Source of the DNA: an uncultured Gammaproteobacteria bacterium
Lineage (GTDB): Bacteria; Pseudomonadota; Gammaproteobacteria; UBA9214
Reading direction: 5' to 3'
Length of the DNA: 64,000 bases
Assembly: GCA_963710815.1 (NCBI GenBank)
Contig: CAVQCA010000154.1
Location: 8,750 to 72,749 of the forward strand
Each line of letters starts with the position of its first letter. Within the stretch, counting starts at the first letter, position 1. The notes below the pieces were generated by a model that was not told the origin of the DNA, did no database searches, and saw only the letters and a program-made list of their open reading frames with translations. Shown here in pieces: positions 1 to 64,000 of this stretch. The translations under genes and the position numbers were made by a program.

Positions 1-986
1 CCGATCTTCATCACGGAGGCGATCATCAACGTGGGTTGCGCCATGAACAGCAGTGATGACACGGCGAGGACCACCGGCTGCGTCACCATACCCCACATGA
101 CCCCGAGATAGCGATGCATGAACGGCGTGATCAGCAGGTTGATCGCTATGGAGATCATCCCGAGCACACTGAAAAAACCGGAGATGTATTCGGTACGCGC
201 ATCGAGCGTCGTGTAGCTGCTCGCTACCGCCTTGATGAATTGATACTCGACTACCGGCTGCGCCAGCTGGGAGCACAGCAGTGAGCCGGCAATAAGTATC
301 AGGTAGCGGCTTTTAATCAGCGCCCGCCAGCCGCCCGCGAGGACCACCGGTCGCCCCTTGACCGGCACTTCACGATAGAGTCCCATGCGGCCCATGACAA
401 GATTCAGCAGAAAGGTAACGATCAGTATGCCCGCGCACGAGAGCAGCAGGTCAGGTGTTTTCATGGGGGTGAATTCCAGCATGGCCGTGGCGGCCGCCCC
501 GCCAATGACGCCGCCGAGCAGACCGCCGGTACCGATAAACCAGAAAGACCTGCGGCCCGCGTCGGTCCCGGTAACGGAATCGGTGAGACTCCAGAACTGT
601 TCCACCAGGATGACGCTGAATATATCGACGAAGATATAGAAGACAATCGAGACCACCGTTCCCCGCCAGTCCAGCGCCAGCCGGAAAACCACCAGCAGGA
701 CGATGAACATGAGGCAGGAACCGAGCACCACCGCAAGACGGCTGTAGCGTTCAACCAATCGGTGGTAGTAGCCGATAAAACTGCCAAGGACCAGGGCCGA
801 GGCAATCCATACCCAGGGGAAATTCTCCGAACCCCAGTACTCGATAAGCAGTGAACGGCTCGCCGACTTGACCTGGTAATACGCGAGAATTATCAGAAAA
901 AAGTTCGAGAACAGGATGATAGAGCGGACATCGAGAGAGTGCACATGCGTTTCCCCGTCCCTGTCTGCGGTGGATTTCGTCGGCAT
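1..986 (-). CDS. Npt1/Npt2 (AAA/TLC, NTP/NDP exchange) family nucleotide transporter, runs off window edge
   Basis: Not in the ORF track (no stop inside the window). Manual minus-strand translation from ATG at 986 is open to position 1: MPTKSTADRDGETHVHSLDVRSIILFSNFFLIILAYYQVKSASRSLLIEYWG...VDIFSVILVEQFWSLTDS...GTGGLLGGVIGG...SRYLILIAGSLLCSQLAQPVVEYQF. Multi-TM, with the YYxxKxxxRSL and FWSL motifs typical of the family. Confidence 0.85.
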   Translation of the reverse strand, partial: MPTKSTADRDGETHVHSLDVRSIILFSNFFLIILAYYQVKSASRSLLIEYWGSENFPWVWIASALVLGSFIGYYHRLVERYSRLAVVLGSCLMFIVLLVVFRLALDWRGTVVSIVFYIFVDIFSVILVEQFWSLTDSVTGTDAGRRSFWFIGTGGLLGGVIGGAAATAMLEFTPMKTPDLLLSCAGILIVTFLLNLVMGRMGLYREVPVKGRPVVLAGGWRALIKSRYLILIAGSLLCSQLAQPVVEYQFIKAVASSYTTLDARTEYISGFFSVLGMISIAINLLITPFMHRYLGVMWGMVTQPVVLAVSSLLFMAQPTLMIASVMKI

Positions 987-1018
987 TAACGTGAACGGCT
1001 GATTGACCCGGGTTTGAT

Positions 1019-1936
1019 ATGACTGTTATCATGCTACCGCATATGCCAATCGCACGTGCAGCCATTTTTGGACTACTCGTACTCGTCATGTCGAATCAGG
1101 CCCCGGCCGACGTCACGAGTTCCTACCCCTCCCTCTGGCAAAGCACCAATCACAATTTGCAGCGCCAGCTCGACAAGACGCTGACCCGACTCGGCCTCGA
1201 CAAGGCCGTGCACGACAGGAAACTGAGCGTTGCGCTGGTGGATATCACCCGTCTGGACAAACCGCGCGTGGCGTCGGTCAACGGCAATGAAATGCTATAT
1301 GCCGCCAGCCTCCCCAAGATCGCCATCCTGCTGGGTGCGTTTGTGGAGATCGAAGATGGCGAGATGAAGCTGAATCAGGACACCCGCGACTCGCTCACCC
1401 GGATGATCCGGGTATCATCGAATAAAGACGCCACCCGCATGCTGAATCGCGTCGGAAAAAACCGTTTGCTGAGCATACTGCAATCCAGAAAATTTCACCT
1501 TTACGATCCCAGGGTCAACGGCGGTCTCTGGGTCGGGAAGGAGTACGGCAAATCAGCCGCCTATCAGCGTGATCCCCTGCATAATCTCTCTCACGGCGCG
1601 ACCGCCATGCAGACCGCGAGATTCTACTATATGCTGGAAACCGGACGGCTGGTGGGTCCCAGGCTGACACGCGAGATGAAGGACATACTCGGGCACCCCG
1701 GCATCCATCACAAGTTTGTAAAGGGCCTCGCCGATTATCCGGATGTAAAGATCTATCGCAAATCGGGAACCTGGCGAGAATGGCATGCCGACAGCGCCAT
1801 CGTTGAGGCGCAGGGGCACAAATACATTATCGTAGCCCTGGCGGATGATCCCAGAGGCGGCACCTGGCTGAGTCGCCTGATCCAGCCCATACACCAGTTC
1901 ATGGTACCCACCCGGATGGCGAGTTCCACCCACTGA
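1019..1936 (+). CDS. Secreted serine hydrolase, class A beta-lactamase/PBP-like fold
   Basis: Signal-peptide-like N-terminus; SxxK (ASLPK), SxN (VSSN) and KSG (RKSGT) motifs in the expected order. Confidence 0.85.
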   Translation: MTVIMLPHMPIARAAIFGLLVLVMSNQAPADVTSSYPSLWQSTNHNLQRQLDKTLTRLGLDKAVHDRKLSVALVDITRLDKPRVASVNGNEMLYAASLPKIAILLGAFVEIEDGEMKLNQDTRDSLTRMIRVSSNKDATRMLNRVGKNRLLSILQSRKFHLYDPRVNGGLWVGKEYGKSAAYQRDPLHNLSHGATAMQTARFYYMLETGRLVGPRLTREMKDILGHPGIHHKFVKGLADYPDVKIYRKSGTWREWHADSAIVEAQGHKYIIVALADDPRGGTWLSRLIQPIHQFMVPTRMASSTH

Positions 1937-2205
1937 AGTTCCCGAAGCTCCGCCAGCGCCGGACACGGCTCTCCTCACGCGGTTTTCGCCGCCGCACGAT
2001 ACGTACAGGAGTTATGGATATTCATAACCCGTCCTGTGCGGTCTCCCGTTCGCGTGCCCGGAACTTTGCGATGACTATTCCCCCCTGTAAACTCTGCGCT
2101 GGCTATCGCTGCATCGTTGTCTCCCGGTCGCCGGCGGGAGAATCGCCAGTGACGTGGTCGCGAGAGCATCCCGGATGCCCGAGGTTCAGTGTTATGTCGC
2201 CTGTT

Positions 2206-3111
2206 ATGCCTGCCTGCCGCTTTCCTGTCCGCTGCACGGCCTGGAATGATCTCCTTCCCCTGTTCAGCCCGCGGGACAGCGCCAAGAGGTCCCGCGATCG
2301 CCGTTATTGCCTGGCAGCGGCGCTGTTGCTCTGCATCACCCTGGCGGGATGTGCGGAACCGGGAGTGGAACAGAACACGCATGAAATGCTGAACGCCACG
2401 CTCTGGCGGCAAACCTCGGCCGAATACCGGGCCATTGCCGAGCAGACCTATCGTCTGGCGCATGCAAATCTCGATCTGGCGCTGGCGGACCCGGGCTGGA
2501 CCGCCGCCCTGGAGCAGACCGGGGATGCTGCTGGCCTGCCTCCCGCAATCATTGTCGACCTCGACGAGACGATCCTCGATGACACCGGCTATGAAGTCCG
2601 CGTTATCCGGGATCTGGAAAGCTATACGCCGGAGAGTTTTGCCGAGTGGTGCCGTGAGGTGAACGCCCCCGCCATCCCGGGCGCCCGGGAGTTTCTCGAC
2701 TATGCGGATGCTCATGGAGTCACCGTTTTTTACTACAGTGCGCGCAAAGCGGCACTGCGTGAATGCACCACCAGGAACCTGCGGGAACTCCACCTGCCCT
2801 TCCCCGACGACACGCGGCTGTTGCTGACCGATGGAGAAAGCAAGTCGGACCACCGTGCCAGTATTGCCCGACACTATCGTATCCTGCTCCTGGTAGGCGA
2901 TAACCTGGAGGATTTCATGGCCGGTTCCAAAGCCGACCCCTCCGTCCGCCGCACGCAGGCCGGGCGTTACGCGCAGCGCTGGGGCCGTGAATGGATCATT
3001 CTGCCCAATCCCATGTACGGGCAATGGGAAGCCGCAAGCTACGGGTTCGATTCCCGATTGTCGAGACCGGAGCAGTTGAAGCGGAAGCTTCTCATGCTGC
3101 AGGAGCAGTGA
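2206..3111 (+). CDS. Lipoprotein e(P4)-family 5'-nucleotidase / class C acid phosphatase (start uncertain)
   Basis: Lipobox LAGC, HAD motif IIVDLDETILD, LLVGDNLEDF and IILPNPMYGQWE. The ORF is open from 2014; 2206 is the last ATG before the lipobox. Confidence 0.85.
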   Translation: MPACRFPVRCTAWNDLLPLFSPRDSAKRSRDRRYCLAAALLLCITLAGCAEPGVEQNTHEMLNATLWRQTSAEYRAIAEQTYRLAHANLDLALADPGWTAALEQTGDAAGLPPAIIVDLDETILDDTGYEVRVIRDLESYTPESFAEWCREVNAPAIPGAREFLDYADAHGVTVFYYSARKAALRECTTRNLRELHLPFPDDTRLLLTDGESKSDHRASIARHYRILLLVGDNLEDFMAGSKADPSVRRTQAGRYAQRWGREWIILPNPMYGQWEAASYGFDSRLSRPEQLKRKLLMLQEQ

Positions 3112-3175
3112 TGGTATACAAGACCGTTATCTCAACGGCAGTGTCAATACACGATTCGTATCAAGGAGTCATTCG

Positions 3176-4087
3176 ATGATCCGCAGCTGCAAGTATCTCT
3201 TCCCCGCGCTCGTGTTTACCCTGGGCGTCCTTGCGGCCCTGCCGGCCGGCGCCGTGCCGACGACCGGGCAACTGGCCAACATGGCCTATATGGGCATCTA
3301 TGAAAAGCCGGTGACCTTGAAAAACGGCCGCTGGGAGGGCAAACCCTTCATGGCAGGCGGCAGCTCCCGTCCCGCCGTCAGACTGGTCAAGGATTTCATG
3401 CTGACCGGCGACCTCGATAACGATGGCAGTGATGAGGCCGTCGTCCTGCTCCGGGAGAGTTCCGGCGGTTCGGGCAGCTATAATTACATCGCCGTGGTGG
3501 GAATGCTTAACGGGAAACCCTTCAATCTGGGTACGGCCCTGATCGGCGACCGCATCCAGGTGCGTGACGGCCGCATCGACGGCAACAGGATCGAACTCGA
3601 CGTAGTGGAGTCTGGACCCCGGGACGCCTCCTGCTGTCCCTCGCAAAAAGCCACGCGCTCCTGGACACTCGATGCGACGGGCCTGCATGTCAATGCCCCG
3701 CGTAACACCGGCACACTGTCTCTGGCCGATCTCGCGGGTCCGGAATGGGTGCTGAGCCGCTTTAACCAGGACGAGCCGCTGGCGGCACAGCCTGAAATCA
3801 CGCTGGTCTTTGACGGCAATCGCATTTCCGGCAAGAGCGCCTGCAATCGTTATTTTGCCGGTGTAAAACCGGCCAGTGAACTGCCCGACGAGATCAGGGT
3901 GAGCGGGATCGGCAGCACCCGCATGGCCTGCCCGGACGAGGTCATGGCGCTGGAAACCCGCTACCTGGAGGCGCTTGCGGATGTCACACGTTTCAACTTC
4001 GTGGCCGGCAAGCTCGCACTCACCTGGAAGAAGGATGGTGCGACCCACACCATGCTGTTTGTTCCCCGTCAACCGAAGCAGCAATAG
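3176..4087 (+). CDS. Exported META-domain (HslJ-like) protein with an additional N-terminal domain
   Basis: Signal peptide; C-terminal LAGPEWVL...ISGKSACNRYF...IGSTRMACP...ETRYLEAL is the META pattern. Confidence 0.8.
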   Translation: MIRSCKYLFPALVFTLGVLAALPAGAVPTTGQLANMAYMGIYEKPVTLKNGRWEGKPFMAGGSSRPAVRLVKDFMLTGDLDNDGSDEAVVLLRESSGGSGSYNYIAVVGMLNGKPFNLGTALIGDRIQVRDGRIDGNRIELDVVESGPRDASCCPSQKATRSWTLDATGLHVNAPRNTGTLSLADLAGPEWVLSRFNQDEPLAAQPEITLVFDGNRISGKSACNRYFAGVKPASELPDEIRVSGIGSTRMACPDEVMALETRYLEALADVTRFNFVAGKLALTWKKDGATHTMLFVPRQPKQQ

Positions 4088-4120
4088 CGCGCGCAGGGTT
4101 GGCCGTCTCGGGCGTGTCGA

Positions 4121-5443
<1,323 letters not shown>

Positions 5444-5571
5444 TCACGGGCGCAGTCCCGATCGTCCCATGATTCACGGGCGGTTATGGTACACGCAGAC
5501 CGTATCGCGTGCATCGTTGCCGGGGACGATCGACCCCTCGTCGTACGCCACGCCGCCCGGCCCGTTACGCC

Positions 5572-6927
5572 TCATTCCTTGAATTTCCCGTCCAGTTCCC
5601 GCAGGTGGGCGAGTTTCTCGGCAATCCGGATTTCCAGTCCGCGATTGACCGGCCGGTAATAACGCACCGGCGACATGCCCTCGGGAAAGTAATGCTCACC
5701 GGCGGCATAGGCCTCCGGTTCGTCATGAGCGTAGCGGTAGGCCTTGCCATAACCCAGTTCCTTCATGAGGCGTGTAGGGGCGTTGCGCAGGTGGACGGGC
5801 ACCTCGAGCGAGCCGGTTTTCCCGACGTCGGACCGGGCGGCGTTATAGGCGGTGTAGACGGCGTTGCTCTTGGCCGCGCAGGCGAGATAGAGCACCGCCT
5901 GCGCCAGCGCCAGTTCGCCTTCCGGGCTGCCCAGCCGCTCCATGACGTCCCAGGCATCCAGGGCCAGAGCCAGGGCGCGCGGATCGGCGTTGCCGATGTC
6001 CTCGGAGGCCATGCGCACCAGGCGGCGGGCGATGTAGAGCGGGTCGCAGCCGCCATCCAGCATGCGCACCAGCCAGTAGAGGGAAGCATCGGGGGAGGAG
6101 CCGCGCACCGACTTGTGCAGGGCCGAGATCTGGTCGTAGAAATCGTCACCGCCCTTGTCGAAGCGGCGCATCCCGCCGGCGATGACTTCATTCAACACGG
6201 CTTCAGGGATGACGCCGTTCGTCTCCGCGAGATCGGCGGCGATCTCGAGCAGGTTGAGCGCCCGCCGGGCATCACCGTCCGCGGCCTGCGCCAGGCGGTC
6301 GCGCAATGCCTCCTCCAGCACCAGCGCACGCTCGCCGAGTCCGTGCTCGCGGTCCTCGAGTGCGGCATCGACAATGCGGCGCAGGGCATCGGGCTCCAGC
6401 CGTTTCAGGGTGTAGGTCCGGGCCCGGGACAGCAACGCACTGTTGAGTTCAAAAGAGGGATTCTCGGTCGTGGCGCCGATGAAGATGATGGTGCCGTTTT
6501 CCACGTAGGGAAGGAAGGCATCCTGCTGCGCCTTGTTGAAGCGGTGCGCCTCATCGATGAACAGGATGGTCAGGCGTCCTTCCTGGGCGCGTACCCGTGC
6601 GGCGGTCTCAACGGCGGCGCGGATATCCTTGACACCGGCCATGACCGCCGAGAGGATGAGAAACTCGGCGTTGGTCTGCTCCGCGAACAGTTTCGCCAGC
6701 GTGGTCTTGCCGGTCCCCGGGGGTCCCCACAGGATCATGGAATGAAGCTGACCCTGTTCGATCGCGCGGCGCAGGGGTTTCCCGGGTCCGAGGATATGCG
6801 ACTGGCCGGTGAAGGCATCCAGCGAGCGCGGCCTCATCCGGTCGGCCAACGGCCGCCAGGTGTCTGTACCAGGGCCTGTTAACACATGTATGGTCGTCGC
6901 GGCGGCGCGGGCCTTGCGCCGGTTCAC
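5572..6927 (-). CDS. rarA: Replication-associated recombination protein A (MgsA)
   Basis: PLADRMRP, Walker [31 protein letters not shown]; GTG start overlaps the lolA stop. Confidence 0.97.
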
Positions 6928-7562
6928 CCGGGGTCGCCGACGACATCCACATCCGGCGGCGGTACGAAGTGGAAAATGCCCTCGCCCACCGGGCCATTGC
7001 GCACCAGTTTGCTGAAGGTGAACGTGGTGCTGTTGCCGAATTTGTCCCTGGCTTCAATGCGCGAGAGCGTGCCTTTCGTAAAGAAGAGGCGGACATCAAC
7101 GACGTTACTGTCATCGTTCTTCGGCGTAAGCAGGACTTCCTGTTCACCGTCGGATGCGGGCTGTGCCTGCATCCGGAAGACCTTTTCAAGCGGCTCATTG
7201 CCGCTCAGCAGCATGGCGGGCGTGGCACTGAACACCTTGTCCATCGGCTGTACGCTGACCTGCGCCAGGTCTTCGTCATAGGACCAGAGGTGCTTTCCAT
7301 CCGCCACAAGCTGCTGTTTATAGGGTGTCCGGTAATTCCAGCGGAATCTTCCCGGCCGCAGGATCCAGACGTGGCCGTCGGACTCCTGTTGCACCTCGCC
7401 TTTGCTGGTGAGGACCTGCTGGTGGAAATCCGCCTCCAGGGTATGCAGGTCCGTGAAGAAGGCATGAACGGTATCCATGGCGCTGCCCGCGAGGACCTGC
7501 GGACTCGCCAGAAGACAAGCCGCGAGCGCGAGAAAACGCGGCAAATGCCACAGTCTGCGCAT
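6924..7562 (-). CDS. lolA: Outer-membrane lipoprotein chaperone LolA
   Basis: Signal peptide, [24 protein letters not shown]-terminal F-x-F-x-PP-x-xDV; sits between ftsK and rarA. Confidence 0.95.
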
Positions 7563-9868
7563 CAGGCATCAACCGGCGGTGGCGCCAGCACCTCGCGACT
7601 GCCGTTGGATTGCGCCGGGCCGACGACCCCGGTTTGCTCCATGTGTTCGATCATGCGGGCGGCGCGGTTGTAACCGATCTTGAGGCGGCGCTGCACGCCC
7701 GAAATCGAGGCACGCCGGGTTTCGGTCACGATGGACACAGCCTGGTCATACAGGGGATCCGACTCCGTGTCATCGCCTCCTCCCTCGTCGCCTGCCAGTC
7801 CGGGTACCGCGTCGGAGGATGACTCGAGGATCTCCGTCATGTAATCCGGTTCGGACCGACCCTTGAGGTGGCCGACCACCTTGTGCACTTCCTGATCGGA
7901 GACGAATGCGCCATGCACGCGCACCGGCACGGAAGTCCCGGGCATCATGTAAAGCATGTCGCCATGTCCGAGCAAGGCCTCGGCGCCCATCTGGTCGAGG
8001 ATGGTGCGCGAATCCACCTTGGCCGAGACCTGAAAGGCAATGCGGGTCGGGATATTGGCCTTGATCAGGCCGGTGATGACATCCACCGAGGGCCGCTGGG
8101 TCGCGAGGATCAGGTGTACGCCGGAAGCGCGCGCCTTCTGCGCCAGCCGCGCGATGAGTTCCTCCACCTTCTTGCCGACGACCATCATCATGTCGGCCAG
8201 TTCATCGACGATGATCACGATAAAGGGCAGTGGCTGCAGCACCGGGTGCTCGGTGCCCTCCAGCATCTCTTCGGGAATGAACAACGGATCGGGGATCGGT
8301 TCGCCCGCCTCTTCGGCGTCTTTCACCTTGCGGTTGTAATTGGCGATATTACGCACACCCAGCGCCGCCATCAGCTTGTAGCGGCGTTCCATTTCACCGA
8401 CGCACCAGCGCAAGGCGTTGGCGGCTTCCTTCATGTCGGTCACTACCGGGGTCAGCAGGTGGGGAATGCCTTCATAGATGGACAACTCGAGCATTTTCGG
8501 ATCGATCATGATGAGCCGGACGTCTTTCGGCAGCGTCTTGTAGAGCAGGCTGAGAATCATCGCATTGATGGCGACGGACTTGCCGGAGCCGGTTGTACCG
8601 GCAACCAGCAGGTGCGGCATCCGTGCGAGATCGGCCACCACCGGCTGCCCGCCAATATCCTTGCCCAGGGCCAGCGTCAGCGGCGAGTGCGAGCTGTCGT
8701 ATTCCTCCGAGCTCAGAATCTCGCTCAGGCTGATGATGTCGCGGTGTTCATTGGGTATCTCGAGCCCGATGACCGATTTTCCGGGAATGACCTCCACGAT
8801 ACGCACGCTGATCGCCGACAGCGCGCGCGCGATGTCCTTGGCGAGGTTGGACACCTGGCTGACCTTCACCCCGGCGCCCAGATCGAGTTCGAAGCGCGTG
8901 ATGACCGGACCGGGGTGAACTTCCACCACCTGCACCTCGATGTTGAAATCCAGCAGCTTCATCTCCACGAGGCGCGACATGGCCTCCAGTGCCGACGGCG
9001 AGTACCCCTCCCCCGACGGTCGCGGCGGATCGAGCAATGACAGGGGCGGCAACTCGGTATTCGGTGGCGGATCGAACAACGGCACCTGCCGCTCACGCTC
9101 CTGGCGTTCACTTCTCTGGACCGGCTTGATCACCGGTTCGATGCGCGGCGGCTTGCGGTTGGCGGTTTTTTCCTGAATGGTCCGCACGTGCTCCTGGCGC
9201 TGCCGCTGCGCCCGCCAGCCGGCGATATATTCCGGCAGCCGACCGGCCATGGCATAGACATTGTCCGCCGCGAGGAGAAAGTATTTTCCGGTAAAATCCA
9301 TGACCGAGAGCCAGGACAGACCGGTAAACAGCGTGACCCCGGTGAGAAACAGGGCCAGCAGGAACAGGTTAGCGCCCACCGGACTGAACAGGCCTGCCAG
9401 GCCCGAGCCCACCACACTGCCGAGTACGCCTCCGGCGCCGGCCGGCAATGCCCCCGAGGACAACCCGAATTCCAGCGCGGCCAGCCCGCAGCCGGCGCCC
9501 ACCGTCAACAGGAATCCGGACCAGCGAATCGCCAGGATATGCAGATCGATCCCGCCGCCGGGTGAACGCCCCCTGAAGACCAGCCAGCCGCTGTAGGCGA
9601 GCATGACGGGCAGCAGGTAGGCGAGGTAACCGAGGAGGTACAGCAATATGTCCGCCAGCCAGGCGCCGACCACACCGCCGGAATTGCGAATACCGTGAAG
9701 CGTGCCGCTGTGTGACCAGCCCGGATCGAGTGAGTAATAACTGGCCAGGGACACTAGCAGATAAATACCCAGCGTGCCGAGTATGAGCAGCGCCGCCTCG
9801 CGCAAGCCCCGTGTGACATGATGAGCCAGCCTGCCTTTCTCTTCCTTTTTGCGTCGTGCCTGAGCCAA
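7562..9868 (-). CDS. ftsK: DNA translocase FtsK
   Basis: N-terminal 4TM domain, [36 protein letters not shown], gamma domain IGYNRAAR. Confidence 0.98.
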
Positions 9869-9921
9869 AATAATCCTCTTTAGTAACTATATGGGCCAAT
9901 GCGCTAATTTAATTGTCTTTA

Positions 9922-10995
9922 CTATATCAGGCAAACATTTCTTTCAGCGCTGGATGCACCATCTTCACCGGCTTCGACATTGATTCCCCGGGTCAACGCT
10001 TTGCAAGTTTTCCAGTCCGGTCGTGCCATGGCGAGCACATAGGGCAGTAAGGCGGCCGACAGGACCTGTGAAGCGGTCCTGGGTACGGCGCCCGGCATGT
10101 TCGTAACTGCGAAATGGATGATGCCGTCCACCTCATAGGTCGGATTTTCGTAAGTGGTCGGCCGTGTGGTCTCCACGCACCCCCCCTGATCGACGGCGAT
10201 GTCGATGACCACGCCGCCGGCTTGCATTTGGCCGATCATCCGACGCGTAACGACGTGCGGCGCCCGGGCGCCGGTCTTCAGCACGGCACCAATCACGAGG
10301 TCTGCCCGGCCCACTTCGCGCGCCACCGCGTCCGCATAGGGATACAGGCCGGTCACATTGTCACCCAAGGCGCGCATCGCCGCCAGCCGGTCACGGTTGA
10401 TATCGAAGACCACCACTTCCGCACCGGCCGCGGCAGCGAGTATCGCGGCACTGCCGCCTGCGGTTCCGGCGCCGATGATCACCACGCGCCCGCGTTCGGC
10501 AGCTGGCAGGCCGCCCAGGAGCAGACCCTTGCCGCCTTGCGGCTGATGCAGGAGACAGGTCCCAACCTGAGTGGCGATGCGCCCGGCGATATCGCTCATC
10601 GGCGCAAGCAGCGGCAGGCGGCCCGCGTCATCCTCGACGGTTTCGAACGCCACCGCGGTCAGACCGATCTCCCGCAGCCGGCGACCCAGATCCGGTTCCG
10701 CGGCCAGATGGAGAAAGGAAAACAGCAGGTGTCCCCTGCCGAGCAGCGCCAGCTCGCTGGCCTGGGGTTCCTTGACCTTGAGGATCAGTTGCGCACCCGC
10801 GTAGACCTCCGCGGGTCCGCGCACTATAGTGACCCCGATGGCGGAATAATCTTCATCGCGGTAACCGGACAGGATGCCGGCGCCCTGTTCCAGGAGGAGG
10901 GTGTGGCCGGCATCGAGCAACGGTCCGCAGGCTTCGGGTATCAGCGCGACCCGCCCCTCCCTGGGTTTGATCTCTCGGGGAATTCCTATGCGCAT
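9922..10995 (-). CDS. ald: Alanine dehydrogenase (last ~13 residues probably frameshifted)
   Basis: MRIGIPREIK start at 10995, KVKEP, LLAPMSDIAGR, DIAVDQGGCVET, FAVTNMPGAVP. A one-base shift at ~9964 gives a more canonical end, MVHPALKEMFA* (TGA 9927-9929). Confidence 0.93.
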   Translation of the reverse strand: MRIGIPREIKPREGRVALIPEACGPLLDAGHTLLLEQGAGILSGYRDEDYSAIGVTIVRGPAEVYAGAQLILKVKEPQASELALLGRGHLLFSFLHLAAEPDLGRRLREIGLTAVAFETVEDDAGRLPLLAPMSDIAGRIATQVGTCLLHQPQGGKGLLLGGLPAAERGRVVIIGAGTAGGSAAILAAAAGAEVVVFDINRDRLAAMRALGDNVTGLYPYADAVAREVGRADLVIGAVLKTGARAPHVVTRRMIGQMQAGGVVIDIAVDQGGCVETTRPTTYENPTYEVDGIIHFAVTNMPGAVPRTASQVLSAALLPYVLAMARPDWKTCKALTRGINVEAGEDGASSAERNVCLI

Positions 10996-11155
10996 GCTTG
11001 CTTTACCCTGCCTTCCAACTTTCGTACCATAACCCGTGGCCTTCCATGCGTCCTGTCGAGCCGTTCCGTGCAGTTGACTGCGACTGCAATCCCCGCCGAC
11101 CTTCAGATAATGCAACGCCTGTTCGTCAGCGGCACTGTCGATCCAAAGGGAGTAA

Positions 11156-12118
<963 letters not shown>

Positions 12119-12262
12119 ACGGCGGCGGGGGACTCTCGCCGCGCACGGCCGCCCGCCATCGTCCGCAGCCCCGGGCGACGTTCACGGGCCAGGCTTCACC
12201 GGACGCGAATCATCCCGCGGCGCCGCGGGTCACAACCACGATTTTGCACGCCGCTCCTGAGC

Positions 12263-13417
12263 ATGCGTACCGAAGTCATTACACGGCTGGCGGATATTCC
12301 CGCGGATGAGTGGAATCGGGTAACGGGCACCGCCAACCCGTTTCTGCGCCACGAGTTCCTGGCGGCCCTTGAACGCCACAATTGCGTCGGCGAGGCCTTC
12401 GGGTGGTATCCGCAGCACATCGCGGTATTCGATGACACCGGCGCGCTCGCTGGCGTCGCGCCCATGTACCTCAAGGACAATTCCTACGGTGAATTCGTCT
12501 TCGACTGGTCATGGGCCGATGCCTGCCACCGCGCCGGCAAGCCCTATTACCCGAAGCTGGTCTCCGCCATACCGTATACCCCCGTCACCGGACCGCGCCT
12601 GCTGGTCAGGGACGATGCCGATCCCGCAAATGTCAGGGGTCTTCTCATCGACACGGCGCTCATGCTGGCAAGGCAAACGCACTGCTCGTCCCTGCACTGG
12701 TTGTTTACCGACGCCGGGGACACCGGGACCCTGCTCGGTCACCACTTCATGCGCCGCACCGGCTGCCATTTCCACTGGCATGACCAGGGCTACCATTCCT
12801 TCGAGGATTTCCTCTCCCGTCTGAATTCACGCAAGCGCAAGCAGATCAGGCGCGAACGGCGTTATGTCGAGGAGGCCGGCATCCGCATGCAGATCATCCA
12901 TGGCCACGAGGCCGGTGAATCGCTGTGGCGGATCATGCACGAGTTCTACCGCTCCACCTTCGAGAAAAAATCCGGCATTCCGACTCTCTCGCTGGAATTC
13001 TTTCTCGATATCAGCCGCAGCATGGGCGAGCAGATCGTGCTGGTATTCGCCTGGCAGGGCGCGCAGGCGGTTGCCGGCGCCATCAACCTGCGTGGCGACA
13101 AGGCGCTCTACGGCCGGCACTGGGGCTGCAGCGGGTACTATCACAGCCTGCATTTCGAGGCCTGTTACTACCAGGGTATCGAGTACTGCATCGAAAACCG
13201 GCTGAACCTGTTCGAACCGGGCGCCCAGGGCGAGCACAAGATCATCCGCGGTTTCCTGCCGACCCTGACCTGGTCGACGCACTGGATCGAGGACCCGCGT
13301 TTCCGCCAGGCGGTCGCACAATTTCTCGTCAGGGAGCATGAATCGGTGCTTGAGTATCGGGATGAAATGCAGCGTTATTCTCCGTACCGCGAACCCGCGC
13401 CGGGGACCGATGCATGA
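12263..13417 (+). CDS. DUF482 / FemAB-like GNAT-fold protein of unknown function
   Basis: [66 protein letters not shown]. Confidence 0.9.
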
Positions 13418-14145
13418 CGACGCTGCGTGGCGCTGCTCCCTTCTGGCTGGATCCCGACAATACGGACATCGATTTTCCGGACGTGGAGCTGGCGCTGAAA
13501 GAACCCGATGGCCTGCTCGCCATCGGCGGAGATCTTTCTCCGGCGCGCCTGCTCAGCGCGTATGCCAATGGCATTTTTCCCTGGTATGGTCCCGGTCAAC
13601 CGATCCTCTGGTGGTCGCCGGATCCACGCCTCATCCTGCGGCCCGGGTCACTGCGCATCTCCCGCAGCCTGCGGAAGACGCTGAGAAGACGCGTCTTCAG
13701 GGTGACCCTGGACGAAGCCTTCGATGCGGTCATCGGCCACTGTGCCGGACCACGCGCCAATGCGAGCGGCACCTGGATAACTCCCGAAATAACGGCGGGC
13801 TACCTGGATCTTCACCGGCGGGGATACGCCCACTCGGTCGAGTGCTGGCACGGTGACCGGCTTGCCGGCGGCCTCTACGGCGTGTCGATCGGACGTATAT
13901 TTTTCGGGGAATCGATGTTCGCGCACATCAGCGACGCCTCGAAGGTCGCATTGGTGCATCTGGCGGGGCAATTGAATCGCTGGGGGTTTCCCCTGCTCGA
14001 TTGCCAGGTCCATACCCGGCATCTCGAGAGCCTGGGCGCCGTGTCCCTTCCCCGAAAGGAGTTCATCCGGCTACTGCGTTCGGCATCCGCACTGCCATCC
14101 CCGCCCTCACCCTGGCGATTCGACCCGGATATGGCGCTTTTCTGA
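13414..14145 (+). CDS. aat: Leucyl/phenylalanyl-tRNA--protein transferase
   Basis: [53 protein letters not shown]. Confidence 0.97.
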
Positions 14146-14170
14146 TCCTGTCCCCGCCGGGGCAAGGTTT

Positions 14171-14199
14171 TTCTCATCCCCGGGCCTTCCGTGTATAAT
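14171..14199 (+). promoter_or_regulatory. Putative sigma70 promoter for infA
   Basis: TTCTCA-17 nt-TATAAT, 42 nt upstream of the infA ATG. Confidence 0.5.
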
Positions 14200-14241
14200 G
14201 CAGCGCCAATTCGCCTATCAGGAGTGGTTAAAACCGGTTTT

Positions 14242-14460
14242 ATGTCAAAGGAAGAACAAATTGAAATGGAAGGGACGGTGGTCGAGACGCTGCCCAACAC
14301 CATGTTCCGCGTCCAGCTGGAAAACGGGCACGTGGTAACCGCGCACATTTCGGGGAAGATGAGGAAACACTACATCCGGATCCTGCGGGGAGACAAGGTG
14401 ACCGTCGAGATGACACCCTATGATCTGAGCAAGGCGCGGATTACCTACCGCGCGCGCTGA
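14242..14460 (+). CDS. infA: Translation initiation factor IF-1
   Basis: [30 protein letters not shown]...[15 protein letters not shown]; 72 aa. Confidence 0.98.
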
Positions 14461-14483
14461 AGCCCCGCATCAGCGCGCGGCAC

Positions 14484-16739
14484 TCAGTGCACACATTCCT
14501 TCTCCTCGACTTCAAAGACCAGGCCGCCGTCCTCTTCATGGATCGCCAGGTGGCCGCCATGCGACAGCCGTCCAAAGAGTAACTCCTCGGCCAGCGGCTT
14601 CTTGATGTGCTGCTGGATGAGGCGCGCCATGGGCCGTGCGCCCATCTTCGGGTCGTAACCGTGCAGGGCAAGCCACTTGCGGGCGGCCTCGTCGACTTCG
14701 ACGGTCACCTGCTGTTCCTGCAGCTGCGCCTCGAGCTCGAAGATGAATTTGTCCACCACCTGCGTGATGACCGCCGGATCGAGGGCATTGAACTGCACGA
14801 TGGCATCCAGGCGATTACGGAACTCGGGGGTGAACAGGCGGCGGATGACCTCCATTCCGTCGGAGGAATGGTCCTGCTGCGTGAACCCGATCGAGGGCCG
14901 GTTCATTTCCTGCGCACCGGCGTTCGTCGTCATGACCAGCACGACGTTTCTGAAATCCGCCTTGCGCCCGTTGTTGTCGGTCAGCGTGCCATGGTCCATG
15001 ACCTGGAGCAGCAGATTGAAGACATCGGGATGCGCCTTCTCGATTTCATCGAGGAGCAGAACGACATGGGGGTTTTTGCTGATGGCCTCGGTGAGCAGGC
15101 CGCCCTGGTCGTAGCCGACATATCCCGGCGGTGCACCGATCAGGCGCGACACCGTGTGGCGCTCCATGTACTCCGACATGTCGAAGCGCACCAGTTCCAT
15201 CCCCATGATGCGTGCCAGCTGCCGGGTCACCTCGGTCTTGCCGACGCCGGTGGGACCCGCGAACAGGAACGAGCCGATTGGCTTGTGTTCCGCGCCCAGA
15301 CCGGAACGTGACATCTTGATGGCCGAAGCCAGGGTATCAATGGCATTGTCCTGGCCGTACACCACCATCTTCAGGTCCCGCTCCAGGCTGCGCAGGGTCT
15401 CCTTGTCGGAAACGGTCACGGTCTTGGTGGGAATGCGCGCCATCTGGGCGATGATGGTTTCAATCTCGCCGACGCCGATGATCTTGCGACGGCGTGAAGG
15501 CGCGTTCAGGCGCTGGCTGGCCCCGGCCTCGTCGATGACGTCCAGGGCCTTGTCCGGCAAATGACGGTCATTGATGTAACGATCCGACAGCTCGGCGGCC
15601 GCCCGCAGGGCGCGCGCCGAATATTTCACATTGTGGTGCTCCTCGAACCGCGCACGCAGCCCTTTCAGGATCTCGACGGTTTCATCGACGCTGGGTTCGC
15701 TGATGTCGATCTTCTGGAACCGCCGTGACAGGGCGTGGTCCTTCTCGAAGATGCCGCGGTATTCCTGATAGGTGGTGGAACCGATGCACTTCAACTCGCC
15801 GGATGCGAGCATGGGCTTGATCAGGTTGGAGGCATCCATCACCCCCCCCGAGGCCGCACCGGCGCCGATGATGGTGTGGATCTCGTCGATGAACAGGATC
15901 GCGCCCTCCTCACGACGCAGCTGCGCCAGCACCGATTTCAGGCGTTTCTCGAAATCACCGCGATACTTCGTCCCGGCGACCAGCGTACCGAGATCGAGTG
16001 AATAGATGGTGCTCCCGAGCAGCACCTCAGGCACATCGCCCTCGACGATCATCTTTGCCAGCCCCTCGGCGATGGCCGTCTTCCCCACCCCCGCCTCGCC
16101 GACAAACAACGGGTTGTTCTTGCGCCGGCGGCAGAGTATCTGCACGGTGCGGCGGATCTCGGGGCGACGCCCGATCAGCGGGTCGATCTTCCCCTGGGCG
16201 GCGAGCTCGTTGAGGTTGGTCGCGAAATTCTCCAGCGGCTGTTTTTGCCCGCCCTCGGTGGCGGCCCCGGGCCCCGGGGCGTCGATACTGTCGTCTCCCT
16301 GTTCGTGCACCTTGGAGATTCCGTGCGAGATATAGTTGACGACATCCAGCCGGGTGATATTCATCCTGTTCAGAAAGTAAACCGCCTGGGACTCCTGCTC
16401 GCTGAAGATGGCAACCAGCACGTTGGCGCCGGTAACCTCATTCTTGTCGGAAGTCTGTACGTGGAAGACCGCGCGCTGCAGCACCCGTTGAAAGCCGAGG
16501 GTGGGTTGTGTCTCCCGGGTGTCTCCCGTGGCCAGGCGCGGTGTGGTCTCGTCCAGGAACTTGCCGAGATCCTGCTTCAGGCGCTCCAGATCGGCCCCGC
16601 AGGCGCGCAGGACCTCAACGGCGGATGGATTGTCAAGGAGGGCGTAGAGCAGGTGCTCGACCGTCATGAATTCGTGCTGCTTCTCCCGGGCCTCCTTGAA
16701 GGCGAGGTTCAGGGTGAATTCCAGTTCCTTGCTCAGCAT
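14484..16739 (-). CDS. clpA: ATP-dependent Clp protease ATP-binding subunit ClpA
   Basis: [11 protein letters not shown], two AAA modules ([16 protein letters not shown]), [10 protein letters not shown]. Confidence 0.98.
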
Positions 16740-16760
16740 GGCGATACTCCGGTTAAGCGA

Positions 16761-17081
16761 TCAGACTTTCTCCATGCTGCATAACAGGGGATGCTGATGG
16801 CGTCTTGCATATTCATTGGCCTGTGCAACCTTGGTTTCCGCGATCTCGTGCGTGTAGATACCGCAGACGCCACGGCCCTGGGTATGCACATGCAACATGA
16901 CCCGGGTCGCCTTCTCCCGGTCCATACCGAACAGCTTCTCCAACAGCATGACCACGAACTCCATGGGTGTAAAGTCATCGTTCAGCAGGACCACTTTGTA
17001 CAGGGGTGGTTCCTTCAGTTCCGGCTTGGCTTCCTTGAGAACCAGCCCTTCTTCGCCGTCGCTCCTGTTTTCCTCTGTCAT
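16761..17081 (-). CDS. clpS: Clp protease adaptor ClpS
   Basis: [48 protein letters not shown]; start at MTEEN (17081). Confidence 0.97.
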
Positions 17082-17260
17082 GGCTGCAATACCCGTCCCG
17101 CAGGTGTGCAAGTGGTCGTGGATACCGCCGCGGCATTCTCCTCGCGAGGGTCCCGGCAAGCCGCACGCCGGCATGTAACTGGATATATTATAGAACCGAA
17201 AACGCTGCAATAAAAATCTCGTGGCAACGGACGCGGCGAACCGGCAAGGGATATACGTAC

Positions 17261-17288
17261 TTGACTAGGACTAAAAGACGCATATAAC
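17261..17288 (+). promoter_or_regulatory. Putative sigma70 promoter for cspD
   Basis: TTGACT-16 nt-TATAAC in the clpS/cspD divergent region. Confidence 0.55.
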
Positions 17289-17295
17289 TTATGAG

Positions 17296-17321
17296 CCGCC
17301 GGCCGTTCGAACGGCCGGCGG
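17296..17321. repeat. Perfect 26-bp palindrome at the predicted 5' end of the cspD leader
   Basis: CCGCCGGCCGTTCGAACGGCCGGCGG equals its own reverse complement. Confidence 0.85.
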
Positions 17322-17425
17322 GGGAGGAAGATCCGGGACGTTCTCAACCGGGAGCTGCCGGTGATGCCTGTAGATAGGAATGACGGATGACATGCCATCA
17401 TGTGCATGTCACAGGAAGGGACAAT

Positions 17426-17629
17426 ATGGCAATTGGTACAGTGAAGTGGTTCAGCAATTCCAAGGGTTATGGTTTTATATCTCCGGATGAGGGCGGAGAA
17501 GACGTCTTTGCACATTTCTCCGCTATTGAAATGGACGGTTACAAGACGCTGAACGAAGGCCAGAAGGTACAATTTGAAATCACCGAGGGGCCGAAGGGTC
17601 TGCAGGCTGCGAATATCAAGTCTACATAA
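17426..17629 (+). CDS. cspD: Cold-shock domain protein (CspD position)
   Basis: [33 protein letters not shown]; divergent from clpS as is typical for cspD. Confidence 0.9.
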
Positions 17630-17686
17630 TAACCTTCCAGCGGATCTCCACGTCTGACACTCTGACCAGGAGACTCTCGCGTCTTT

Positions 17687-17840
17687 CTTGGGTCTGTCGG
17701 ACCCGGGATTGATCAGACGCACTGGCAGGAGAGCGGCCCCCGATTCCCCGTTGCATGGAGTGCTCATGCAGCCCGAAATCGTGCCAGGCAACCTACACAC
17801 TCTCCCGCCATGCCCACCATGATCACCCGGGCCCGGCAGG

Positions 17841-17844
<4 letters not shown>
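17687..17844. repeat. Long-hairpin repeat family A, diverged copy
   Basis: Aligns by eye with 37399-37566 (GGATTGATC, CTGGCxGGAGAGCGGCCC, CGTTGCAT, ATCGTG, CTCTCCCxCCATGC); lies between convergent cspD and icd and abuts the icd stop. Confidence 0.8.
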
Positions 17845-19100
<1,256 letters not shown>

Positions 19101-19113
19101 GAAACCGTCCTTC

Positions 19114-19137
19114 GTGATGTGATGTGATGTGATGTGA
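19114..19137. repeat. Pentanucleotide tandem repeat (GTGAT)x~4.8 just upstream of icd
   Basis: GTGATGTGATGTGATGTGATGTGA, 14-37 nt upstream of the icd ATG. Confidence 0.85.
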
Positions 19138-19188
19138 GGGAAGTGTTGAATTCGAACCGCAGGCGGGAAAGTGTACAGGATGCAGTTC

Positions 19189-19223
19189 AAAAAAAAGACC
19201 CCTGACATGACAGGGGTCTTTGT
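19189..19223 (-). terminator. Rho-independent terminator between the secreted-protein gene and icd
   Basis: Minus strand AAAGACCCCTG-TCATGT-CAGGGGTC followed by T8. Confidence 0.8.
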
Positions 19224-19264
19224 TACCTACCCGCCGGCACAAAAGCCGGCGTAACTTCGCGATA

Positions 19265-20200
19265 TTATTCCACCTCGCCCCCGGAGGCCTTGGTCAGGGC
19301 CTCCTCGATGGCGTTCGGTGAGCACATGATGCTGAAGAAGGTCGCGCCTGACTCACTCGCGAGCATCGACAGATGCGGCCAGTCGATGGCGATACGGAAG
19401 CGCCCGTAGAGCGCTTCTGCCTGATCGCCATAGACCAGGATCTCATAGGGCAGGTGCGCGGTATGCCGCGGCGTGCTCTTGTCAATCCGGCTCATGATGT
19501 ACTCGTCGCTGCTGCAATCGTCGGGACCGGCACCCTTCATGGCGACACCGAACAGGGTTTGCTCCTTACCCTTGGGATCCTTGCCGGGGATGTCGATGCG
19601 ATAGACCTCGGCGGTCCCGCCCTTCCCGGCCGCCAGGGCATCCTGGACCGCCTTGACCGCTTCGGCGTGGCTGCCGTATTCGGCCAGCTCACTGGGATCG
19701 TCGAAATACTCCATCATGACCGTGTAGTGGTATTTTCTCAGGTCTTTCGCCGTGAGTTTCTTCTCCGATCCGAAATCCATCTTGGCGCCGAGGGCTTTTT
19801 CCAGTTGGGCACGCACATCGGAGAGATCGGTCGCCATACGATAGACAGCCGCCATATACACCGGGTTGGTATAGGAGACCTCGATGTCGTCCCCGTTCTT
19901 GGTGACGGCGACACGCTGTTCCGCGCCGTAACCACCACGCTCGGACTTGGAGGCAGCGGCCTTCAGTGCGTCATTGGTGACCACGATGACGTCGGCACCC
20001 GCATAGGGTGAATATTCACCCGCGATTTGAAATCCGGCGCTCGTGAGTTTGCCCTTGACGTCCGATGCCACGGTTTTGACGTCGCCGGTAGTCTTGTAGG
20101 CCAGCACGAAAGGCTGCAGATACTCCGCCGCCAGCGCACTGCCGGCAGTCAGGACAAAGAAGATTCCAACCAGAATTGAATTTCTCAGCATGGCGATCAT
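19265..20200 (-). CDS. Secreted conserved hypothetical protein, possibly tandem DUF302-like domains
   Basis: GGAGG RBS before ATG 20200, signal peptide ending ALA-A, host-like codon usage; segments EVSYTNP and HLPYEILV resemble DUF302 (inference). Confidence 0.75.
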   Translation of the reverse strand: MIAMLRNSILVGIFFVLTAGSALAAEYLQPFVLAYKTTGDVKTVASDVKGKLTSAGFQIAGEYSPYAGADVIVVTNDALKAAASKSERGGYGAEQRVAVTKNGDDIEVSYTNPVYMAAVYRMATDLSDVRAQLEKALGAKMDFGSEKKLTAKDLRKYHYTVMMEYFDDPSELAEYGSHAEAVKAVQDALAAGKGGTAEVYRIDIPGKDPKGKEQTLFGVAMKGAGPDDCSSDEYIMSRIDKSTPRHTAHLPYEILVYGDQAEALYGRFRIAIDWPHLSMLASESGATFFSIMCSPNAIEEALTKASGGEVE

Positions 20201-20469
20201 TACCCACTCCTCCTCACAGGCATGTTTAACATTTAGTGTTTGTTTGACGTAACATTTATACACCGTAACCTGCCACCCACCGGGTTCCCGGCGTAAAAAT
20301 GAAGCTCGGAGTATAGGGGAATCGGTGATGATCTGCGAGTGCCAATCGTCATGAAGGAAGCTGCCGGATGGCGGCAGTTATCCGGAATGACCGTCCGGCA
20401 TAGCGCAGGCAGCCATTTTTCGCGGGCACACGACATATTTTTTTTATAACCTATTGATAATCAGTAGAT

Positions 20470-20913
20470 ATGATCTGGACTCCACATGTGACTGTTGCCG
20501 CCGTGATCGAACAAGGGGAGCGTTTTCTCCTGGTTCAGGAACGGGAGTCCGGCCAAGTGGTCTTCAATCAACCCGCCGGACACCTCGAGGAGGGCGAGAG
20601 TCTGGTTTCCGCCGTCATCCGGGAAACCCTCGAGGAGACCGGCTGGCATTTCCAGCCCGCCGCCCTTATCGGGATGTACCGGTGGCGCCACCCGGCAAAG
20701 GGGGTCACCTACCTGCGCGCGGCCTTTTCGGGTTCCGGTGTTTCGCACGATCCGGACCGGGCGCTGGATGAGGGAATAGAACGCACCCTATGGCTTGGTG
20801 TCGACGAGATCCGCAGACAGACCGAAATGCTGCGCAGTCCACTGGTGCTGAAATCGATCGAGGACTACCTCGCGGGCGTCCGCTACCCGCTTTCGGTACT
20901 CACGGATGTCTAA
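20470..20913 (+). CDS. nudJ: NUDIX hydrolase (NudJ/YmfB-like)
   Basis: PHVTVAAV, NQPAGHLEEGES...RETLEETG; upstream of mnmA. Confidence 0.9.
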   Translation: MIWTPHVTVAAVIEQGERFLLVQERESGQVVFNQPAGHLEEGESLVSAVIRETLEETGWHFQPAALIGMYRWRHPAKGVTYLRAAFSGSGVSHDPDRALDEGIERTLWLGVDEIRRQTEMLRSPLVLKSIEDYLAGVRYPLSVLTDV

Positions 20914-20991
20914 TAACCCCTCCGCCGTCAGTCCTCCCGCCGGCCGATCGGTGGCGCACCCGATGATCCGTGAAGAGCACTGGGCGAGACC

Positions 20992-22068
20992 GTGAAACGA
21001 ATCGCACTCGGGTTGTCCGGAGGAGTGGACTCCGCGGTCGCGGCGTTGCTGCTCAAACAGGCCGGACATCATGTGACCGCCGTCTTCATGAAGAACTGGG
21101 ACGACGACGACGATACCGGCTACTGCCCCGCTGAACAGGACCTGCGTGACGCGCGCGATATCTGTGAACGCCTCGACATCGAGCTGCGGACCATCAGTTT
21201 CTCGGCGGAATACTGGAACCGCGTCTTCACGCACTTCCTCGAGGAATACCGGGCCGGGCGTACGCCGAACCCCGATATCCTCTGCAACCAGGAAATCAAA
21301 TTTCGCGCCTTCCTGGATTACGCGCTGGCCCACGGCGCCGGGGCCATTGCGACCGGACACTATGCCCGGATCGACAAGGACGGGACGATACGCCTGCTGA
21401 GAGCCGTCGACCGAAGCAAGGACCAGACCTACTTTCTGCATACCCTTAACCAGACGCAACTCTCGCACAGCCTGTTCCCGATAGGCCACCTGGAGAAACA
21501 GGAAGTGCGCGAACTGGCCGCACGGGCCGGGCTGCGCAATCACGACAAGAAAGACAGCACCGGCATCTGCTTCATCGGAGAGCGCAAGTTCCGCGACTTC
21601 CTGGCGCGCTACCTGCCGCGGCAGCCGGGGGAAATCAGAACGCTGGACGATGAGCTGATCGGTGAACATCAGGGACTGATGTTCCATACCATCGGCCAGC
21701 GACAGGGACTGGGCATCGGCGGGAGAAAGGTGTCGTCGGGTGAACCCTGGTACGTGGCCGCCAAGGATCCCGTTCACAACGTCCTGCGCGTCGTCCAGGG
21801 GGTGAATCACCCCGCCCTTTGCCACCGGCGACTGCGCGCCGGCCGCTTGCACTGGATCGCCGGTTCGCCGCCTTCACTGCCGCTTGCCTGCACCGCCCGT
21901 ATCCGTTACCGCCAGCCCGATCAGCCCTGCCTGCTCACCCCTGCACCCGGCGATGGCGGCATCGTCGAGTTCAGGGAAGCGCAACGCGCGGTGACGCCGG
22001 GGCAATCGGTGGTTTTCTACGACGGTGAAGTCTGTCTGGGCGGCGGCGTTATCGAAACGGTCATATAG
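20992..22068 (+). CDS. mnmA: tRNA-specific 2-thiouridylase MnmA
   Basis: [58 protein letters not shown]. Confidence 0.98.
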
Positions 22069-22077
22069 ACGATCTTC

Positions 22078-22194
22078 CTCACCGCAAAGACGCAAAGTGT
22101 TTAATTGTTTTCATAAAAGAATTTCTCTGCGTCCTTTGCGTCTTTGCGTTGAAGGCGGTGTTTATGGACGGATACCTTGCGCCTTTGCGGTGAA
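22078..22194. repeat. Palindromic repeat family B (CGCAAAGACGCAAAG...CTTTGCGTCTTTGCG)
   Basis: ~98 nt highly similar to 31371-31468, followed by an extra half-site CTTGCGCCTTTGCGGTGA. Confidence 0.9.
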
Positions 22195-22224
22195 TACCGT
22201 TCGTCAGGGATAATTACCTACTGT

Positions 22225-22860
22225 ATGAAATCCAATCCCAGACATCTCGCCATCGCCCTGGCCGGACTGTTTCAGGCCGTCAGGCTGGTCCAGCAGGTCG
22301 CGGCCGGCAGGTACTGCGACAGCGTTGCCCTCGATGCCAGTCTTGCGGGCCTGTTCAATACGGACCCGGAATCGACGGAGTCCGTGTTCGGCGAGCTGGC
22401 CGGGATCCGCTCAGGGCTGGAGACAGCGCTCACCCAGATCAGCAGCTTTCGGGCGCGCCGCGACATCGAGCTGACGCGCTACGCCATCACCGTGCTCTAC
22501 CTGGAGCGCAAGCTCGCGAAGCAGCACACCCTGCTCGAACGCATCCGTGCAGCCATCGACAGCACACGCGGGCGGACCGAAATTGACGGCCTGACAGATC
22601 CCGAGGTCATTGCCGGCCTCGCCGGGGCTTACAAGCAAACGGTAAGCACCCTGCGCCCGCAGGTAATGGTCAGCGGCAATCCGGCAATACTCGGCAATCC
22701 TGACAAGCAGAACCTGATCCGTGCCCTGCTGCTGGCGGCCATCCGCGCCGCCGTATTGTGGCGCCAGTGCGGCGGGAGGCGCCTTACGCTGCTGTGGCAC
22801 CGCAAGGCGCTGCAAGAGGCGATCGAGGCCTTGCTGAAGGAGGTAAATGCTGGCCGCTGA
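22225..22860 (+). CDS. hflD: High-frequency lysogenization protein HflD
   Basis: IALAGLFQA, VFG, RYAITVLYLERKL, Y...STLRPQVMVSG, IRALLLAAIRAAVLWRQCGG. Confidence 0.93.
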   Translation: MKSNPRHLAIALAGLFQAVRLVQQVAAGRYCDSVALDASLAGLFNTDPESTESVFGELAGIRSGLETALTQISSFRARRDIELTRYAITVLYLERKLAKQHTLLERIRAAIDSTRGRTEIDGLTDPEVIAGLAGAYKQTVSTLRPQVMVSGNPAILGNPDKQNLIRALLLAAIRAAVLWRQCGGRRLTLLWHRKALQEAIEALLKEVNAGR

Positions 22861-22983
22861 GCCGTTACCGTCTCCTGTTTGCATGTATAATTGCGCCTCC
22901 GTCAGTGCCGGCCAACCGTGACACCGGGGTGGTTTACCGGTCAGGATCCCGACCCGTCACATGAGGCTCCCAGGAGATCCCTA

Positions 22984-27049
<4,066 letters not shown>

Positions 27050-27073
27050 CGGTCCTCACCTCCCCCCGGTCTG

Positions 27074-27535
27074 ATGGCGTCTGAGCGAAGGTATACCGTA
27101 TCCGAAGCGCGGCTGCCCGGGGATCTTCCCGCCATCCACCTCATTCGACGTCAGGTTTTCGTTGAGGAACAGGGCATACCCGCCCGGCTCGAGTGGGACG
27201 GAAGGGATACGCTCTGCCGTCATGTGCTGGCGAGTGACCTGCAGCGGGTTCCCATAGGCACGGGGCGACTGGACCCCGAGGCACGCATCGGCCGTATGGC
27301 CGTTTTGCCACCCTGGCGCCGGCACGGCGTCGGCAGCGCCCTGCTCGACATCCTCCTGCGGCTGGCGCAGGCCCTTGGCCACCGGGAAGTGGTGGCACAT
27401 GCCCAGCGCGACGTCGTTGAGTTCTATCGCAAGGCGGGATTTCGCGATCAGGGCCGGCTTTTCAGGGAGGCCGGAATCGAGCACCTGAAAATGGTAAAAA
27501 TCTTCACCAGCGGCAATAATGAAAATAATCGGTGA
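27074..27535 (+). CDS. GNAT family N-acetyltransferase (ElaA/YjcF-like)
   Basis: IRRQVFVEEQG, IGRMAVLPPWRRHGVG, HAQ...FY, EAGIEH. Confidence 0.88.
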   Translation: MASERRYTVSEARLPGDLPAIHLIRRQVFVEEQGIPARLEWDGRDTLCRHVLASDLQRVPIGTGRLDPEARIGRMAVLPPWRRHGVGSALLDILLRLAQALGHREVVAHAQRDVVEFYRKAGFRDQGRLFREAGIEHLKMVKIFTSGNNENNR

Positions 27536-27553
27536 ACAAGGGGGTACTGAAAA

Positions 27554-28108
27554 ATGACCGAGTCAAAACACCGCGACGCCGTGCAAAAAGCGGCGCAACT
27601 CACGATCGATGACCTGCGGCTGGGGGAAACCACCCTGGAATTCGAGGTTGAAACCCAAGCCGAGGTGCGCGCGGTGGCGCATGCGCTGGCTGCCCAGGCG
27701 CAGCGCACCCTGCTGCTGCATACCGAGGACCTCGAACCCGCCATCTACGACGACAACGCCTTTCTGGATGCGCTCAGCCGTCTTGCCCGTCTGCACAGCC
27801 AGTCGCGCATCTGGATTCTTGTCCAGGATGCCCGCAAGGCCATACAGCACGGCCATCGCCTGATCGAGCTTGCCCGGCGCCTGAGTTCCAGCGTGCAGTT
27901 TCGCCGGCCCGGAGCCCAGTTCCGCAACTACCACGAATCATTCCTGCTGGCGGATGGCCGTGGGTATCTGCATCGCCCGATCGCCGCACGCTACGAAGGC
28001 ACCGCCAATTTCCACGATCCCGGCAAGGTGGCGGATCGGGAGAAATACTTCATGGAGGTCTGGGATCGCAGTGAACCCGATGAAGAAATAAAGCGCCTGT
28101 ATCTGTAG
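27554..28108 (+). CDS. Conserved hypothetical protein (typical downstream partner of the purB-linked GNAT)
   Basis: Host-like codon usage; DLEPAIYD, GHRLIELARRLSS, FLLADGRGYL, F.E.W motifs; function unknown. Confidence 0.75.
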   Translation: MTESKHRDAVQKAAQLTIDDLRLGETTLEFEVETQAEVRAVAHALAAQAQRTLLLHTEDLEPAIYDDNAFLDALSRLARLHSQSRIWILVQDARKAIQHGHRLIELARRLSSSVQFRRPGAQFRNYHESFLLADGRGYLHRPIAARYEGTANFHDPGKVADREKYFMEVWDRSEPDEEIKRLYL

Positions 28109-28143
28109 CGATCCAGGCGCCCGTCATTCGGCAAGGAGTGCTC

Positions 28144-28653
28144 TCAGGGGAAGGCCGGGATGACCGGCTCGGTGCCCTCGACCACGGCCTCCGGATGGTG
28201 CGCCTTGACCAGGTTCGTGATTTCCTCCACCCGCACCTTGGGCACGTCCACCATCATCATCAGCTGACCCTTTTCGATCGCCGATTCGAATTCCTTCAAC
28301 CGTGAGCTGGGTGCCGAAACGCCGATCATGCCGGAGATCCAGGCGCCGGCGCCGGCTCCCGCCAGGCCAATGCCGAGAATCGCGCCGCCCGCCAGCGCCA
28401 CACCCCCGAGGGTGATCGCGGCGATGCCCGCCACCACACCGGTCGCCCCGCCGATCGCGAGACCCCGCTCCACCGCCGGGACGAAATCGCTTTCCTGCAG
28501 CAGATTCGCTTCCGGCAAGTGGGCTTCCGACAAGGCGTGATGATCGGCAGCGGCGATATGGATATGGCGTTCCTCGATCCGGGCGAGCAGCAGTTCATCC
28601 ACGATCGTTTTTGCGCTTTCTACGCTCGGCAGCAGAAAATAAAGTCTCCTCAT
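28144..28653 (-). CDS. DUF1269-like membrane protein
   Basis: MRRLYFLLP, HLPEANLLQESD, glycine-rich hydrophobic stretch, IEKGQLMMMVDVP. Confidence 0.8.
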   Translation of the reverse strand: MRRLYFLLPSVESAKTIVDELLLARIEERHIHIAAADHHALSEAHLPEANLLQESDFVPAVERGLAIGGATGVVAGIAAITLGGVALAGGAILGIGLAGAGAGAWISGMIGVSAPSSRLKEFESAIEKGQLMMMVDVPKVRVEEITNLVKAHHPEAVVEGTEPVIPAFP

Positions 28654-28806
28654 TACCTGGCTCCTTCAATTTGGTTTCAAATAAATTCGCAAAAGTCCTT
28701 GATATTATTGACTGATCATACCGCTTTATATATGGCATGGCGCGCTATTTTGCCAGATGGCGCGGCTAATTTAACCCAATTTTTTTCTCATCCCCGATCT
28801 CCGGGG

Positions 28807-29460
28807 CTAACCGGCCGTAGCAGTATTGCCGGAGGCAAGCGTTATTCTGATCGATTCCGGCAGGTTGTGAAAGTCTTCCGGGGTATCGACGTCGCTGTGC
28901 TCACGGAGGCGCAGCCAGTCCAGCGCCAGCCGCTGCAGGCGTGTGGAGGTCTCCCGTAACACATCCGGGCCACCCCAGGGCATATGCTCGAACAACCGCC
29001 GGTCCGCGTGCCGCACACCGATCAGATAGTAACCGCCGTCGGTGGCCGGCCCCACGACGACGTCCTTGCCGTACTGCAACGCCTGCAATGCCGCTTCGAG
29101 GTCCGCCGCCTCGAGCGACGGTATGTCGGTGCCGACAAGCACCGCCGATTCCGCCCGGTCCAGGGCCGCCGCCAGGGCGGCGTACATACGTTCGCCGAGA
29201 TCGCCCGGCACCTGTTCATAGAGTCCGATATCGTAGCGTTCTCGGCAAGACTCGAAGAAGGGATCATGAGATGACGGCGCGCACCACAACTCGACCGGAC
29301 ACAAACCGGCGCGCGTCACGGTATCCAGACAGCGGTGTATCAGGCGGGCATGGAGGTCGGCCGCGCCCTGCGCGCCAAGCCGGGGAATCAGCCGGGTCTT
29401 GACCTCGCCCGCGCGCGGCGCGCGGGCGAAGACCAGCAGGCGTGACGCCGGACAGGTCAT
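28807..29460 (-). CDS. TIGR04282/DUF2064-type glycosyltransferase (arsenosugar cluster)
   Basis: LLVFARAPRAGEVKTRL, GDLGERM, VLVGTDIP, GPATDGGYYLIG, DVDTPED; ATG overlaps the GT2 stop. Confidence 0.9.
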   Translation of the reverse strand: MTCPASRLLVFARAPRAGEVKTRLIPRLGAQGAADLHARLIHRCLDTVTRAGLCPVELWCAPSSHDPFFESCRERYDIGLYEQVPGDLGERMYAALAAALDRAESAVLVGTDIPSLEAADLEAALQALQYGKDVVVGPATDGGYYLIGVRHADRRLFEHMPWGGPDVLRETSTRLQRLALDWLRLREHSDVDTPEDFHNLPESIRITLASGNTATAG

Positions 29461-30167
29461 TGCCGGTTCGGCGGGTAGTGCCGCGCCAGCCGCATCGGCG
29501 AAACCCCGAGGAAATAGGCCAGGCGCAGCGACCACATGAGGACAATGGTGCGCACCGTCCCGTGACGCTGCCAGCGGCGCGCCGAGGTGATCAGACATTC
29601 GCGCAGGCAGACCGGCCGGGAGTGGCTTCTCAGGCGGCGGCTGAACGCGATGTCCTCCATCAGCGGCATCTGCGGGAAACCGCCAACGCAGTCGAACAGT
29701 TCGCGGGTTACGAAGATGCCCTGGTCACCGGTGGCGATCCGGGTCAGGCGGGAACGCAGGTTCATGAGTGTCGCGACGACAGCGAGCAACACCCCGGGCT
29801 CGGAGAAACGCACGTCAAACCGTCCCCATCGACGATCACCCCCGCGAAGCGCGGCATGGATGGCGCGGTCCGCTTTCCGGGGCGCCCGCGTATCGGCATG
29901 CAGAAACCACAGCACCGATCCCCGCGCCAGCGCCGCGCCGGCCTGCATCTGTCTGGCGCGGCCGGCAACGGTCGTGAGGACCCTGTCGGCAAGCGGTGCG
30001 CACAACGCCGCCGTATTGTCGCTGCTGCCGCCGTCGACGATGATGATCTCGTGGCCACGACGGCGCATCGCCTGCAAGGCCTGCAGCGTCTCCTTGATGC
30101 CGCCGGCCTCGTTGAGCGCCGGGACGATGATGGAAATGACCCCCGTTTCAGCAGCAGCAACCGTCAT
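29457..30167 (-). CDS. TIGR04283-type GT2 glycosyltransferase (arsenosugar cluster)
   Basis: ISIIVPALNEA, VDGGSSD, GRARQM, FLHADT, GDQGIF, PLMED, TSARRW. Confidence 0.9.
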   Translation of the reverse strand: MTVAAAETGVISIIVPALNEAGGIKETLQALQAMRRRGHEIIIVDGGSSDNTAALCAPLADRVLTTVAGRARQMQAGAALARGSVLWFLHADTRAPRKADRAIHAALRGGDRRWGRFDVRFSEPGVLLAVVATLMNLRSRLTRIATGDQGIFVTRELFDCVGGFPQMPLMEDIAFSRRLRSHSRPVCLRECLITSARRWQRHGTVRTIVLMWSLRLAYFLGVSPMRLARHYPPNRQ

Positions 30168-31257
30168 GGCCGGCATTGAGCGCGTCGTTTGACGCACTGT
30201 CGATGACCTGCACGGCGGGCGCGCGGCAGGTTGCCGCGGCGCCGGGCAGCCCCGCCTGTAGATCGATAAATGCGCCCCGGTAGGCGGCGTCCGTCAACTC
30301 GGCATGCCGTACCGCGGTGACGCGGCTGCGTTCGCCGCGCGTATGACGCTGACCCGCGTCATCGATGACCGCGGCAAAGGGCCCCCGGTAGATGAGGTAG
30401 CGGTCCTCCGCACCCGACGCCGCCCCCGTTCCCTTGCATGCGGTCAGCGTTACCGAGCGGAACTCGATACCCTCAATCACGCGCCAGGGTTGCGCCTCCC
30501 ACTTGTCATAGCTCACGGCGTGAAATCCGTTGTCGGCGAATGTCCGCAGAAATTCGTTCTCCTGGAATGCGCCGGAGATGCAGCCGCTCCATAATTCGGC
30601 ATCCTGCTTCAGCGTCGCCGGCACCGGGCGGTCGCTGACGATATCCGAGACCGCCACCCGCCCGCCCGGCCTGAGCACGCGAAAGATTTCCTGCACCAGT
30701 TGTTCCTTCTCGTCATCGGAAACCAGGTTCAGCACGCAATTCGAGATCACCAGGTCGACGGAGGCATCCGCGATCAGGGGCCGCTCCCGCCGCTGACTCG
30801 CCTCCCATGCCTTGAGTTCGGCGTAGGCCTGCCGGTCTCCGACCGGATGCTGGCGCAGGTAATGGTCGAGGGCGTCGACATCCAGTGCAAGATCCTGGAT
30901 ATAGCCCTTCAGGAACCGTACGCGGTCACCACCGAGTTTTCCGGCCATATCGGACTGGTGCCTGCGCGCCAGGGCCAGCATGTCGTCATTCATGTCCACC
31001 CCGATGACCTGACCGTGCGGCCCGACCAGTTGCGCCGCCATGTAGCAGATCTTGCCGCCGCCGCTGCCGAGATCGAGCACCACATCGCCCTCCCGTACAT
31101 AACGTGACGGGTCGCCGCAGCCGTAATCCCTGGCGATGATCTCCTCCGGCAGCAGCGCCAGCAGGCCGGTATCGTAGTCCACCGGGCAGCACAACGCCTC
31201 CTGCCGTTCGCGCGCGCCCTGGCTATAGCGTTCCTTTACGGTGTTTTCGATGTTCAT
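30148..31257 (-). CDS. arsM: Arsenite S-adenosylmethionine methyltransferase (ArsM-like) with C-terminal extension
   Basis: LCCP, YGCGDP, SAM motif LDLGSGGG, SNCVLNL, WSGCISGA give the four Cys positions expected of ArsM; ends in CCC. Confidence 0.85.
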   Translation of the reverse strand: MNIENTVKERYSQGARERQEALCCPVDYDTGLLALLPEEIIARDYGCGDPSRYVREGDVVLDLGSGGGKICYMAAQLVGPHGQVIGVDMNDDMLALARRHQSDMAGKLGGDRVRFLKGYIQDLALDVDALDHYLRQHPVGDRQAYAELKAWEASQRRERPLIADASVDLVISNCVLNLVSDDEKEQLVQEIFRVLRPGGRVAVSDIVSDRPVPATLKQDAELWSGCISGAFQENEFLRTFADNGFHAVSYDKWEAQPWRVIEGIEFRSVTLTACKGTGAASGAEDRYLIYRGPFAAVIDDAGQRHTRGERSRVTAVRHAELTDAAYRGAFIDLQAGLPGAAATCRAPAVQVIDSASNDALNAGHDGCCC

Positions 31258-31298
31258 TGCGATACCTCACCCCGTCTGAAGATTTCATTTGTTATCGA

Positions 31299-31496
31299 AT
31301 GGCCACGGAAGCACACGGAAATACACGGAATCATTTCATTGTAATTCGTGTTCATTCACAAATGAATAAACTCACCGCAAAGACGCAAAGTGTTTTATTG
31401 TTTTTGATAAAGAATTTCTCTGCGTTCTTTGCGTCTTTGCGGTGAAAATGGTGTTTATGGACGGACACTAATTATTCCGTGTGCTTCCGTGGCCAT
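31299..31496. repeat. Nested palindromic element: outer 22-bp inverted repeats enclosing a family B copy
   Basis: ATGGCCACGGAAGCACACGGAA (31299-31320) / TTCCGTGTGCTTCCGTGGCCAT (31475-31496), perfect. Inner TCACCGCAAAGACGCAAAG (31372-31390) / CTTTGCGTCTTTGCGGTGA (31427-31445), perfect. Confidence 0.92.
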
Positions 31497-31526
31497 AATA
31501 ACGAGCAGTCACGATCTCCATGACAA

Positions 31527-32492
31527 TCAACCGGCCAGCGCGCCGCCGCAGCTCGAGCCCTGGCCCGCGGTACAGGCGTAGCAGTGGTCGGCCACCCGGA
31601 TGGGGTTGCCGTTCAGATCCTTGCCGCCGAGGCGGGAAATATGGGTTTTCGCGGCACCGTCGATCGGCGCGGCCAGACCGAGCATCTGGTTGAAATCGCA
31701 GTCGTAGGCGTAGCCTTCCCAGTCGATGCTGAGCAGTGTGCGGCACATGACGCCGGCGAGATTCTCGTCGCGGTGCGCGGCGCGCAGCAGGTCCATGTAG
31801 CCGGCAAACTCTCCACGGGAGACCAGCATGCTGCCGAAGCGATTGATCGGTACATTGGCCAGCGTCAACAGGTGATTGAACACGATGCGGTGGTGTACCT
31901 CCAGGTAGTTGCGGTAGTCGCGCTCCAGGTCCGGCTGTGGCGGGGGCAGCACGGGGCCCTGCGGGTTGTAGACCAGGTTGAGGATCAGGCCGGTGTCGGA
32001 GCGGCCGTAACCCAGCCGGTTGAGCAGACGCAGGGCCTTGAGACTGTCCTCGTAGACTCCCTCGCCACGCTGCGCATCTACATTTCCCTTTATATAACAA
32101 GGCAATGACGCAACTATCTCGACTTTATTATCGGCAAGAAATTCGGCGGTATCCTCCTGCCCCGGCTCCAGCAGCACGGTCAGGTTGCAACGATCGATCA
32201 CCCGCAGGCCCCGGCTGCACGCGGCGCTTACCAGGCGCCGGAAACCGGGATTGAGCTCCGGGGCGCCGCCGGTCAGGTCAAGCGCGAGGATGTCGGCGGC
32301 GACCAGGTAGCGAATGACCTCGTCCACGGTCCCTGCGCCCATCATCTCCTTGCGTGTGGGGCCTGCATTGACGTGGCAATGCAGGCAGGACTGGTTGCAG
32401 CGATACCCCAGATTGACCTGCAGCGTTTCCAGCCGGGCGCGTCGAATGGCGGGAAAAGCGCTGTCCAGCAGTAATGGCAAGGTCGCATGCAT
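31527..32492 (-). CDS. arsS: Arsenosugar biosynthesis radical SAM protein (TIGR04167, DUF3641)
   Basis: LQVNLGYRCNQSCLHC (CxxxCxxC), LDLTGGAPEL, LNLVYNP, DCDFNQML, C-terminal HCYACTAGQGSSCGG. Confidence 0.92.
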   Translation of the reverse strand: MHATLPLLLDSAFPAIRRARLETLQVNLGYRCNQSCLHCHVNAGPTRKEMMGAGTVDEVIRYLVAADILALDLTGGAPELNPGFRRLVSAACSRGLRVIDRCNLTVLLEPGQEDTAEFLADNKVEIVASLPCYIKGNVDAQRGEGVYEDSLKALRLLNRLGYGRSDTGLILNLVYNPQGPVLPPPQPDLERDYRNYLEVHHRIVFNHLLTLANVPINRFGSMLVSRGEFAGYMDLLRAAHRDENLAGVMCRTLLSIDWEGYAYDCDFNQMLGLAAPIDGAAKTHISRLGGKDLNGNPIRVADHCYACTAGQGSSCGGALAG

Positions 32493-32523
32493 GGGTCGCT
32501 ATTCTACCAGTCCCGCCCGGATC

Positions 32524-33939
32524 TCATGGCAGCAGGCGGTTGATCAGTCGGGCCAGCAGGCGCACCCTGCCGGAAAAGAGTCGAGGCGCATAGCTGGCAT
32601 TGATCGCGCGCCGGTGGATCTGTGAAAGTGTCGGATAGGCGTGGATCAGGCGGCTGATGTCCCCTGCCTTCGCCTTGACCTGTATCGCCAGTGCCAGTTC
32701 ATGGATCAGCTCGCCGGCATGCGCGCCGACGAGGCTCGTCCCCGCCACCCGGCCGCGGACAAGCAGTATCTTGAGAAACCCCTCACCGACGTCATCCGTG
32801 ATGGCGCGGTCGATCTCGCTGAACGGAAAGCGCGCGACGCTGTAGCGCAGCCCCTGCGTCTGCGCCTGCTGCTCGGTCAGGCCGACCTCCGCGACCTCGG
32901 GGTCGGTATAGGTGACACGCGGGATCACCCGGTAATCGACCTTCCGGGGAATCCTGAACAGCAGGCTGGCAAGCACGATGCCGGCCTGGTACTCGGCCAT
33001 GTGCGTGAACTGGTAAGGCCCGCAGACGTCACCGATGGCGAAAATATGCGGCTGGCGGGTACGCAGGCGTGCATCGACCACCACCGCTTTGGTGTTGTGC
33101 TCCACCCCGGCCTCGTCGAGCCCGAGTCCGAAGACGGCAGGGCGGCGTCCGGCGGCCACGAGTATGCGTTCGCACTCGACACTCTCACCGTTGGTGAGAA
33201 ACAGCTGACGGCTGTCGCCGTCGCGCCGGGCACTCTCCACCTGGCAGGACAGGTGCAGGGTGATGCCCTCATCCTCCAGCACCTGGCGAAGCACGGCGGA
33301 GGCCTCGCTGTCGGCCACGGGCAGAATCCGCTCGGCGGCCTCGACGATCGTTACCCGGCTGCCCAGCCGGGCAAATGCCTGCGCCAGTTCGACGCCGATC
33401 GGTCCGCCGCCGATGACGGCCAGTCGGGGAGGCAGTTCCCGACGTTTGAAGATGGTCTCGTTGGTGTCATAACCCGCCTCGGCGATGCCCGGAATCGGCG
33501 GAACAACCGGCTGCGATCCGGTCGCGATCACGAAACGTTTGGCCCGGATGACCTCCTCATTGACGGTGACCTCTTGGGGATTGAGAAACCGGGCTGCGCC
33601 GAAGCGTACATCACAACCGTAGCGGCGAAAGCGCTCGGGGTCGTCATGCTGCTGGATATGGTCGATGACGCTGTCGACCCGGTCCAGCACCCGGTTGATG
33701 TCGATTTCCGGGGCGCAGGCGGTCAGACCGACCCGTGCGGCCCGGCGCATCCGGTGCGCGAGCCGTGCGGTATTGATGAGCGTCTTGCTGGGTACACAGC
33801 CGCTGTGCAGGCAATCGCCGCCGAGGCGTTCCGATTTCTCGATCAGCGTCACGCGCAGGCCCAGCTGCCCGGCAACGCTCGCGATGACCAGACCGCCCGG
33901 ACCGCCGCCGATCACCACCACGTCCTGTTTCCTGCTCAC
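32524..33939 (-). CDS. Pyridine nucleotide-disulfide oxidoreductase (dihydrolipoamide dehydrogenase/MerA-like family)
   Basis: GGGPGG FAD site, GGDCLHSGCVPSK, GGGPIGVELAQ, HAYPTL; no HMA domain and no C-terminal Cys-Cys. Confidence 0.88.
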   Translation of the reverse strand: MSRKQDVVVIGGGPGGLVIASVAGQLGLRVTLIEKSERLGGDCLHSGCVPSKTLINTARLAHRMRRAARVGLTACAPEIDINRVLDRVDSVIDHIQQHDDPERFRRYGCDVRFGAARFLNPQEVTVNEEVIRAKRFVIATGSQPVVPPIPGIAEAGYDTNETIFKRRELPPRLAVIGGGPIGVELAQAFARLGSRVTIVEAAERILPVADSEASAVLRQVLEDEGITLHLSCQVESARRDGDSRQLFLTNGESVECERILVAAGRRPAVFGLGLDEAGVEHNTKAVVVDARLRTRQPHIFAIGDVCGPYQFTHMAEYQAGIVLASLLFRIPRKVDYRVIPRVTYTDPEVAEVGLTEQQAQTQGLRYSVARFPFSEIDRAITDDVGEGFLKILLVRGRVAGTSLVGAHAGELIHELALAIQVKAKAGDISRLIHAYPTLSQIHRRAINASYAPRLFSGRVRLLARLINRLLP

Positions 33940-34803
33940 GGGCCTCTCCCTTTTTCACGCCGGTCCCAGTCGCGGCGGTTGATGGCGTACTCGCCCAGTT
34001 TGCCGATCAACGGCATACCCAGCATGCCGCGCAGGGTGACGCAGTGCGCGGCATCGCGAAAGGTGTCGATGCCGATCACCATGCCTTCATGTCCCTCCTC
34101 CGGCTGCTCCCGGTAGGTGCCGAACAGCCGGTCCCAGACCGAGAGGTTGAAACCGAAGTTGCTGTTCGTTTCATGGCCGAGGTGCGAGTGATGCACGCGG
34201 TGCATGTCAGGCGTCACGATCAGCCAGCGCAGCAGGGCATCGAGAACGGCGGGCAGACGCACATTGCTGTGATTGAACATGGCGGTGGCATTCAGCAACA
34301 CCTCGAACACCACGACGGCGACGATCGGCGGCCCCAGCAGCACGATGACGGCGAACTTGATGAGCATGGAAAGCAGGATTTCGACCGGGTGAAACCGCGA
34401 ACCGGTGGTGACGTCGAAATCGAGGTCGGCATGATGCACGCGGTGCAGGCGCCAGAACAGGGGCACGGCGTGGAACATGACATGCTGCAGGTAGATGGCC
34501 GCGTCCAGGATGATCACCGAGGCGGACAGCGCCAGCCAGGCGGGTGCTTCGACCCGGTTGAACAGTCCCCAGCCGTTGAGTTCGGCGGAGACCGCCACAC
34601 CCACCGCCGCCAGCGGAAATATCAGCCGTCAGCAGCGCCGTATTGAACACCACCAGTCCAAGGTTATTCAGCCAGCGCTGCTTTTTCGACTGCGACAGCC
34701 GACGGCGCGGCACCAGCAGTTCCCACACGGCCATAACGGCGAATACCCCGAAAAAGCATGAGAGGCGGATGGCCGGTTCGTGATTCAGGATGAAGTCATT
34801 CAT
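33936..34803 (-). pseudogene. Sterol desaturase / fatty-acid hydroxylase family protein, +1 frameshift at ~34629 (real or sequencing error)
   Basis: The frames join as ...NTALL|RLIFPLAAVGVA...; His boxes HVMFH, HRVHH and HRVHH; total span 868 nt = 3n+1. Confidence 0.85.
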
Positions 34804-34829
34804 GCGGAAACTGCCAGGCTAAATGCTGA

Positions 34830-35792
34830 TTATGCCTCTTTCTCGCCGACGGAAGCGACCGCCGCCAGGGCGTCGAGAAGTACCCCGGGTCCCGCGCCCG
34901 CCCGGTGGGTGTGTTCGCTCAGATGCCGCCGCCAGACGCGCGCGCCGGGTACGCCCTGAAACAGACCCAGCATATGCCGCGTGATATGGTTGAGTGTGGT
35001 GCCCGCGCCAAGCTCCCGCTCGATGTAGGGCAACATGCGCTCCACGATCCGGGGACGGGATGCCGCCGGGTCGGGTGCATCGAAGAAGCGGGCATCGGCT
35101 TCGGCAAGTACATAGGGATTATGGTAGGCCGAACGGCCCAGCATGACACCCTCCACGCGCCGGAGGTGCGTCGCGGCCTCGTCCAGTCGCGTGATGCCAC
35201 CATTCAGAATGATCGTCAGACCGGGGAACGCGTTTTTCAGGCGGTAGACGACATCGTATCTCAGCGGCGGCACGCTGCGGTTCTGCTTCGGGCTCAACCC
35301 CTTGAGGATGGCCTTGCGTGCGTGCACGATAAAGATTCGACAGCCGGCACCGGCCAGTCGTTCCACGAAAGCAGCCAGTCCGTCATAACTGTCCTGATCG
35401 TCGATACCGATCCGGAGCTTGACCGTGACCGGTACGGTGACCGCAGCGCTCATGGCCGCCACACAGCCAGCCACACGTTCGGGCTCCGCCATGAGACAGG
35501 CGCCGAAACGTCCGGAACGCACCCGGTCGCTGGGACAGCCCAGGTTGAGATTGATCTCGTCGTAACCCTGCGCCTCACCCAGGCGTGCGCAGACTGCCAG
35601 CTCGCGTGGTTCGCTGCCGCCGAGCTGCAGGGCGATCGGGTGCTCCGCGGCGTGAAAGGCCAGCAAACGCTCCGGGGCGCCCTGCAGCAGCGCCGCGGTG
35701 GTCACCATCTCACTGTAGAGCCGGCAGCGCCGGGAGATCTGACGCAGAAAGTAACGGTAGTGGCGATCGGTCCACCCCATCATCGGCGCCAC
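34830..35792 (-). CDS. dusA: tRNA dihydrouridine(20/20a) synthase
   Basis: APMMGWTDRH, QLGGS, EINLNLGCPSDRV, HARKAILKGLSPKQNR, GVMLGRSAY. Start uncertain: there is no in-frame ATG between the TGA at 35868-35870 and the conserved SVAPM. Confidence 0.93.
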   Translation of the reverse strand: MAPMMGWTDRHYRYFLRQISRRCRLYSEMVTTAALLQGAPERLLAFHAAEHPIALQLGGSEPRELAVCARLGEAQGYDEINLNLGCPSDRVRSGRFGACLMAEPERVAGCVAAMSAAVTVPVTVKLRIGIDDQDSYDGLAAFVERLAGAGCRIFIVHARKAILKGLSPKQNRSVPPLRYDVVYRLKNAFPGLTIILNGGITRLDEAATHLRRVEGVMLGRSAYHNPYVLAEADARFFDAPDPAASRPRIVERMLPYIERELGAGTTLNHITRHMLGLFQGVPGARVWRRHLSEHTHRAGAGPGVLLDALAAVASVGEKEA

Positions 35793-36012
35793 GGAAAGAC
35801 AATGCCCGGCAGTAGCCGATACCGTTTCGTCGTTCCGTCGCCGGGGCTGTGATATACCATACCCGTGTCACGATACCTGTTACTCATCGCCTTGAGTAGT
35901 TGATCTGCATCACACTTTCCAAAATAGCGCTTTTGTATTTTTTCCTGCGATGATATAGTCGCCATTGAGTGTCAGAATTAAGCAAATTACCCAGTTTACC
36001 AAGGAGTTAGCT

Positions 36013-36321
36013 ATGGATAGTACCCGCTCTGCGCTGTTTGCCTTTTCGCTTGCCATCCTTTTTGCGGGACCTGCCAGTGCTGATACGCTGTCGATGGACT
36101 CCCCCCAGTCCGCGTCCCGGATAGCCACGCCCCAGAGGGGGATGACGATGGACGCCGTGCGCGCCAGGTTCGGCAACCCGGTGAAGGAATACCCCGCCGT
36201 ACCCACCAAGGGGGATCGTCTGCACCCACCGATCACCCGCTGGGACTACGACGGCTACTCGGTGTACTTTGAAAATAACATCGTTGTGCACTCCGTGGTG
36301 ACCCCCCCGGAGGCCAGGTAA
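36013..36321 (+). CDS. Small exported conserved protein (SmpA/BamE-like pattern)
   Basis: AAGGAG RBS, signal peptide, PQRGMTMDAVRARFGNP, PPITRWDY, VYFE. Confidence 0.75.
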   Translation: MDSTRSALFAFSLAILFAGPASADTLSMDSPQSASRIATPQRGMTMDAVRARFGNPVKEYPAVPTKGDRLHPPITRWDYDGYSVYFENNIVVHSVVTPPEAR

Positions 36322-36367
36322 CCTACCCTCCCCGCAGATCATTTCCTTTCCCTGCCTGGCGAACGCC

Positions 36368-37402
36368 ATGCACGCGAGTCGTTTCGTCCCCGAAACGGCG
36401 CCCCAGTCCGGTATCCTGCTGACCTGGCCGCACGCACACAGCGCCTGGGCTGACAGCCTGGAGGCTGTCAGCACGGTGTATCTCGACATTGCCCGAGCCG
36501 TCTCGGCGCACGAGAAACTGCTCATCGTCTGCTACGACAGCGACCACACCGAAGCAGTCCGGCAGGCATGCGCACAGGCCGGCATACCGCTCGACGCCAT
36601 ACGCTTTTTCATTGCCCGCACGAATGACACCTGGATTCGCGACTACGGCCCCCTGGCGGTTGCAGACGGTGACGGCATACGCCTGCTCGATTTCGTCTTC
36701 GACGGTTGGGGAAAAAAATACCCGGCCGGGCTGGATAACGAGGTCACGCACATGCTCGAATCGGCGGAGGTCTTCGGCGCCGCCGCCTGCCGGCACATCC
36801 CGCGGGTGCTCGAGGGTGGCAGCATCGACACCGACGGCCAGGGCAGTCTCCTGACCACCTCGCACTGCCTGATCACGAACAGCCGCAACCCGGGCTATGA
36901 CAAACCGGCATTTGAACAGCTGTTTGCCGCTGAGCTGGGCATAGAACGTGTGCTCTGGCTCGATCACGGGGAACTCGAGGGGGACGACACCGATGCCCAC
37001 ATCGACATGCTGGCCCGTTTCTGTTCCCCGCACACCATCGCCTACACGCAAGGTACCAACAAGCGCGACAGCCACTACGCGGGATTCAAGGCGATGGAAG
37101 CGCAACTGCGCACATTCAGGACCCGGGAGGGCCACCCCTATCACCTGCTCCCCCTGCCGCTGCCGGCGCCGGTGCGCACCGCCGCCGGCGAACGACTGCC
37201 GGCGAGCTACGCCAACTTCCTCATCATCAACGGCGCGGTGCTGGTACCGGTCTACGATGACCCGGCCGACGCCATCGCGCTCGAACACCTCGCCGGGGCC
37301 TTTCCCGACCGACGAGTGATTGCGGTCAACTGCCTGCCACTGATCCACCAGTTCGGCAGCCTGCACTGCGCTACAATGCAGTTGCCGGCGGGTATCCTCT
37401 AG
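36368..37402 (+). CDS. aguA: Agmatine deiminase / peptidylarginine deiminase family
   Basis: WPH, DTWIRDYGP, LEGGSIDTDG, GDDTDAHID, ASYANFL, GSLHCATMQ. Confidence 0.92.
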   Translation: MHASRFVPETAPQSGILLTWPHAHSAWADSLEAVSTVYLDIARAVSAHEKLLIVCYDSDHTEAVRQACAQAGIPLDAIRFFIARTNDTWIRDYGPLAVADGDGIRLLDFVFDGWGKKYPAGLDNEVTHMLESAEVFGAAACRHIPRVLEGGSIDTDGQGSLLTTSHCLITNSRNPGYDKPAFEQLFAAELGIERVLWLDHGELEGDDTDAHIDMLARFCSPHTIAYTQGTNKRDSHYAGFKAMEAQLRTFRTREGHPYHLLPLPLPAPVRTAAGERLPASYANFLIINGAVLVPVYDDPADAIALEHLAGAFPDRRVIAVNCLPLIHQFGSLHCATMQLPAGIL

Positions 37403-37566
37403 GAGCCTGTCGGGTTTAGGATTGATCTACTGCGCTGGCGGGAGAGCGGCCCATAGTTCCCCGATATCTCGTTGCATAGCACCACTATGCGCCTCGATAT
37501 CGTGAAACCCTGTGCTCGCTCTCCCACCATGCTCGCTACGACCACCTAAATCCGACAGACCCCTAG
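37399..37566. repeat. Long-hairpin repeat family A, CTAG-bounded MITE-like copy
   Basis: Terminal IRs CTAGGAGCCTGTCGGGTTTAGG / CCTAAATCCGACAGACCCCTAG (19/22), inner GGGAGAGCG/CGCTCTCCC, apex GCATAG-CACCA-CTATGC; the left CTAG contains the aguA stop. Confidence 0.88.
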
Positions 37567-37605
37567 CGGTTCCGTCAAATTTTTTCGTGTTAGCCGTAAA
37601 ACCCG

Positions 37606-37690
37606 TTCAACGCAAAGACGCAAAGATTCCTGATTATTTCTAGCAATGAATTTCTTTGCGTTCTTTGCGTCTTTGCGTCTTTGCGGTTAA
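37606..37690. repeat. Palindromic repeat family B, third copy
   Basis: AACGCAAAGACGCAAAG ... CTTTGCGTTCTTTGCGTCTTTGCGTCTTTGCGGTT. Confidence 0.85.
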
Positions 37691-37738
37691 TTGTTCTGTT
37701 TTATGCCAATACAACAACCATCTAAACTACCCGCGCCT

Positions 37739-38629
37739 ATGAATACCCGGAAACTCACCGTTGGATTGATCCAGCTTCGCTGTAGCGCGGAACTCGACCG
37801 GAACCTGACGGCCGTGATCGAGGGCATCCGCAAGGCGGTGATCCGGGGCGCCCGGCTGATCCTGCTGCCGGAACTTCATAACAGCCCGTATTTCTGCCAG
37901 ACGGAGGATGTGGACAATTTCGACCTGGCCGAGACCATACCCGGACCCACTACCGAGCGGCTCGGCGCGCTTGCCGCCGAACTCGGCGTCGTCATCGTCG
38001 CCTCGATCTTCGAGAAGCGGGCGGCAGGGCTCTACCACAACACGGCGGTCGCACTCGACAGCGACGGCCGAATCGCCGGCCGTTATCGCAAGATGCACAT
38101 ACCCGACGATCCCGGGTATTACGAAAAATTCTATTTCACGCCGGGTGACCTGGGCTTCACCCCGGTGCCGACCGCCGTCGGCACACTCGGCATCCTCGTC
38201 TGCTGGGACCAGTGGTATCCGGAAGCGGCACGGCTGATGGCCCTCGGTGGCGCGCAGATCCTGCTCTACCCGACGGCGATCGGCTGGAACCCGGGAGATG
38301 CCGACGACGAAAAGATGCGCCAGCGCGAAGCCTGGCTGACGATCCAGCGCGCACACGCCATCGCCAACGGGCTGCCCGTTCTGAGCTGCAACCGCACAGG
38401 CTTCGAGGCGGACGCCTCCGGGCACACCCGGGGCATCGAGTTCTGGGGCAGCAGCGCGGTGTTCGGCCCCCAGGGCGAGGTCATCGAACAGGCCACGGAG
38501 AACGAGGCCGGGATCATTATCGCCACGCTTGATCTGCAGCGTACGGAACAGGTGCGACGGCTGTGGCCCTACCTGCGCGACCGGCGCATCGACGCCTACC
38601 AGGACCTGCTGCGGCGCTTTTGCGATTGA
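37739..38629 (+). CDS. aguB: N-carbamoylputrescine amidase (nitrilase family)
   Basis: LPELH, YRKMHIPDDPGYYEKFYFTPGD, CWDQWYPE, YPTAIGW; follows aguA. Confidence 0.92.
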   Translation: MNTRKLTVGLIQLRCSAELDRNLTAVIEGIRKAVIRGARLILLPELHNSPYFCQTEDVDNFDLAETIPGPTTERLGALAAELGVVIVASIFEKRAAGLYHNTAVALDSDGRIAGRYRKMHIPDDPGYYEKFYFTPGDLGFTPVPTAVGTLGILVCWDQWYPEAARLMALGGAQILLYPTAIGWNPGDADDEKMRQREAWLTIQRAHAIANGLPVLSCNRTGFEADASGHTRGIEFWGSSAVFGPQGEVIEQATENEAGIIIATLDLQRTEQVRRLWPYLRDRRIDAYQDLLRRFCD

Positions 38630-38714
38630 GCCTGGACGCGCCGGGTGCACCGCTGGCGAGCGCCGCGCTTTCCATGGATAATGTCCTGCTGATCCGTTTC
38701 CCGGGAACACCCTC

Positions 38715-39851
38715 ATGATTTTGATTCTGAACGCGGATACCGACAAGAGCGGTACCGCCTACCGGCAGCTGATGGAACACCTGTCCCACCTGCCGAATAT
38801 CACGGCTCGCGTTCACGACGAGGTCGGTGCACGGCAGACGCTGACCGAAATCTACCTCGTGGGCGACACGGCCGCGCTGCAGATCGAGGATATGGTGACC
38901 CTGCCGTGCGTGGAGCGGGTGGTGCGCGTCTCCGAGGAATACCGCATTCTCGGCCGTCACCACGATGATGACCGTGCGACCCATTTCGAATACAACGGCG
39001 TGTGCTTCGGCCAGGACAACCTGAATATCTTCGCCGGCCTGTGCGCCGTCGATACGCCCGGGCATGTCGAGATCATGATGAAGGCCCTGCAGGAACGCGG
39101 CCTGCCCTGCACCCGCATGGGCGCCTACAAACCGCGCACCAACCCCTATTCCTTCCAGGGGCATGGCAAGAGCTGTCTGCCCTATGTGTTCGAACTCGCG
39201 GGCAAATACGACATCAAGGTCATCGCCATGGAAGTGACCCATGACATGCACGTGCGTGAAATCCGGGAAGCGCTCGAGCTGACCGGCAATCCGACCGGGG
39301 TGATGCTGCAGATCGGCACCCGCAACACCCAGAACTTCGAACTGCTCAAGGCGGCGGGTCGACAACGTGATTTCCCCGTGCTGCTGAAGCGCGGCTTCGG
39401 CATCACACTGGAGGAATCCCTCAACGCGGCCGAATACCTGGCGAGCGAAGGCAACCGGCGCGTCGTGTTTGGATTGCGCGGCATGAAGACCAACATGGGC
39501 GACCCGCATCGCAACTTTGTCGATTTCTCCCATGTACCGGTTGTCAAGCGCCTGACGCGCATGCCCGTGTGCATCGACCCCTCGCATTCCGTGGGTACGC
39601 GCGATGCCTCACCGGAAGGCATCCTGGATGTTTTCCACGTAACCGCCCAGGGGGTGATCGCCGGTGCCAACATGATACTGGTCGATTTTCATCCCGCCCC
39701 GGGCAAGGCGCTGGTCGATGGCCCGCAGGCGCTGCACATGGATGAACTCGACTATTTTCTCGAGGATGTCAGGCTGGCGCGCGAGGCTTACGAGAAGCGC
39801 GTGGCCCTGGCCAGGAAACACCGCAACCCGCAAAAGGCGTCGGCCGCCTGA
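38715..39851 (+). CDS. 3-deoxy-7-phosphoheptulonate (DAHP) synthase, class I-beta with N-terminal regulatory domain
   Basis: AGLCAV, GAYKPRTNPYSFQG, QIGTRNTQNF, LLKRG, DPSHS; N-terminal ferredoxin-like segment ending VERVVRVS. Confidence 0.92.
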   Translation: MILILNADTDKSGTAYRQLMEHLSHLPNITARVHDEVGARQTLTEIYLVGDTAALQIEDMVTLPCVERVVRVSEEYRILGRHHDDDRATHFEYNGVCFGQDNLNIFAGLCAVDTPGHVEIMMKALQERGLPCTRMGAYKPRTNPYSFQGHGKSCLPYVFELAGKYDIKVIAMEVTHDMHVREIREALELTGNPTGVMLQIGTRNTQNFELLKAAGRQRDFPVLLKRGFGITLEESLNAAEYLASEGNRRVVFGLRGMKTNMGDPHRNFVDFSHVPVVKRLTRMPVCIDPSHSVGTRDASPEGILDVFHVTAQGVIAGANMILVDFHPAPGKALVDGPQALHMDELDYFLEDVRLAREAYEKRVALARKHRNPQKASAA

Positions 39852-39973
39852 TCCCGCGCCTCATCACGTAAGGCACTCCGGTCTGATGAGCCGGGAGATG
39901 TCCGGATGGTCTGTCGACCACTCAAGGCGCTATACTTCCCCGGCAATGACCTTTCACCTACAGGAGACCTGCA

Positions 39974-40177
39974 ATGTCCGCAATGAGAATGGTATTTCTG
40001 GCAATGGCCGCCCTGATCCTGCTCGGCATCTGGCTGACCGGATTCCACACGGTGCACTGGGTGCTGTATATACCGATGGCGGCGTTGGTCTTCGCCGGCG
40101 TAACCGGCATCTGCCCCGGCTATCTGCTGTTCAAAACACTCGGGTTCAAGGGGCAATTACCCGGCAACAAGGTGTGA
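39974..40177 (+). CDS. DUF2892 (YgaP-like) small membrane protein
   Basis: CAGGAG RBS; two hydrophobic segments ending GVTGICP. Confidence 0.8.
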   Translation: MSAMRMVFLAMAALILLGIWLTGFHTVHWVLYIPMAALVFAGVTGICPGYLLFKTLGFKGQLPGNKV

Positions 40178-40356
40178 TTGAGCTCGCCGCTGCCGCATTG
40201 CCCGGCGCACCACAGACGCGCCCCTGAACCCGCGGCGACACACGCCCTGTGCAGTTGTCATGCATAGGGCAGTTTTTCCCCGATTACCCTGAAACCCGAC
40301 CACGGCGGAAGGCCTGAATACCGTTTGTTACCTCGGCAACCCCGCGATTCCGATAC

Positions 40357-43300
40357 ATGCCCCGCTCGGTACCACACCATGAAGAACCCGCGCCGGCCAG
40401 CCTGCTCGAGCCGGTGCTTCCCGGCAAACGGCGCGTCGTCACCTGGACCCGGCTGACCGGCGATACTCTGCCGCTGGTGCTCGCGCACGCCGCCCGGCGG
40501 CTCAATGGTCCGCTTGCCGTCATCGCGCCGGACATGCAGCGCGCCGAACTGCTGCAGGAGCAGCTGGAGTTTTTTCTCGGCGGCAGCGACATCGGCATCA
40601 AGACCTTCCCCGACTGGGAAACGCTCCCCTACGATGTCTTCTCACCGCACCAGGACATCATTTCGGAGCGGCTGGCGACGCTGAACCACCTGGCCGAGAT
40701 GCGCCAGGGCGTGCTGATCATCGCCATCACCACCCTGCTGCAGCGCCTGCCGCCCCGCAGCTTTCTCTATCAACACAGCCTCATGCTGAACCGCGGGCAG
40801 CAGCTCGACCAGGATGCGATGCGCACGCGACTCGACAGCGCCGGCTACCGCTGCGTCGCCCAGGTCATGGAACACGGGGAATTCGCCGTACGCGGCTCGC
40901 TCCTCGACCTCTACCCCATGGGCAGTCCCCTGCCGCTGCGCATCGACCTGCTGGACGAGGAGATCGATTCCATCAGGACCTTCGACCCGGAAACCCAGCG
41001 CTCCCTGGCGGAGCAGGAGACCGTCATGCTCCTGCCGGCCCGGGAATTCCCTTTCGACGAGGAGGCCATCAAGGGGTTCCGCCGGCGCTTTCGCGCAACC
41101 TTCGAGGGCAACCCGCAGGACTGCCCCGTCTACCGCGATGTCAGCCAGGGAAACACCCCGGGCGGGATCGAATACTACCTGCCGCTCTTCTTCGAGGAAA
41201 CGGCAACACTGTTCGATTACCTGCCCGACGACACCTGCCTCGCATTCCTGGACGCCGCCGAGGCGGCCGGCGAGGAATTCCAGACACAACTCGCCGAGCG
41301 CCATGAATCGCGCCGGCATGACCGGGAGCGTCCGCTGCTCCCCCCCGACAGGCTCTATCTCGGCAGCGCCGAACTGTGCGACTACCAGGGCCGGTATCCG
41401 CGGATCGAGGTGGCCGGGCCAGGCGCGCCCGACCTCCCGGGCGAGTGCATTCCCTACGCGACCCGCGCGACCGCCGATCTCAGGATTCGGCCGCGTCACG
41501 AAGCGCCCGCCGGCGCCCTGCAGGAGTTCGTTGCCGGCTTCCCCGGGCGCATCCTGCTGACGGCGGAGTCCAGCGGCCGGCGCGAGACCCTGCTCGACCA
41601 GTTGCATGGTTTCGGTATTCGGCCTGCCACGGTCGGCTCATGGGCGGAATTCCTGGCTTCGACCGATTCCCTGTGCCTGACGGTCGCCCCGCTGGAGCAG
41701 GGCCTGGTGATGGATGCGCCGGCCATCGCCGTGATTACCGAAAGCAGCCTGTTCGGCGAACGCGCCCGGCAGACGCGCCGGCGCAAGCCGGAACGCGATC
41801 CCGCCGCAATCATCCGGGATCTCACCGACCTCAACCTCGGGGCGCCGGTGGTGCACGAGGACCATGGCGTCGGGCGCTATCGTGGGCTGGAGACGCTGAC
41901 CGTCAACGCCATCCCGGGCGAGTACCTGTGCATCGAGTACGACGGCGGGGACAAGCTCTATGTCCCGGTCGCCTCCCTGCAGCTGGTCAGCCGCTACACC
42001 GGGGCGGCGCCCGAACACGCCCCGCTGCACAAACTCGGCGGAGAGCAGTGGCAGCGCGCCCGGCAGAAGGCCGCCAGCCGGGTTCACGACGTGGCGGTCG
42101 AGCTGCTGGATATCCATGCGCGCCGGGCCGCCCATCCGGGCCATGCCTATGCGCCGCCGCATGACGAATACGCGGCGTTCGCCGCCTCGTTTCCGTTTGA
42201 GGAAACGCCCGACCAGGAACAGACCATTGCCAGCGTGCTTACCGACATGGAATCGCCGCTGCCGATGGACCGGGTGGTATGCGGCGATGTCGGCTTCGGC
42301 AAGACGGAAGTGGCCATGCGGGCGGCGTTTCTGGCAATTCAGGACGGCAGGCAGGTGGCCCTGCTGGTGCCGACCACGCTGCTCGCGCAGCAGCACTTCC
42401 AGAACTTCCGTGACCGCTTCTCCGACTGGCCGGTGCGCATCGAGGTCCTGTCGCGCTTCCGCAGCGGCCGCCAGCAGGAGGTGATCCTGGCCGGCATCGC
42501 CGACGGTTCGGTCGACCTCGTCATCGGCACGCACAAACTGCTGCAGGAACAGGTCCGGTTCAAGCGCCTGGGGCTGCTGATCATCGACGAGGAACACCGC
42601 TTCGGGGTCACGCAGAAGGAACGGCTGAAAAAGCTGCGCGCCGAGATCGACATCCTCACGCTGACGGCGACTCCGATACCACGCACGCTGAACATGTCGC
42701 TTTCCGGGCTGCGCGACCTGTCGATCATCAGCACTCCGCCCGCGCACCGGCTCGCCGTCCGGACGTTCATCTCCGAATGGAACGACGCGGCCATCCGTGA
42801 GGCCTGCCTGCGCGAGATCAAGCGCGGCGGCCAGGTCTATTTCCTGCACAACCAGGTGGAATCCATCGAACGCATCGCCGAAGAACTCATGCGCATCATT
42901 CCCGAGGCGGGCATCGGGATCGCCCACGGCCAGATGCGCGAGCGCGACCTGGAGCGCGTCATGCTCGACTTCTACCACCGGCGCTTCAACCTGCTGGTGT
43001 GCTCCACCATCATCGAGAGCGGCATCGACATACCGACGGCCAATACCATCATCATCAACCGGGCGGACAAACTCGGCCTGGCCCAGCTGCACCAGCTGCG
43101 CGGCCGTGTCGGCCGCTCGCATCACCGCGCCTATGCCTACCTGCTGACGCCACCGCGCAAGGCGATGACGGCCGACGCCGTCAAACGGCTGGAGGCGATT
43201 GCCTCGATGGAGGATCTCGGCGCCGGCTTCACCCTCGCCACCCATGACCTGGAAATCCGCGGCGCGGGAGAGCTGCTCGGAGATGAACAGAGCGGCCAGA

Positions 43301-43875
43301 TCCACGAGATCGGCTACACGCTCTACTCCGACCTGCTGGCCCGTGCCGTAAAGGCGCTCAAGGAAGGCCGACAGCCGGAGCTCGGGAAGCCGCTGCACCA
43401 CGGGCCGGAAATCGACCTGCTGCTGCCGGCCCTCATTCCCGACGACTACGTGCCCGACGTCCACACCCGGCTGGTCATGTACAAGCGCATCGCCGGCGCC
43501 GGGACGCGCGCCGCGCTGCGCGAGCTGCAGGTGGAGATGATCGACCGCTTCGGCCTGCTGCCGGAGCCGGTCAGGAACCTGTTCCGGGTGACCGGATTGA
43601 AGCTGGCCGCGGCACCCCTCGGCATCACCCGCATCGAGGTCGGCCGGCATGACGGCCGCATCCTGTTCGGCGCGGATGCCGCGATCGATACCCAGAAACT
43701 GGTAGAGTTGCTGCAGCGCCAGCCGGGATGCTATCGCTTCGAGGGCGGCAACAAGCTGCGTTTGAGCGGCGAGTTCGGGCAGGAGGAGACGCGCTTCGCC
43801 ACGGTGGAGGAACTGCTCGCCACACTGACCCCTCACGACGAGACACAGGATGAACAGACGACACGCACTGGCTAG
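40357..43875 (+). CDS. mfd: Transcription-repair coupling factor
   Basis: FPDWETLPYD, CarD/TRCF VVHEDHGVGRY, GDVGFGKTEVA, DEEHRFG, TATPIPRTL, QLRGRVGR, HDLEIRGAG. Confidence 0.98.
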   Translation: MPRSVPHHEEPAPASLLEPVLPGKRRVVTWTRLTGDTLPLVLAHAARRLNGPLAVIAPDMQRAELLQEQLEFFLGGSDIGIKTFPDWETLPYDVFSPHQDIISERLATLNHLAEMRQGVLIIAITTLLQRLPPRSFLYQHSLMLNRGQQLDQDAMRTRLDSAGYRCVAQVMEHGEFAVRGSLLDLYPMGSPLPLRIDLLDEEIDSIRTFDPETQRSLAEQETVMLLPAREFPFDEEAIKGFRRRFRATFEGNPQDCPVYRDVSQGNTPGGIEYYLPLFFEETATLFDYLPDDTCLAFLDAAEAAGEEFQTQLAERHESRRHDRERPLLPPDRLYLGSAELCDYQGRYPRIEVAGPGAPDLPGECIPYATRATADLRIRPRHEAPAGALQEFVAGFPGRILLTAESSGRRETLLDQLHGFGIRPATVGSWAEFLASTDSLCLTVAPLEQGLVMDAPAIAVITESSLFGERARQTRRRKPERDPAAIIRDLTDLNLGAPVVHEDHGVGRYRGLETLTVNAIPGEYLCIEYDGGDKLYVPVASLQLVSRYTGAAPEHAPLHKLGGEQWQRARQKAASRVHDVAVELLDIHARRAAHPGHAYAPPHDEYAAFAASFPFEETPDQEQTIASVLTDMESPLPMDRVVCGDVGFGKTEVAMRAAFLAIQDGRQVALLVPTTLLAQQHFQNFRDRFSDWPVRIEVLSRFRSGRQQEVILAGIADGSVDLVIGTHKLLQEQVRFKRLGLLIIDEEHRFGVTQKERLKKLRAEIDILTLTATPIPRTLNMSLSGLRDLSIISTPPAHRLAVRTFISEWNDAAIREACLREIKRGGQVYFLHNQVESIERIAEELMRIIPEAGIGIAHGQMRERDLERVMLDFYHRRFNLLVCSTIIESGIDIPTANTIIINRADKLGLAQLHQLRGRVGRSHHRAYAYLLTPPRKAMTADAVKRLEAIASMEDLGAGFTLATHDLEIRGAGELLGDEQSGQIHEIGYTLYSDLLARAVKALKEGRQPELGKPLHHGPEIDLLLPALIPDDYVPDVHTRLVMYKRIAGAGTRAALRELQVEMIDRFGLLPEPVRNLFRVTGLKLAAAPLGITRIEVGRHDGRILFGADAAIDTQKLVELLQRQPGCYRFEGGNKLRLSGEFGQEETRFATVEELLATLTPHDETQDEQTTRTG

Positions 43876-44560
43876 ACCCGCACGTTTACACGACACCCGC
43901 CGGCGTCCGGCCCGCGTGTGGCTGATGTATACCCTTGCCGCCCTGTGCGGCCTCGGCGCAACGGTGGCCGCCGCGGCCGACCAGTACGACGTCGAGGTGA
44001 TCGTGTTCCGCAACCTCGCGCCCCGCGATGACGGCGAACAATGGCCGGCCGACACCGGCGAGCGTGCCGGCGGATTCGCCAGCGTTCCCCTGCAGCAGGG
44101 AGTGGAGGGAGTGGAGGAACTGCCGCAGAGCCAATTCGCGCTCAACAACGTGGCGGGCGCGCTGCGGCGCTCCGGCGCCTATCAGGTGCTCGTCCACCGA
44201 CTCTGGCGGGAGACGGCATACGACAGCAAGAGCGCCGTGCCCTATGAGCTTGACGTATCCGAGGGCGGGTCAGACACGCTCGCGGGTTCGATCAAAGTCA
44301 TCCGCGAGCGCTACCTGCACCTGGACATCGATCTCACGCTAAGCTCCTCCGGTTCACTTTACCGCCTGGACGAGATGCGGCGCATCCGCAGCGGCGAGCT
44401 GCATTATTTCGACAACCCCCACTTCGGCGTCATTGCGAAAGTGACGCCGTACGACCCGGGCGAGTCGCCGCCGCAGGCGGCGACCGGTGCCGGCACGGCC
44501 ACCCCGGCTCCGGACGAGGAATCCAGACCCGAAGCGCAACCGCCGGTTCCGGCACCCTGA
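43850..44560 (+). CDS. CsiV family peptidoglycan-binding protein
   Basis: YDVEVIVF, YQVLVHRLWR, RYLHLDIDL, RRIRSGELHYFDNPHFGV; typical position after mfd. Confidence 0.82.
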   Translation: MNRRHALARPARLHDTRRRPARVWLMYTLAALCGLGATVAAAADQYDVEVIVFRNLAPRDDGEQWPADTGERAGGFASVPLQQGVEGVEELPQSQFALNNVAGALRRSGAYQVLVHRLWRETAYDSKSAVPYELDVSEGGSDTLAGSIKVIRERYLHLDIDLTLSSSGSLYRLDEMRRIRSGELHYFDNPHFGVIAKVTPYDPGESPPQAATGAGTATPAPDEESRPEAQPPVPAP

Positions 44561-44612
44561 CCCGTCAACCCGGGCGAAAGCGGGGTCCGGTACCTCACTG
44601 ATTCTGCACAGG

Positions 44613-44639
44613 CTGAATTCCCGCCTTTGCGGGAAGAAC
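44613..44639. repeat. Single dRS3/REP-like hairpin unit
   Basis: TTCCCGC-CTTT-GCGGGAA; the minus strand reads TTCCCGCAAAGGCGGGAATTCAG. Confidence 0.55.
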
Positions 44640-44893
44640 AGAGTTGATCAGCGCCATAAGTCGAATGGCAATTACTTAACGATCATGGCGATTGACTCAC
44701 CACCCCGCAGCATGAAAAATGCTGTCAATCAACTCTTCCTCACCAGATGACCGAAGTTAGAGGCACCTTGGGCGGTGCTTGACTGAGGTCCACGAGCGAG
44801 GAAGCTCTTCACCTATCGTGTCTCTTAGAGACCGCGAAAGATTGTGTTATTTCTATCTCCGTATTTTTCACGCTAAGCGATTCCACCCTCGAT

Positions 44894-45021
44894 GTAGGGT
44901 GGATGAGGCACGCCGTGTGTGCCGTAATCCACCGGACGTGCCGGCAGGCACGCAATAAAAAAGACCTTGTGTTGCTGCGCAACGCCCGGTGGATTACGCA
45001 AAAAGCGCTAACCCACATTAC
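44894..45021. repeat. GTAG-type REP pair (BIME-like)
   Basis: GTAGGGTGGATGAGGC...CGTAATCCACCGG and inverted CCGGTGGATTACGC...GCTAACCCACATTAC, between convergent csiV and mtiP. Confidence 0.75.
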
Positions 45022-45073
45022 ATTACGGCTTAAGTAAACGCCATTCGCCTTATGTCGCGTACCGCTGCGGCGC

Positions 45074-45814
45074 TCAGTCCTGCGCCAATACACGTTCGAG
45101 CAGCGCCCTGACCTGCCGCATGGCATGCCGGAGGTTGAGCTCGATCTCGCCCATTTCGATGATCCCCTCGCCGCGTCCCGCGGCCCAGTTGGCGCAGACC
45201 GCACAGTGGGCGTAGCACAGGCCGAGTTCCCGGGCGAGCGCGGCCTCCGGCATGCCGGTCATGCCCGCCATATCGCAGCCGTCGCGCGCCATGCGATCGA
45301 CCTCCGCGGCCGATTCCAGGCGCGGACCCTGGGTCGCCCCGTAGGTGCCGCGCGGGATGAGCGCGATGCCGGCCGCGGCGGCGGCCGTGATCAGGACGCC
45401 GCGCAGGTCCTCGCAATAGGGACGGGTGAAATCGACGTGGGTGACATGGCTGAGCCCGGTATCGAAGAAGGTATGCTCCCGCGACCAGGTGTAGTCGATG
45501 ATCTGGTCCGGTACGGCAAGCGCGCGCGGCGGCATGTCCCTGCCGATGCCGCCCACGGCGCAAACGGCGAGGATGCGCGCGACGCCGGCTTCCTTCAGGG
45601 CCCAGAGGTTGGCGCGGTAATTCACCCGGTGCGGCGGGATGGTGTGCGCATCGCCGTGGCGCGCGAGAAACACGACCTCGGCCCCGCCTAGCCTGCCGAA
45701 GGTGAGCGCCGCGGAAGGTTCGCCGTAGGGGGTGCGTGGAGTCTCGCGCCGCACGATCTCGAGGTTCTGCAGCGCGGTCAGACCGGTGCCGCCGATGATC
45801 GCGAGATCGACCAT
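45074..45814 (-). CDS. S-methyl-5'-thioinosine/thioadenosine phosphorylase
   Basis: AIIGGTG, TPYGEPS, FLARHG, PPHRVNYRAN, TQGPRLES, GMTGMPEA. Confidence 0.93.
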   Translation of the reverse strand: MVDLAIIGGTGLTALQNLEIVRRETPRTPYGEPSAALTFGRLGGAEVVFLARHGDAHTIPPHRVNYRANLWALKEAGVARILAVCAVGGIGRDMPPRALAVPDQIIDYTWSREHTFFDTGLSHVTHVDFTRPYCEDLRGVLITAAAAAGIALIPRGTYGATQGPRLESAAEVDRMARDGCDMAGMTGMPEAALARELGLCYAHCAVCANWAAGRGEGIIEMGEIELNLRHAMRQVRALLERVLAQD

Positions 45815-45818
45815 CCCG

Positions 45819-46397
45819 CTACCCCGCCTCTGCCCGGGCATGGTCTTCACCGAGGGTGAAGATGCCGTTGAGATTGCGCAGATAGCCCTTGTAGTCCATG
45901 CCGCAGCCGAACACGTAGCGATCCTCCACCGCCAGCCCGACGAAATCCGCCGTCATGCCGGCCACGCGCCGCTCATGCTGCTTCTCGACCAGGACGGCGG
46001 TATAGACGCGCGCCGCGCCGGCGTCACAGCAATACCCGCTGATGGCCTTCAGGGTATGACCTTCGTCGAGAATGTCATCGACCAGCAGGACGGTGCGCCC
46101 CTGCAATGACAGATGCGGCTTGCACAACCAGGCGATCTCACTGCCGCCGGTAGTTTTGCCGCGATAGCGCGTGGCGTGCAGGTAGTCGGTCTCCAGCGGG
46201 AAGTCCAGGCGGGTCAGCAGGTGCCCGGTCGGAATGATGCCGCCATTGAGGACACAGGTCACGACCGGCAGCGTGCCGTCGAGCGCCGCCGTGATCGCGC
46301 CCGCCATGCGGTCGAGGGCCGCGGTGACCGCTTCGGGGCCGTGCAGTATGACGGCCTCGTCCCGGATTTCCCTCAGTGTCACGTCTGTCAGCGTCAT
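45819..46397 (-). CDS. Hypoxanthine-guanine phosphoribosyltransferase
   Basis: CVLNGG, HATRYRG, PRPP site VLLVDDILDEGHT, YVFGCGMDYKG. Confidence 0.92.
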   Translation of the reverse strand: MTLTDVTLREIRDEAVILHGPEAVTAALDRMAGAITAALDGTLPVVTCVLNGGIIPTGHLLTRLDFPLETDYLHATRYRGKTTGGSEIAWLCKPHLSLQGRTVLLVDDILDEGHTLKAISGYCCDAGAARVYTAVLVEKQHERRVAGMTADFVGLAVEDRYVFGCGMDYKGYLRNLNGIFTLGEDHARAEAG

Positions 46398-46445
46398 CGT
46401 CGTTTGTCCATCCCTGTCATCCGGCGCGGAGCGCCCGCTATCGCC

Positions 46446-47492
46446 TCAAACACCCAGGTCCAGCTCCGGTTCCGGCTCGCATCCCGTGACCGCGGCCACG
46501 GCCTGCTGCCAGCGTGGATCGCGCCGCAACCGCGCGTGATCCGGCGCCGGGCGCCCGTGCATACGGGCGATGCGGATGTGGGTGACAGGGTTGATGTATT
46601 CGACCAGCGCCTCGGCGACCCGTACGGCCTGCTCGCGGGCGTTGCAGACCAGCACCATATCACATCCGGCCTGCAGGGAAATTCTCGCCCGTTCGCTGTG
46701 ATCACCGGCGCAGGCGGCCGCCTCCATGTTCAGGTCGTCACTGAACACCAGCCCCTGAAATCCCAGCCGGCCGCGCAGCACCTCCCCTATCCAGAACGGC
46801 GAGAAACCGGCCGGGTTGGCGTCCGCCTCCGCATAGACGACGTGCGCCATCATCACGGCGGCGAGGCCATAATGAATCATGCGTTCGAACGGCACCATGT
46901 CCCATTGCGCCAGGTCCGCATAGGCCCGTGGATCGACCGGCAGTTCGAGGTGCGAATCCGCCACCACCGCGCCATGCCCGGGAAAATGTTTGCCGGTGGC
47001 CGCCATGCCTGCCTCGTGCATGCCGCTCTGGTAGGCACGCGCAAGTTCAGCCACGACCTCCGGCCGCCGGTGCAGGGCACGGTCGCCGATCACCGTGGAG
47101 ACACCGTGGTTGAGATCGAGCACGGGGGCGAAGCTGATGTCCACACCGACGGCGCGCAGCTCGGCGGCCATCAGCCAGCCGGTGACCTGGGCCAGGTTCC
47201 GCGCCCGGATCCGGTCGCTGTCGTAGAGATCACCCAGGTAAGCAAGCGGCGGCAGGCGGGTGAAGCCGTCGCGGAAGCGCTGCACCCGTCCGCCCTCCTG
47301 GTCGACCGCCACCAGCAGATGCGGCTCGCGCGCGGCATGGATGGCGTCGATCAGCGCCCTCAACTGTCCGGGGGATTCATAGTTGCGCGCGAACAGGATG
47401 ACCCCGCCGACGGCGGGATGCACCAGCAGTTCGCGGTCTTCCGGCGAGAGTTCCACACCGGAGACGTCCACCATCAGGGGGCCGAGTGTCAT
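46446..47492 (-). CDS. nagZ: Beta-N-acetylhexosaminidase
   Basis: GGVILFARN, VDQEGGRVQR, SFAPVLD, KHFPGHG...DSH, FSDDL. Confidence 0.97.
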   Translation of the reverse strand: MTLGPLMVDVSGVELSPEDRELLVHPAVGGVILFARNYESPGQLRALIDAIHAAREPHLLVAVDQEGGRVQRFRDGFTRLPPLAYLGDLYDSDRIRARNLAQVTGWLMAAELRAVGVDISFAPVLDLNHGVSTVIGDRALHRRPEVVAELARAYQSGMHEAGMAATGKHFPGHGAVVADSHLELPVDPRAYADLAQWDMVPFERMIHYGLAAVMMAHVVYAEADANPAGFSPFWIGEVLRGRLGFQGLVFSDDLNMEAAACAGDHSERARISLQAGCDMVLVCNAREQAVRVAEALVEYINPVTHIRIARMHGRPAPDHARLRRDPRWQQAVAAVTGCEPEPELDLGV

Positions 47493-48301
47493 GTTTCGTA
47501 TCTCGCAGCAGTTGCCAGACGCCTATCGAGCCGGTCGCGCAGGCGGTCGCCCAGCAGGTTGACCGACAGCACCACGGCGCAGATCGCCGCGCCGGGCGCC
47601 AGCACCAGGTGCGGCGCCACCAGCATGTAGCGCGTGCCGTCGCGGATCATGGCGCCCCAGGAGGCGCCCGGCGGCTGTACGCCAAGCCCCAGGAACGACA
47701 GGCCGGCCTCCGCGATGACCACGGCCGCGACGCCGAAGGTGGCTTCGACAATCAGCGGGGCGGCCATTAGCGGCAACAGGTGCCGCGCCATGATGCGCAG
47801 CCGGCCGCTGCCCAGGCACTCGGCCGCCATGACGTGCTCCCGGTGCCTGAGCGAGAGCACCTGCGCGCGCGACAGGCGAGCATAACCGACCCAGCCGACA
47901 GTGGCGAGCGCCAGCACCACGTTGCCGATGCCGGGGCCCAGCAGGCCGGCAAGCGCAATGGCCAGCAGGATGCCCGGGAAGGCGAGGAAGATATCGATGA
48001 CCTGGACGATGAGCCGGTCCCACCACCCGCCCCGGTAAGCACTGACGGTTCCGATCAGGGTGCCGAGCAACGCCGAGAGACTCACTACCCAGGCAGCGAC
48101 AAGGAAGGAGGTGCGCGCACCCACCAGCAGGCGTTCGCCGATGTCGCGGCCGAGATCGTCATAACCGAGCCACGCACCCGGCGCCGGTGGCCCAAGGATA
48201 TGTTCGAGGTGAATCAGGTCGGGCGTGAGGGGCAGGAAACCGGCACCGAGGGCAAGCAGCCCCCAGAGCCCCAGCAGCGCGACCGGTAACCCCAGCCGCA
48301 T
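47489..48301 (-). CDS. Dpp/Opp-type ABC transporter permease (C subunit)
   Basis: Starts MRLGLP at 48301; LGYDDLGRD, EAA-loop region REHVMAAECLGS...MARHLLP, EAGLSFLGLG, SWGAMI. Confidence 0.92.
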   Translation of the reverse strand: MRLGLPVALLGLWGLLALGAGFLPLTPDLIHLEHILGPPAPGAWLGYDDLGRDIGERLLVGARTSFLVAAWVVSLSALLGTLIGTVSAYRGGWWDRLIVQVIDIFLAFPGILLAIALAGLLGPGIGNVVLALATVGWVGYARLSRAQVLSLRHREHVMAAECLGSGRLRIMARHLLPLMAAPLIVEATFGVAAVVIAEAGLSFLGLGVQPPGASWGAMIRDGTRYMLVAPHLVLAPGAAICAVVLSVNLLGDRLRDRLDRRLATAARYET

Positions 48302-49230
48302 CAGCCGCCGCCCCCGAGGCGGATGCGCGGATCGGCCCAGGCGTAGGCGATATCCGTCAGCAGGTTCGCCAGCACGTAGCCGAGACTGATCAGCAGCACG
48401 CATGCCTGCACCACCGGGTAGTCGCGAGACTGGATCGCCTCGATGGTCAGCAAGCCGATGCCCGGCCAGGAGAACACCGTTTCGGTAATCACGGCGCCGG
48501 CCAGCAGGGCGCCGAGTTGCAGCCCCAGCAGGGTGATGACCGGCAGCAGCGCATTGCGCAGGCCGTGATGGAGAATCACCCGGTGCGGCGGCAACCCCTT
48601 CGCACGCGCCGTGCGGATGAAGTCCTCGCCCAGCACCTCCAGCAGACTGCTGCGCACCATACGCGAGAGCACCGCCGCGAGTCCGGTGCCGAGGGTCACG
48701 GCCGGAAGCACCACCGCGCCAGGACCCCCGCGCCCGCTCACCGGAAACCAGCCCAGCCACAGCGAGAACACCAGGATCAACAGCGGCCCCAACCAGAAAT
48801 TGGGCAGAGAGACACCCAGCATGGAAAACGTCATGGCGCCGCCGTCCCACGGGCTGCCGCGGCGCACGGCGGCGAGCACGCCGAGCGGCAGCGCCATGGC
48901 CAGGGTGAACACCAGCGCCACGCCAGCGAGCAGCAGGGTCGAGGGCAGGCGTTCCCGCAGCAGGTCGATGACCGGGCGGTGCGACTGCAGCGAGGTCCCC
49001 AGATCGAACCGCAGCAGGCCGTGGAGGTAATGCGCGAATTGCACCATGACCGGCTGATCCAGCCCCATGGCGGCGCGCAGGGCCGCGCGGTCTGTCGCGG
49101 AGGCGGCCTCGCCCAGCATGACCTCGACCGGATCGCCTGGAATGAGATGGATCAGCAGGAACACGATGGTGATGACCCCGAACACAACCACTACGGCGCC
49201 GGCCAGGCGTTGTGCAAGATAGGTCAGCAT
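48301..49230 (-). CDS. Dpp/Opp-type ABC transporter permease (B subunit)
   Basis: LIPGDP, GLDQP, DLGTSL, EDFIRTARAKGL, VITETVFSWPGIG, RDYPVVQ, DPRIR. Confidence 0.92.
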   Translation of the reverse strand: MLTYLAQRLAGAVVVVFGVITIVFLLIHLIPGDPVEVMLGEAASATDRAALRAAMGLDQPVMVQFAHYLHGLLRFDLGTSLQSHRPVIDLLRERLPSTLLLAGVALVFTLAMALPLGVLAAVRRGSPWDGGAMTFSMLGVSLPNFWLGPLLILVFSLWLGWFPVSGRGGPGAVVLPAVTLGTGLAAVLSRMVRSSLLEVLGEDFIRTARAKGLPPHRVILHHGLRNALLPVITLLGLQLGALLAGAVITETVFSWPGIGLLTIEAIQSRDYPVVQACVLLISLGYVLANLLTDIAYAWADPRIRLGGGG

Positions 49231-49410
49231 GCGTGTCGGTCGGCAGGCGGGCGCGGGTCCATTCAGGGTTTTGCAGGCGGCGGCTTCCGCGTGCAACCAT
49301 AGACAAACCTTTCCCTGCAGGCAAGCGCATCCATGCGATGAACGGCCTCCTGCGGACTTGCTTGTGCCCGAGTGTGTTTCCTGACCGGGGGGGCTGCTGT
49401 ACTTTTTGTT

Positions 49411-50682
49411 TTACGAACGCGAGGGGATCTGGAGGTGATTGTCCCCGCCCGGGGCGTCGTTATGCGCGTACCGGCGCCTGAGCAGTCGCGCCAGGAGTGC
49501 CGTGAAGGTGCGGAAACCGGGTTTGAAGGGATGGCACTCGCTTTCCCGTGAAATCCCCCGAGGCGATACGTCGACAGGCGCCGGGTCGAGTTTACCGGCC
49601 ACCAGTCCGAGATAGACATCCGCAGCCGGCACGGCGGACAGTCCGTCCATGCAGGTCTTCAGATAGCCGATGTTTTCCACGCGTCTCGCCAGTGACGGCA
49701 TGGGATCATCGTGGCGTGGTTCTCCGTCCATGGCCTGCTTCAGCCACTGCCCGGCCCGCTCGCCCTGCAGCCCGGCACGTAATACCGAGACCATGCCCGC
49801 ATGGGGTTTCGGCATCGCCTGCCGCACGGTCGCCGACACTCTCCGGTAGACCGGCCAGTACTTCTCCTCGAGGTAGAAACGGCATACCGTCTCGGTCGTG
49901 ATCGCATCCAGCACTTCCTCACCGCTGCACACTTCCATCGCATAACTGTCCGCCGCCAGCTCGTCGAGACGGACAGCGGGCAGGCTGACCTGATCATAGA
50001 GCGGCGCGAAAACCGAGAAAAACCGCCGTACCGGCTGGAAGCCTGGCCGTGCCGCGGCCGCGGTCGCATCAGCGTACTGTGGCCAGATCCGGCGCAGTTG
50101 ATTGAGCCAGTTCAGCAGCAGGTTGTAGCGCTTCGAGAATTGCCCGAGGCGGCGTGCCAGCACGCAGCGGAACTGGACGGCGGAAAGACTCTGGATCAAT
50201 GGCAGTCCGATGACCAGGGTGTTCGCCGACCAGACGGGCAGGGCCCGGCAAGGGGTCTTCAGGACCTCGAGTTCAAAGGCGCCGGTGATCACCACGCGGT
50301 CGATGGCAGGGCCACGGTAGTGCCGGCACAGTTCACCCACCAGTGTGAAGAGCGCGGGCGCCCTGTTTCGCTCGAGCACGATGCCCGGAGGCAGGGCCGG
50401 TCTGAACCGCGCAATGCGGTAACTGACCAGAGCCGAACCTGCCGCCACGGCTGTCCAGATCAGGAGTTGCAGCCAGGCGATGGCCGGCCGGCCGGTGAGG
50501 GCATCATAGACGCCCGCGACGCCCGCCAGGACCAGCCAGGGAAACATCAGCAGCCAGCCGTAGCCGGCGAGCGCAAAAATGGTGGCCGTCAGCAGATAGC
50601 CACGGGGACGTGACTTCGCCAGACGGTCGATCCCCGTCCCGATGCGCTGCAGGAATAATTGCCGCCATCCCGTTTCTGGCAT
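49411..50682 (-). CDS. M48/HtpX-like membrane protein lacking the zinc motif
   Basis: Two N-terminal TMs, APALF..V..L, LVIGLPL...LS..QFRCVLARRLGQF (HExxH position), ELAADSYA. Confidence 0.65.
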   Translation of the reverse strand: MPETGWRQLFLQRIGTGIDRLAKSRPRGYLLTATIFALAGYGWLLMFPWLVLAGVAGVYDALTGRPAIAWLQLLIWTAVAAGSALVSYRIARFRPALPPGIVLERNRAPALFTLVGELCRHYRGPAIDRVVITGAFELEVLKTPCRALPVWSANTLVIGLPLIQSLSAVQFRCVLARRLGQFSKRYNLLLNWLNQLRRIWPQYADATAAAARPGFQPVRRFFSVFAPLYDQVSLPAVRLDELAADSYAMEVCSGEEVLDAITTETVCRFYLEEKYWPVYRRVSATVRQAMPKPHAGMVSVLRAGLQGERAGQWLKQAMDGEPRHDDPMPSLARRVENIGYLKTCMDGLSAVPAADVYLGLVAGKLDPAPVDVSPRGISRESECHPFKPGFRTFTALLARLLRRRYAHNDAPGGDNHLQIPSRS

Positions 50683-51032
50683 GAACTCGCCTCGACCGAA
50701 AGTGTATGCGATAACCGTGGATTACACGGTAGACACTGTAACAATCCGTCAGAATCATGCCGAGACCGGGGTCACGCTTCGAGCTCGCGGCATTGACCGG
50801 GCGTACGATGCCACCGTGTCAATTCGCAGCGTCGCGGGAATACAATAAGGCGCGGGCGTCGAAGGGCGCTTGCGCCTGGCGGATATCGATTCATGGCGAA
50901 GACATCTCCCCGGAACCCGGTACTGGGGTTCGGTTATACTTCGGGCTGACGAGTCTCCACTGGAGCAGTGCTACCGGAGTCGCGGCTCGATTGCGCAACC
51001 GGTAAAGGGAAAACAATCACAAGGAAATTCGC

Positions 51033-54000
51033 ATGCGCCTTGCTGCCCTGAAGCAGCCACGGTTTTATCTGCCCGCCGCCCTTGTTCTGCTCCTGGGTGT
51101 GGCGTCGGCCGTGGTATTTCATCCTGCCTTCCAGAAAAAGATGCTGCTCGACCACGTTGGCCCCCTGGTCGATTCGCTGGACATCGGTTACATCCATCTC
51201 ACGCCCTGGTCGCTGGAGCTGAAGCATGTCGTGGTGGGATATCGGGGCGGGCATTTCTCCATCGGTGATGGAACGGTGAAGTATTGCCTGTCGTCCCTTC
51301 TCCTGCTGAATCTCAACATCAAGACCGTCATCCTCAAGGATGTCAGCATCGATCTGGAGAAATTCAGTCCGCCGGAAACCGCGCCTGCAACGAAAAGCAG
51401 CGGGCCCTTTCCCGGCGTGCTGGCCTCGCTGCGGCACGGGCTCGGCTACACCCTCGGGAAGGTGATAATCGATGCCGCGGTCCGCCTGCCCGGGCAGCGG
51501 TCACTGACCGCCAGCATTTCAGGCGGAGGGATCAAACCGGAGGCCAATGGCGCCATCACGCTCGCCGTGCGCTTCAATACGGGCCACAAGGATGATCACA
51601 TCGACGTCGACGGCAGACTCGGCCTTGATCAGCTCACGCGAGGACGTTTCGCCGCAATCGAAACCGCGCTCGCCGTCCAGGCCAGACTGGCGGCGCTGCC
51701 GGAGACGGAACACGTCAATCTGGACCTGACCGTTACGCCGTCGACAGCGGCCGCCGACCAGCAGAAAACGCCTGACCACGCACAGGATGGTGAGGGGCCG
51801 CATTACCCGCCAGAGGCGCTGCGCCTTGCGCTGCAGCTCAATGACGGTAAAGGCAATAACCGCTCGGCCCTGGACCTCAAGGCCGGTTATGACGGCAATA
51901 CCGGCGGCATCGATGGTGACTACCGCGTCACCGCGAACGAACGGCTGGCGCAGCCCTATATCAGGGACACCGTCATACCCCCTGCCGCGGAAGTGCTGAC
52001 GGGCAAGTTCACATTCAACAGTGCAACCCTGACCGGCGACATGACGGTCACCAGTGACCTGCGGGTGAAAGACATCCGCAAGGTCCACCCCGACAGGCAG
52101 CTCCCGGAGATGCTGCAGCTCAGGAACAACTTCCGCGTATCGCTGCTGCCCGGCAGGCAGCTGCGGGTCGAGACGCTGGACACGACCCTGTCCGACAATG
52201 ACAAGCACCGGCCCCTGACATCGAGACTTGCGAATGATCTCAATATCCCCATGGACGATTTCGCCGCGTTCCTCCACCAGGAAAACACCCTGCTGGAAAT
52301 CAGACTGCCCGGGGTGCCGCTCATCTGGTTCACCGTGCTGCTGCCCGACTACGACATCACGGACGGCACCCTGAAGGCCGACCTCGAAGTGACGACCGAT
52401 GCGAGCGGCGCGATCCACCTCAAGCCGGTCAAACCCCTGCAGATCACGGGACTCACCATCAGGCAGCAGGACAAGCCCCTCATCCAGGGTCTCAACCTCT
52501 CGGTCCTGCCGGGCGCGACCTACGGCGGCGATGCACTCGGTGTCTCGCTGAAAAAGCTGGAAGTCGATGCCGGCAAGGGTGCAGTGGCCACGGCCGACCT
52601 CAGCGCCAACATCCCGCTGTCCGGAGACGGACGTTCCGATATCACCGCGAAGGCGCGGGCCAGTGTGGATCTGCACCGGCTGCTGGACATGCTCGCCATC
52701 AAACCGTCGGGCCGCAACACATTGCCCAGGCATCTCAACCTCGAGTATCAGGCCGCCGTACGGCAGCAACCCGGCGCGATGCATGTGAACAAACTCGATG
52801 CCAGCCTGTCGCTGGAGAACAAGACCCGGCTGCTGCAGGTTCAGCTGCTGCAGCCACTGGTCATAAAAAGCACGCCGGCCGGCCGAAAACTTGGCAACCC
52901 GGCGGGCAAACTGGCCACGCTCACCGTCAGCGATATCGATCTGAACTGGTTCTCCGCCTTCGTGCCGGGGGCCACGGTGAAAGGCAGGCTCTCCCGCGCG
53001 GACCTGACCCTGGCCGCGGACGCCGGTGGCGTAGCCACCCTGAGCCCGGCCAGGCCGGTCGAGATCCGTCATGTCACCCTTTCCACCCGTGACGGTGCGC
53101 TGCTCGATGACCTCGGCATCCGTTTGATGCCCGCCGTCCGCCTCGCGCCGGGAGGCACGCACATCGACTACCGCAACCTCGGCGTGACCAGTCACCGGAC
53201 GCGGCTCGTCTCCGGCAGCGGCCACATCACCCTGCCGGCCGCGGCGGATCAACCCCTCGCGGCCGACGGTCACCTCGACGTCGACCTGCAGGTGCTGTCA
53301 CGGCAGCCGCTCATTGCCCGGGCCCTGCAGGCCCCCTTCGATACACCACTGCGGCTGGCGGCGGATTACCGCCTGGCACGCAGCGACGCCGCGATCGATA
53401 TCGACCGCCTGTCCGCCAGGCTGTTCTACGGCACCCCGGAACCGCGGCTGTCGCTGCAGGCCGGGTCGAAACTGCGAGTGCGCACCCGGCTCGGCGGGCG
53501 GCAATCGGAACTCGGCCGCGCCACCGGCAAGGTCACACTGGCGCTGGCGAAGCTCACACCGGAACCGTTTGCGAGCATCCTCAAGGCCAAGGGCCTGACC
53601 TTCACCGAAGCCAACGGCAAGGCCGTGCTCACCTCGAATGGCCGGTCCCTCAACGTCACCACCGTCGACCCTCTCGTGATCTCGGGCATCGCCGTGCATA
53701 AAGCCGACGGCGGGGCCGCGCTGAACCCGTTTACCCTGACAATGAATTCAAACGCGACCCTGCAGGGCAATACCCTGCAGGCGACGCTGGATGAACTCAG
53801 CATCGCCTTTGCCCGCGACCGCGGCGCGCCTGCCCTCGATGCGCACGCCGACCTGACGCTGAAAGGCACCGGGGATGCCGTCACCCTCGATACCCTGAAC
53901 GCCGAACTGTCGGCCTCCCTGCCACCGCTCCTCGCTCAGCCCGCGGTCCTGCCCGGCAATACCCTGACGGCCGGCAGGCTCACGGCCAGCGTGCGGAAGG

Positions 54001-55355
54001 ATGCCGACGGAAAGCTCGGCGCAACCGCCCGGATCGCGGACCTGAAGGCCCGCAAGGCGCTGGCTTTGCAAACGCTGACACTGAATGTCGACGGGCGCCT
54101 CGACCCGGATGGCGGCTTCAACCTCACGGCGCCCCTTCGGCAACAGGGAAAATCCGGTGACAGCGACATACGGCTGAAGGCGGCGTATGCCCCCGCGGGC
54201 GGCAACCACAAGGTGGTGGATGTCGACATCGCCAGCACCGGCTTCTATCTCAATGACATTCTGAACACGCTCAACGCCATCGCGGGAAAACAGACGACCA
54301 CATCCACCGGGAAAACGAAGCCTGCGGTCGCGGCGCAGGAACCGCAGGGCCTGGATCTCAAGCCGGATACACGCGCCTTCTGGGACACGACCGACTATGA
54401 CGCACGCGTGAACTTCCGGTTCGATCGGCTTTTCTACACCGATTACCTCGAGTTCCGTGATATTCAGGGCCATGCCGCCCTGTTGCCCGACAAGCTCGAA
54501 CTCGGCGATTTCTCGGCGCATTTCCACGACAGCCCGATCACGCTCGACGGGCGTATGAGCTTTGCCCCCGGGGAGACACCTTACGACCTCAAACTGCACG
54601 CCGGCGTCAGGCAATTCGACCTGGCCAGTTTTTTCCGTGAACTCATTCCCGGCTCCACACCACGCGCCGCAGGGCTTTTCGATGTCAGCCTCGACGCCTT
54701 CGGCGCCTCGCCCAACCTGGCCCAGTACCGCAACAGGCTGTACTTCGACATGCGCCTGCAAAGCCGCGACGGCGTCTTCCGGCCGTTCAACCCGGACAGT
54801 GCGCTGCTGGCCGGCAGTTCCGGCTTCGCGGGCGTGTTCGGCGAGGGCGTGTCCAACATACCCACCGGCCTGTTCGGCCTGGGTGCGGTCTCGCGGCTCG
54901 TCAACTACATGAAGGAGATCAAGTACGACAAGATCGCGATTCACCTGGTGCGGGATGAATCCCGGGACGTGAAGATAAAGGAGTATGTCGTCCAGAGCCC
55001 CGAAATCCTGATGACTGCAACGGGCGGGATCAAATACCAGGAAGGCGTCGATATCACGGACAGCCCCCTGTCGATGGAGGCGAGAATCGACATGCGCGAG
55101 CGCGGCGCTGCCATTCTCTACAGCCTGGGCCTGCTGCAATCGGAGAAGGACGGCTACGGCTACTGGAAGGGCCCCGTTTTCAAGGTCTGGGGCAATATCG
55201 GGCGCACGCAGTCGAATCTCGATGACATCATCGGCGAGGCAGGTCAGGGAGCCGTGCTCGGCGGCATCACCCGTCCGGTTTCCGGATTGTGGGGCAACCT
55301 CAAGTACTGGTGGTTCGGCGGCGACAAGCCCCCGATCGAATACGACAAACAGTGA
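51033..55355 (+). CDS. Very large AsmA/YhdP-like envelope protein (1440 aa)
   Basis: AAGGAAA RBS, single N-terminal TM, beta-rich repetitive body, C-terminal segment resembling the AsmA-like C-terminus followed by an amphipathic helix; host-like codon usage. Confidence 0.7.
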   Translation: MRLAALKQPRFYLPAALVLLLGVASAVVFHPAFQKKMLLDHVGPLVDSLDIGYIHLTPWSLELKHVVVGYRGGHFSIGDGTVKYCLSSLLLLNLNIKTVILKDVSIDLEKFSPPETAPATKSSGPFPGVLASLRHGLGYTLGKVIIDAAVRLPGQRSLTASISGGGIKPEANGAITLAVRFNTGHKDDHIDVDGRLGLDQLTRGRFAAIETALAVQARLAALPETEHVNLDLTVTPSTAAADQQKTPDHAQDGEGPHYPPEALRLALQLNDGKGNNRSALDLKAGYDGNTGGIDGDYRVTANERLAQPYIRDTVIPPAAEVLTGKFTFNSATLTGDMTVTSDLRVKDIRKVHPDRQLPEMLQLRNNFRVSLLPGRQLRVETLDTTLSDNDKHRPLTSRLANDLNIPMDDFAAFLHQENTLLEIRLPGVPLIWFTVLLPDYDITDGTLKADLEVTTDASGAIHLKPVKPLQITGLTIRQQDKPLIQGLNLSVLPGATYGGDALGVSLKKLEVDAGKGAVATADLSANIPLSGDGRSDITAKARASVDLHRLLDMLAIKPSGRNTLPRHLNLEYQAAVRQQPGAMHVNKLDASLSLENKTRLLQVQLLQPLVIKSTPAGRKLGNPAGKLATLTVSDIDLNWFSAFVPGATVKGRLSRADLTLAADAGGVATLSPARPVEIRHVTLSTRDGALLDDLGIRLMPAVRLAPGGTHIDYRNLGVTSHRTRLVSGSGHITLPAAADQPLAADGHLDVDLQVLSRQPLIARALQAPFDTPLRLAADYRLARSDAAIDIDRLSARLFYGTPEPRLSLQAGSKLRVRTRLGGRQSELGRATGKVTLALAKLTPEPFASILKAKGLTFTEANGKAVLTSNGRSLNVTTVDPLVISGIAVHKADGGAALNPFTLTMNSNATLQGNTLQATLDELSIAFARDRGAPALDAHADLTLKGTGDAVTLDTLNAELSASLPPLLAQPAVLPGNTLTAGRLTASVRKDADGKLGATARIADLKARKALALQTLTLNVDGRLDPDGGFNLTAPLRQQGKSGDSDIRLKAAYAPAGGNHKVVDVDIASTGFYLNDILNTLNAIAGKQTTTSTGKTKPAVAAQEPQGLDLKPDTRAFWDTTDYDARVNFRFDRLFYTDYLEFRDIQGHAALLPDKLELGDFSAHFHDSPITLDGRMSFAPGETPYDLKLHAGVRQFDLASFFRELIPGSTPRAAGLFDVSLDAFGASPNLAQYRNRLYFDMRLQSRDGVFRPFNPDSALLAGSSGFAGVFGEGVSNIPTGLFGLGAVSRLVNYMKEIKYDKIAIHLVRDESRDVKIKEYVVQSPEILMTATGGIKYQEGVDITDSPLSMEARIDMRERGAAILYSLGLLQSEKDGYGYWKGPVFKVWGNIGRTQSNLDDIIGEAGQGAVLGGITRPVSGLWGNLKYWWFGGDKPPIEYDKQ

Positions 55356-55395
55356 CCCCGTGAATCCCGCATCAAATCCGAAGAGTCACGGTGCC

Positions 55396-56517
55396 ATGTT
55401 GAAGATAATCCGCTCCGAAGCCGCTTTCATAGTCACGGCACTGTCGGCGGTGGCCTTCTACACGATTGGCAAGGGCTGGCTCGACGGGTTCGGCAACCCG
55501 ATCCTGTACACTGCCCTTTTTCTGTGGCTCTTCGGCACGATGCTGTGGAGTTCCTTTTCCGCCGTTCGCCACGCTGATTGCCTCGCCGTATTGCTCGGCG
55601 AGCCTCTGGGCACTCTGGTCCTGACAATATCGGTGATCAGTATCGAGGTCTCCGTCATCGCAGCGGTCATGCTTCACGCCGGGCCCAATCCGACACTCGC
55701 CCGCGACACCATGCTTGCCGTCATCATCATCGTCCTCAACGGCATGGTGGGCCTGTCGCTGCTCGTCGGCGGTATTCGCCACCGGGAACAGAATTACAAC
55801 CTCCAGGGTACGCGCTCATACCTGAGCGTCATCATCACGCTGGCGACGCTGTCCCTGATCCTGCCCCGCTTCACAACTTCAACGTCCGGTCCGACCCTGA
55901 CCACGTCACAGGGCCTGCTCTTCGCCGTGATCACCGTCCTGCTTTACGCGACATTCCTCGCAATGCAGACGGTTCGCCATCGCGACTATTTCATTGTTCA
56001 GGACGAGGCCGAGGATGCGTCACAACACGGGTCGCATCATGGCAGAAAAGGGCCCCTGAAGCCCCGCTCCACGACCTATCACGCCATGTTTTTGATGCTG
56101 ACGCTGATCCCGATCGTTCTGCTTTCGAAGAAGCTCGCGGTCGTCGTCGATTTCGGCACGGATGCGCTCGGTCTGCCTGTGGCGCTGGGAGGTGTCCTCG
56201 TCGCGATTCTCGTGCTTTCTCCGGAAGGGCTCGCGGCTTATGAGGCAGCCGCGGTCAATCATCTTCAACGCGCGGTGAATATCTGCCTCGGTTCGGCGCT
56301 CGCGACGATCAGCCTGACAGTTCCGGCCGTCGTTGTTATCGGGTTGATCAGCGGTATTCACGTTGAACTGGGACTCGACCCGAACGAGATGGTCCTCCTC
56401 GTTCTGACCCTGGTTATCAGCGTGCTGACGTTCGGAGCGACGCACACCAACATGCTTCAGGGTGCGGTCCATCTGGTGATATTTTTCGCCTATCTCATCC
56501 TGATCTTTCAGCCCTGA
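55396..56517 (+). CDS. Ca2+/H+ antiporter (CaCA/ChaA family)
   Basis: HADCLA..LGEPLGTLVLTISV..IEV, IVLNGMVG, GG.RHREQ, SPEGL, LGSALATISLTVP. Confidence 0.9.
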   Translation: MLKIIRSEAAFIVTALSAVAFYTIGKGWLDGFGNPILYTALFLWLFGTMLWSSFSAVRHADCLAVLLGEPLGTLVLTISVISIEVSVIAAVMLHAGPNPTLARDTMLAVIIIVLNGMVGLSLLVGGIRHREQNYNLQGTRSYLSVIITLATLSLILPRFTTSTSGPTLTTSQGLLFAVITVLLYATFLAMQTVRHRDYFIVQDEAEDASQHGSHHGRKGPLKPRSTTYHAMFLMLTLIPIVLLSKKLAVVVDFGTDALGLPVALGGVLVAILVLSPEGLAAYEAAAVNHLQRAVNICLGSALATISLTVPAVVVIGLISGIHVELGLDPNEMVLLVLTLVISVLTFGATHTNMLQGAVHLVIFFAYLILIFQP

Positions 56518-56753
56518 TGCGACCCTTGCACGATTCCGTCTGACAACCACGCAGGGTTCGGCCGGAAATGCGCATATCCCCTGCCGACCATGGCGATGCG
56601 GCTCTACCCCTGGCTGCCGATCCGCCGGCAAGGTATGTCGCGTCACACCCGGACCGACCCAGACCTCAACTGCAGGAGAAACCCTAATAAATCAGCCGGA
56701 CAGGGTCAGGGTCTATACTCTACAGCGTAGGTCATGACGGAGGGGTAACGGCA

Positions 56754-57863
56754 ATGAGTTCCACGATACGCATTACCCTCTTCCTGCTGGTGTTTTGCCA
56801 GCTGCCGCAGGTCCAGGGCGCCGATACGGACGGGAGGGAAGTCCCGGACAGCCGCGCCGGCGCGCTGCAAAGCGATGTCGGCGCGGCGCCGGGGTCCGTA
56901 CTGCCGTTGAGCGCGATTGACACGACGGAAATCCCCACGATCAACATTGCCGCCGGGGCATCCGCCGATCAGCCGCTGCCCTTCTACCGCATTGGCGAGA
57001 ACACCTATTTCCTGTATGGCAACATCGCCACGGTCGACGAGAACAATCGCGGCTGGAACGGCAACGCGGGCTTCATCGTCACGTCAGAGGGGGTCATCGT
57101 CATCGACACCCTCGGCACGCCCAGACTCGGGCAGCGCCTGATTGCCACCATCAGGGCGGTGACCGGCCGGCCCATCCGCTATGTCATCATCACCCACAAC
57201 CATCCGGATCACGCCTACGGGTCCGCGGCCTTCCAGGGGATGGAGGGTGTGACGATCATCACCCATAAGGGCTCGCTCGACTATACACAGTCGGATGTCC
57301 TGACACGCTCCGTGGAATACCGCCGCGCGCTGCTCGGCGATGACATGAAAGGCTTCGAGCCCGTCAAGGCCGACCTCTACCTCGACCTTCCGCGTTTCGG
57401 CAGCCACAGGATTGTCCTTGGGAATCAGCTCATCGACATCTATAACACCGGCAGGCATCACTCCTATGGCGATCTGGTCGTGCATCAGGTGAAGGACGGT
57501 ATCCTGTGGATCTCGGACCTGGCGTTCAACCAGCGCACGACCTTCCTCGGTGATGGCGACAGCCGGCAGATCCTGGAAGCCCAGGACTGGCTCATGAACC
57601 GCTTCGGTGATGCGAAGCTGATGGTGCCGGGCCACGGCAGCGCCCAGCGGCCGCCGTTTCCCATGGTGAAAAAGACGCATCGATACGTGGAGCGCCTGCG
57701 CGAGTCCATGCGTGCGGCGGTGGAGAATGACATCCCGCTGATGGATGCCGTCGACCAGGCGGATTTCCCGGACTGGCGCGATACCCGGCTGTACGAATCC
57801 AACCAGCGCGCCAATGCCAATTTCATCTATCGGGAGATGGAGCAGCAATACTTCGCTCAATGA
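56754..57863 (+). CDS. Exported metallo-beta-lactamase-fold hydrolase (SoxH-like)
   Basis: Signal peptide, GNAGFIV, IDTLG, THNHPDH, HSYGD, DLAF, VPGHG. Confidence 0.8.
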   Translation: MSSTIRITLFLLVFCQLPQVQGADTDGREVPDSRAGALQSDVGAAPGSVLPLSAIDTTEIPTINIAAGASADQPLPFYRIGENTYFLYGNIATVDENNRGWNGNAGFIVTSEGVIVIDTLGTPRLGQRLIATIRAVTGRPIRYVIITHNHPDHAYGSAAFQGMEGVTIITHKGSLDYTQSDVLTRSVEYRRALLGDDMKGFEPVKADLYLDLPRFGSHRIVLGNQLIDIYNTGRHHSYGDLVVHQVKDGILWISDLAFNQRTTFLGDGDSRQILEAQDWLMNRFGDAKLMVPGHGSAQRPPFPMVKKTHRYVERLRESMRAAVENDIPLMDAVDQADFPDWRDTRLYESNQRANANFIYREMEQQYFAQ

Positions 57864-58004
57864 ACACCCGGTTGCTGCCGGGTCCGCCGCACGCCCGCGA
57901 ATCGAGGCGGTTCCTGGAACTGCACGGCGGGCACATCCATACCTCCAGGTCAGCCGGGAATCCTGTACACGGGGATCGATGATTTCCCGGAATGGTGCAT
58001 CATG

Positions 58005-58544
58005 TCACACCCTTCGGGCCAAACCAGCCTCCCCTGGCAGGAACAGGCTCTTATGCCCTTTGGGTCTCTCCCCGTTAACCTTCCGTAGTCGATAGGCGAC
58101 ACGGTATTGAATACTGTCGCGTGACGAACGGGGCCCCTTCCATTCACTGCTTGCTGCGCCTCTTTGCGGCATCGGATGGAGCGACGGGTCAGGCGCATGT
58201 TTCGCCAGCATGAATGCACTAATGACAAGTACCAAGGCAGGGACAACGAAGTACCAATACCGAAGGATAACAAGCCCCTTATATACCGGATGAGAGCGGA
58301 TATTCCCCGGGTCCGGCATCGGGATTGTCCCCCTCATCCAGGCCAGTGCGACCGCTGCAGCGAATGCCCCAAGAAAAAATAATCCAAAGGCCAGGAGATA
58401 CAGCGGCATCCCGGAGAAGTATGTTCCAGTTTCCGGATTCCACCGATCGCGCAGGAAAAATGATCCACGCTCAAGCAAATATGCCCCACCCGAAAAGCAG
58501 AAGAATGTGAGGACACCGTTTAACAGGATTCTTATCGTGTTCAT
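58005..58544 (-). CDS. Hypothetical membrane protein, probable integron-cassette gene reading through a decayed attC
   Basis: Three hydrophobic segments; lower GC (25/60 and 28/60 in two hand-counted lines); the tail APDPSLHPMPQRGAA is the typical translation of an attC left arm. Confidence 0.65.
   Translation of the reverse strand: MNTIRILLNGVLTFFCFSGGAYLLERGSFFLRDRWNPETGTYFSGMPLYLLAFGLFFLGAFAAAVALAWMRGTIPMPDPGNIRSHPVYKGLVILRYWYFVVPALVLVISAFMLAKHAPDPSLHPMPQRGAASSEWKGPRSSRDSIQYRVAYRLRKVNGERPKGHKSLFLPGEAGLARRV
58141..58194 (-). mobile_element. Decayed attC-like site (downstream of the cassette ORF)
   Basis: Minus strand GCCTGAC-CCGTC-GCTCCATC-CGATGCCGC-AAA-GAGGC-GCAGCAAGC; R'' has TGAC for TAAC and there is no GTT core. 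Confidence 0.6.
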
Positions 58545-58551
58545 TGCCTGG

Positions 58552-58612
58552 GCATAACATTTGCCTCAAGCGCGCGGCGGAGCCGAATCGAATTGGAGGC
58601 AGTTGCTAGAGT
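58552..58612 (-). mobile_element. attC-like site (upstream of the cassette ORF)
   Basis: Minus strand CTCTAGC-AACTG-CCTC(C)AATT...GGC-TCC-GCC...GCTTGAGG-CAAAT-GTTATGC, with the ATG 7 nt after the core. Confidence 0.65.
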
Positions 58613-58731
58613 CCGTATATCTTGTAAGATCTAAAACCCTTTCAATAAAAACCGCAGGTCGACCGCGCCGGTTAACGAAACGGAAACACCTGCGCAAAGA
58701 CCATGGCGACAAGTAGCCGGCCGGCTGGAAC

Positions 58732-59952
58732 TTACGCCTGCATCACTTCGTCCAGCAGTTCGATCCAGTGCTTCACCGGCACCCCGCTGGCTGTTGCCAG
58801 ATGCAGCTGGCAACCGACATTGGCGGTCGCTATGACATCGGGCATACCCTGTTGCAACGCGGCGAGCTTGTTGTCCAGCAGTCGTCGTGACAGGTCCGGC
58901 TGCAGAATCGAATACGTGCCGGCCGAACCGCAGCACAGGTGCGCGTCGGTCACGTGAGTCAGCTGAAAACCCGCCTGCTGCAGCACGGTCTCGACCACGC
59001 CCTGCAGTTGCTGGCCGTGCTGCAGGGTGCAGGGACTGTGGAACGCCACCTTGCATTGTGCCGCATGCGCTGTGAGCCGCGGCAGCGATTCGGCCTCAAT
59101 AACTTCAACGATATCTCTGGCCAGCGCGCTGACGCGTGCGGCCTTTTTCTCATAGGCCGCGTCCTGTCGCAGCAACTCGCCGTACTCCTTCACCAGTGCA
59201 CCGCAGCCGCTGGCGGTAACGACAATCGCCTCCACACCCTGTTCGATGTACGGCCACCAGGCGTCTATGTTGCGGCGCATGAAGTCGAGACCTTCGCGCT
59301 GCGCCGCCAGATGGTGACTCACCGCACCGCAGCAACCGGCCTCCGGTGCCTCGACCAGCTGGATCCCCAGCCGATCGAGCACCCGTGCGGCAGCGGCATT
59401 GGTAGCGGGCGTGGCGACGCTCTGCACGCAACCCGCCAGCGCGATCATACGGCGCGGCTGCGCGCGTACGGGCCAGGCCCCGGGGGTCTGAAACGCGGGG
59501 ATCCTGGTGCGCAACGCGGCCGGCAACAGCGGTCGCAGACGCTGGCCAAGACGCAACCAGGGTGCGAAGCGACGCGGATGGGGTAGCAGCTTGCGCAAGG
59601 CATAGCGCATTGCGGCTTCCAACCGACCGCGCCGCAGCTTGCGCTCGGCGATTTCACGACCGATATCCACCAACCTGCCGTAACGTACGCCGGACGGGCA
59701 GGTTGTCTCGCAGGACCTGCAGGTCAGGCAGCGATCCAGGTGCAGGCGGGTTTTTTCACTGACCGCCTCGCCTTCCAGCATCTGCTTGATGAGGTAGATG
59801 CGCCCGCGCGGGCCATCCAGTTCGTTGCCGAGCAACTGGTAGGTCGGACACGTGGCAGTGCAGAAACCGCAGTGTACGCAGGCGCGCAGAATGCTGTCGG
59901 CTTCTCTGCCTTCCGGGGTATTGCTGAATTCGTCGCTCAGGCGGGTCTGCAT
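58732..59952 (-). CDS. glcF: Glycolate oxidase iron-sulfur subunit
   Basis: CVHCGFCTATCP, DGPRGRI, CLTCRSCETTCPSGV, two CCG domains, ANVGC; start MQTRL at 59952. Confidence 0.96.
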   Translation of the reverse strand: MQTRLSDEFSNTPEGREADSILRACVHCGFCTATCPTYQLLGNELDGPRGRIYLIKQMLEGEAVSEKTRLHLDRCLTCRSCETTCPSGVRYGRLVDIGREIAERKLRRGRLEAAMRYALRKLLPHPRRFAPWLRLGQRLRPLLPAALRTRIPAFQTPGAWPVRAQPRRMIALAGCVQSVATPATNAAAARVLDRLGIQLVEAPEAGCCGAVSHHLAAQREGLDFMRRNIDAWWPYIEQGVEAIVVTASGCGALVKEYGELLRQDAAYEKKAARVSALARDIVEVIEAESLPRLTAHAAQCKVAFHSPCTLQHGQQLQGVVETVLQQAGFQLTHVTDAHLCCGSAGTYSILQPDLSRRLLDNKLAALQQGMPDVIATANVGCQLHLATASGVPVKHWIELLDEVMQA

Positions 59953-59971
59953 CGGAAAAGATTTTTCGTGT

Positions 59972-61036
59972 TCAGAGTTCCGGGTACATCCGCCCCGGGT
60001 TGAGAATGCCGTCAGGGTCGAAGGCAAGCTTGAGCTTGCGATGAATCGCCATGAGGCCGTCCGGCAGCGGGTGAAATATCTCGCCGGTCCGGTCGCCGCC
60101 CCGGTACAGCACGGCATGACCGCCCACCGCCGCGGCGGCATCGCGTATGGTCGCGGCCGGAGCATCCGATACCAGCCAGCGCAACGCCCCGCCCCATTCA
60201 TACAGCCATTTTCCGGGTATCGGTAACGGCGGCGTATCCGATGCCAGCGACAATCGCCACAACGGCTGTTGCGCGACAAAGAAACCCGAGCGCTGTTCGC
60301 GCAGCCGGTTCCAGAAGCGCGCGCCGTCGGGCAACTCGTCGCCGCCGACAAGCCTGCGCGCGGCAGCCACCGCGCCCTGCGCACCGCTCAGGCGTACATA
60401 GAGATTGATGCCGTCGTGGCAGCTGGCGGTGACCGGCAGCGGTTGCTGCGCCCAGTCGTGCAGTCTGGCGATCGCCTGGTGCTCGCCGAGCGGGAGGCTC
60501 AGCGTGATTTCGGCCTCCGGTCGTGGTAAAACCTTCAGCGACACATCCAGCAACACACCCAGCGTTCCCAGTGCCCCGCACATCAGGCGTGACACATCGT
60601 AGCCGGCCACGTTCTTCATCACCTCGCCGCCGAACGAAAGCGTCTCGCCCTTGCCGTTGATGATGCGACAGCCAAGCACAAAGTCGCGCGCCGCGCCGGC
60701 ACTGGCACGCCGTGGCCCCGACAGGTTGCAGGCGATGGTGCCGCCGAGCGTCGCCGTGTCACCGTAGTGCGGCGGTTCGAAAGCCAGCATCTGACCACGC
60801 TCGTCGAGCGCCTGTTCGATCAGGACCAGGGGTGTACCGGCGCGTGCACTGATGACCAGTTCGGTCGGATCGTAGCGGGTAATGCCGCGGTGGCGGCTGA
60901 CATCGAGCGTCTCACCCCCGGTCTCGCGGCCATAGAATGCCTTGCTGTCACCGGCGCGGATGCAAAGAGAGGTGCCGGCGCGGCGAGCCGCCTGCACGCT
61001 GTCCCGCAGCTCGACACTGGCGTCATTGTCATTCAT
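59972..61036 (-). CDS. glcE: Glycolate oxidase FAD-binding subunit
   Basis: YDPTELVISARAGT, FEPP, GPRR, GGEVMKNVAGYDVSRL, FDPDGILNPGR. Confidence 0.96.
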   Translation of the reverse strand: MNDNDASVELRDSVQAARRAGTSLCIRAGDSKAFYGRETGGETLDVSRHRGITRYDPTELVISARAGTPLVLIEQALDERGQMLAFEPPHYGDTATLGGTIACNLSGPRRASAGAARDFVLGCRIINGKGETLSFGGEVMKNVAGYDVSRLMCGALGTLGVLLDVSLKVLPRPEAEITLSLPLGEHQAIARLHDWAQQPLPVTASCHDGINLYVRLSGAQGAVAAARRLVGGDELPDGARFWNRLREQRSGFFVAQQPLWRLSLASDTPPLPIPGKWLYEWGGALRWLVSDAPAATIRDAAAAVGGHAVLYRGGDRTGEIFHPLPDGLMAIHRKLKLAFDPDGILNPGRMYPEL

Positions 61037-61044
61037 AGAGCAGC

Positions 61045-62536
61045 TCAGAACCTTTCGAGTTCCGGGAAGCGCAACCGTCCCCCGTGTACGTGCATGGCGC
61101 CGAACTCGGCACAACGATGCAGCGTCGGCACCGCCTTGCCGGGATTGAGCAGGCCATCTTTGTCGAACGCCGCCTTGACGGCGTGGAACTGCTGCAGTTC
61201 CAGTGCGTCAAACTGCACGCACATCTGATCGAGCTTTTCCATGCCGACGCCGTGTTCGCCGGTAATGGTGCCGCCGACCTCCACGCACAGCTCGAGGATC
61301 TTGCCGCCGAAGGCTTCGGTGCGTTCCAGTTCGCCGGGCTTGTTGGCATCGTAGAGAATCAGGGGATGCAGGTTGCCGTCACCGGCGTGGAACACGTTGG
61401 CGACCGGCAGTCCGAACTCGGCCGACAAATCCGCAATCGATTTCAGAACCCGCGGCAGATGTTTGCGGGGAATCGTGCCGTCCATGCAGTAGTAGTCCGG
61501 TGAAATGCGCCCGACCGCGGGGAAGGCCGCCTTGCGGCCCTTCCAGAAGGTCAGGCGCTCGGCGTCGTCGCGCGCCGTGCGCACTTCGGTGGCGCCGCTG
61601 TCGTGCAGCACATCGCGTACCCGCAGGATGTGCTCCGAAACCTCCTCGTTGGTGCCGTCGAGTTCGCACAGCAGAATGGCCTCGGCATCGCGCGGATAAC
61701 CCGCGTGCACGAAATCCTCCGCGGCCTGGATCGCCAGCCGGTCCATCATCTCCAGTCCGGCCGGGATAATGCCGGCGGAAATGATATTGCCGACCGCCTG
61801 CCCGGCCTTGACCAGATCATCGAACGCCGCCAGCAACACCTGCGCACGCTCCGGCGCCGGCAGCAACTTTACGGTGACTTCGACGATCACGGCGAGCATG
61901 CCCTCGGAACCGGTCAGCAGCGCCAGCAGATCATAGCCGGGCGCATCCAGGCCGCTGCCGCCGATGGTTAGCATCTCGCCATCGATGGTAATGACTTTGA
62001 GCTTGCTGGATGTTGTGCACCGTAAGACCGTATTTCAGGCAGTGTACGCCGCCGGAATTCTCGGCCACGTTGCCGCCGATAGTGCAGGCGATCTGCGACG
62101 ACGGATCCGGCGCATAGTACAGACCATAAGGCTCGGCCGCCTGCGAAATCGCCAGGTTGCGCACGCCGGGCTGCACGCGCGCCGTGCGCCTGCGCGGATC
62201 GATATCGAGTATGGCGGTGAACTTTGCCAGACTCAGCAGCACGCCCTGCCGGTACGGCAGCGCACCGCCCGACAGGCCGGTGCCGGCGCCGCGCGCCACC
62301 ACCGGCACCCGCAAGCGATGGCAAAGCCGCAGGACAGCCTGCACCTGCTCGATGGTATCGGGCAACACCGCCACCAGCGGCAGTTCCCGATAAGCCGACA
62401 GCCCATCGCACTCGAAAGGACGCAGGTCCTCGGACGCGTGGAGCACGGCATCAGAGGGCAGCAAAGCCTGCAGCTGCTGTATCAGATAACGCCTGTCGAT
62501 GCCGGCAGGCCGGTCGCCGGTGGCTGCGCTGTTCAT
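61045..62536 (-). pseudogene. glcD: Glycolate oxidase subunit GlcD, +1 frameshift at ~62004 (real or sequencing error)
   Basis: ARGAGTGLSGG, YAPDPSSQIACTIGGN, CLKYGLTVHNIQ | KLKVITIDGEMLTIGG...GSEG...HAGDGNLHP...GEHGVG; span 1492 nt = 3n+1. Confidence 0.92.
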
Positions 62537-62619
62537 GATTTGTCCGGTGGGTGGATCATGTGTTGCAAGGTTAGCGTATATCGACGGGCAGGCAGAACTC
62601 CGGCCGCTCGCCCCGCAGG

Positions 62620-63987
62620 CTACGGCATTGCCGCAGCGCGCGGCTGTGCCGCAGTTTCCCCGGGTTCCGCTACGCCGGCCAGCCTCGCCCAGACGCGGGC
62701 AAGCCCCAGGTCGTCGCCGACGTTACCGGGAAAGATGACCACCGGCATACCCGGATGGCGCGGATGATCGTCCCCGCAACGCACGACCGAGCAACCGGGC
62801 AGAATCTGACCGAGGACCCGCGCGGCGTGCAACGCCAGTCCGCTGCTCAGCACATCGTTGGAAGTGATGCCGCCCTTGCTGATCAGAAAGCCCAGGCTTT
62901 GCGGCAGACCGCGCACCACGTCCATGAGCAACGCCGACACCCGCTCACCAAACGCCAGCCGCGCCGCCTGGTCCGGGAAAGTCCTTTCGCCGCGGCTGGT
63001 ATAGATGACACAGGTGTCTCCGGCAGCGTGCACGCCGCGGGCGGTCGCCAGCACCTCGTCCAGCATGGCATCGCGATCGGTGTCGATGCGATCGACGTTC
63101 ACCTCGACCGGCGCGATGCCGGGCATCGCCAGCAGCTGCATGAGCTGCGCCGTGGTCTTGTTGACGTGCGACCCGACGATCACCGCACCGGGTCCGCTGT
63201 GGCGTACGTACGCGCGCATGGCCCGGGGTGCGACCGGCTGCGGGGGCAACTGCGCCAGCGACGTCAGCAGACTGGCGCCGCTGCGGAACAGGTAACGCTT
63301 GCCGCGCGCCGCACACTGCAGCAGCTGTTTGCAGAAGTGGTCCAGATCGTCCTGGCATTCGGCGTCGACCACGCAGCAGCGGTTGCCCGACAGCGCCATG
63401 AGCCGGTCGCTGACATTGCCGCGGACATCCGCGAGCAGAAAACGCTCCACCTCTCCCGCGGCTACACGGCCAGCGGTTTTCTCCTCGACATAGTCCGGCA
63501 GATAACTGTGCCGGTAGCCGAACACGGAATCGCGCGCGAACTCGGTTTCGTGCACCGGCACCGGCTCGCCGTCGACCACCAGGTAGTGGACACTGTCGCG
63601 CGTCACGCGCCCCCCCTCGAAGAAGGCCGGCACCAGGAAGTGGGCATCGAACGGGCCGAGCTGCCCGGCGATGACATCGGTTTCCACGGGGTAGTGACCC
63701 CGCAACGTGGAATCCGAGCGGCTGACAATCAGCGGATTGATGGCTCTGCCCGTCCCGGCCAGTTCGTCGAGCGCCTGCGCAAGATTGACACAGACCTCGC
63801 GGGTCACCTCAGCGGCCCGCGAGGCGCTCATGCCGCGGGTGTTGGTCAGCACGAAAAATAGCGGTACATCGTCAAGCAGGCCTTGTTTCAGCGTAGCCAC
63901 GTCCCAGCGTGTCAGCAGCAGACAGCTGTGCACGGTCTGTGAGCCGGTCGGATCGTCGTCGAGAACAATGATGCGTGTTTCGGTCAT
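62620..63987 (-). CDS. Four-carbon acid sugar kinase family protein (DUF1537/OtnK-like)
   Basis: IVLDDDPTG, RSDSTLRGH, PAFFEGGRVT, VGSHV, SKGGITS, FPGNVG. Confidence 0.9.
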   Translation of the reverse strand: MTETRIIVLDDDPTGSQTVHSCLLLTRWDVATLKQGLLDDVPLFFVLTNTRGMSASRAAEVTREVCVNLAQALDELAGTGRAINPLIVSRSDSTLRGHYPVETDVIAGQLGPFDAHFLVPAFFEGGRVTRDSVHYLVVDGEPVPVHETEFARDSVFGYRHSYLPDYVEEKTAGRVAAGEVERFLLADVRGNVSDRLMALSGNRCCVVDAECQDDLDHFCKQLLQCAARGKRYLFRSGASLLTSLAQLPPQPVAPRAMRAYVRHSGPGAVIVGSHVNKTTAQLMQLLAMPGIAPVEVNVDRIDTDRDAMLDEVLATARGVHAAGDTCVIYTSRGERTFPDQAARLAFGERVSALLMDVVRGLPQSLGFLISKGGITSNDVLSSGLALHAARVLGQILPGCSVVRCGDDHPRHPGMPVVIFPGNVGDDLGLARVWARLAGVAEPGETAAQPRAAAMP

Positions 63988-64000
63988 GGTCTGTCCCGTT

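Follow-up and report, generated by a model that had tools for sequence, protein, structure and literature searches.

The window analyzed here is a 64,000-nucleotide stretch of the genome of an uncultured gammaproteobacterium (contig CAVQCA010000154.1). It carries two copies of a short hairpin repeat: an older one between the convergent genes for a cold-shock protein and isocitrate dehydrogenase (icd), and a younger one at the end of aguA, upstream of an aguB-like gene. Gene calls are based on a simple test on the G+C content at the three codon positions. The features at the two sites are as follows, with the repeat labeled as a putative MITE.

17387..17629, + strand: cold-shock protein gene (PF00313), convergent with icd, with the putative MITE in between
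17687..17847, + strand: putative relic hairpin MITE copy of 161 nt, oriented like the 37399 copy
17687..17690: left target copy, degenerate, with CTTG in place of the family's CTAG
17691..17707, + strand: left terminal inverted repeat of the relic, GGTCTGTCGGACCCGGG (GAGCCTGTCGGACTTAGG in the family)
17753..17769, + strand: apical hairpin of the relic, GCATGG-AGTGC-TCATGC
17821..17843, + strand: end of the relic right arm and right terminal inverted repeat, GATCACCCGGGCCCGGCAGGCTA
17844..17847: right target copy, degenerate, with CCGG in place of the family's CTAG
17841..19208, - strand: icd, isocitrate dehydrogenase (PF00180, 301.8 bits), with its stop within the tip of the putative MITE
36368..37402, + strand: aguA, agmatine deiminase family (PF04371, 370.6 bits)
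37399..37566, + strand: young canonical copy of the putative MITE, 168 nt, with CTAG at each end
37399..37402: left CTAG of the young copy, whose TAG is the aguA stop
37563..37566: right CTAG of the young copy (target duplication)
37691..38629, + strand: aguB-like carbon-nitrogen hydrolase gene (PF00795), downstream of the young copy

Both copies are small and non-coding (158-168 nt), and the open reading frames that overlap them are chance occurrences. They are homologous and align end to end, each on the + strand, with an identity of about 78% over MAFFT columns and about 70% by BLAST; the 37399 copy is 96% identical to its nearest paralogue. An initial annotation of this DNA had described the two as diverged in sequence while retaining their pairing, and the full-length + strand alignment contains the stem differences it listed. 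In the outer stem the 37399 copy has GGGTTTAGG/CCTAAATCC where the 17687 copy has GGACCCGGG/CCCGGGCCC; the corresponding apex sequences are GCATAG/CTATGC and GCATGG/TCATGC (17753-17758 and 17764-17769 in the latter), a difference that amounts to one compensated pair and one G-T wobble. The rod-like structure proposed for both copies is likewise found, as each folds far beyond shuffled sequence: the 17687 copy at -76.8 kcal/mol (z -5.4) and the 37399 copy at -80.8 kcal/mol (z -9.2), and in neither case does any of 200 shuffles fold as well. A TAG stop is present at both copies as described, that of aguA at 37400-37402, inside the left CTAG, and that of icd at 17841-17843 on the - strand, where it is formed by the final CTA of the relic's right terminal inverted repeat. 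The extent originally given to the older copy, 17687-17844, has the correct start, but homology to a CTAG...CTAG frame carries its end to 17847.

A second palindromic repeat, built of CGCAAAG units and unrelated to the first, occupies 37600-37680 and recurs at 22078-22175 and 31371-31468. The occurrence directly downstream of the young MITE copy lies between aguA and aguB; same-genus genomes without the MITE have it in the corresponding position.

Copies, spread and target of the repeat family

The genome to which the window belongs (the home genome) is a 4.04-Mb draft of 158 contigs, in which the 168-nt copy has 40 full-length places at 80-96% identity, together with fragments and length variants. 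All home-genome copies share the frame CTAG-GAGCCTGTCGGACTTAGGATTGATC ... GATCACCTAAGTCCGACAGGCTC-CTAG, and the family ends GAGCCTGTCGGACTTAGG ... CCTAAGTCCGACAGGCTC are present in about 40 home-genome copies and in 163 copies overall. The family also includes variants 184 to 378 nt long, in which both ends are retained and additional modules occupy the left arm. In the long variants (296-378 nt), position 33 of the left arm is followed by an inserted tandem array of one to three units, each about 41 nt long (GGCCCAGGCCAGTCTCTCGACCGGCACCCGGTCTCACCTTCT); the variants at C31:31204-31540 and 32664-33041, C110:1601-1896 and C19:4313-4607 constitute a minisatellite inside the MITE. Two contig pairs share the same copy along with identical flanks (C92:44-213 and C157:55673-55840; C113:443-606 and C58:43486-43648), which indicates redundant draft contigs or strain heterogeneity in the bin.

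The family is also present in all four same-genus genomes and is patchily distributed across the wider taxonomic family. A scan of one genome per species yields at least 115 stretches in other species, nearly all of them uncultured marine or sediment Gammaproteobacteria, with hosts that include Sedimenticola, Thiomicrorhabdus, Halieaceae, Chromatiales, and Acidiferrobacteraceae. Typical copies occur in MAGs labeled Bacteroidetes (L183, L207) and Gemmatimonadales (L185), reflecting either horizontal spread or mis-binned contigs. One apparent insertion shared by two genera, with similar right flanks (L077 and L104), is non-orthologous, the match being confined to the element. A DNA search of plasmid records with the whole MITE gives no match, and a literature search by its terminal sequence returns unrelated primer matches only and no account of the family. 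A named RNA family, which the initial annotation had considered worth seeking in Rfam, did not emerge: the whole window has 0 matches at the gathering score and nothing relevant at E <= 1.

Comparison with related genomes reveals the insertion target. At the site of the copy on contig C135, a same-genus genome reads AAGCG-CTAG-GTCGGC where the home genome reads AAACG-CTAG[MITE]CTAG-GTCAGC. Neither window copy is present in any of the four same-genus genomes, and the aguA site there carries a single GTAG or GTAA and no MITE. CTAG flanks both sides of 90 of the 163 copies, and within the flanking tetranucleotide the inner base is practically invariant and the outer base variable. Because CTAG is palindromic, duplication of the full tetranucleotide is indistinguishable from duplication of TA within a preferred CTAG, and the duplicated unit may be either.

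CTAG is the rarest tetranucleotide of the home genome (1,230 sites, observed/expected 0.08), and 73 of these sites adjoin MITE ends. Since it contains TAG on both strands, CTAG is found mainly between genes and at stop codons; a rough gene call places the terminal CTAG of the element on the stop of the neighboring gene at 9 of 39 loci. The location of copies at TAG stops thus follows from a target that contains TAG, with no functional coupling needed, and the same property explains the recurrent pattern of repeats on TAG stops in GC-rich genomes.

In roughly 16% of copies per end, and roughly independently at the two ends, the CTAGG flank has become CCAGG (CCTGG at the right end), as at C157:81786-81955 and C99:1097-1264; the window copies are unaffected. 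This T-to-C hot spot resembles the outcome of very-short-patch repair, but the genome has no Vsr gene.

Relation to IS1182-family insertion sequences

One same-genus genome contains an intact 1.57-kb insertion sequence with the structure CTAG-CAGCCTGTCGGACTTAGA ... CAAGTCCGACAGCCTG-CTAG. Its 457-aa transposase scores 363 bits on NF033551 (cut-off 270) and comprises DUF772 and DDE_Tnp_1 domains. The MITE ends are identical to these same-genus IS1182-family ends at 16 of 18 bases. They are also identical at 14 of 15 bases to the ends of an ISAzo2-family copy on plasmid 2 of Aromatoleum aromaticum EbN1 and of an IS1182 copy on a Pseudomonas aeruginosa plasmid, both of which read CAGCCTGTCGG(G/A)CTT. 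In all three full-length IS1182 copies read, CTAG flanks both sides. At the level of sequence, the ends and the CTAG target of the MITE family are shown to be those of IS1182-family insertion sequences.

The features held in common with the IS1182 family (NF033551; the ISAzo2-family and P. aeruginosa plasmid copies, and ISPse1 of Paracoccus) are (C/G)AGCCTGTCGGACTT on both ends, CTAG directly outside each end, and a short target duplication, which for ISPse1, described as a trapped element, consists of 4-bp direct repeats (PMC3281130). Unlike these elements, the MITE has no transposase gene, measures about 168 bp rather than 1.5-1.65 kb, and forms a covarying hairpin over its entire length, with no resemblance to the examined insertion sequences beyond about 18 bases. 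Because similarity to the same-genus IS and the other full-length elements stops there, no parent from which the MITE could have arisen by internal deletion was found.

In the home draft assembly, a search with NF033551 recovers no intact IS1182 with matching ends. The sole find with a MITE-type end is a frameshifted, truncated N-terminal relic at C95:7400-8000 on the - strand, which begins CTTG-GAGTCTGTCGGATTTAAC. An autonomous transposase with the same termini, which the initial annotation had raised as a prospect, therefore exists intact in a same-genus genome but not in the home draft. Since the only remnant is frameshifted and truncated, the family may be stranded in its own genome, with no mobilizing enzyme, to the extent that a draft assembly, in which an intact IS1182 could be missed, is representative. 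Other candidate partners were rejected. Orphan MITE ends in the home genome adjoin ordinary genes only, an IS-like contig (C1) has unrelated ends, and three further IS1182 matches in relatives (L031, L032, L034) have ends that differ from those of the MITE.

We estimate a probability of roughly three in four that 17687-17847 is an old, immobilized copy of a non-autonomous MITE of about 168 bp that was moved in trans by IS1182-family DDE transposases. The insertion of the family at CTAG, with CTAG left on both sides, is shown directly by the sequence comparisons. Judged from the literature rather than from an ISfinder comparison, the family appears to be a previously undescribed member of a known element type.

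Correia/NEMIS, ERIC, and RUP are classical bacterial MITEs of 100-170 bp with terminal inverted repeats. Like the MITE described here, they are gene-adjacent and can form RNA hairpins, but they are unrelated in sequence and use other targets (TA for Correia and RUP). The closer parallel in terms of ends is MITEPye1 of Paracoccus yeei, an IS1182-derived hairpin MITE that is likewise non-coding and intergenic, with 18-bp terminal inverted repeats near IS1182 ends, 4-bp direct repeats, and a predicted long stem-loop (PMC11578231). MITEPye1 resides in an alphaproteobacterium at 1-3 copies per chromosome that are 96-100% identical (PMC11578231), whereas the present family, compared with it by description, has dozens of copies per genome, occurs in many gammaproteobacterial lineages, and exhibits deep covariation.

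Conservation of the rod and the level at which pairing is maintained

Covariation was analyzed in an alignment of 85 copies with mutual identity below 93%, drawn from other species as well as from the home genome and its relatives. The alignment was restricted by length, since a MAFFT alignment that took in all length variants was gappy and its RNAalifold consensus poor. From the 85 copies, RNAalifold predicts 40 pairs, 31 of which are kept through two-sided changes. When the minimum-free-energy fold of the canonical copy, a rod of 67 pairs, is projected onto the alignment, 88.6% of cells pair, a value that none of 500 shuffles reaches, compared with 75.8% after shuffling and 33-43% with partner columns slid. 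Pairs altered on both sides number 45 of 67 (35.2 in shuffles), double-change cells 703 (269 in shuffles), and the covariation score is 0.326 (0.130 in shuffles), with kinship between copies only partly removed by these controls. The compensatory changes first noticed between two copies thus extend to strong covariation across a larger alignment, and on this basis the rod of the MITE family is genuinely conserved.

Several further properties are nearly constant across the family. Element length stays within 166-170 nt across class-wide diversity, the internal-loop motifs TCTACTGCG / CTCGCTACGA and TCGTT / CGCCTC are conserved, and covariation extends into the sub-terminal repeat. Two G-T pairs are nearly invariant, at columns 33-149 in 82 of 85 copies and at columns 78-99 in 73 of 85. 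The totals of G-U and A-C are equal, at 312 each; the two nearly invariant pairs are U-G on the + strand, and elsewhere A-C, the counterpart of G-U on the opposite strand, is about twice as frequent as G-U. In 80 of 84 copies it is the complementary strand that gives the better fold, and the indications as to which strand folds are mixed overall.

The distribution of recent mutations indicates at which level pairing is maintained. Among 56 young copies, all of them 86% or more identical to the consensus of the set, stems and unpaired positions have the same density of private (singleton) variants, 0.43 per column, and of the 59 such variants that fall in stems, 39 disrupt a pair. Where a variant is shared between copies, compensation is common, the partner being changed as well in 198 of 512 carrier cells. 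The orientation of the element relative to the 3'-adjacent gene is evenly divided (11 versus 10). Given that private mutations are equally frequent in stems and loops, that orientation is random, and that the window copies are absent from relatives, pairing appears to be maintained in the lineages that produce copies and not site by site for the host. The family is therefore a good natural data set on why some MITEs keep a full-length hairpin, in that it offers many copies, deep divergence, and free decay of single copies set against compensated change between lineages.

These data also bear on whether the rod instead benefits the host, as a structured RNA or cis-element (such as a terminator or stabilizer between the cold-shock gene and icd) compensated at a site under host selection. 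Although the 17687 copy folds well beyond shuffled sequence and occupies the position of a hairpin that follows icd in same-genus genomes, it is missing from all four of those genomes and is not followed by a terminator-like T run. It also carries 7 broken pairs and 5 wobbles of the recent type. Transcribed hairpin repeats with compensated stems do exist, for instance bcr1 (cited in PMC3184786); the present family, however, has no Rfam match even at E <= 1, is oriented at random with respect to transcription (11 versus 10), and shows no depletion of private mutations in stems. A host role of this kind is accordingly considered improbable. The initial annotation had left the choice between a structured ncRNA and a hairpin-recognized MITE or REP-like element, and between selection and mobility. 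The IS1182-type ends and CTAG target favor the MITE, and the ncRNA role is unsupported, with no match in Rfam. The family is read as mobile, while selection on the 17687 copy is not borne out, as private stem mutations are frequent, orientation is random, and the site is empty in relatives.

The arms might also remain complementary with no selection at all, if a change in one arm of the quasi-palindrome were copied onto the other by template switching or gene conversion. Templated mutation is known to act on long palindromes, and many pair switches in the alignment are transversions with few intermediates (GC 48 / CG 31 / AU 5; AU 36 / CG 34), as such a process would leave them. Homogenization of the arms should, however, erase asymmetries, and bulges, unpaired motifs, and two G-T mismatches are kept class-wide; moreover, the private mutations of young copies are mostly uncorrected (39 of 59 break a pair). 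We regard templated correction as no better placed than a host role. The last alternative, that a Y1/RAYT tyrosine transposase and not a DDE enzyme moves the element as a single-stranded hairpin, in the manner of a REPIN, is very hard to sustain: REPINs are likewise long hairpins with compensatory changes (PMC3116915), and the genome encodes Y1_Tnp proteins (5 hits), but 14-16 of 15-18 terminal bases agree with IS1182 inverted repeats, the CTAG flanks are as in full-length IS1182 copies, the target duplication is seen against an empty site, and the Y1_Tnp genes lie on contigs that lack the MITE or 8.8 kb from the nearest copy.

Both bcr1 of the Bacillus cereus group (PMC3184786) and the REPINs of Pseudomonas (PMC3116915) resemble the MITE as small mobile intergenic repeats with compensated stems whose individual copies lose stability (PMC3184786, PMC3116915). 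They differ from it in their ends, their target duplications (5 bp for bcr1), and their presumed enzymes (RAYT for REPINs).

Under the preferred reading of an IS1182-mobilized MITE, the fold, or a cruciform, is most likely needed for, or a great aid to, mobilization, the element being so short that its duplex DNA could not loop. A stricter version, which we offer tentatively and consider doubtful, holds that the rod of about 167 nt would be an obligatory folded substrate (cruciform, ssDNA, or RNA) that brings the ends together for an IS1182-type transposase or a host factor. This would account for the nearly fixed length, the loop motifs, the two G-T pairs, and the sub-terminal covariation. 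If true, it would represent structure-dependent mobilization of a MITE by a DDE transposase, of which we know of no description.

The 17687 relic and the end of icd

Compared with the family consensus, the relic has lost 8 nt in one deletion and a single nt at the left tip, and its right arm contains a small insertion. Across 62 comparable pairs, 41 are unchanged, 13 are changed on one side, and 8 on both sides, with 7 of the latter 8 still able to pair. All but one of the 13 one-sided changes are transitions, producing 5 G-T and 7 A-C pairs. The overlap of changed sites within pairs (hypergeometric P = 0.0027, a statistic inflated by site-rate differences) makes the clustering of changes in the same pairs significant, though not overwhelming. 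Part of this compensation signal comes free, since two transitions in one pair restore pairing automatically.

Four of the 8 two-sided changes are also carried by other family members. Among the states of the relic found elsewhere, GC at pair 20-149 is present in 14 of 84 copies (the relic included) and TA at 68-100 in 54. The home genome, the loci compared, and a metagenome scan yielded no close relative of the relic, the best identity being about 70%. The metagenome scan for the 17687-type stem (CTGTCGGACCCGGGATTGATC) gives one solo end and one chance coding match, and no sub-family. Because no close relative was found, we infer rather than observe that the relic descended from a separate sub-lineage, and compensation may also have taken place at the site itself.

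A plausible history can be outlined for this copy. The relic would have inserted in a well-paired state, from a sub-lineage different from that of the 37399 copy, after the species split from its sequenced same-genus relatives. It would have landed on the icd stop codon by way of a CTAG target that contains TAG. Most of the two-sided differences between the 17687 and 37399 copies would already have been present in the source copies at insertion. Individual copies would then decay freely, and at this site decay would account for the 13 one-sided changes, for the indels, and for the CTAG repeats having become CTTG and CCGG. Later mutations would have shifted the icd stop by one codon into the tip of the MITE.

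The terminus of icd differs from that of its relatives in a corresponding manner. It reads CAC GCC CGG TAG (HAR-stop) here and CAC GCC TGA (HA-stop) in the four same-genus genomes. The extra Arg codon, CGG, is the CCGG right target copy read on the - strand, and the new stop comes from the MITE junction (17841-17852, - strand). The former target TAG probably became CGG, while the first codon of the MITE tip would have changed from GAG to TAG. In the same-genus genomes, icd is followed by a small hairpin, CCCACGCC-GTTCA-GGCGTGGG, the left half of which was replaced by the MITE insertion. No host function is indicated for the 17687 copy, and a genome annotation should list 17687-17847 as the relic of a MITE and not as an RNA gene. 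The icd end, longer by one codon, illustrates on a small scale how a mobile element can rewrite the end of a gene.

Follow-up and report, generated by a model that had tools for sequence, protein, structure and literature searches.

Background

The closest described counterpart of the locus reported here is the arsM-arsS gene pair of Synechocystis sp. PCC 6803 (Xue et al. 2019 and Cheng et al. 2021, cited through PMC8552651, PMC12159101, PMC13598754 and bioRxiv 10.1101/2022.09.23.509062), and it is in cyanobacteria that the ArsM-ArsS reactions have been shown. Cyanobacterial ArsS is the only enzyme known to adenosylate dimethylarsenite, giving 5'-deoxy-5'-dimethylarsinoyl-adenosine (PMC13598754), and for the completion of arsenosugars and arsenolipids after ArsS, reviews propose only a nucleosidase followed by glycosidation (PMC10456119). 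The arsinothricin cluster arsQML of Burkholderia gladioli (PMC8552651) also combines an enzyme of the ArsM type with a C-As bond-forming radical SAM enzyme.

Gene neighbourhoods combining TIGR04167 (ArsS), TIGR04283 and TIGR04282 are present in RefSeq on Acinetobacter portensis pJNE5-X3_NDM-1, Burkholderia glumae plasmids and Ca. Thiodictyon syntrophicum pTs417. Clusters of the same type in these three organisms are annotated 'arsenosugar biosynthesis', a label that public annotation gives to this cluster type in hundreds of bacteria. A survey of the open-access literature returned no paper on the reactions of TIGR04282 or TIGR04283, and no demonstrated product for any proteobacterial cluster of the arsenosugar type. 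The name of the TIGR04283 family rests on gene association, and the TIGR04282 model is of the type 'hypoth_equivalog'.

Here we analyse a six-gene locus from an uncultured Gammaproteobacteria bacterium, located in a stretch of 64,000 nucleotides (GCA_963710815.1 CAVQCA010000154.1:8750-72749), the whole of which is referred to as the window. Like cyanobacterial arsM-arsS, the locus places a TIGR04167 ArsS next to an ArsM-superfamily methyltransferase, but its host is a non-cyanobacterial gammaproteobacterium, its ArsS is only about 42% identical to a cyanobacterial ArsS, and its methyltransferase belongs to another clade. The window operon also holds a GT2 glycosyltransferase, a DUF2064 protein and a hydroxylase, whereas a Pseudanabaena plasmid has no annotated TIGR04282 or TIGR04283 gene within 7 kb of arsS. 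With the RefSeq neighbourhoods the window shares all three families above their cut-offs, a GT2 gene followed by a translationally coupled DUF2064 gene, and a disulfide reductase, a frequent partner there. The commonest gene order elsewhere is arsS-(DedA-reductase)-(DUF547)-GT2-DUF2064-(DUF3047); in the window, by contrast, the reductase lies upstream of arsS, there is no DedA, DUF547 or DUF3047, a methyltransferase from a clade without a curated model sits between arsS and GT2, and a hydroxylase heads the operon. Identity with arsQML was rejected, as none of the six genes matches ArsL or the ArsQ permease, the arsinothricin ArsM score falls below its 500-bit cut-off, and the radical SAM gene is arsS, predicted to transfer a 5'-deoxyadenosyl rather than a 3-amino-3-carboxypropyl group. 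The locus is a local variant of a known, biochemically unfinished pathway.

Organization of the operon

The six genes span positions 28807-34803, are all encoded on the minus strand, and read, 5' to 3' on that strand, hydroxylase, disulfide reductase, arsS, methyltransferase, GT2 and DUF2064. Direct reading of the junctions revealed a GTGA overlap between hydroxylase stop and reductase start (33936-33939), a 31-nt gap between reductase and arsS, a 20-nt overlap between the methyltransferase stop and the GT2 start (ATG 30167), and an ATGA overlap between GT2 stop and DUF2064 start (29457-29460). The gap between arsS and the methyltransferase gene is 269 nt (31258-31526) and is occupied by a nested inverted-repeat element. 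These junctions show operon-style coupling and, together with the open reading frames, bear out the initial annotation, which had described six co-oriented, tightly coupled genes with these overlaps and gaps.

At least 10 related gammaproteobacterial contigs (L001, L002, L004, L005, L009, L012, L087, L088, L089 and L090) carry this operon in the slot that it occupies here, downstream of dusA on the chromosome. When compared with orthologues, all six genes display dN/dS ratios of 0.07-0.29 (0.10-0.17 for the flanking housekeeping genes), and the operon is under purifying selection. Given these ratios, and because the same order recurs in the same slot in independent contigs, the arrangement is not due to chance; the locus is a genuine six-gene operon built around ArsS, a predicted arsenic-adenosylating enzyme.

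Core genes and their distribution

ArsS (31527..32492, minus strand, 321 aa) is a radical SAM protein with a Cys-rich DUF3641 C-terminal domain, matching PF04055 and PF12345 (170.5 bits for the latter). It passes the curated equivalog cut-off of TIGR04167 (433 vs 300 bits) and covers model positions 2-303 of 303. The CX3CX2C cysteines (C32, C36 and C39) are invariant in the alignment, as are C250, C265, C304, C307 and C315.

The GT2 protein (29457..30167, minus strand) has a GT-A fold and belongs to TIGR04283 (283 bits vs a cut-off of 182; PF00535). While a GTG at 30197 offers an alternative start, ATG 30167 yields 236 aa, which is the orthologue length. Across 62 cluster-linked homologues, conservation of its DGGSxD, HxD, TGDQ, MED and RRW motifs is 95% or higher, and the weak relatives of GT2 include glucosyl-3-phosphoglycerate synthase. 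The DUF2064 protein (28807..29460, minus strand, 217 aa) has a nucleotidyltransferase-type fold resembling CofC/MobA and matches TIGR04282 (200.5 bits vs 134) and PF09837, with a weaker match to CofC and a match to PDB 3CGX, a 'putative nucleotide-diphospho-sugar transferase' (E = 2.6e-21). Motifs GxxKxRL, GxDxP, DGGY and DxD are conserved in 55 homologues.

Half of the operon (ArsS, GT2 and DUF2064) thus passes NCBIfam curated cut-offs for families already named 'arsenosugar biosynthesis', and at least about 600 such matches occur in species-representative genomes among the matches listed. Given these names, the annotated RefSeq clusters and the number of matches, the locus is not the undescribed system for which the initial annotation had proposed it as a candidate, while curated models and domain matches support its more general view of a gammaproteobacterial, ArsS-centred cluster of the arsenosugar type with an ArsM-like methyltransferase and a TIGR04283/TIGR04282 pair. 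Of the proteobacterial ArsS loci, 54 had flanks long enough for comparison; 46 of these carry GT2, 43 DUF2064, 36 the reductase and 32 DedA, such that the proteobacterial core is ArsS, GT2 and DUF2064, often with DedA and the disulfide reductase. The hydroxylase and the methyltransferase are lineage-specific add-ons to this core.

Methyltransferase and disulfide reductase

The methyltransferase (30148..31257, minus strand, 369 aa) is an ArsM-superfamily SAM enzyme with a Cys-rich C-terminal tail, from a clade that lacks a curated model and that was seen solely within this cluster in the contexts examined; NCBI labels its members only 'methyltransferase domain-containing protein'. No curated ArsM model was passed: the best, arsinothricin ArsM NF040538, scored 355 bits vs a cut-off of 500 (residues 18-334), followed by NF008823 (193 vs 263) and NF038099 (106 vs 400). 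With arsinothricin ArsM as its best model and NF038099 far below cut-off, the methyltransferase is not of the cyanobacterial arsenosugar ArsM type, the precedent named in the initial annotation. The protein nevertheless aligns to CmArsM structures across the positions of Cys72, Cys174 and Cys224, in segments YGCG, SNCV and GC(I/L)(S/G)GA, and 16 clade members all have C23, C24, C47, C174 and C226. By sequence, these conserved cysteines match the As(III)-binding residues of CmArsM, which also include an N-terminal Cys.

The disulfide reductase (32524..33939, minus strand, 471 aa; Pyr_redox_2 and Pyr_redox_dim matches) is a class I FAD/NAD(P)H pyridine-nucleotide enzyme that resembles dihydrolipoamide dehydrogenase and MerA and is neither. 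Its best NCBIfam match, NF004991, reaches 489 bits vs a cut-off of 620; mercuric reductase was discarded given a TIGR02053 score of 362 vs 454 and a C-terminus (HAYPTLSQ) that carries His and no Cys pair. Conserved features in 48 cluster-linked homologues are the redox-active C43-x4-C48 and an H433-x-Y-P-T motif. The arsM-arsS pair of the cyanobacterial plasmid examined is flanked by a DedA/TVP38 protein and by a MerA-like reductase, annotated 'mercuric reductase' and 41% identical to that of the window. The reductase accompanies ArsS in loci with and without a methyltransferase, and its most likely role is to keep thiols, of the enzymes or of the arsenical, in the reduced state.

Proposed pathway

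We consider, with a probability of roughly 60%, that the locus is a chromosomal operon for the synthesis of an arsenosugar-type organoarsenical and a lineage-specific variant of the widespread ArsS/TIGR04283/TIGR04282 cluster. Judging from its motifs, the methyltransferase would methylate trivalent arsenic bound by the conserved cysteines, either arsenite or an already alkylated arsenical. ArsS, given its equivalog-level family membership, would then add a SAM-derived 5'-deoxyadenosyl radical to dimethylarsenite, forming 5'-deoxy-5'-dimethylarsinoyl-adenosine. Phosphorolysis may subsequently remove the purine to give 5-deoxy-5-dimethylarsinoyl-ribose-1-phosphate, as suggested by MTA phosphorylase (MTAP)-family genes that adjoin arsS or GT2 in other lineages (L043, L058, L061, L068, L075, L078, L082, the B. 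glumae plasmids and the Acinetobacter plasmid). DUF2064, from its fold family and motifs, could act as a nucleotidyltransferase converting the sugar-1-phosphate to an NDP-sugar, from which GT2 would move the arsenoribosyl group to an acceptor; if inverting, like other GT2 enzymes, it would turn an alpha NDP-sugar into a beta-riboside as in natural arsenosugars.

The adenine-removing step has a precedent in hopanoid synthesis, where the radical SAM enzyme HpnH adds a 5'-deoxyadenosyl group and HpnG, of the purine-nucleoside-phosphorylase family, removes adenine to leave a ribosyl derivative. This logic fits the MTAP-family genes beside arsS in other lineages, although the HpnH/HpnG substrate is a triterpene rather than an arsenical and the phosphorylase lies outside the cluster in the window; we know of no counterpart in that pathway to the proposed nucleotidyl transfer and subsequent glycosyl transfer. 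No adenine-removing enzyme is encoded among the six genes, and the operon therefore falls short of the complete route claimed for it initially. As the cluster is without a phosphorylase gene, a housekeeping enzyme would have to act at this step. The sole candidate in the window for purine removal in trans is an S-methyl-5'-thioinosine/adenosine phosphorylase (45074..45850, minus strand; NF006599, 379 bits vs 223), a housekeeping gene about 10 kb from the cluster, beside an HGPRT gene, whose product shares 37% identity with the MTA phosphorylase linked to arsS in Microbulbifer.

The occurrence beside ArsS of several ArsM clades, of MTAP genes and, on one plasmid, of a phosphate transporter supports an arsenic pathway, and suggests, as later steps, phosphorolytic removal of adenine, DUF2064-catalysed nucleotide activation and transfer catalysed by GT2. 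A wider proposal, which we regard as tentative and at less than even odds, is that non-phototrophic Proteobacteria with these clusters are unrecognised arsenosugar or arsenolipid producers and that the late steps so far missing are encoded there: an enzyme of the MTA phosphorylase type yielding 5-deoxy-5-dimethylarsinoyl-ribose-1-phosphate, DUF2064 as NTP:arsenoribose-1-phosphate nucleotidyltransferase, TIGR04283 GT2 as inverting arsenoribosyltransferase and, in this lineage, hydroxylase and DedA directing the sugar onto or across a membrane lipid. The comparative picture names candidates for the post-ArsS steps (MTA phosphorylase, DUF2064 nucleotidyltransferase and GT2), and these genes occur in cultured, tractable bacteria. 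If the proposal holds, arsenosugar producers would be far from limited to algae and cyanobacteria, and current views on how arsenic cycles through soils and sediments would change; the window's own contribution is one lineage-specific variant with one broken gene.

Hydroxylase and the nature of the end-product

The first gene of the operon (33936..34803, minus strand) encodes a membrane di-iron enzyme of the fatty-acid-hydroxylase/sterol-desaturase family (PF04116, 101.8 bits) with conserved HxxxH, HxxHH and HxxHH His boxes. The only curated relative, the ornithine lipid hydroxylase OlsE, was rejected at 90 bits vs a cut-off of 475, leaving assignment to the superfamily. DNA alignments with four orthologues reveal one extra base at 34629/34630, outside any homopolymer, which produces a +1 frameshift and places the N-terminal 58 codons (34803-34630) and the other 230 codons (34628-33936) in different frames, confirming the broken frame implied by the initial annotation. 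Relatives carry intact 288-aa versions (97-98% identical), and dN/dS is 0.07-0.22 in both halves. It is the only frameshift in the 18 kb over which about 16 orthologous genes were compared, and an assembly error could account for it.

The hydroxylase, together with the DedA proteins of sister lineages, suggests a membrane lipid as acceptor or product in this lineage. Because the gene is frameshifted, a lipid step would be lost here unless the extra base is an assembly error. The reductive step and lipid-linked product put forward in the initial annotation thus stay conjectural, the only lipid-hinting gene being the broken one. It is possible, if less than even odds, that detoxification ends with a soluble arsenosugar or adenosyl-arsenical as the cluster's only product, that no arsenolipid is made, and that the neighbouring hydroxylase has a lipid function unrelated to the cluster. 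Consistent with this, the hydroxylase occurs in 5 of the 54 proteobacterial clusters only and is missing even from some sister lineages sharing the slot (L006, L009, L012 and L087), it is broken in the window, GT2 is a small, soluble-type GT-A domain with a small-molecule synthase among its weak relatives, and 16 loci have a phosphoesterase-like gene together with ArsS, as would be expected if a phosphorylated intermediate later loses its phosphate. Conversely, three other arrangements also link the hydroxylase to arsS (L065; L074; L070 and the Thiodictyon plasmid), the two genes lie side by side in at least three gene orders and in taxa as distant as Hydrogenophilales and the host of a Chromatiaceae plasmid, the hydroxylase is translationally coupled to the reductase through the GTGA overlap and is under purifying selection, and DedA-family membrane proteins are frequent partners.

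Arsenic as the probable substrate

An ArsM-like gene lies within 10 kb of arsS in about a fifth of 84 sampled loci (roughly 19; the 80 loci sampled were taken for their closest similarity to the query instead of at random), and methylation of arsenic is therefore not obligatory in the core. An alternative reading, which we judge improbable, is that the core (ArsS homologue, GT2, DUF2064, reductase and DedA) handles a compound that is not primarily an arsenical, such as a selenium or sulfur analogue or a cofactor-like molecule derived from 5'-deoxyadenosyl, with arsenic as a side activity acquired through an added ArsM. Besides the majority of sampled loci without a nearby ArsM-like gene, it draws on the NCBIfam name of the ArsS family, '(seleno)protein', and its place among listed predicted selenoprotein families (no selenocysteine is present in the ArsS sequence of the window), on the cofactor enzymes nearest to the two transferases (CofC of F420 and MftF of mycofactocin), and on the flanks in relatives, which consist of housekeeping genes and lack ArsR and ars resistance genes to a distance of about 8 kb. 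A DedA protein is, moreover, reportedly linked to selenite sensitivity.

Several observations link the operon to arsenic or speak against this reading. Distinct ArsM clades have been recruited independently beside ArsS, differing by lineage: the window clade, NF038099 (549 vs 400), canonical NF008823 (365 vs 263) and a CmArsM-like group. The window methyltransferase retains CmArsM-like, As(III)-binding cysteines, ArsS is well above its equivalog cut-off, and the reductase/DedA module flanks arsM-arsS on a plasmid from cyanobacteria, where the ArsM-ArsS reactions were established. The Acinetobacter plasmid cluster also includes a PiT phosphate transporter, a possible entry route for arsenate.

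Integrity of the operon

The spacer between arsS and the methyltransferase gene contains a MITE-like insertion (31299..31496, no strand assigned) whose 22-nt terminal inverted repeats are perfect, as is an inner inverted repeat of 19 nt; in RNA form, the spacer has a folding energy of -106 kcal/mol (z = -9.5). That the cluster is decaying in this genome and no longer functions as a unit is very unlikely: the non-homopolymer frameshift in the first gene, this insertion with its transcript structure, the first C-terminal CC pair of the methyltransferase reading TC, and decay of accessory genes in relatives (in L006 the methyltransferase is reduced to a 69-aa C-terminal remnant) are outweighed by the intact, orthologous-length frames of the other genes, low dN/dS in every gene and both hydroxylase halves, the singularity of a frameshift that may be an assembly error, and a ribosome-binding-like GGTGAGG ahead of the methyltransferase start. 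Orthologous arsS-methyltransferase spacers are shorter or absent, at 134 nt in L001 and 189 nt in L002, with a 4-nt overlap in L005.

Cluster organization and family assignments

Six co-oriented open reading frames (ORFs) occupy the minus strand at 28807-34803, encoding, in order, a hydroxylase, a disulfide reductase, ArsS, a methyltransferase, a family 2 glycosyltransferase (GT2), and a DUF2064 protein. ORFs and junctions were read directly from the window sequence. On this strand, the hydroxylase stop and reductase start share a GTGA overlap (33936-33939), gaps of 31 nt and 269 nt separate the reductase from arsS and arsS from the methyltransferase, respectively, the methyltransferase stop and GT2 start (ATG at 30167) overlap by 20 nt, and the GT2 stop and DUF2064 start overlap by ATGA. 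The six-gene layout, overlaps, and gaps reported in the initial annotation were thus accurate in every detail. An Rfam search of the whole window returned zero matches, and hence no riboswitch or known RNA near the cluster, while promoter and terminator consensus scans did not rise above shuffled sequence.

The arsenosugar-type reading proposed in the same annotation holds. Three proteins match, above cut-off, families already named "arsenosugar biosynthesis" in NCBIfam: ArsS (TIGR04167, 433 bits vs. a cut-off of 300), GT2 (TIGR04283, 283 vs. 182 bits), and the DUF2064 protein (TIGR04282, 200.5 vs. 134 bits). ArsS contains Radical_SAM and DUF3641 domains, and its CX3CX2C motif and C-terminal cysteines are invariant in the alignment. 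The fold of the DUF2064 protein is of the CofC/MobA type, its GxxKxRL, GxDxP, and DxD motifs are conserved, and it matches a putative nucleotide-diphospho-sugar transferase (PDB 3CGX). Solved structures searched by sequence gave no match for either ArsS or the hydroxylase.

Alignment of the methyltransferase with solved ArsM structures spans the arsenic-binding cysteines; C23, C24, C47, C174, and C226 are retained and are invariant across its clade, homologues of which were found using residues 120-369 as query. None of the curated ArsM models is passed by this protein. The cyanobacterial arsenosugar ArsM model scores only 106 vs. 400, and the methyltransferase is not of that type. The top-scoring model is arsinothricin ArsM (355 vs. 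500), and an arsinothricin-type cluster was rejected given this sub-threshold score and the absence of ArsL and ArsQ. The reductase belongs to the class I flavoprotein disulfide reductases. It has a CxxxxC pair as well as a His motif at the C-terminus, and falls below both the MerA and lipoamide dehydrogenase thresholds; a role as MerA in mercury resistance was rejected on the former. The first gene encodes a membrane di-iron hydroxylase of family PF04116 in which every His box is present and whose only curated relative, OlsE, scores far under threshold, and identity with OlsE was rejected accordingly.

Conservation of the chromosomal slot

Among the matches listed, the closest species-representative genome is that of an uncultured gammaproteobacterial MAG (87% ArsS identity). 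In related contigs (numbered L001 onwards) the cluster always has dusA on one side and a conserved gene of 169-171 aa on the other, amid housekeeping surroundings. The complete six-gene order is found in L001, L002, L005, and L090 (partial), and is extended by a DedA/VTT gene after the hydroxylase in L004, L088, and L089. The hydroxylase is missing from L009 and L087, and both hydroxylase and reductase from L012. L006 lacks the hydroxylase and has its methyltransferase deleted down to a 69-aa ORF (L006:8987-9196) matching only the Cys-rich C-terminal tail, pointing to loss of accessory genes within the same slot. Values of dN/dS over the six genes (0.07-0.29) are close to those of the neighbouring aconitase and adenylosuccinate lyase.

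Immediately downstream of the cluster, all relatives share a gene that in the window (28144-28653, minus strand) encodes a predicted membrane protein of 169 aa, rich in glycine and matching nothing in Pfam or NCBIfam. This gene is the most conserved of the region (78-94% identity, dN/dS ~0.05). Further downstream on the opposite strand is a DUF7931-family gene (27554-28108, plus strand), conserved in nearly all relatives.

DNA alignments with three orthologues and a ~96% identical contig place one extra base at 34629/34630 in the hydroxylase. Because hydroxylases of 97-98% identity are intact (288 aa, reading NTALLRLIFPLAAVG across the frameshift site), both halves retain low dN/dS, and no other frame split occurs among the ~16 orthologous genes of an 18-kb comparison, the extra base is either a recent change or an assembly error. 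Programmed frameshifting was rejected, there being no slippery run and the orthologues being collinear in a single frame.

A ~200-nt element (31299-31496) lies within the arsS-methyltransferase gap, bounded by perfect 22-nt terminal inverted repeats (TTCCGTGTGCTTCCGTGGCCAT) and containing an inner 19-nt inverted repeat. The inner hairpin belongs to a repeat family built on TCACCGCAAAGACGCAAAG, with further copies in the window at 22079-22193 and 37607-37689 and others in related genomes. The predicted fold of the spacer RNA is -106 kcal/mol (z = -9.5), and orthologous spacers are shorter or absent. The element is a MITE-like insertion that stands outside the pathway. Small MITE/REP-like repeats are scattered intergenically in this genome and its relatives (e.g. 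L005:5637-5658, L005:2881-2895, and L009:10030-10044).

ArsS neighbourhoods across bacteria

A pattern scan restricted to one genome per species recovered at least ~600 ArsS relatives, of which the neighbourhoods of the best 80, i.e. those loci most similar to the query, were examined. Greedy longest-ORF clustering of neighbours proved noisy in high-GC DNA, and partners were instead counted by targeted tblastn with thresholds, which can miss divergent genes, in the 54 loci with sufficient flanking DNA. ArsS was accompanied by GT2 in 46/54 loci, DUF2064 in 43, the disulfide reductase in 36, and DedA/VTT in 32, followed by DUF3047 (13) and DUF547 (11). The window-type methyltransferase was found in six of the 54, the hydroxylase in five, and an MTA-phosphorylase-family gene in four, with more of the latter in shorter loci. 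These counts define a core of ArsS-GT2-DUF2064, often joined by DedA and the reductase, to which the methyltransferase and hydroxylase are add-ons.

Two further families are frequent arsS neighbours in Betaproteobacteria and Pseudomonas, both under Pfam threshold: a ~330-aa protein with sub-threshold metallophosphoesterase similarity (L029:10872-11963, L052:10956-11984, and 14 other loci), and a membrane protein of ~460 aa with multiple passes and a faint resemblance to sodium:solute symporters (L077:10986-12377, L083:11025-12416, and four other loci).

The same cluster type occurs on RefSeq plasmids, where it is already annotated as arsenosugar biosynthesis. Acinetobacter portensis plasmid pJNE5-X3_NDM-1 (L094, NZ_CP096121.1) encodes arsS, a DedA/reductase fusion, DUF547, TIGR04283, TIGR04282, a methyltransferase, a PiT transporter, and mtnP at 7001-14954, indicating that plasmids in cultured organisms are another vehicle for such clusters. 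This plasmid, with its full arsS cluster, is mobilizable, and its name indicates NDM-1. The cluster type was also found on 49 Burkholderia plasmids, nearly all from B. glumae; in the B. glumae plasmid examined, the genes for the TIGR04283 glycosyltransferase and an MTA phosphorylase are adjacent, and arsS, thioredoxin, and CcdA are close by. A Ca. Thiodictyon plasmid carries GT2, a sterol desaturase, arsS, and TIGR04282. Cultured carriers include A. portensis JNE5, B. glumae BGR1, Microbulbifer rhizosphaerae CECT 8799, and Methylotetracoccus oryzae C50C1, the last encoding a methyltransferase of the window type (57% identity).

The initial annotation had put the cluster forward as its strongest candidate for an undescribed system; it is not undescribed, since its type is already represented among curated families and in public annotation. 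Its novelty is modest: the operon form is specific to this lineage and includes a hydroxylase and an ArsM clade that lacks a curated model.

Proposed pathway and its substrate

Formation of methylated trivalent arsenic by ArsM and adenosylation of dimethylarsenite by ArsS to dimethylarsinoyl-adenosine are established elsewhere (PMC13598754). An MTA-phosphorylase-type enzyme could then remove adenine to give arsenoribose-1-phosphate, from which the DUF2064 protein, judging by its fold and motifs, may form an NDP-sugar whose sugar moiety GT2 would transfer to an acceptor. Inversion is general for the GT2 family; if the present enzyme inverts, the alpha-1-phosphate expected from phosphorolysis would yield a beta-riboside, as in natural arsenosugars. 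Comparative evidence nominates candidate enzymes for the late steps; no open-access paper was found that addresses the reaction of either TIGR04282 or TIGR04283.

The cluster had been interpreted as a complete route from arsenite to an organoarsenical. It is incomplete because it lacks an adenine-removing enzyme, the window holding only a phosphorylase at 45074-45850, and the "reduction" and "lipid" steps of that route are putative. As the reductase tracks ArsS, not the methyltransferase, and thioredoxin and CcdA occur in some clusters, thiol-disulfide maintenance would be its most economical role. Three further gene arrangements also place the hydroxylase next to arsS, and together with DedA it hints at a membrane lipid.

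Several observations bear on whether arsenic is the substrate. In its favour, distinct ArsM clades adjoin ArsS in different lineages, namely the window clade, an NF038099 arsenosugar type (549 vs. 400), a canonical NF008823 type (365 vs. 263), and a CmArsM-like group, and one cluster includes a phosphate transporter, a possible entry route for arsenate. Against it, an ArsM-like gene was nearby in only ~1/5 of 84 sampled loci (neighbourhoods only), arsenic regulator or resistance genes were absent close to the cluster, and selenoproteins occur among the ArsS family. Also in favour of arsenic, the arsM-arsS genes of a cyanobacterial plasmid have this DedA and reductase pair on their flanks, with a reductase 41% identical to that of the window.

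The phosphorylase at 45074-45850 is a housekeeping methylthioinosine/adenosine phosphorylase outside the cluster and a possible trans-acting partner only. Its gene adjoins one for hypoxanthine-guanine phosphoribosyltransferase, and the pair (45074-46397, minus strand) looks like housekeeping purine and methionine salvage.

Follow-up and report, generated by a model that had tools for sequence, protein, structure and literature searches.

A small membrane-protein gene lies behind the glycolate oxidase genes glcDEF in the DNA analysed here, a stretch of 64,000 nucleotides that we refer to as the window, and its surroundings raise the question of whether it is an integron cassette left in a chromosome without an integrase. 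The original prediction was of exactly such an orphan cassette, stranded downstream of glcDEF, and the attC models, the homologues in cassette arrays and the lack of an IntI match in the window all speak for it. We conclude that the segment is very probably a fossil fragment of a cassette array, made up of one cassette together with most of the attC site of the preceding cassette, in a hypervariable spot between glcF and a convergent gene of the metallo-beta-lactamase fold (MBL). Comparison of GlcF places the organism, a gammaproteobacterium from salt-marsh sediment, near Thiogranum/Thiohalophilus, and DNA of the window is found in salt-marsh metagenomes. The features discussed below are collected in Table 1.

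Table 1. Features between glcF and the MBL gene, in window coordinates.
Feature	Position	Strand	Remark
glcF, glycolate oxidase iron-sulfur subunit, last gene of glcDEF	58732..59952	-	context
MBL gene, convergent	56754..57863	+	context; the edge of the variable segment falls at its final codons
Terminator-like hairpin CGCGGTCGACCTGCG with T-run	58643..58667	-	3' of glcF, upstream of the cassette fragment
Upstream attC site, 60 nt	58552..58611	-	would belong to the preceding cassette of an array
R' box of the upstream attC, GTTATGC	58552..58558	-	GTTRRRY with one mismatch; the cassette proper begins past the G
R'' position of the upstream attC, CTCTAGC	58605..58611	-	AGC where AAC is invariant; probable junction of chromosome and cassette DNA
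Cassette ORF, 179 aa	58005..58544	-	small membrane protein core (three predicted helices) and read-through tail
The cassette's own attC, decayed	58135..58194	-	R'' GCCTGAC; 58194-58153 kept (42 nt), 58152-58135 unrecognisable (18 nt)
AAG (Lys136) where the gene family has its attC-embedded TAG stop	58137..58139	-	from in-register alignment
Read-through tail, codons 137-179 and stop	58005..58136	-	homologues in near-identical strains only
Strain-variable segment	57857..58642		attC, cassette ORF and 150 nt of further DNA; relatives L028 and L035 differ here

The case for an attC site ahead of the gene comes from two covariance models built from integron array sites, with every site adjoining this gene family left out. 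Model R1 was made from 6 attC sites of two integrons with intI, and model R2 from 10 attC sites on four contigs, the most similar training site also being left out. Both single out 58552-58611 on the minus strand as the top match in the window, R1 on both strands at 27.4 bits (E ~1e-4; runner-up 17.1 bits) and R2 at 21.9 bits (E ~0.005; runner-up 12.1 bits), these being home-made models with training sites from one environment and rough E-values, which differ from the model of IntegronFinder itself. Array attC sites outside the training sets score 14-33 bits, a range that includes the upstream site. The same site is homologous over ~55 nt to positions 5945-5992 of contig L013, the attC preceding a truncated copy of the cassette gene there, and is 74% identical over its whole length to an unrelated attC of that contig (4108-4178). 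The second-best R1 match, at 7138-7191 on the minus strand (17.1 bits, E 0.07; 10.4 bits with R2), was set aside; it is G+C-rich, has no AAC or GTT boxes and is probably a chance hairpin or a terminator. Folding energy was discarded as uninformative for recognising the hairpins (z = +0.15 and -0.95).

The R''-L''-L'-R' architecture that these home-made models recognise agrees with the ~60-nt spacing originally described, ending in GTTATGC, and in the model alignments both this R' box and the L-stem are intact. What did not hold is the left R'' box, which is damaged: the site keeps GTT but has AGC in place of AAC, and the R1 and R2 alignments both put non-standard pairs at this position. Related sites show other states of the same boxes. 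The attC upstream of the gene in L031 (2409-2471) has R'' GCATAGC and R' GCTAGAC, so that a paired change of AAC to AGC and of GTT to GCT keeps the R boxes pairing; L029 (3848-3910) combines GCCTAAC with GCTAGAC; and the upstream site of the window has the AGC of L031 in R'' but a normal GTT.

Metagenome data help to place the left end of the cassette DNA. In four salt-marsh metagenomes the attC core (58563-58600) occurs at 3-5 times the depth of its flanks, joined to many different R' and R'' ends, and loose ends at 58600 lead into contigs in which the same core carries an intact GCATAAC, the exact complement of GTTATGC. A 52-nt stretch on the other side (58606-58657) recurs in other contigs next to sequence that is not attC-like. 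The junction of host and cassette DNA is probably at 58605/58606, inside R'', a tentative placement drawn from 30-letter loose ends on short metagenome contigs at ~87% identity. Its position next to the AA/C point might record a non-canonical integrase event, on the top strand or the R'' side.

On the gene's side of the site, GTTATGC is followed by 7 nt (ccaggca) and then by the ATG at 58544 on the minus strand, just as had been described; the other features listed at the outset are likewise present where they had been placed. The translation of the ORF contains APDPSLHPMPQRGAASSEWKG. The description of a lower-GC ORF is likewise borne out, with a G+C content of 0.49-0.55 across 58100-58800 (ORF and leader) against 0.60-0.73 in the flanks. 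Between the glcF hairpin and the upstream attC lie 31 A+T-rich bases. A tblastn search with IntI1 and the IntI fragment of L013 recovered IntI in L009, L010 and L013 but no homologue in the 64-kb window at E <= 1e-3, leaving an integrase-free stretch of 5.4 kb on one side and 58 kb on the other, to the window ends; the DNA from the upstream site to the window end contains glcDEF and a kinase gene, with no intI.

Judged from where its members lie, the gene family is cassette-borne. A truncated copy of the cassette gene forms one cassette of a complete integron on contig L013, where an N-terminal fragment of IntI (TIGR02249, E 1e-38) accompanies an array of at least 9 cassettes on the other strand, with GNAT, HicA, BrnT/BrnA, DUF4160, ankyrin, PNPOx and MEKHLA genes, most of them followed by a model-detected attC. 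On L009 and L010, whose sequence is the same as that of L005, an Ectothiorhodospiraceae metagenome-assembled genome (MAG), a full-length copy is preceded at a distance of 2.1 kb by an IntI homologue with 49% identity to IntI1 across 285 aa, and on L029-L032 the gene is flanked by attC sites, with neighbouring cassettes that vary among the contigs. The homologues thus sit where a cassette origin would have them, in arrays beside integron integrase genes. In addition, homology between copies (L008, L009, L004 and L011) begins at or just past GTTRRRY (58544-58553), and in L008, L009, L004 and L013 a GTTRRRY precedes the ATG by 8-19 nt, with unrelated DNA further upstream in L008, L009 and L004. 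Such an onset of homology, for a start codon shortly after GTTRRRY in the same orientation, is what a cassette boundary would produce.

The copy at 6001-6230 of L013, found also in L014 and L015, is cut after ~70 codons, its homology ending at caccaac/GTTAGGG, where a MEKHLA-domain cassette starts; this looks like an internal deletion or secondary-site recombination within the array. At ~1570-3010 of the same contig an IS110-family transposase gene (Pfam DEDD_Tnp_IS110 and Transposase_20) is inserted within an attC, in the manner of the IS1111-attC elements, a group with attC sites as targets. In L009 (2628-3847, minus strand) and L010 (543-1762, minus strand) the match to IntI1 breaks at residue 300 and resumes ~276 nt on, before the region of the catalytic tyrosine, and this integrase is probably a pseudogene or carries an insertion. 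In L001 (8473-10399, equal to L016) the gene follows three small genes on the same strand (a 98-aa gene, GNAT and DinB), with an AI-2E transporter gene on one side of the group and an ATP synthase operon on the other. The models detect no attC at this copy, whose 3' end reads PNPALRAPPQRPAAQQPR before the stop, with GGTAGCC replacing GTTAGGC, and it may represent an older, fully fossilised array that has kept its stop codon.

Homology is what identifies the cassette's own attC, which has no R1 score and an R2 score of 9.2 bits that is not significant (E 5.8). In an alignment with 9 homologues its left 42 nt match the attC consensus of the family at 36 positions, and its right 18 nt at 6 (P = 0.47); BLAST homology to every relative ends at 58153-58163. 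The site at the 3' end of the ORF is accordingly incomplete in the way first described, with left arm and apex kept and the right end lost, and the ORF runs on to 58005. Its R'' has GAC for AAC, and GGAAGGG stands where R' would be. A right arm mutated point by point in register was dropped as an explanation, 6 matches in 18 being chance, and among loose ends near 58153 a search for the intact right arm turned up nothing but the L008-type variant. An intact 60-nt counterpart exists at 4269-4328 of L029, reading GCCCAAC, 46 nt and GTTAGGA, with a TAG stop within the R' box; it is a weak match to the model (14.5 bits, E 0.27).

The loss of this right arm has a consequence for the protein. In the gene family the stop codon sits inside the R' box (cGT TAG g), and the consensus of ten family 3' ends, GCCTAACCCGTCGCTCCAGCCGACGCCGCAAAGCGGCGCGGCTGAGCTTTATCGGTAGGA, translates into PNPSLQPTPQSGAAELYR followed by the stop, almost exactly the peptide given in the original prediction for cassettes that read their attC as a C-terminus. 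Copies L029, L009, L001, L018 and L033 stop at the TAG position; the window has AAG there in the alignment, and its ORF therefore continues for 44 codons into unrelated DNA. At least 5 copies (the window, L008, L011, L006 and L007) have lost the TAG of R' and gained unrelated extensions of ~10-50 residues, those of L008, L011, L006 and L007 being unrelated to the tail in the window, and in L001 and L009 the GTT is mutated and the TAG kept. The window offers a concrete case in which an attC-embedded stop codon was lost upon decay of the site. Because the recombination site includes the stop codon, one possibility is that attC decay in stranded cassettes of this family repeatedly opens new C-terminal coding sequence, although we regard this as doubtful. 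If general, erosion of attC sites would systematically generate new protein tails, and it would serve as a molecular clock of cassette immobilisation.

How the protein itself has fared can be read from its relatives. A search of 5.8 billion proteins returned 23, none with a name and mostly of 120-150 aa. Only P0001 (98% identical) has the length and tail of the window ORF; most others end ~40 residues sooner, many with tails such as PNPSFHPVLQNNAVQLKR or PNPALDPTQQNGAADINR before the stop; these tails are translations of the 60-nt attC. Among species-representative genomes the family occurs at 3 loci, none in the window's own species. The protein has no match in Pfam, NCBIfam or PADLOC. AlphaFold gives the core (residues 1-118) three long helices with one short hairpin, at pLDDT 80-97, a model for which Foldseek found nothing below E 0.7 in the PDB. 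For the core, every pairwise dN/dS value, also when the window copy is one of the pair, falls within 0.11-0.25, which indicates a core under purifying selection now or until recently. Relaxed selection on the window's own core was considered and rejected: its branch carries 15 synonymous and 9 non-synonymous changes, like its sister branches. The core gene is probably still functional, since no relaxation of constraint is visible. As to the tail, the suggestion that a new C-terminus is being domesticated found no support. It is strain-specific and modelled at pLDDT 37-55, and near-identical strains differ in it by P138T, D143V, R152Q and R177L against one synonymous change. The new C-terminus bears no sign of selection, and we infer that it is an accidental by-product. 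Taken together with the model scores of the upstream site, the failure of homologues to conserve this tail favours the original prediction; neither of the outcomes named in advance as speaking against it was obtained.

Close relatives carry other DNA at this spot. L028, which matches the window at 95.5% identity across 2176 nt of glcEF and at 97.7% in the end of the MBL gene, has an unrelated insert of 396 nt (2177-2572) with a gene for an 83-aa glycine-rich membrane protein in place of 57857-58642. It shares the glcF hairpin region up to ~58643, which is therefore native to the 3' end of glcF. L035, 97.5% identical in glcEF, diverges from 58673 and has a cold-shock-domain-like gene there (1545-1757). 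The expected absence of the cassette from relatives is thus seen in both. It is absent as well from more distant relatives (77-85% GlcF identity), which have other genes after glcF and have lost the downstream synteny, so that they provide no clean empty site; L034 ends 30 nt past glcF. On this comparison the spot is hypervariable: three strains with 95.5-97.5% glcEF identity carry three unrelated small genes, so that at least three alleles exist, among them the cassette fragment. These alleles mark the DNA immediately 3' of glcF as a hotspot at which this lineage swaps genes. A 47-nt stretch that separates the ORF from the MBL gene in part (57888-57934, plus strand) is up to 10 times deeper in other metagenome contigs. 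Elsewhere it is part of an open frame, PYAEGEQLFAHARESRRFLELHGGHGNGW, which by eye resembles the end of a hydrolase gene, and here it is probably a scrap of another gene from earlier rearrangements.

The layout suggests how the segment may have come to lie where it does. A piece of an array, extending from the R'' of one attC into the middle of the following one, would have been captured at the recombination-prone spot. We infer that it arrived by illegitimate recombination or by exchange through flanking homology; alternatively, an integrase may have brought in a larger insertion that deletions then trimmed. The main competing account follows the SALIN route of Loot et al. (bioRxiv 10.1101/2022.09.11.507474): free cassette DNA would have been inserted recently into a genomic secondary site (attC x attG) through an integrase whose gene lies in another part of the genome, and would then have decayed by mutation. 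The locus fits the definition of a SALIN, a lone attC that has no integrase near it, the left junction falls within R'' next to the AA/C position, and intact copies of this attC family are numerous in the community. By our own reasoning from the integrase cut positions, which we did not find stated in that preprint, such an insertion should leave TTRRRY alone before the gene and a complete attC behind it. The window has the opposite layout, with a nearly complete attC in front that differs from the gene's own and a broken site behind, and the account would need a multi-cassette circle and later deletions. We therefore consider it unlikely, and capture of an array piece appears the more economical reading.

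Less probable still, and in our judgement very improbable, is a live mini-array at this locus, with an upstream attC that still works and an integrase acting in trans that could load or unload it. The 27.4 bits do fall among the scores of non-training sites in real arrays (20-33 bits), and R' and the L-stem are sound, but AGC in R'' would create an A-C mismatch next to the bottom-strand cleavage point, outer positions of the R boxes are unpaired, the second partner site has no R' and the window has no integrase. The fragment would no longer be excisable, because one of its partner sites lacks R', where the integrase cuts, and in the other the A-C mismatch adjoins the cleavage point of the bottom strand, the strand that recombines. 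That the gene is an ordinary chromosomal one and its attC features are chance hairpins, or a glcF terminator or REP element, is hardly credible: the folding energy of the 81-nt stretch is no better than that of shuffles (z = +0.15 and +0.41 for the two strands) and some MAGs have chromosomal copies with no detectable attC (L001, L006 and L033), but two covariance models single out the upstream site, that site is homologous to attC sites in arrays with intI, the 3' ends of the family align, with the stop codon in register, to an attC consensus of 60 nt, and the gene is absent at the locus in 95-97% identical relatives.

As the original prediction had it, the ORF appears promoterless, with no sigma-70-like promoter predicted between glcF and its ATG. 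In two metatranscriptomes, contigs with glcF and the MBL gene are 90-97% alike to the window, probably from relatives that perhaps do not have the cassette, and nothing covers 57871-58720. Read-through expression of the cassette ORF is not supported: a terminator-like hairpin with its T-run stands between glcF and the cassette, and in these two metatranscriptomes no RNA lies over the cassette. Any expression would depend on leakage through the glcF terminator or on an unrecognised promoter.

Set against the known classes, the locus is not a complete integron, which would have intI, attI and Pc within ~4 kb of an attC. Nor is it a CALIN (at least 2 clustered attC, no integrase), one site being significant and the second a remnant recognised by homology. 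Of the two labels proposed at the outset, CALIN-like and SALIN-like, only the latter stands, since one site is model-detectable: a single attC, no integrase and an associated coding sequence (CDS), with the difference that the site is 5' of the CDS. We regard the locus, by its sequence features, as a well-supported SALIN-like cassette fossil, of a class already common in genomes; Loot et al. (bioRxiv 10.1101/2022.09.11.507474) count 3400 SALINs in 21,105 complete genomes and describe attC x attG insertion into genomic secondary sites as a route to them. Isolated attC sites being common, the case does not change what is known of integrons. It does document an end state of an integron cassette, in which a mobile cassette becomes a fixed chromosomal gene, and it shows one gene in four states: in an array with an integrase, in an array whose contig has none, by itself next to a point-mutated site, and, in the window, by itself with one site spoiled and the other half erased.

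The comparison with SALINs and CALINs is close in that all have a cassette-type gene, a recognisable attC and a chromosomal position with no integrase in reach. The locus differs in the order of its parts, the detectable attC standing before the gene and not after it, and in having lost much of the gene's own attC; this layout fits an array fragment better than the single attC x attG insertion of a SALIN. As far as the account in 10.1101/2022.09.11.507474 goes, the aadB cassette at secondary sites in RSF1010 and pRAY, where a nearby promoter expresses it, is alike in standing alone outside any integron and relying on transcription signals of its host; the cassette in the window is damaged and has a terminator-like hairpin upstream, and its expression is putative. 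With the cassettes of sedentary chromosomal integrons (L013, L009/L010 and L029-L032) it shares the gene family, the attC family of ~60 nt, a start 7-19 nt past GTTRRRY and an attC that supplies the final 18 codons, the stop falling in R'. Unlike them, the copy in the window has no intI, attI or neighbouring cassettes, and it lies between housekeeping-type genes with both of its sites damaged.
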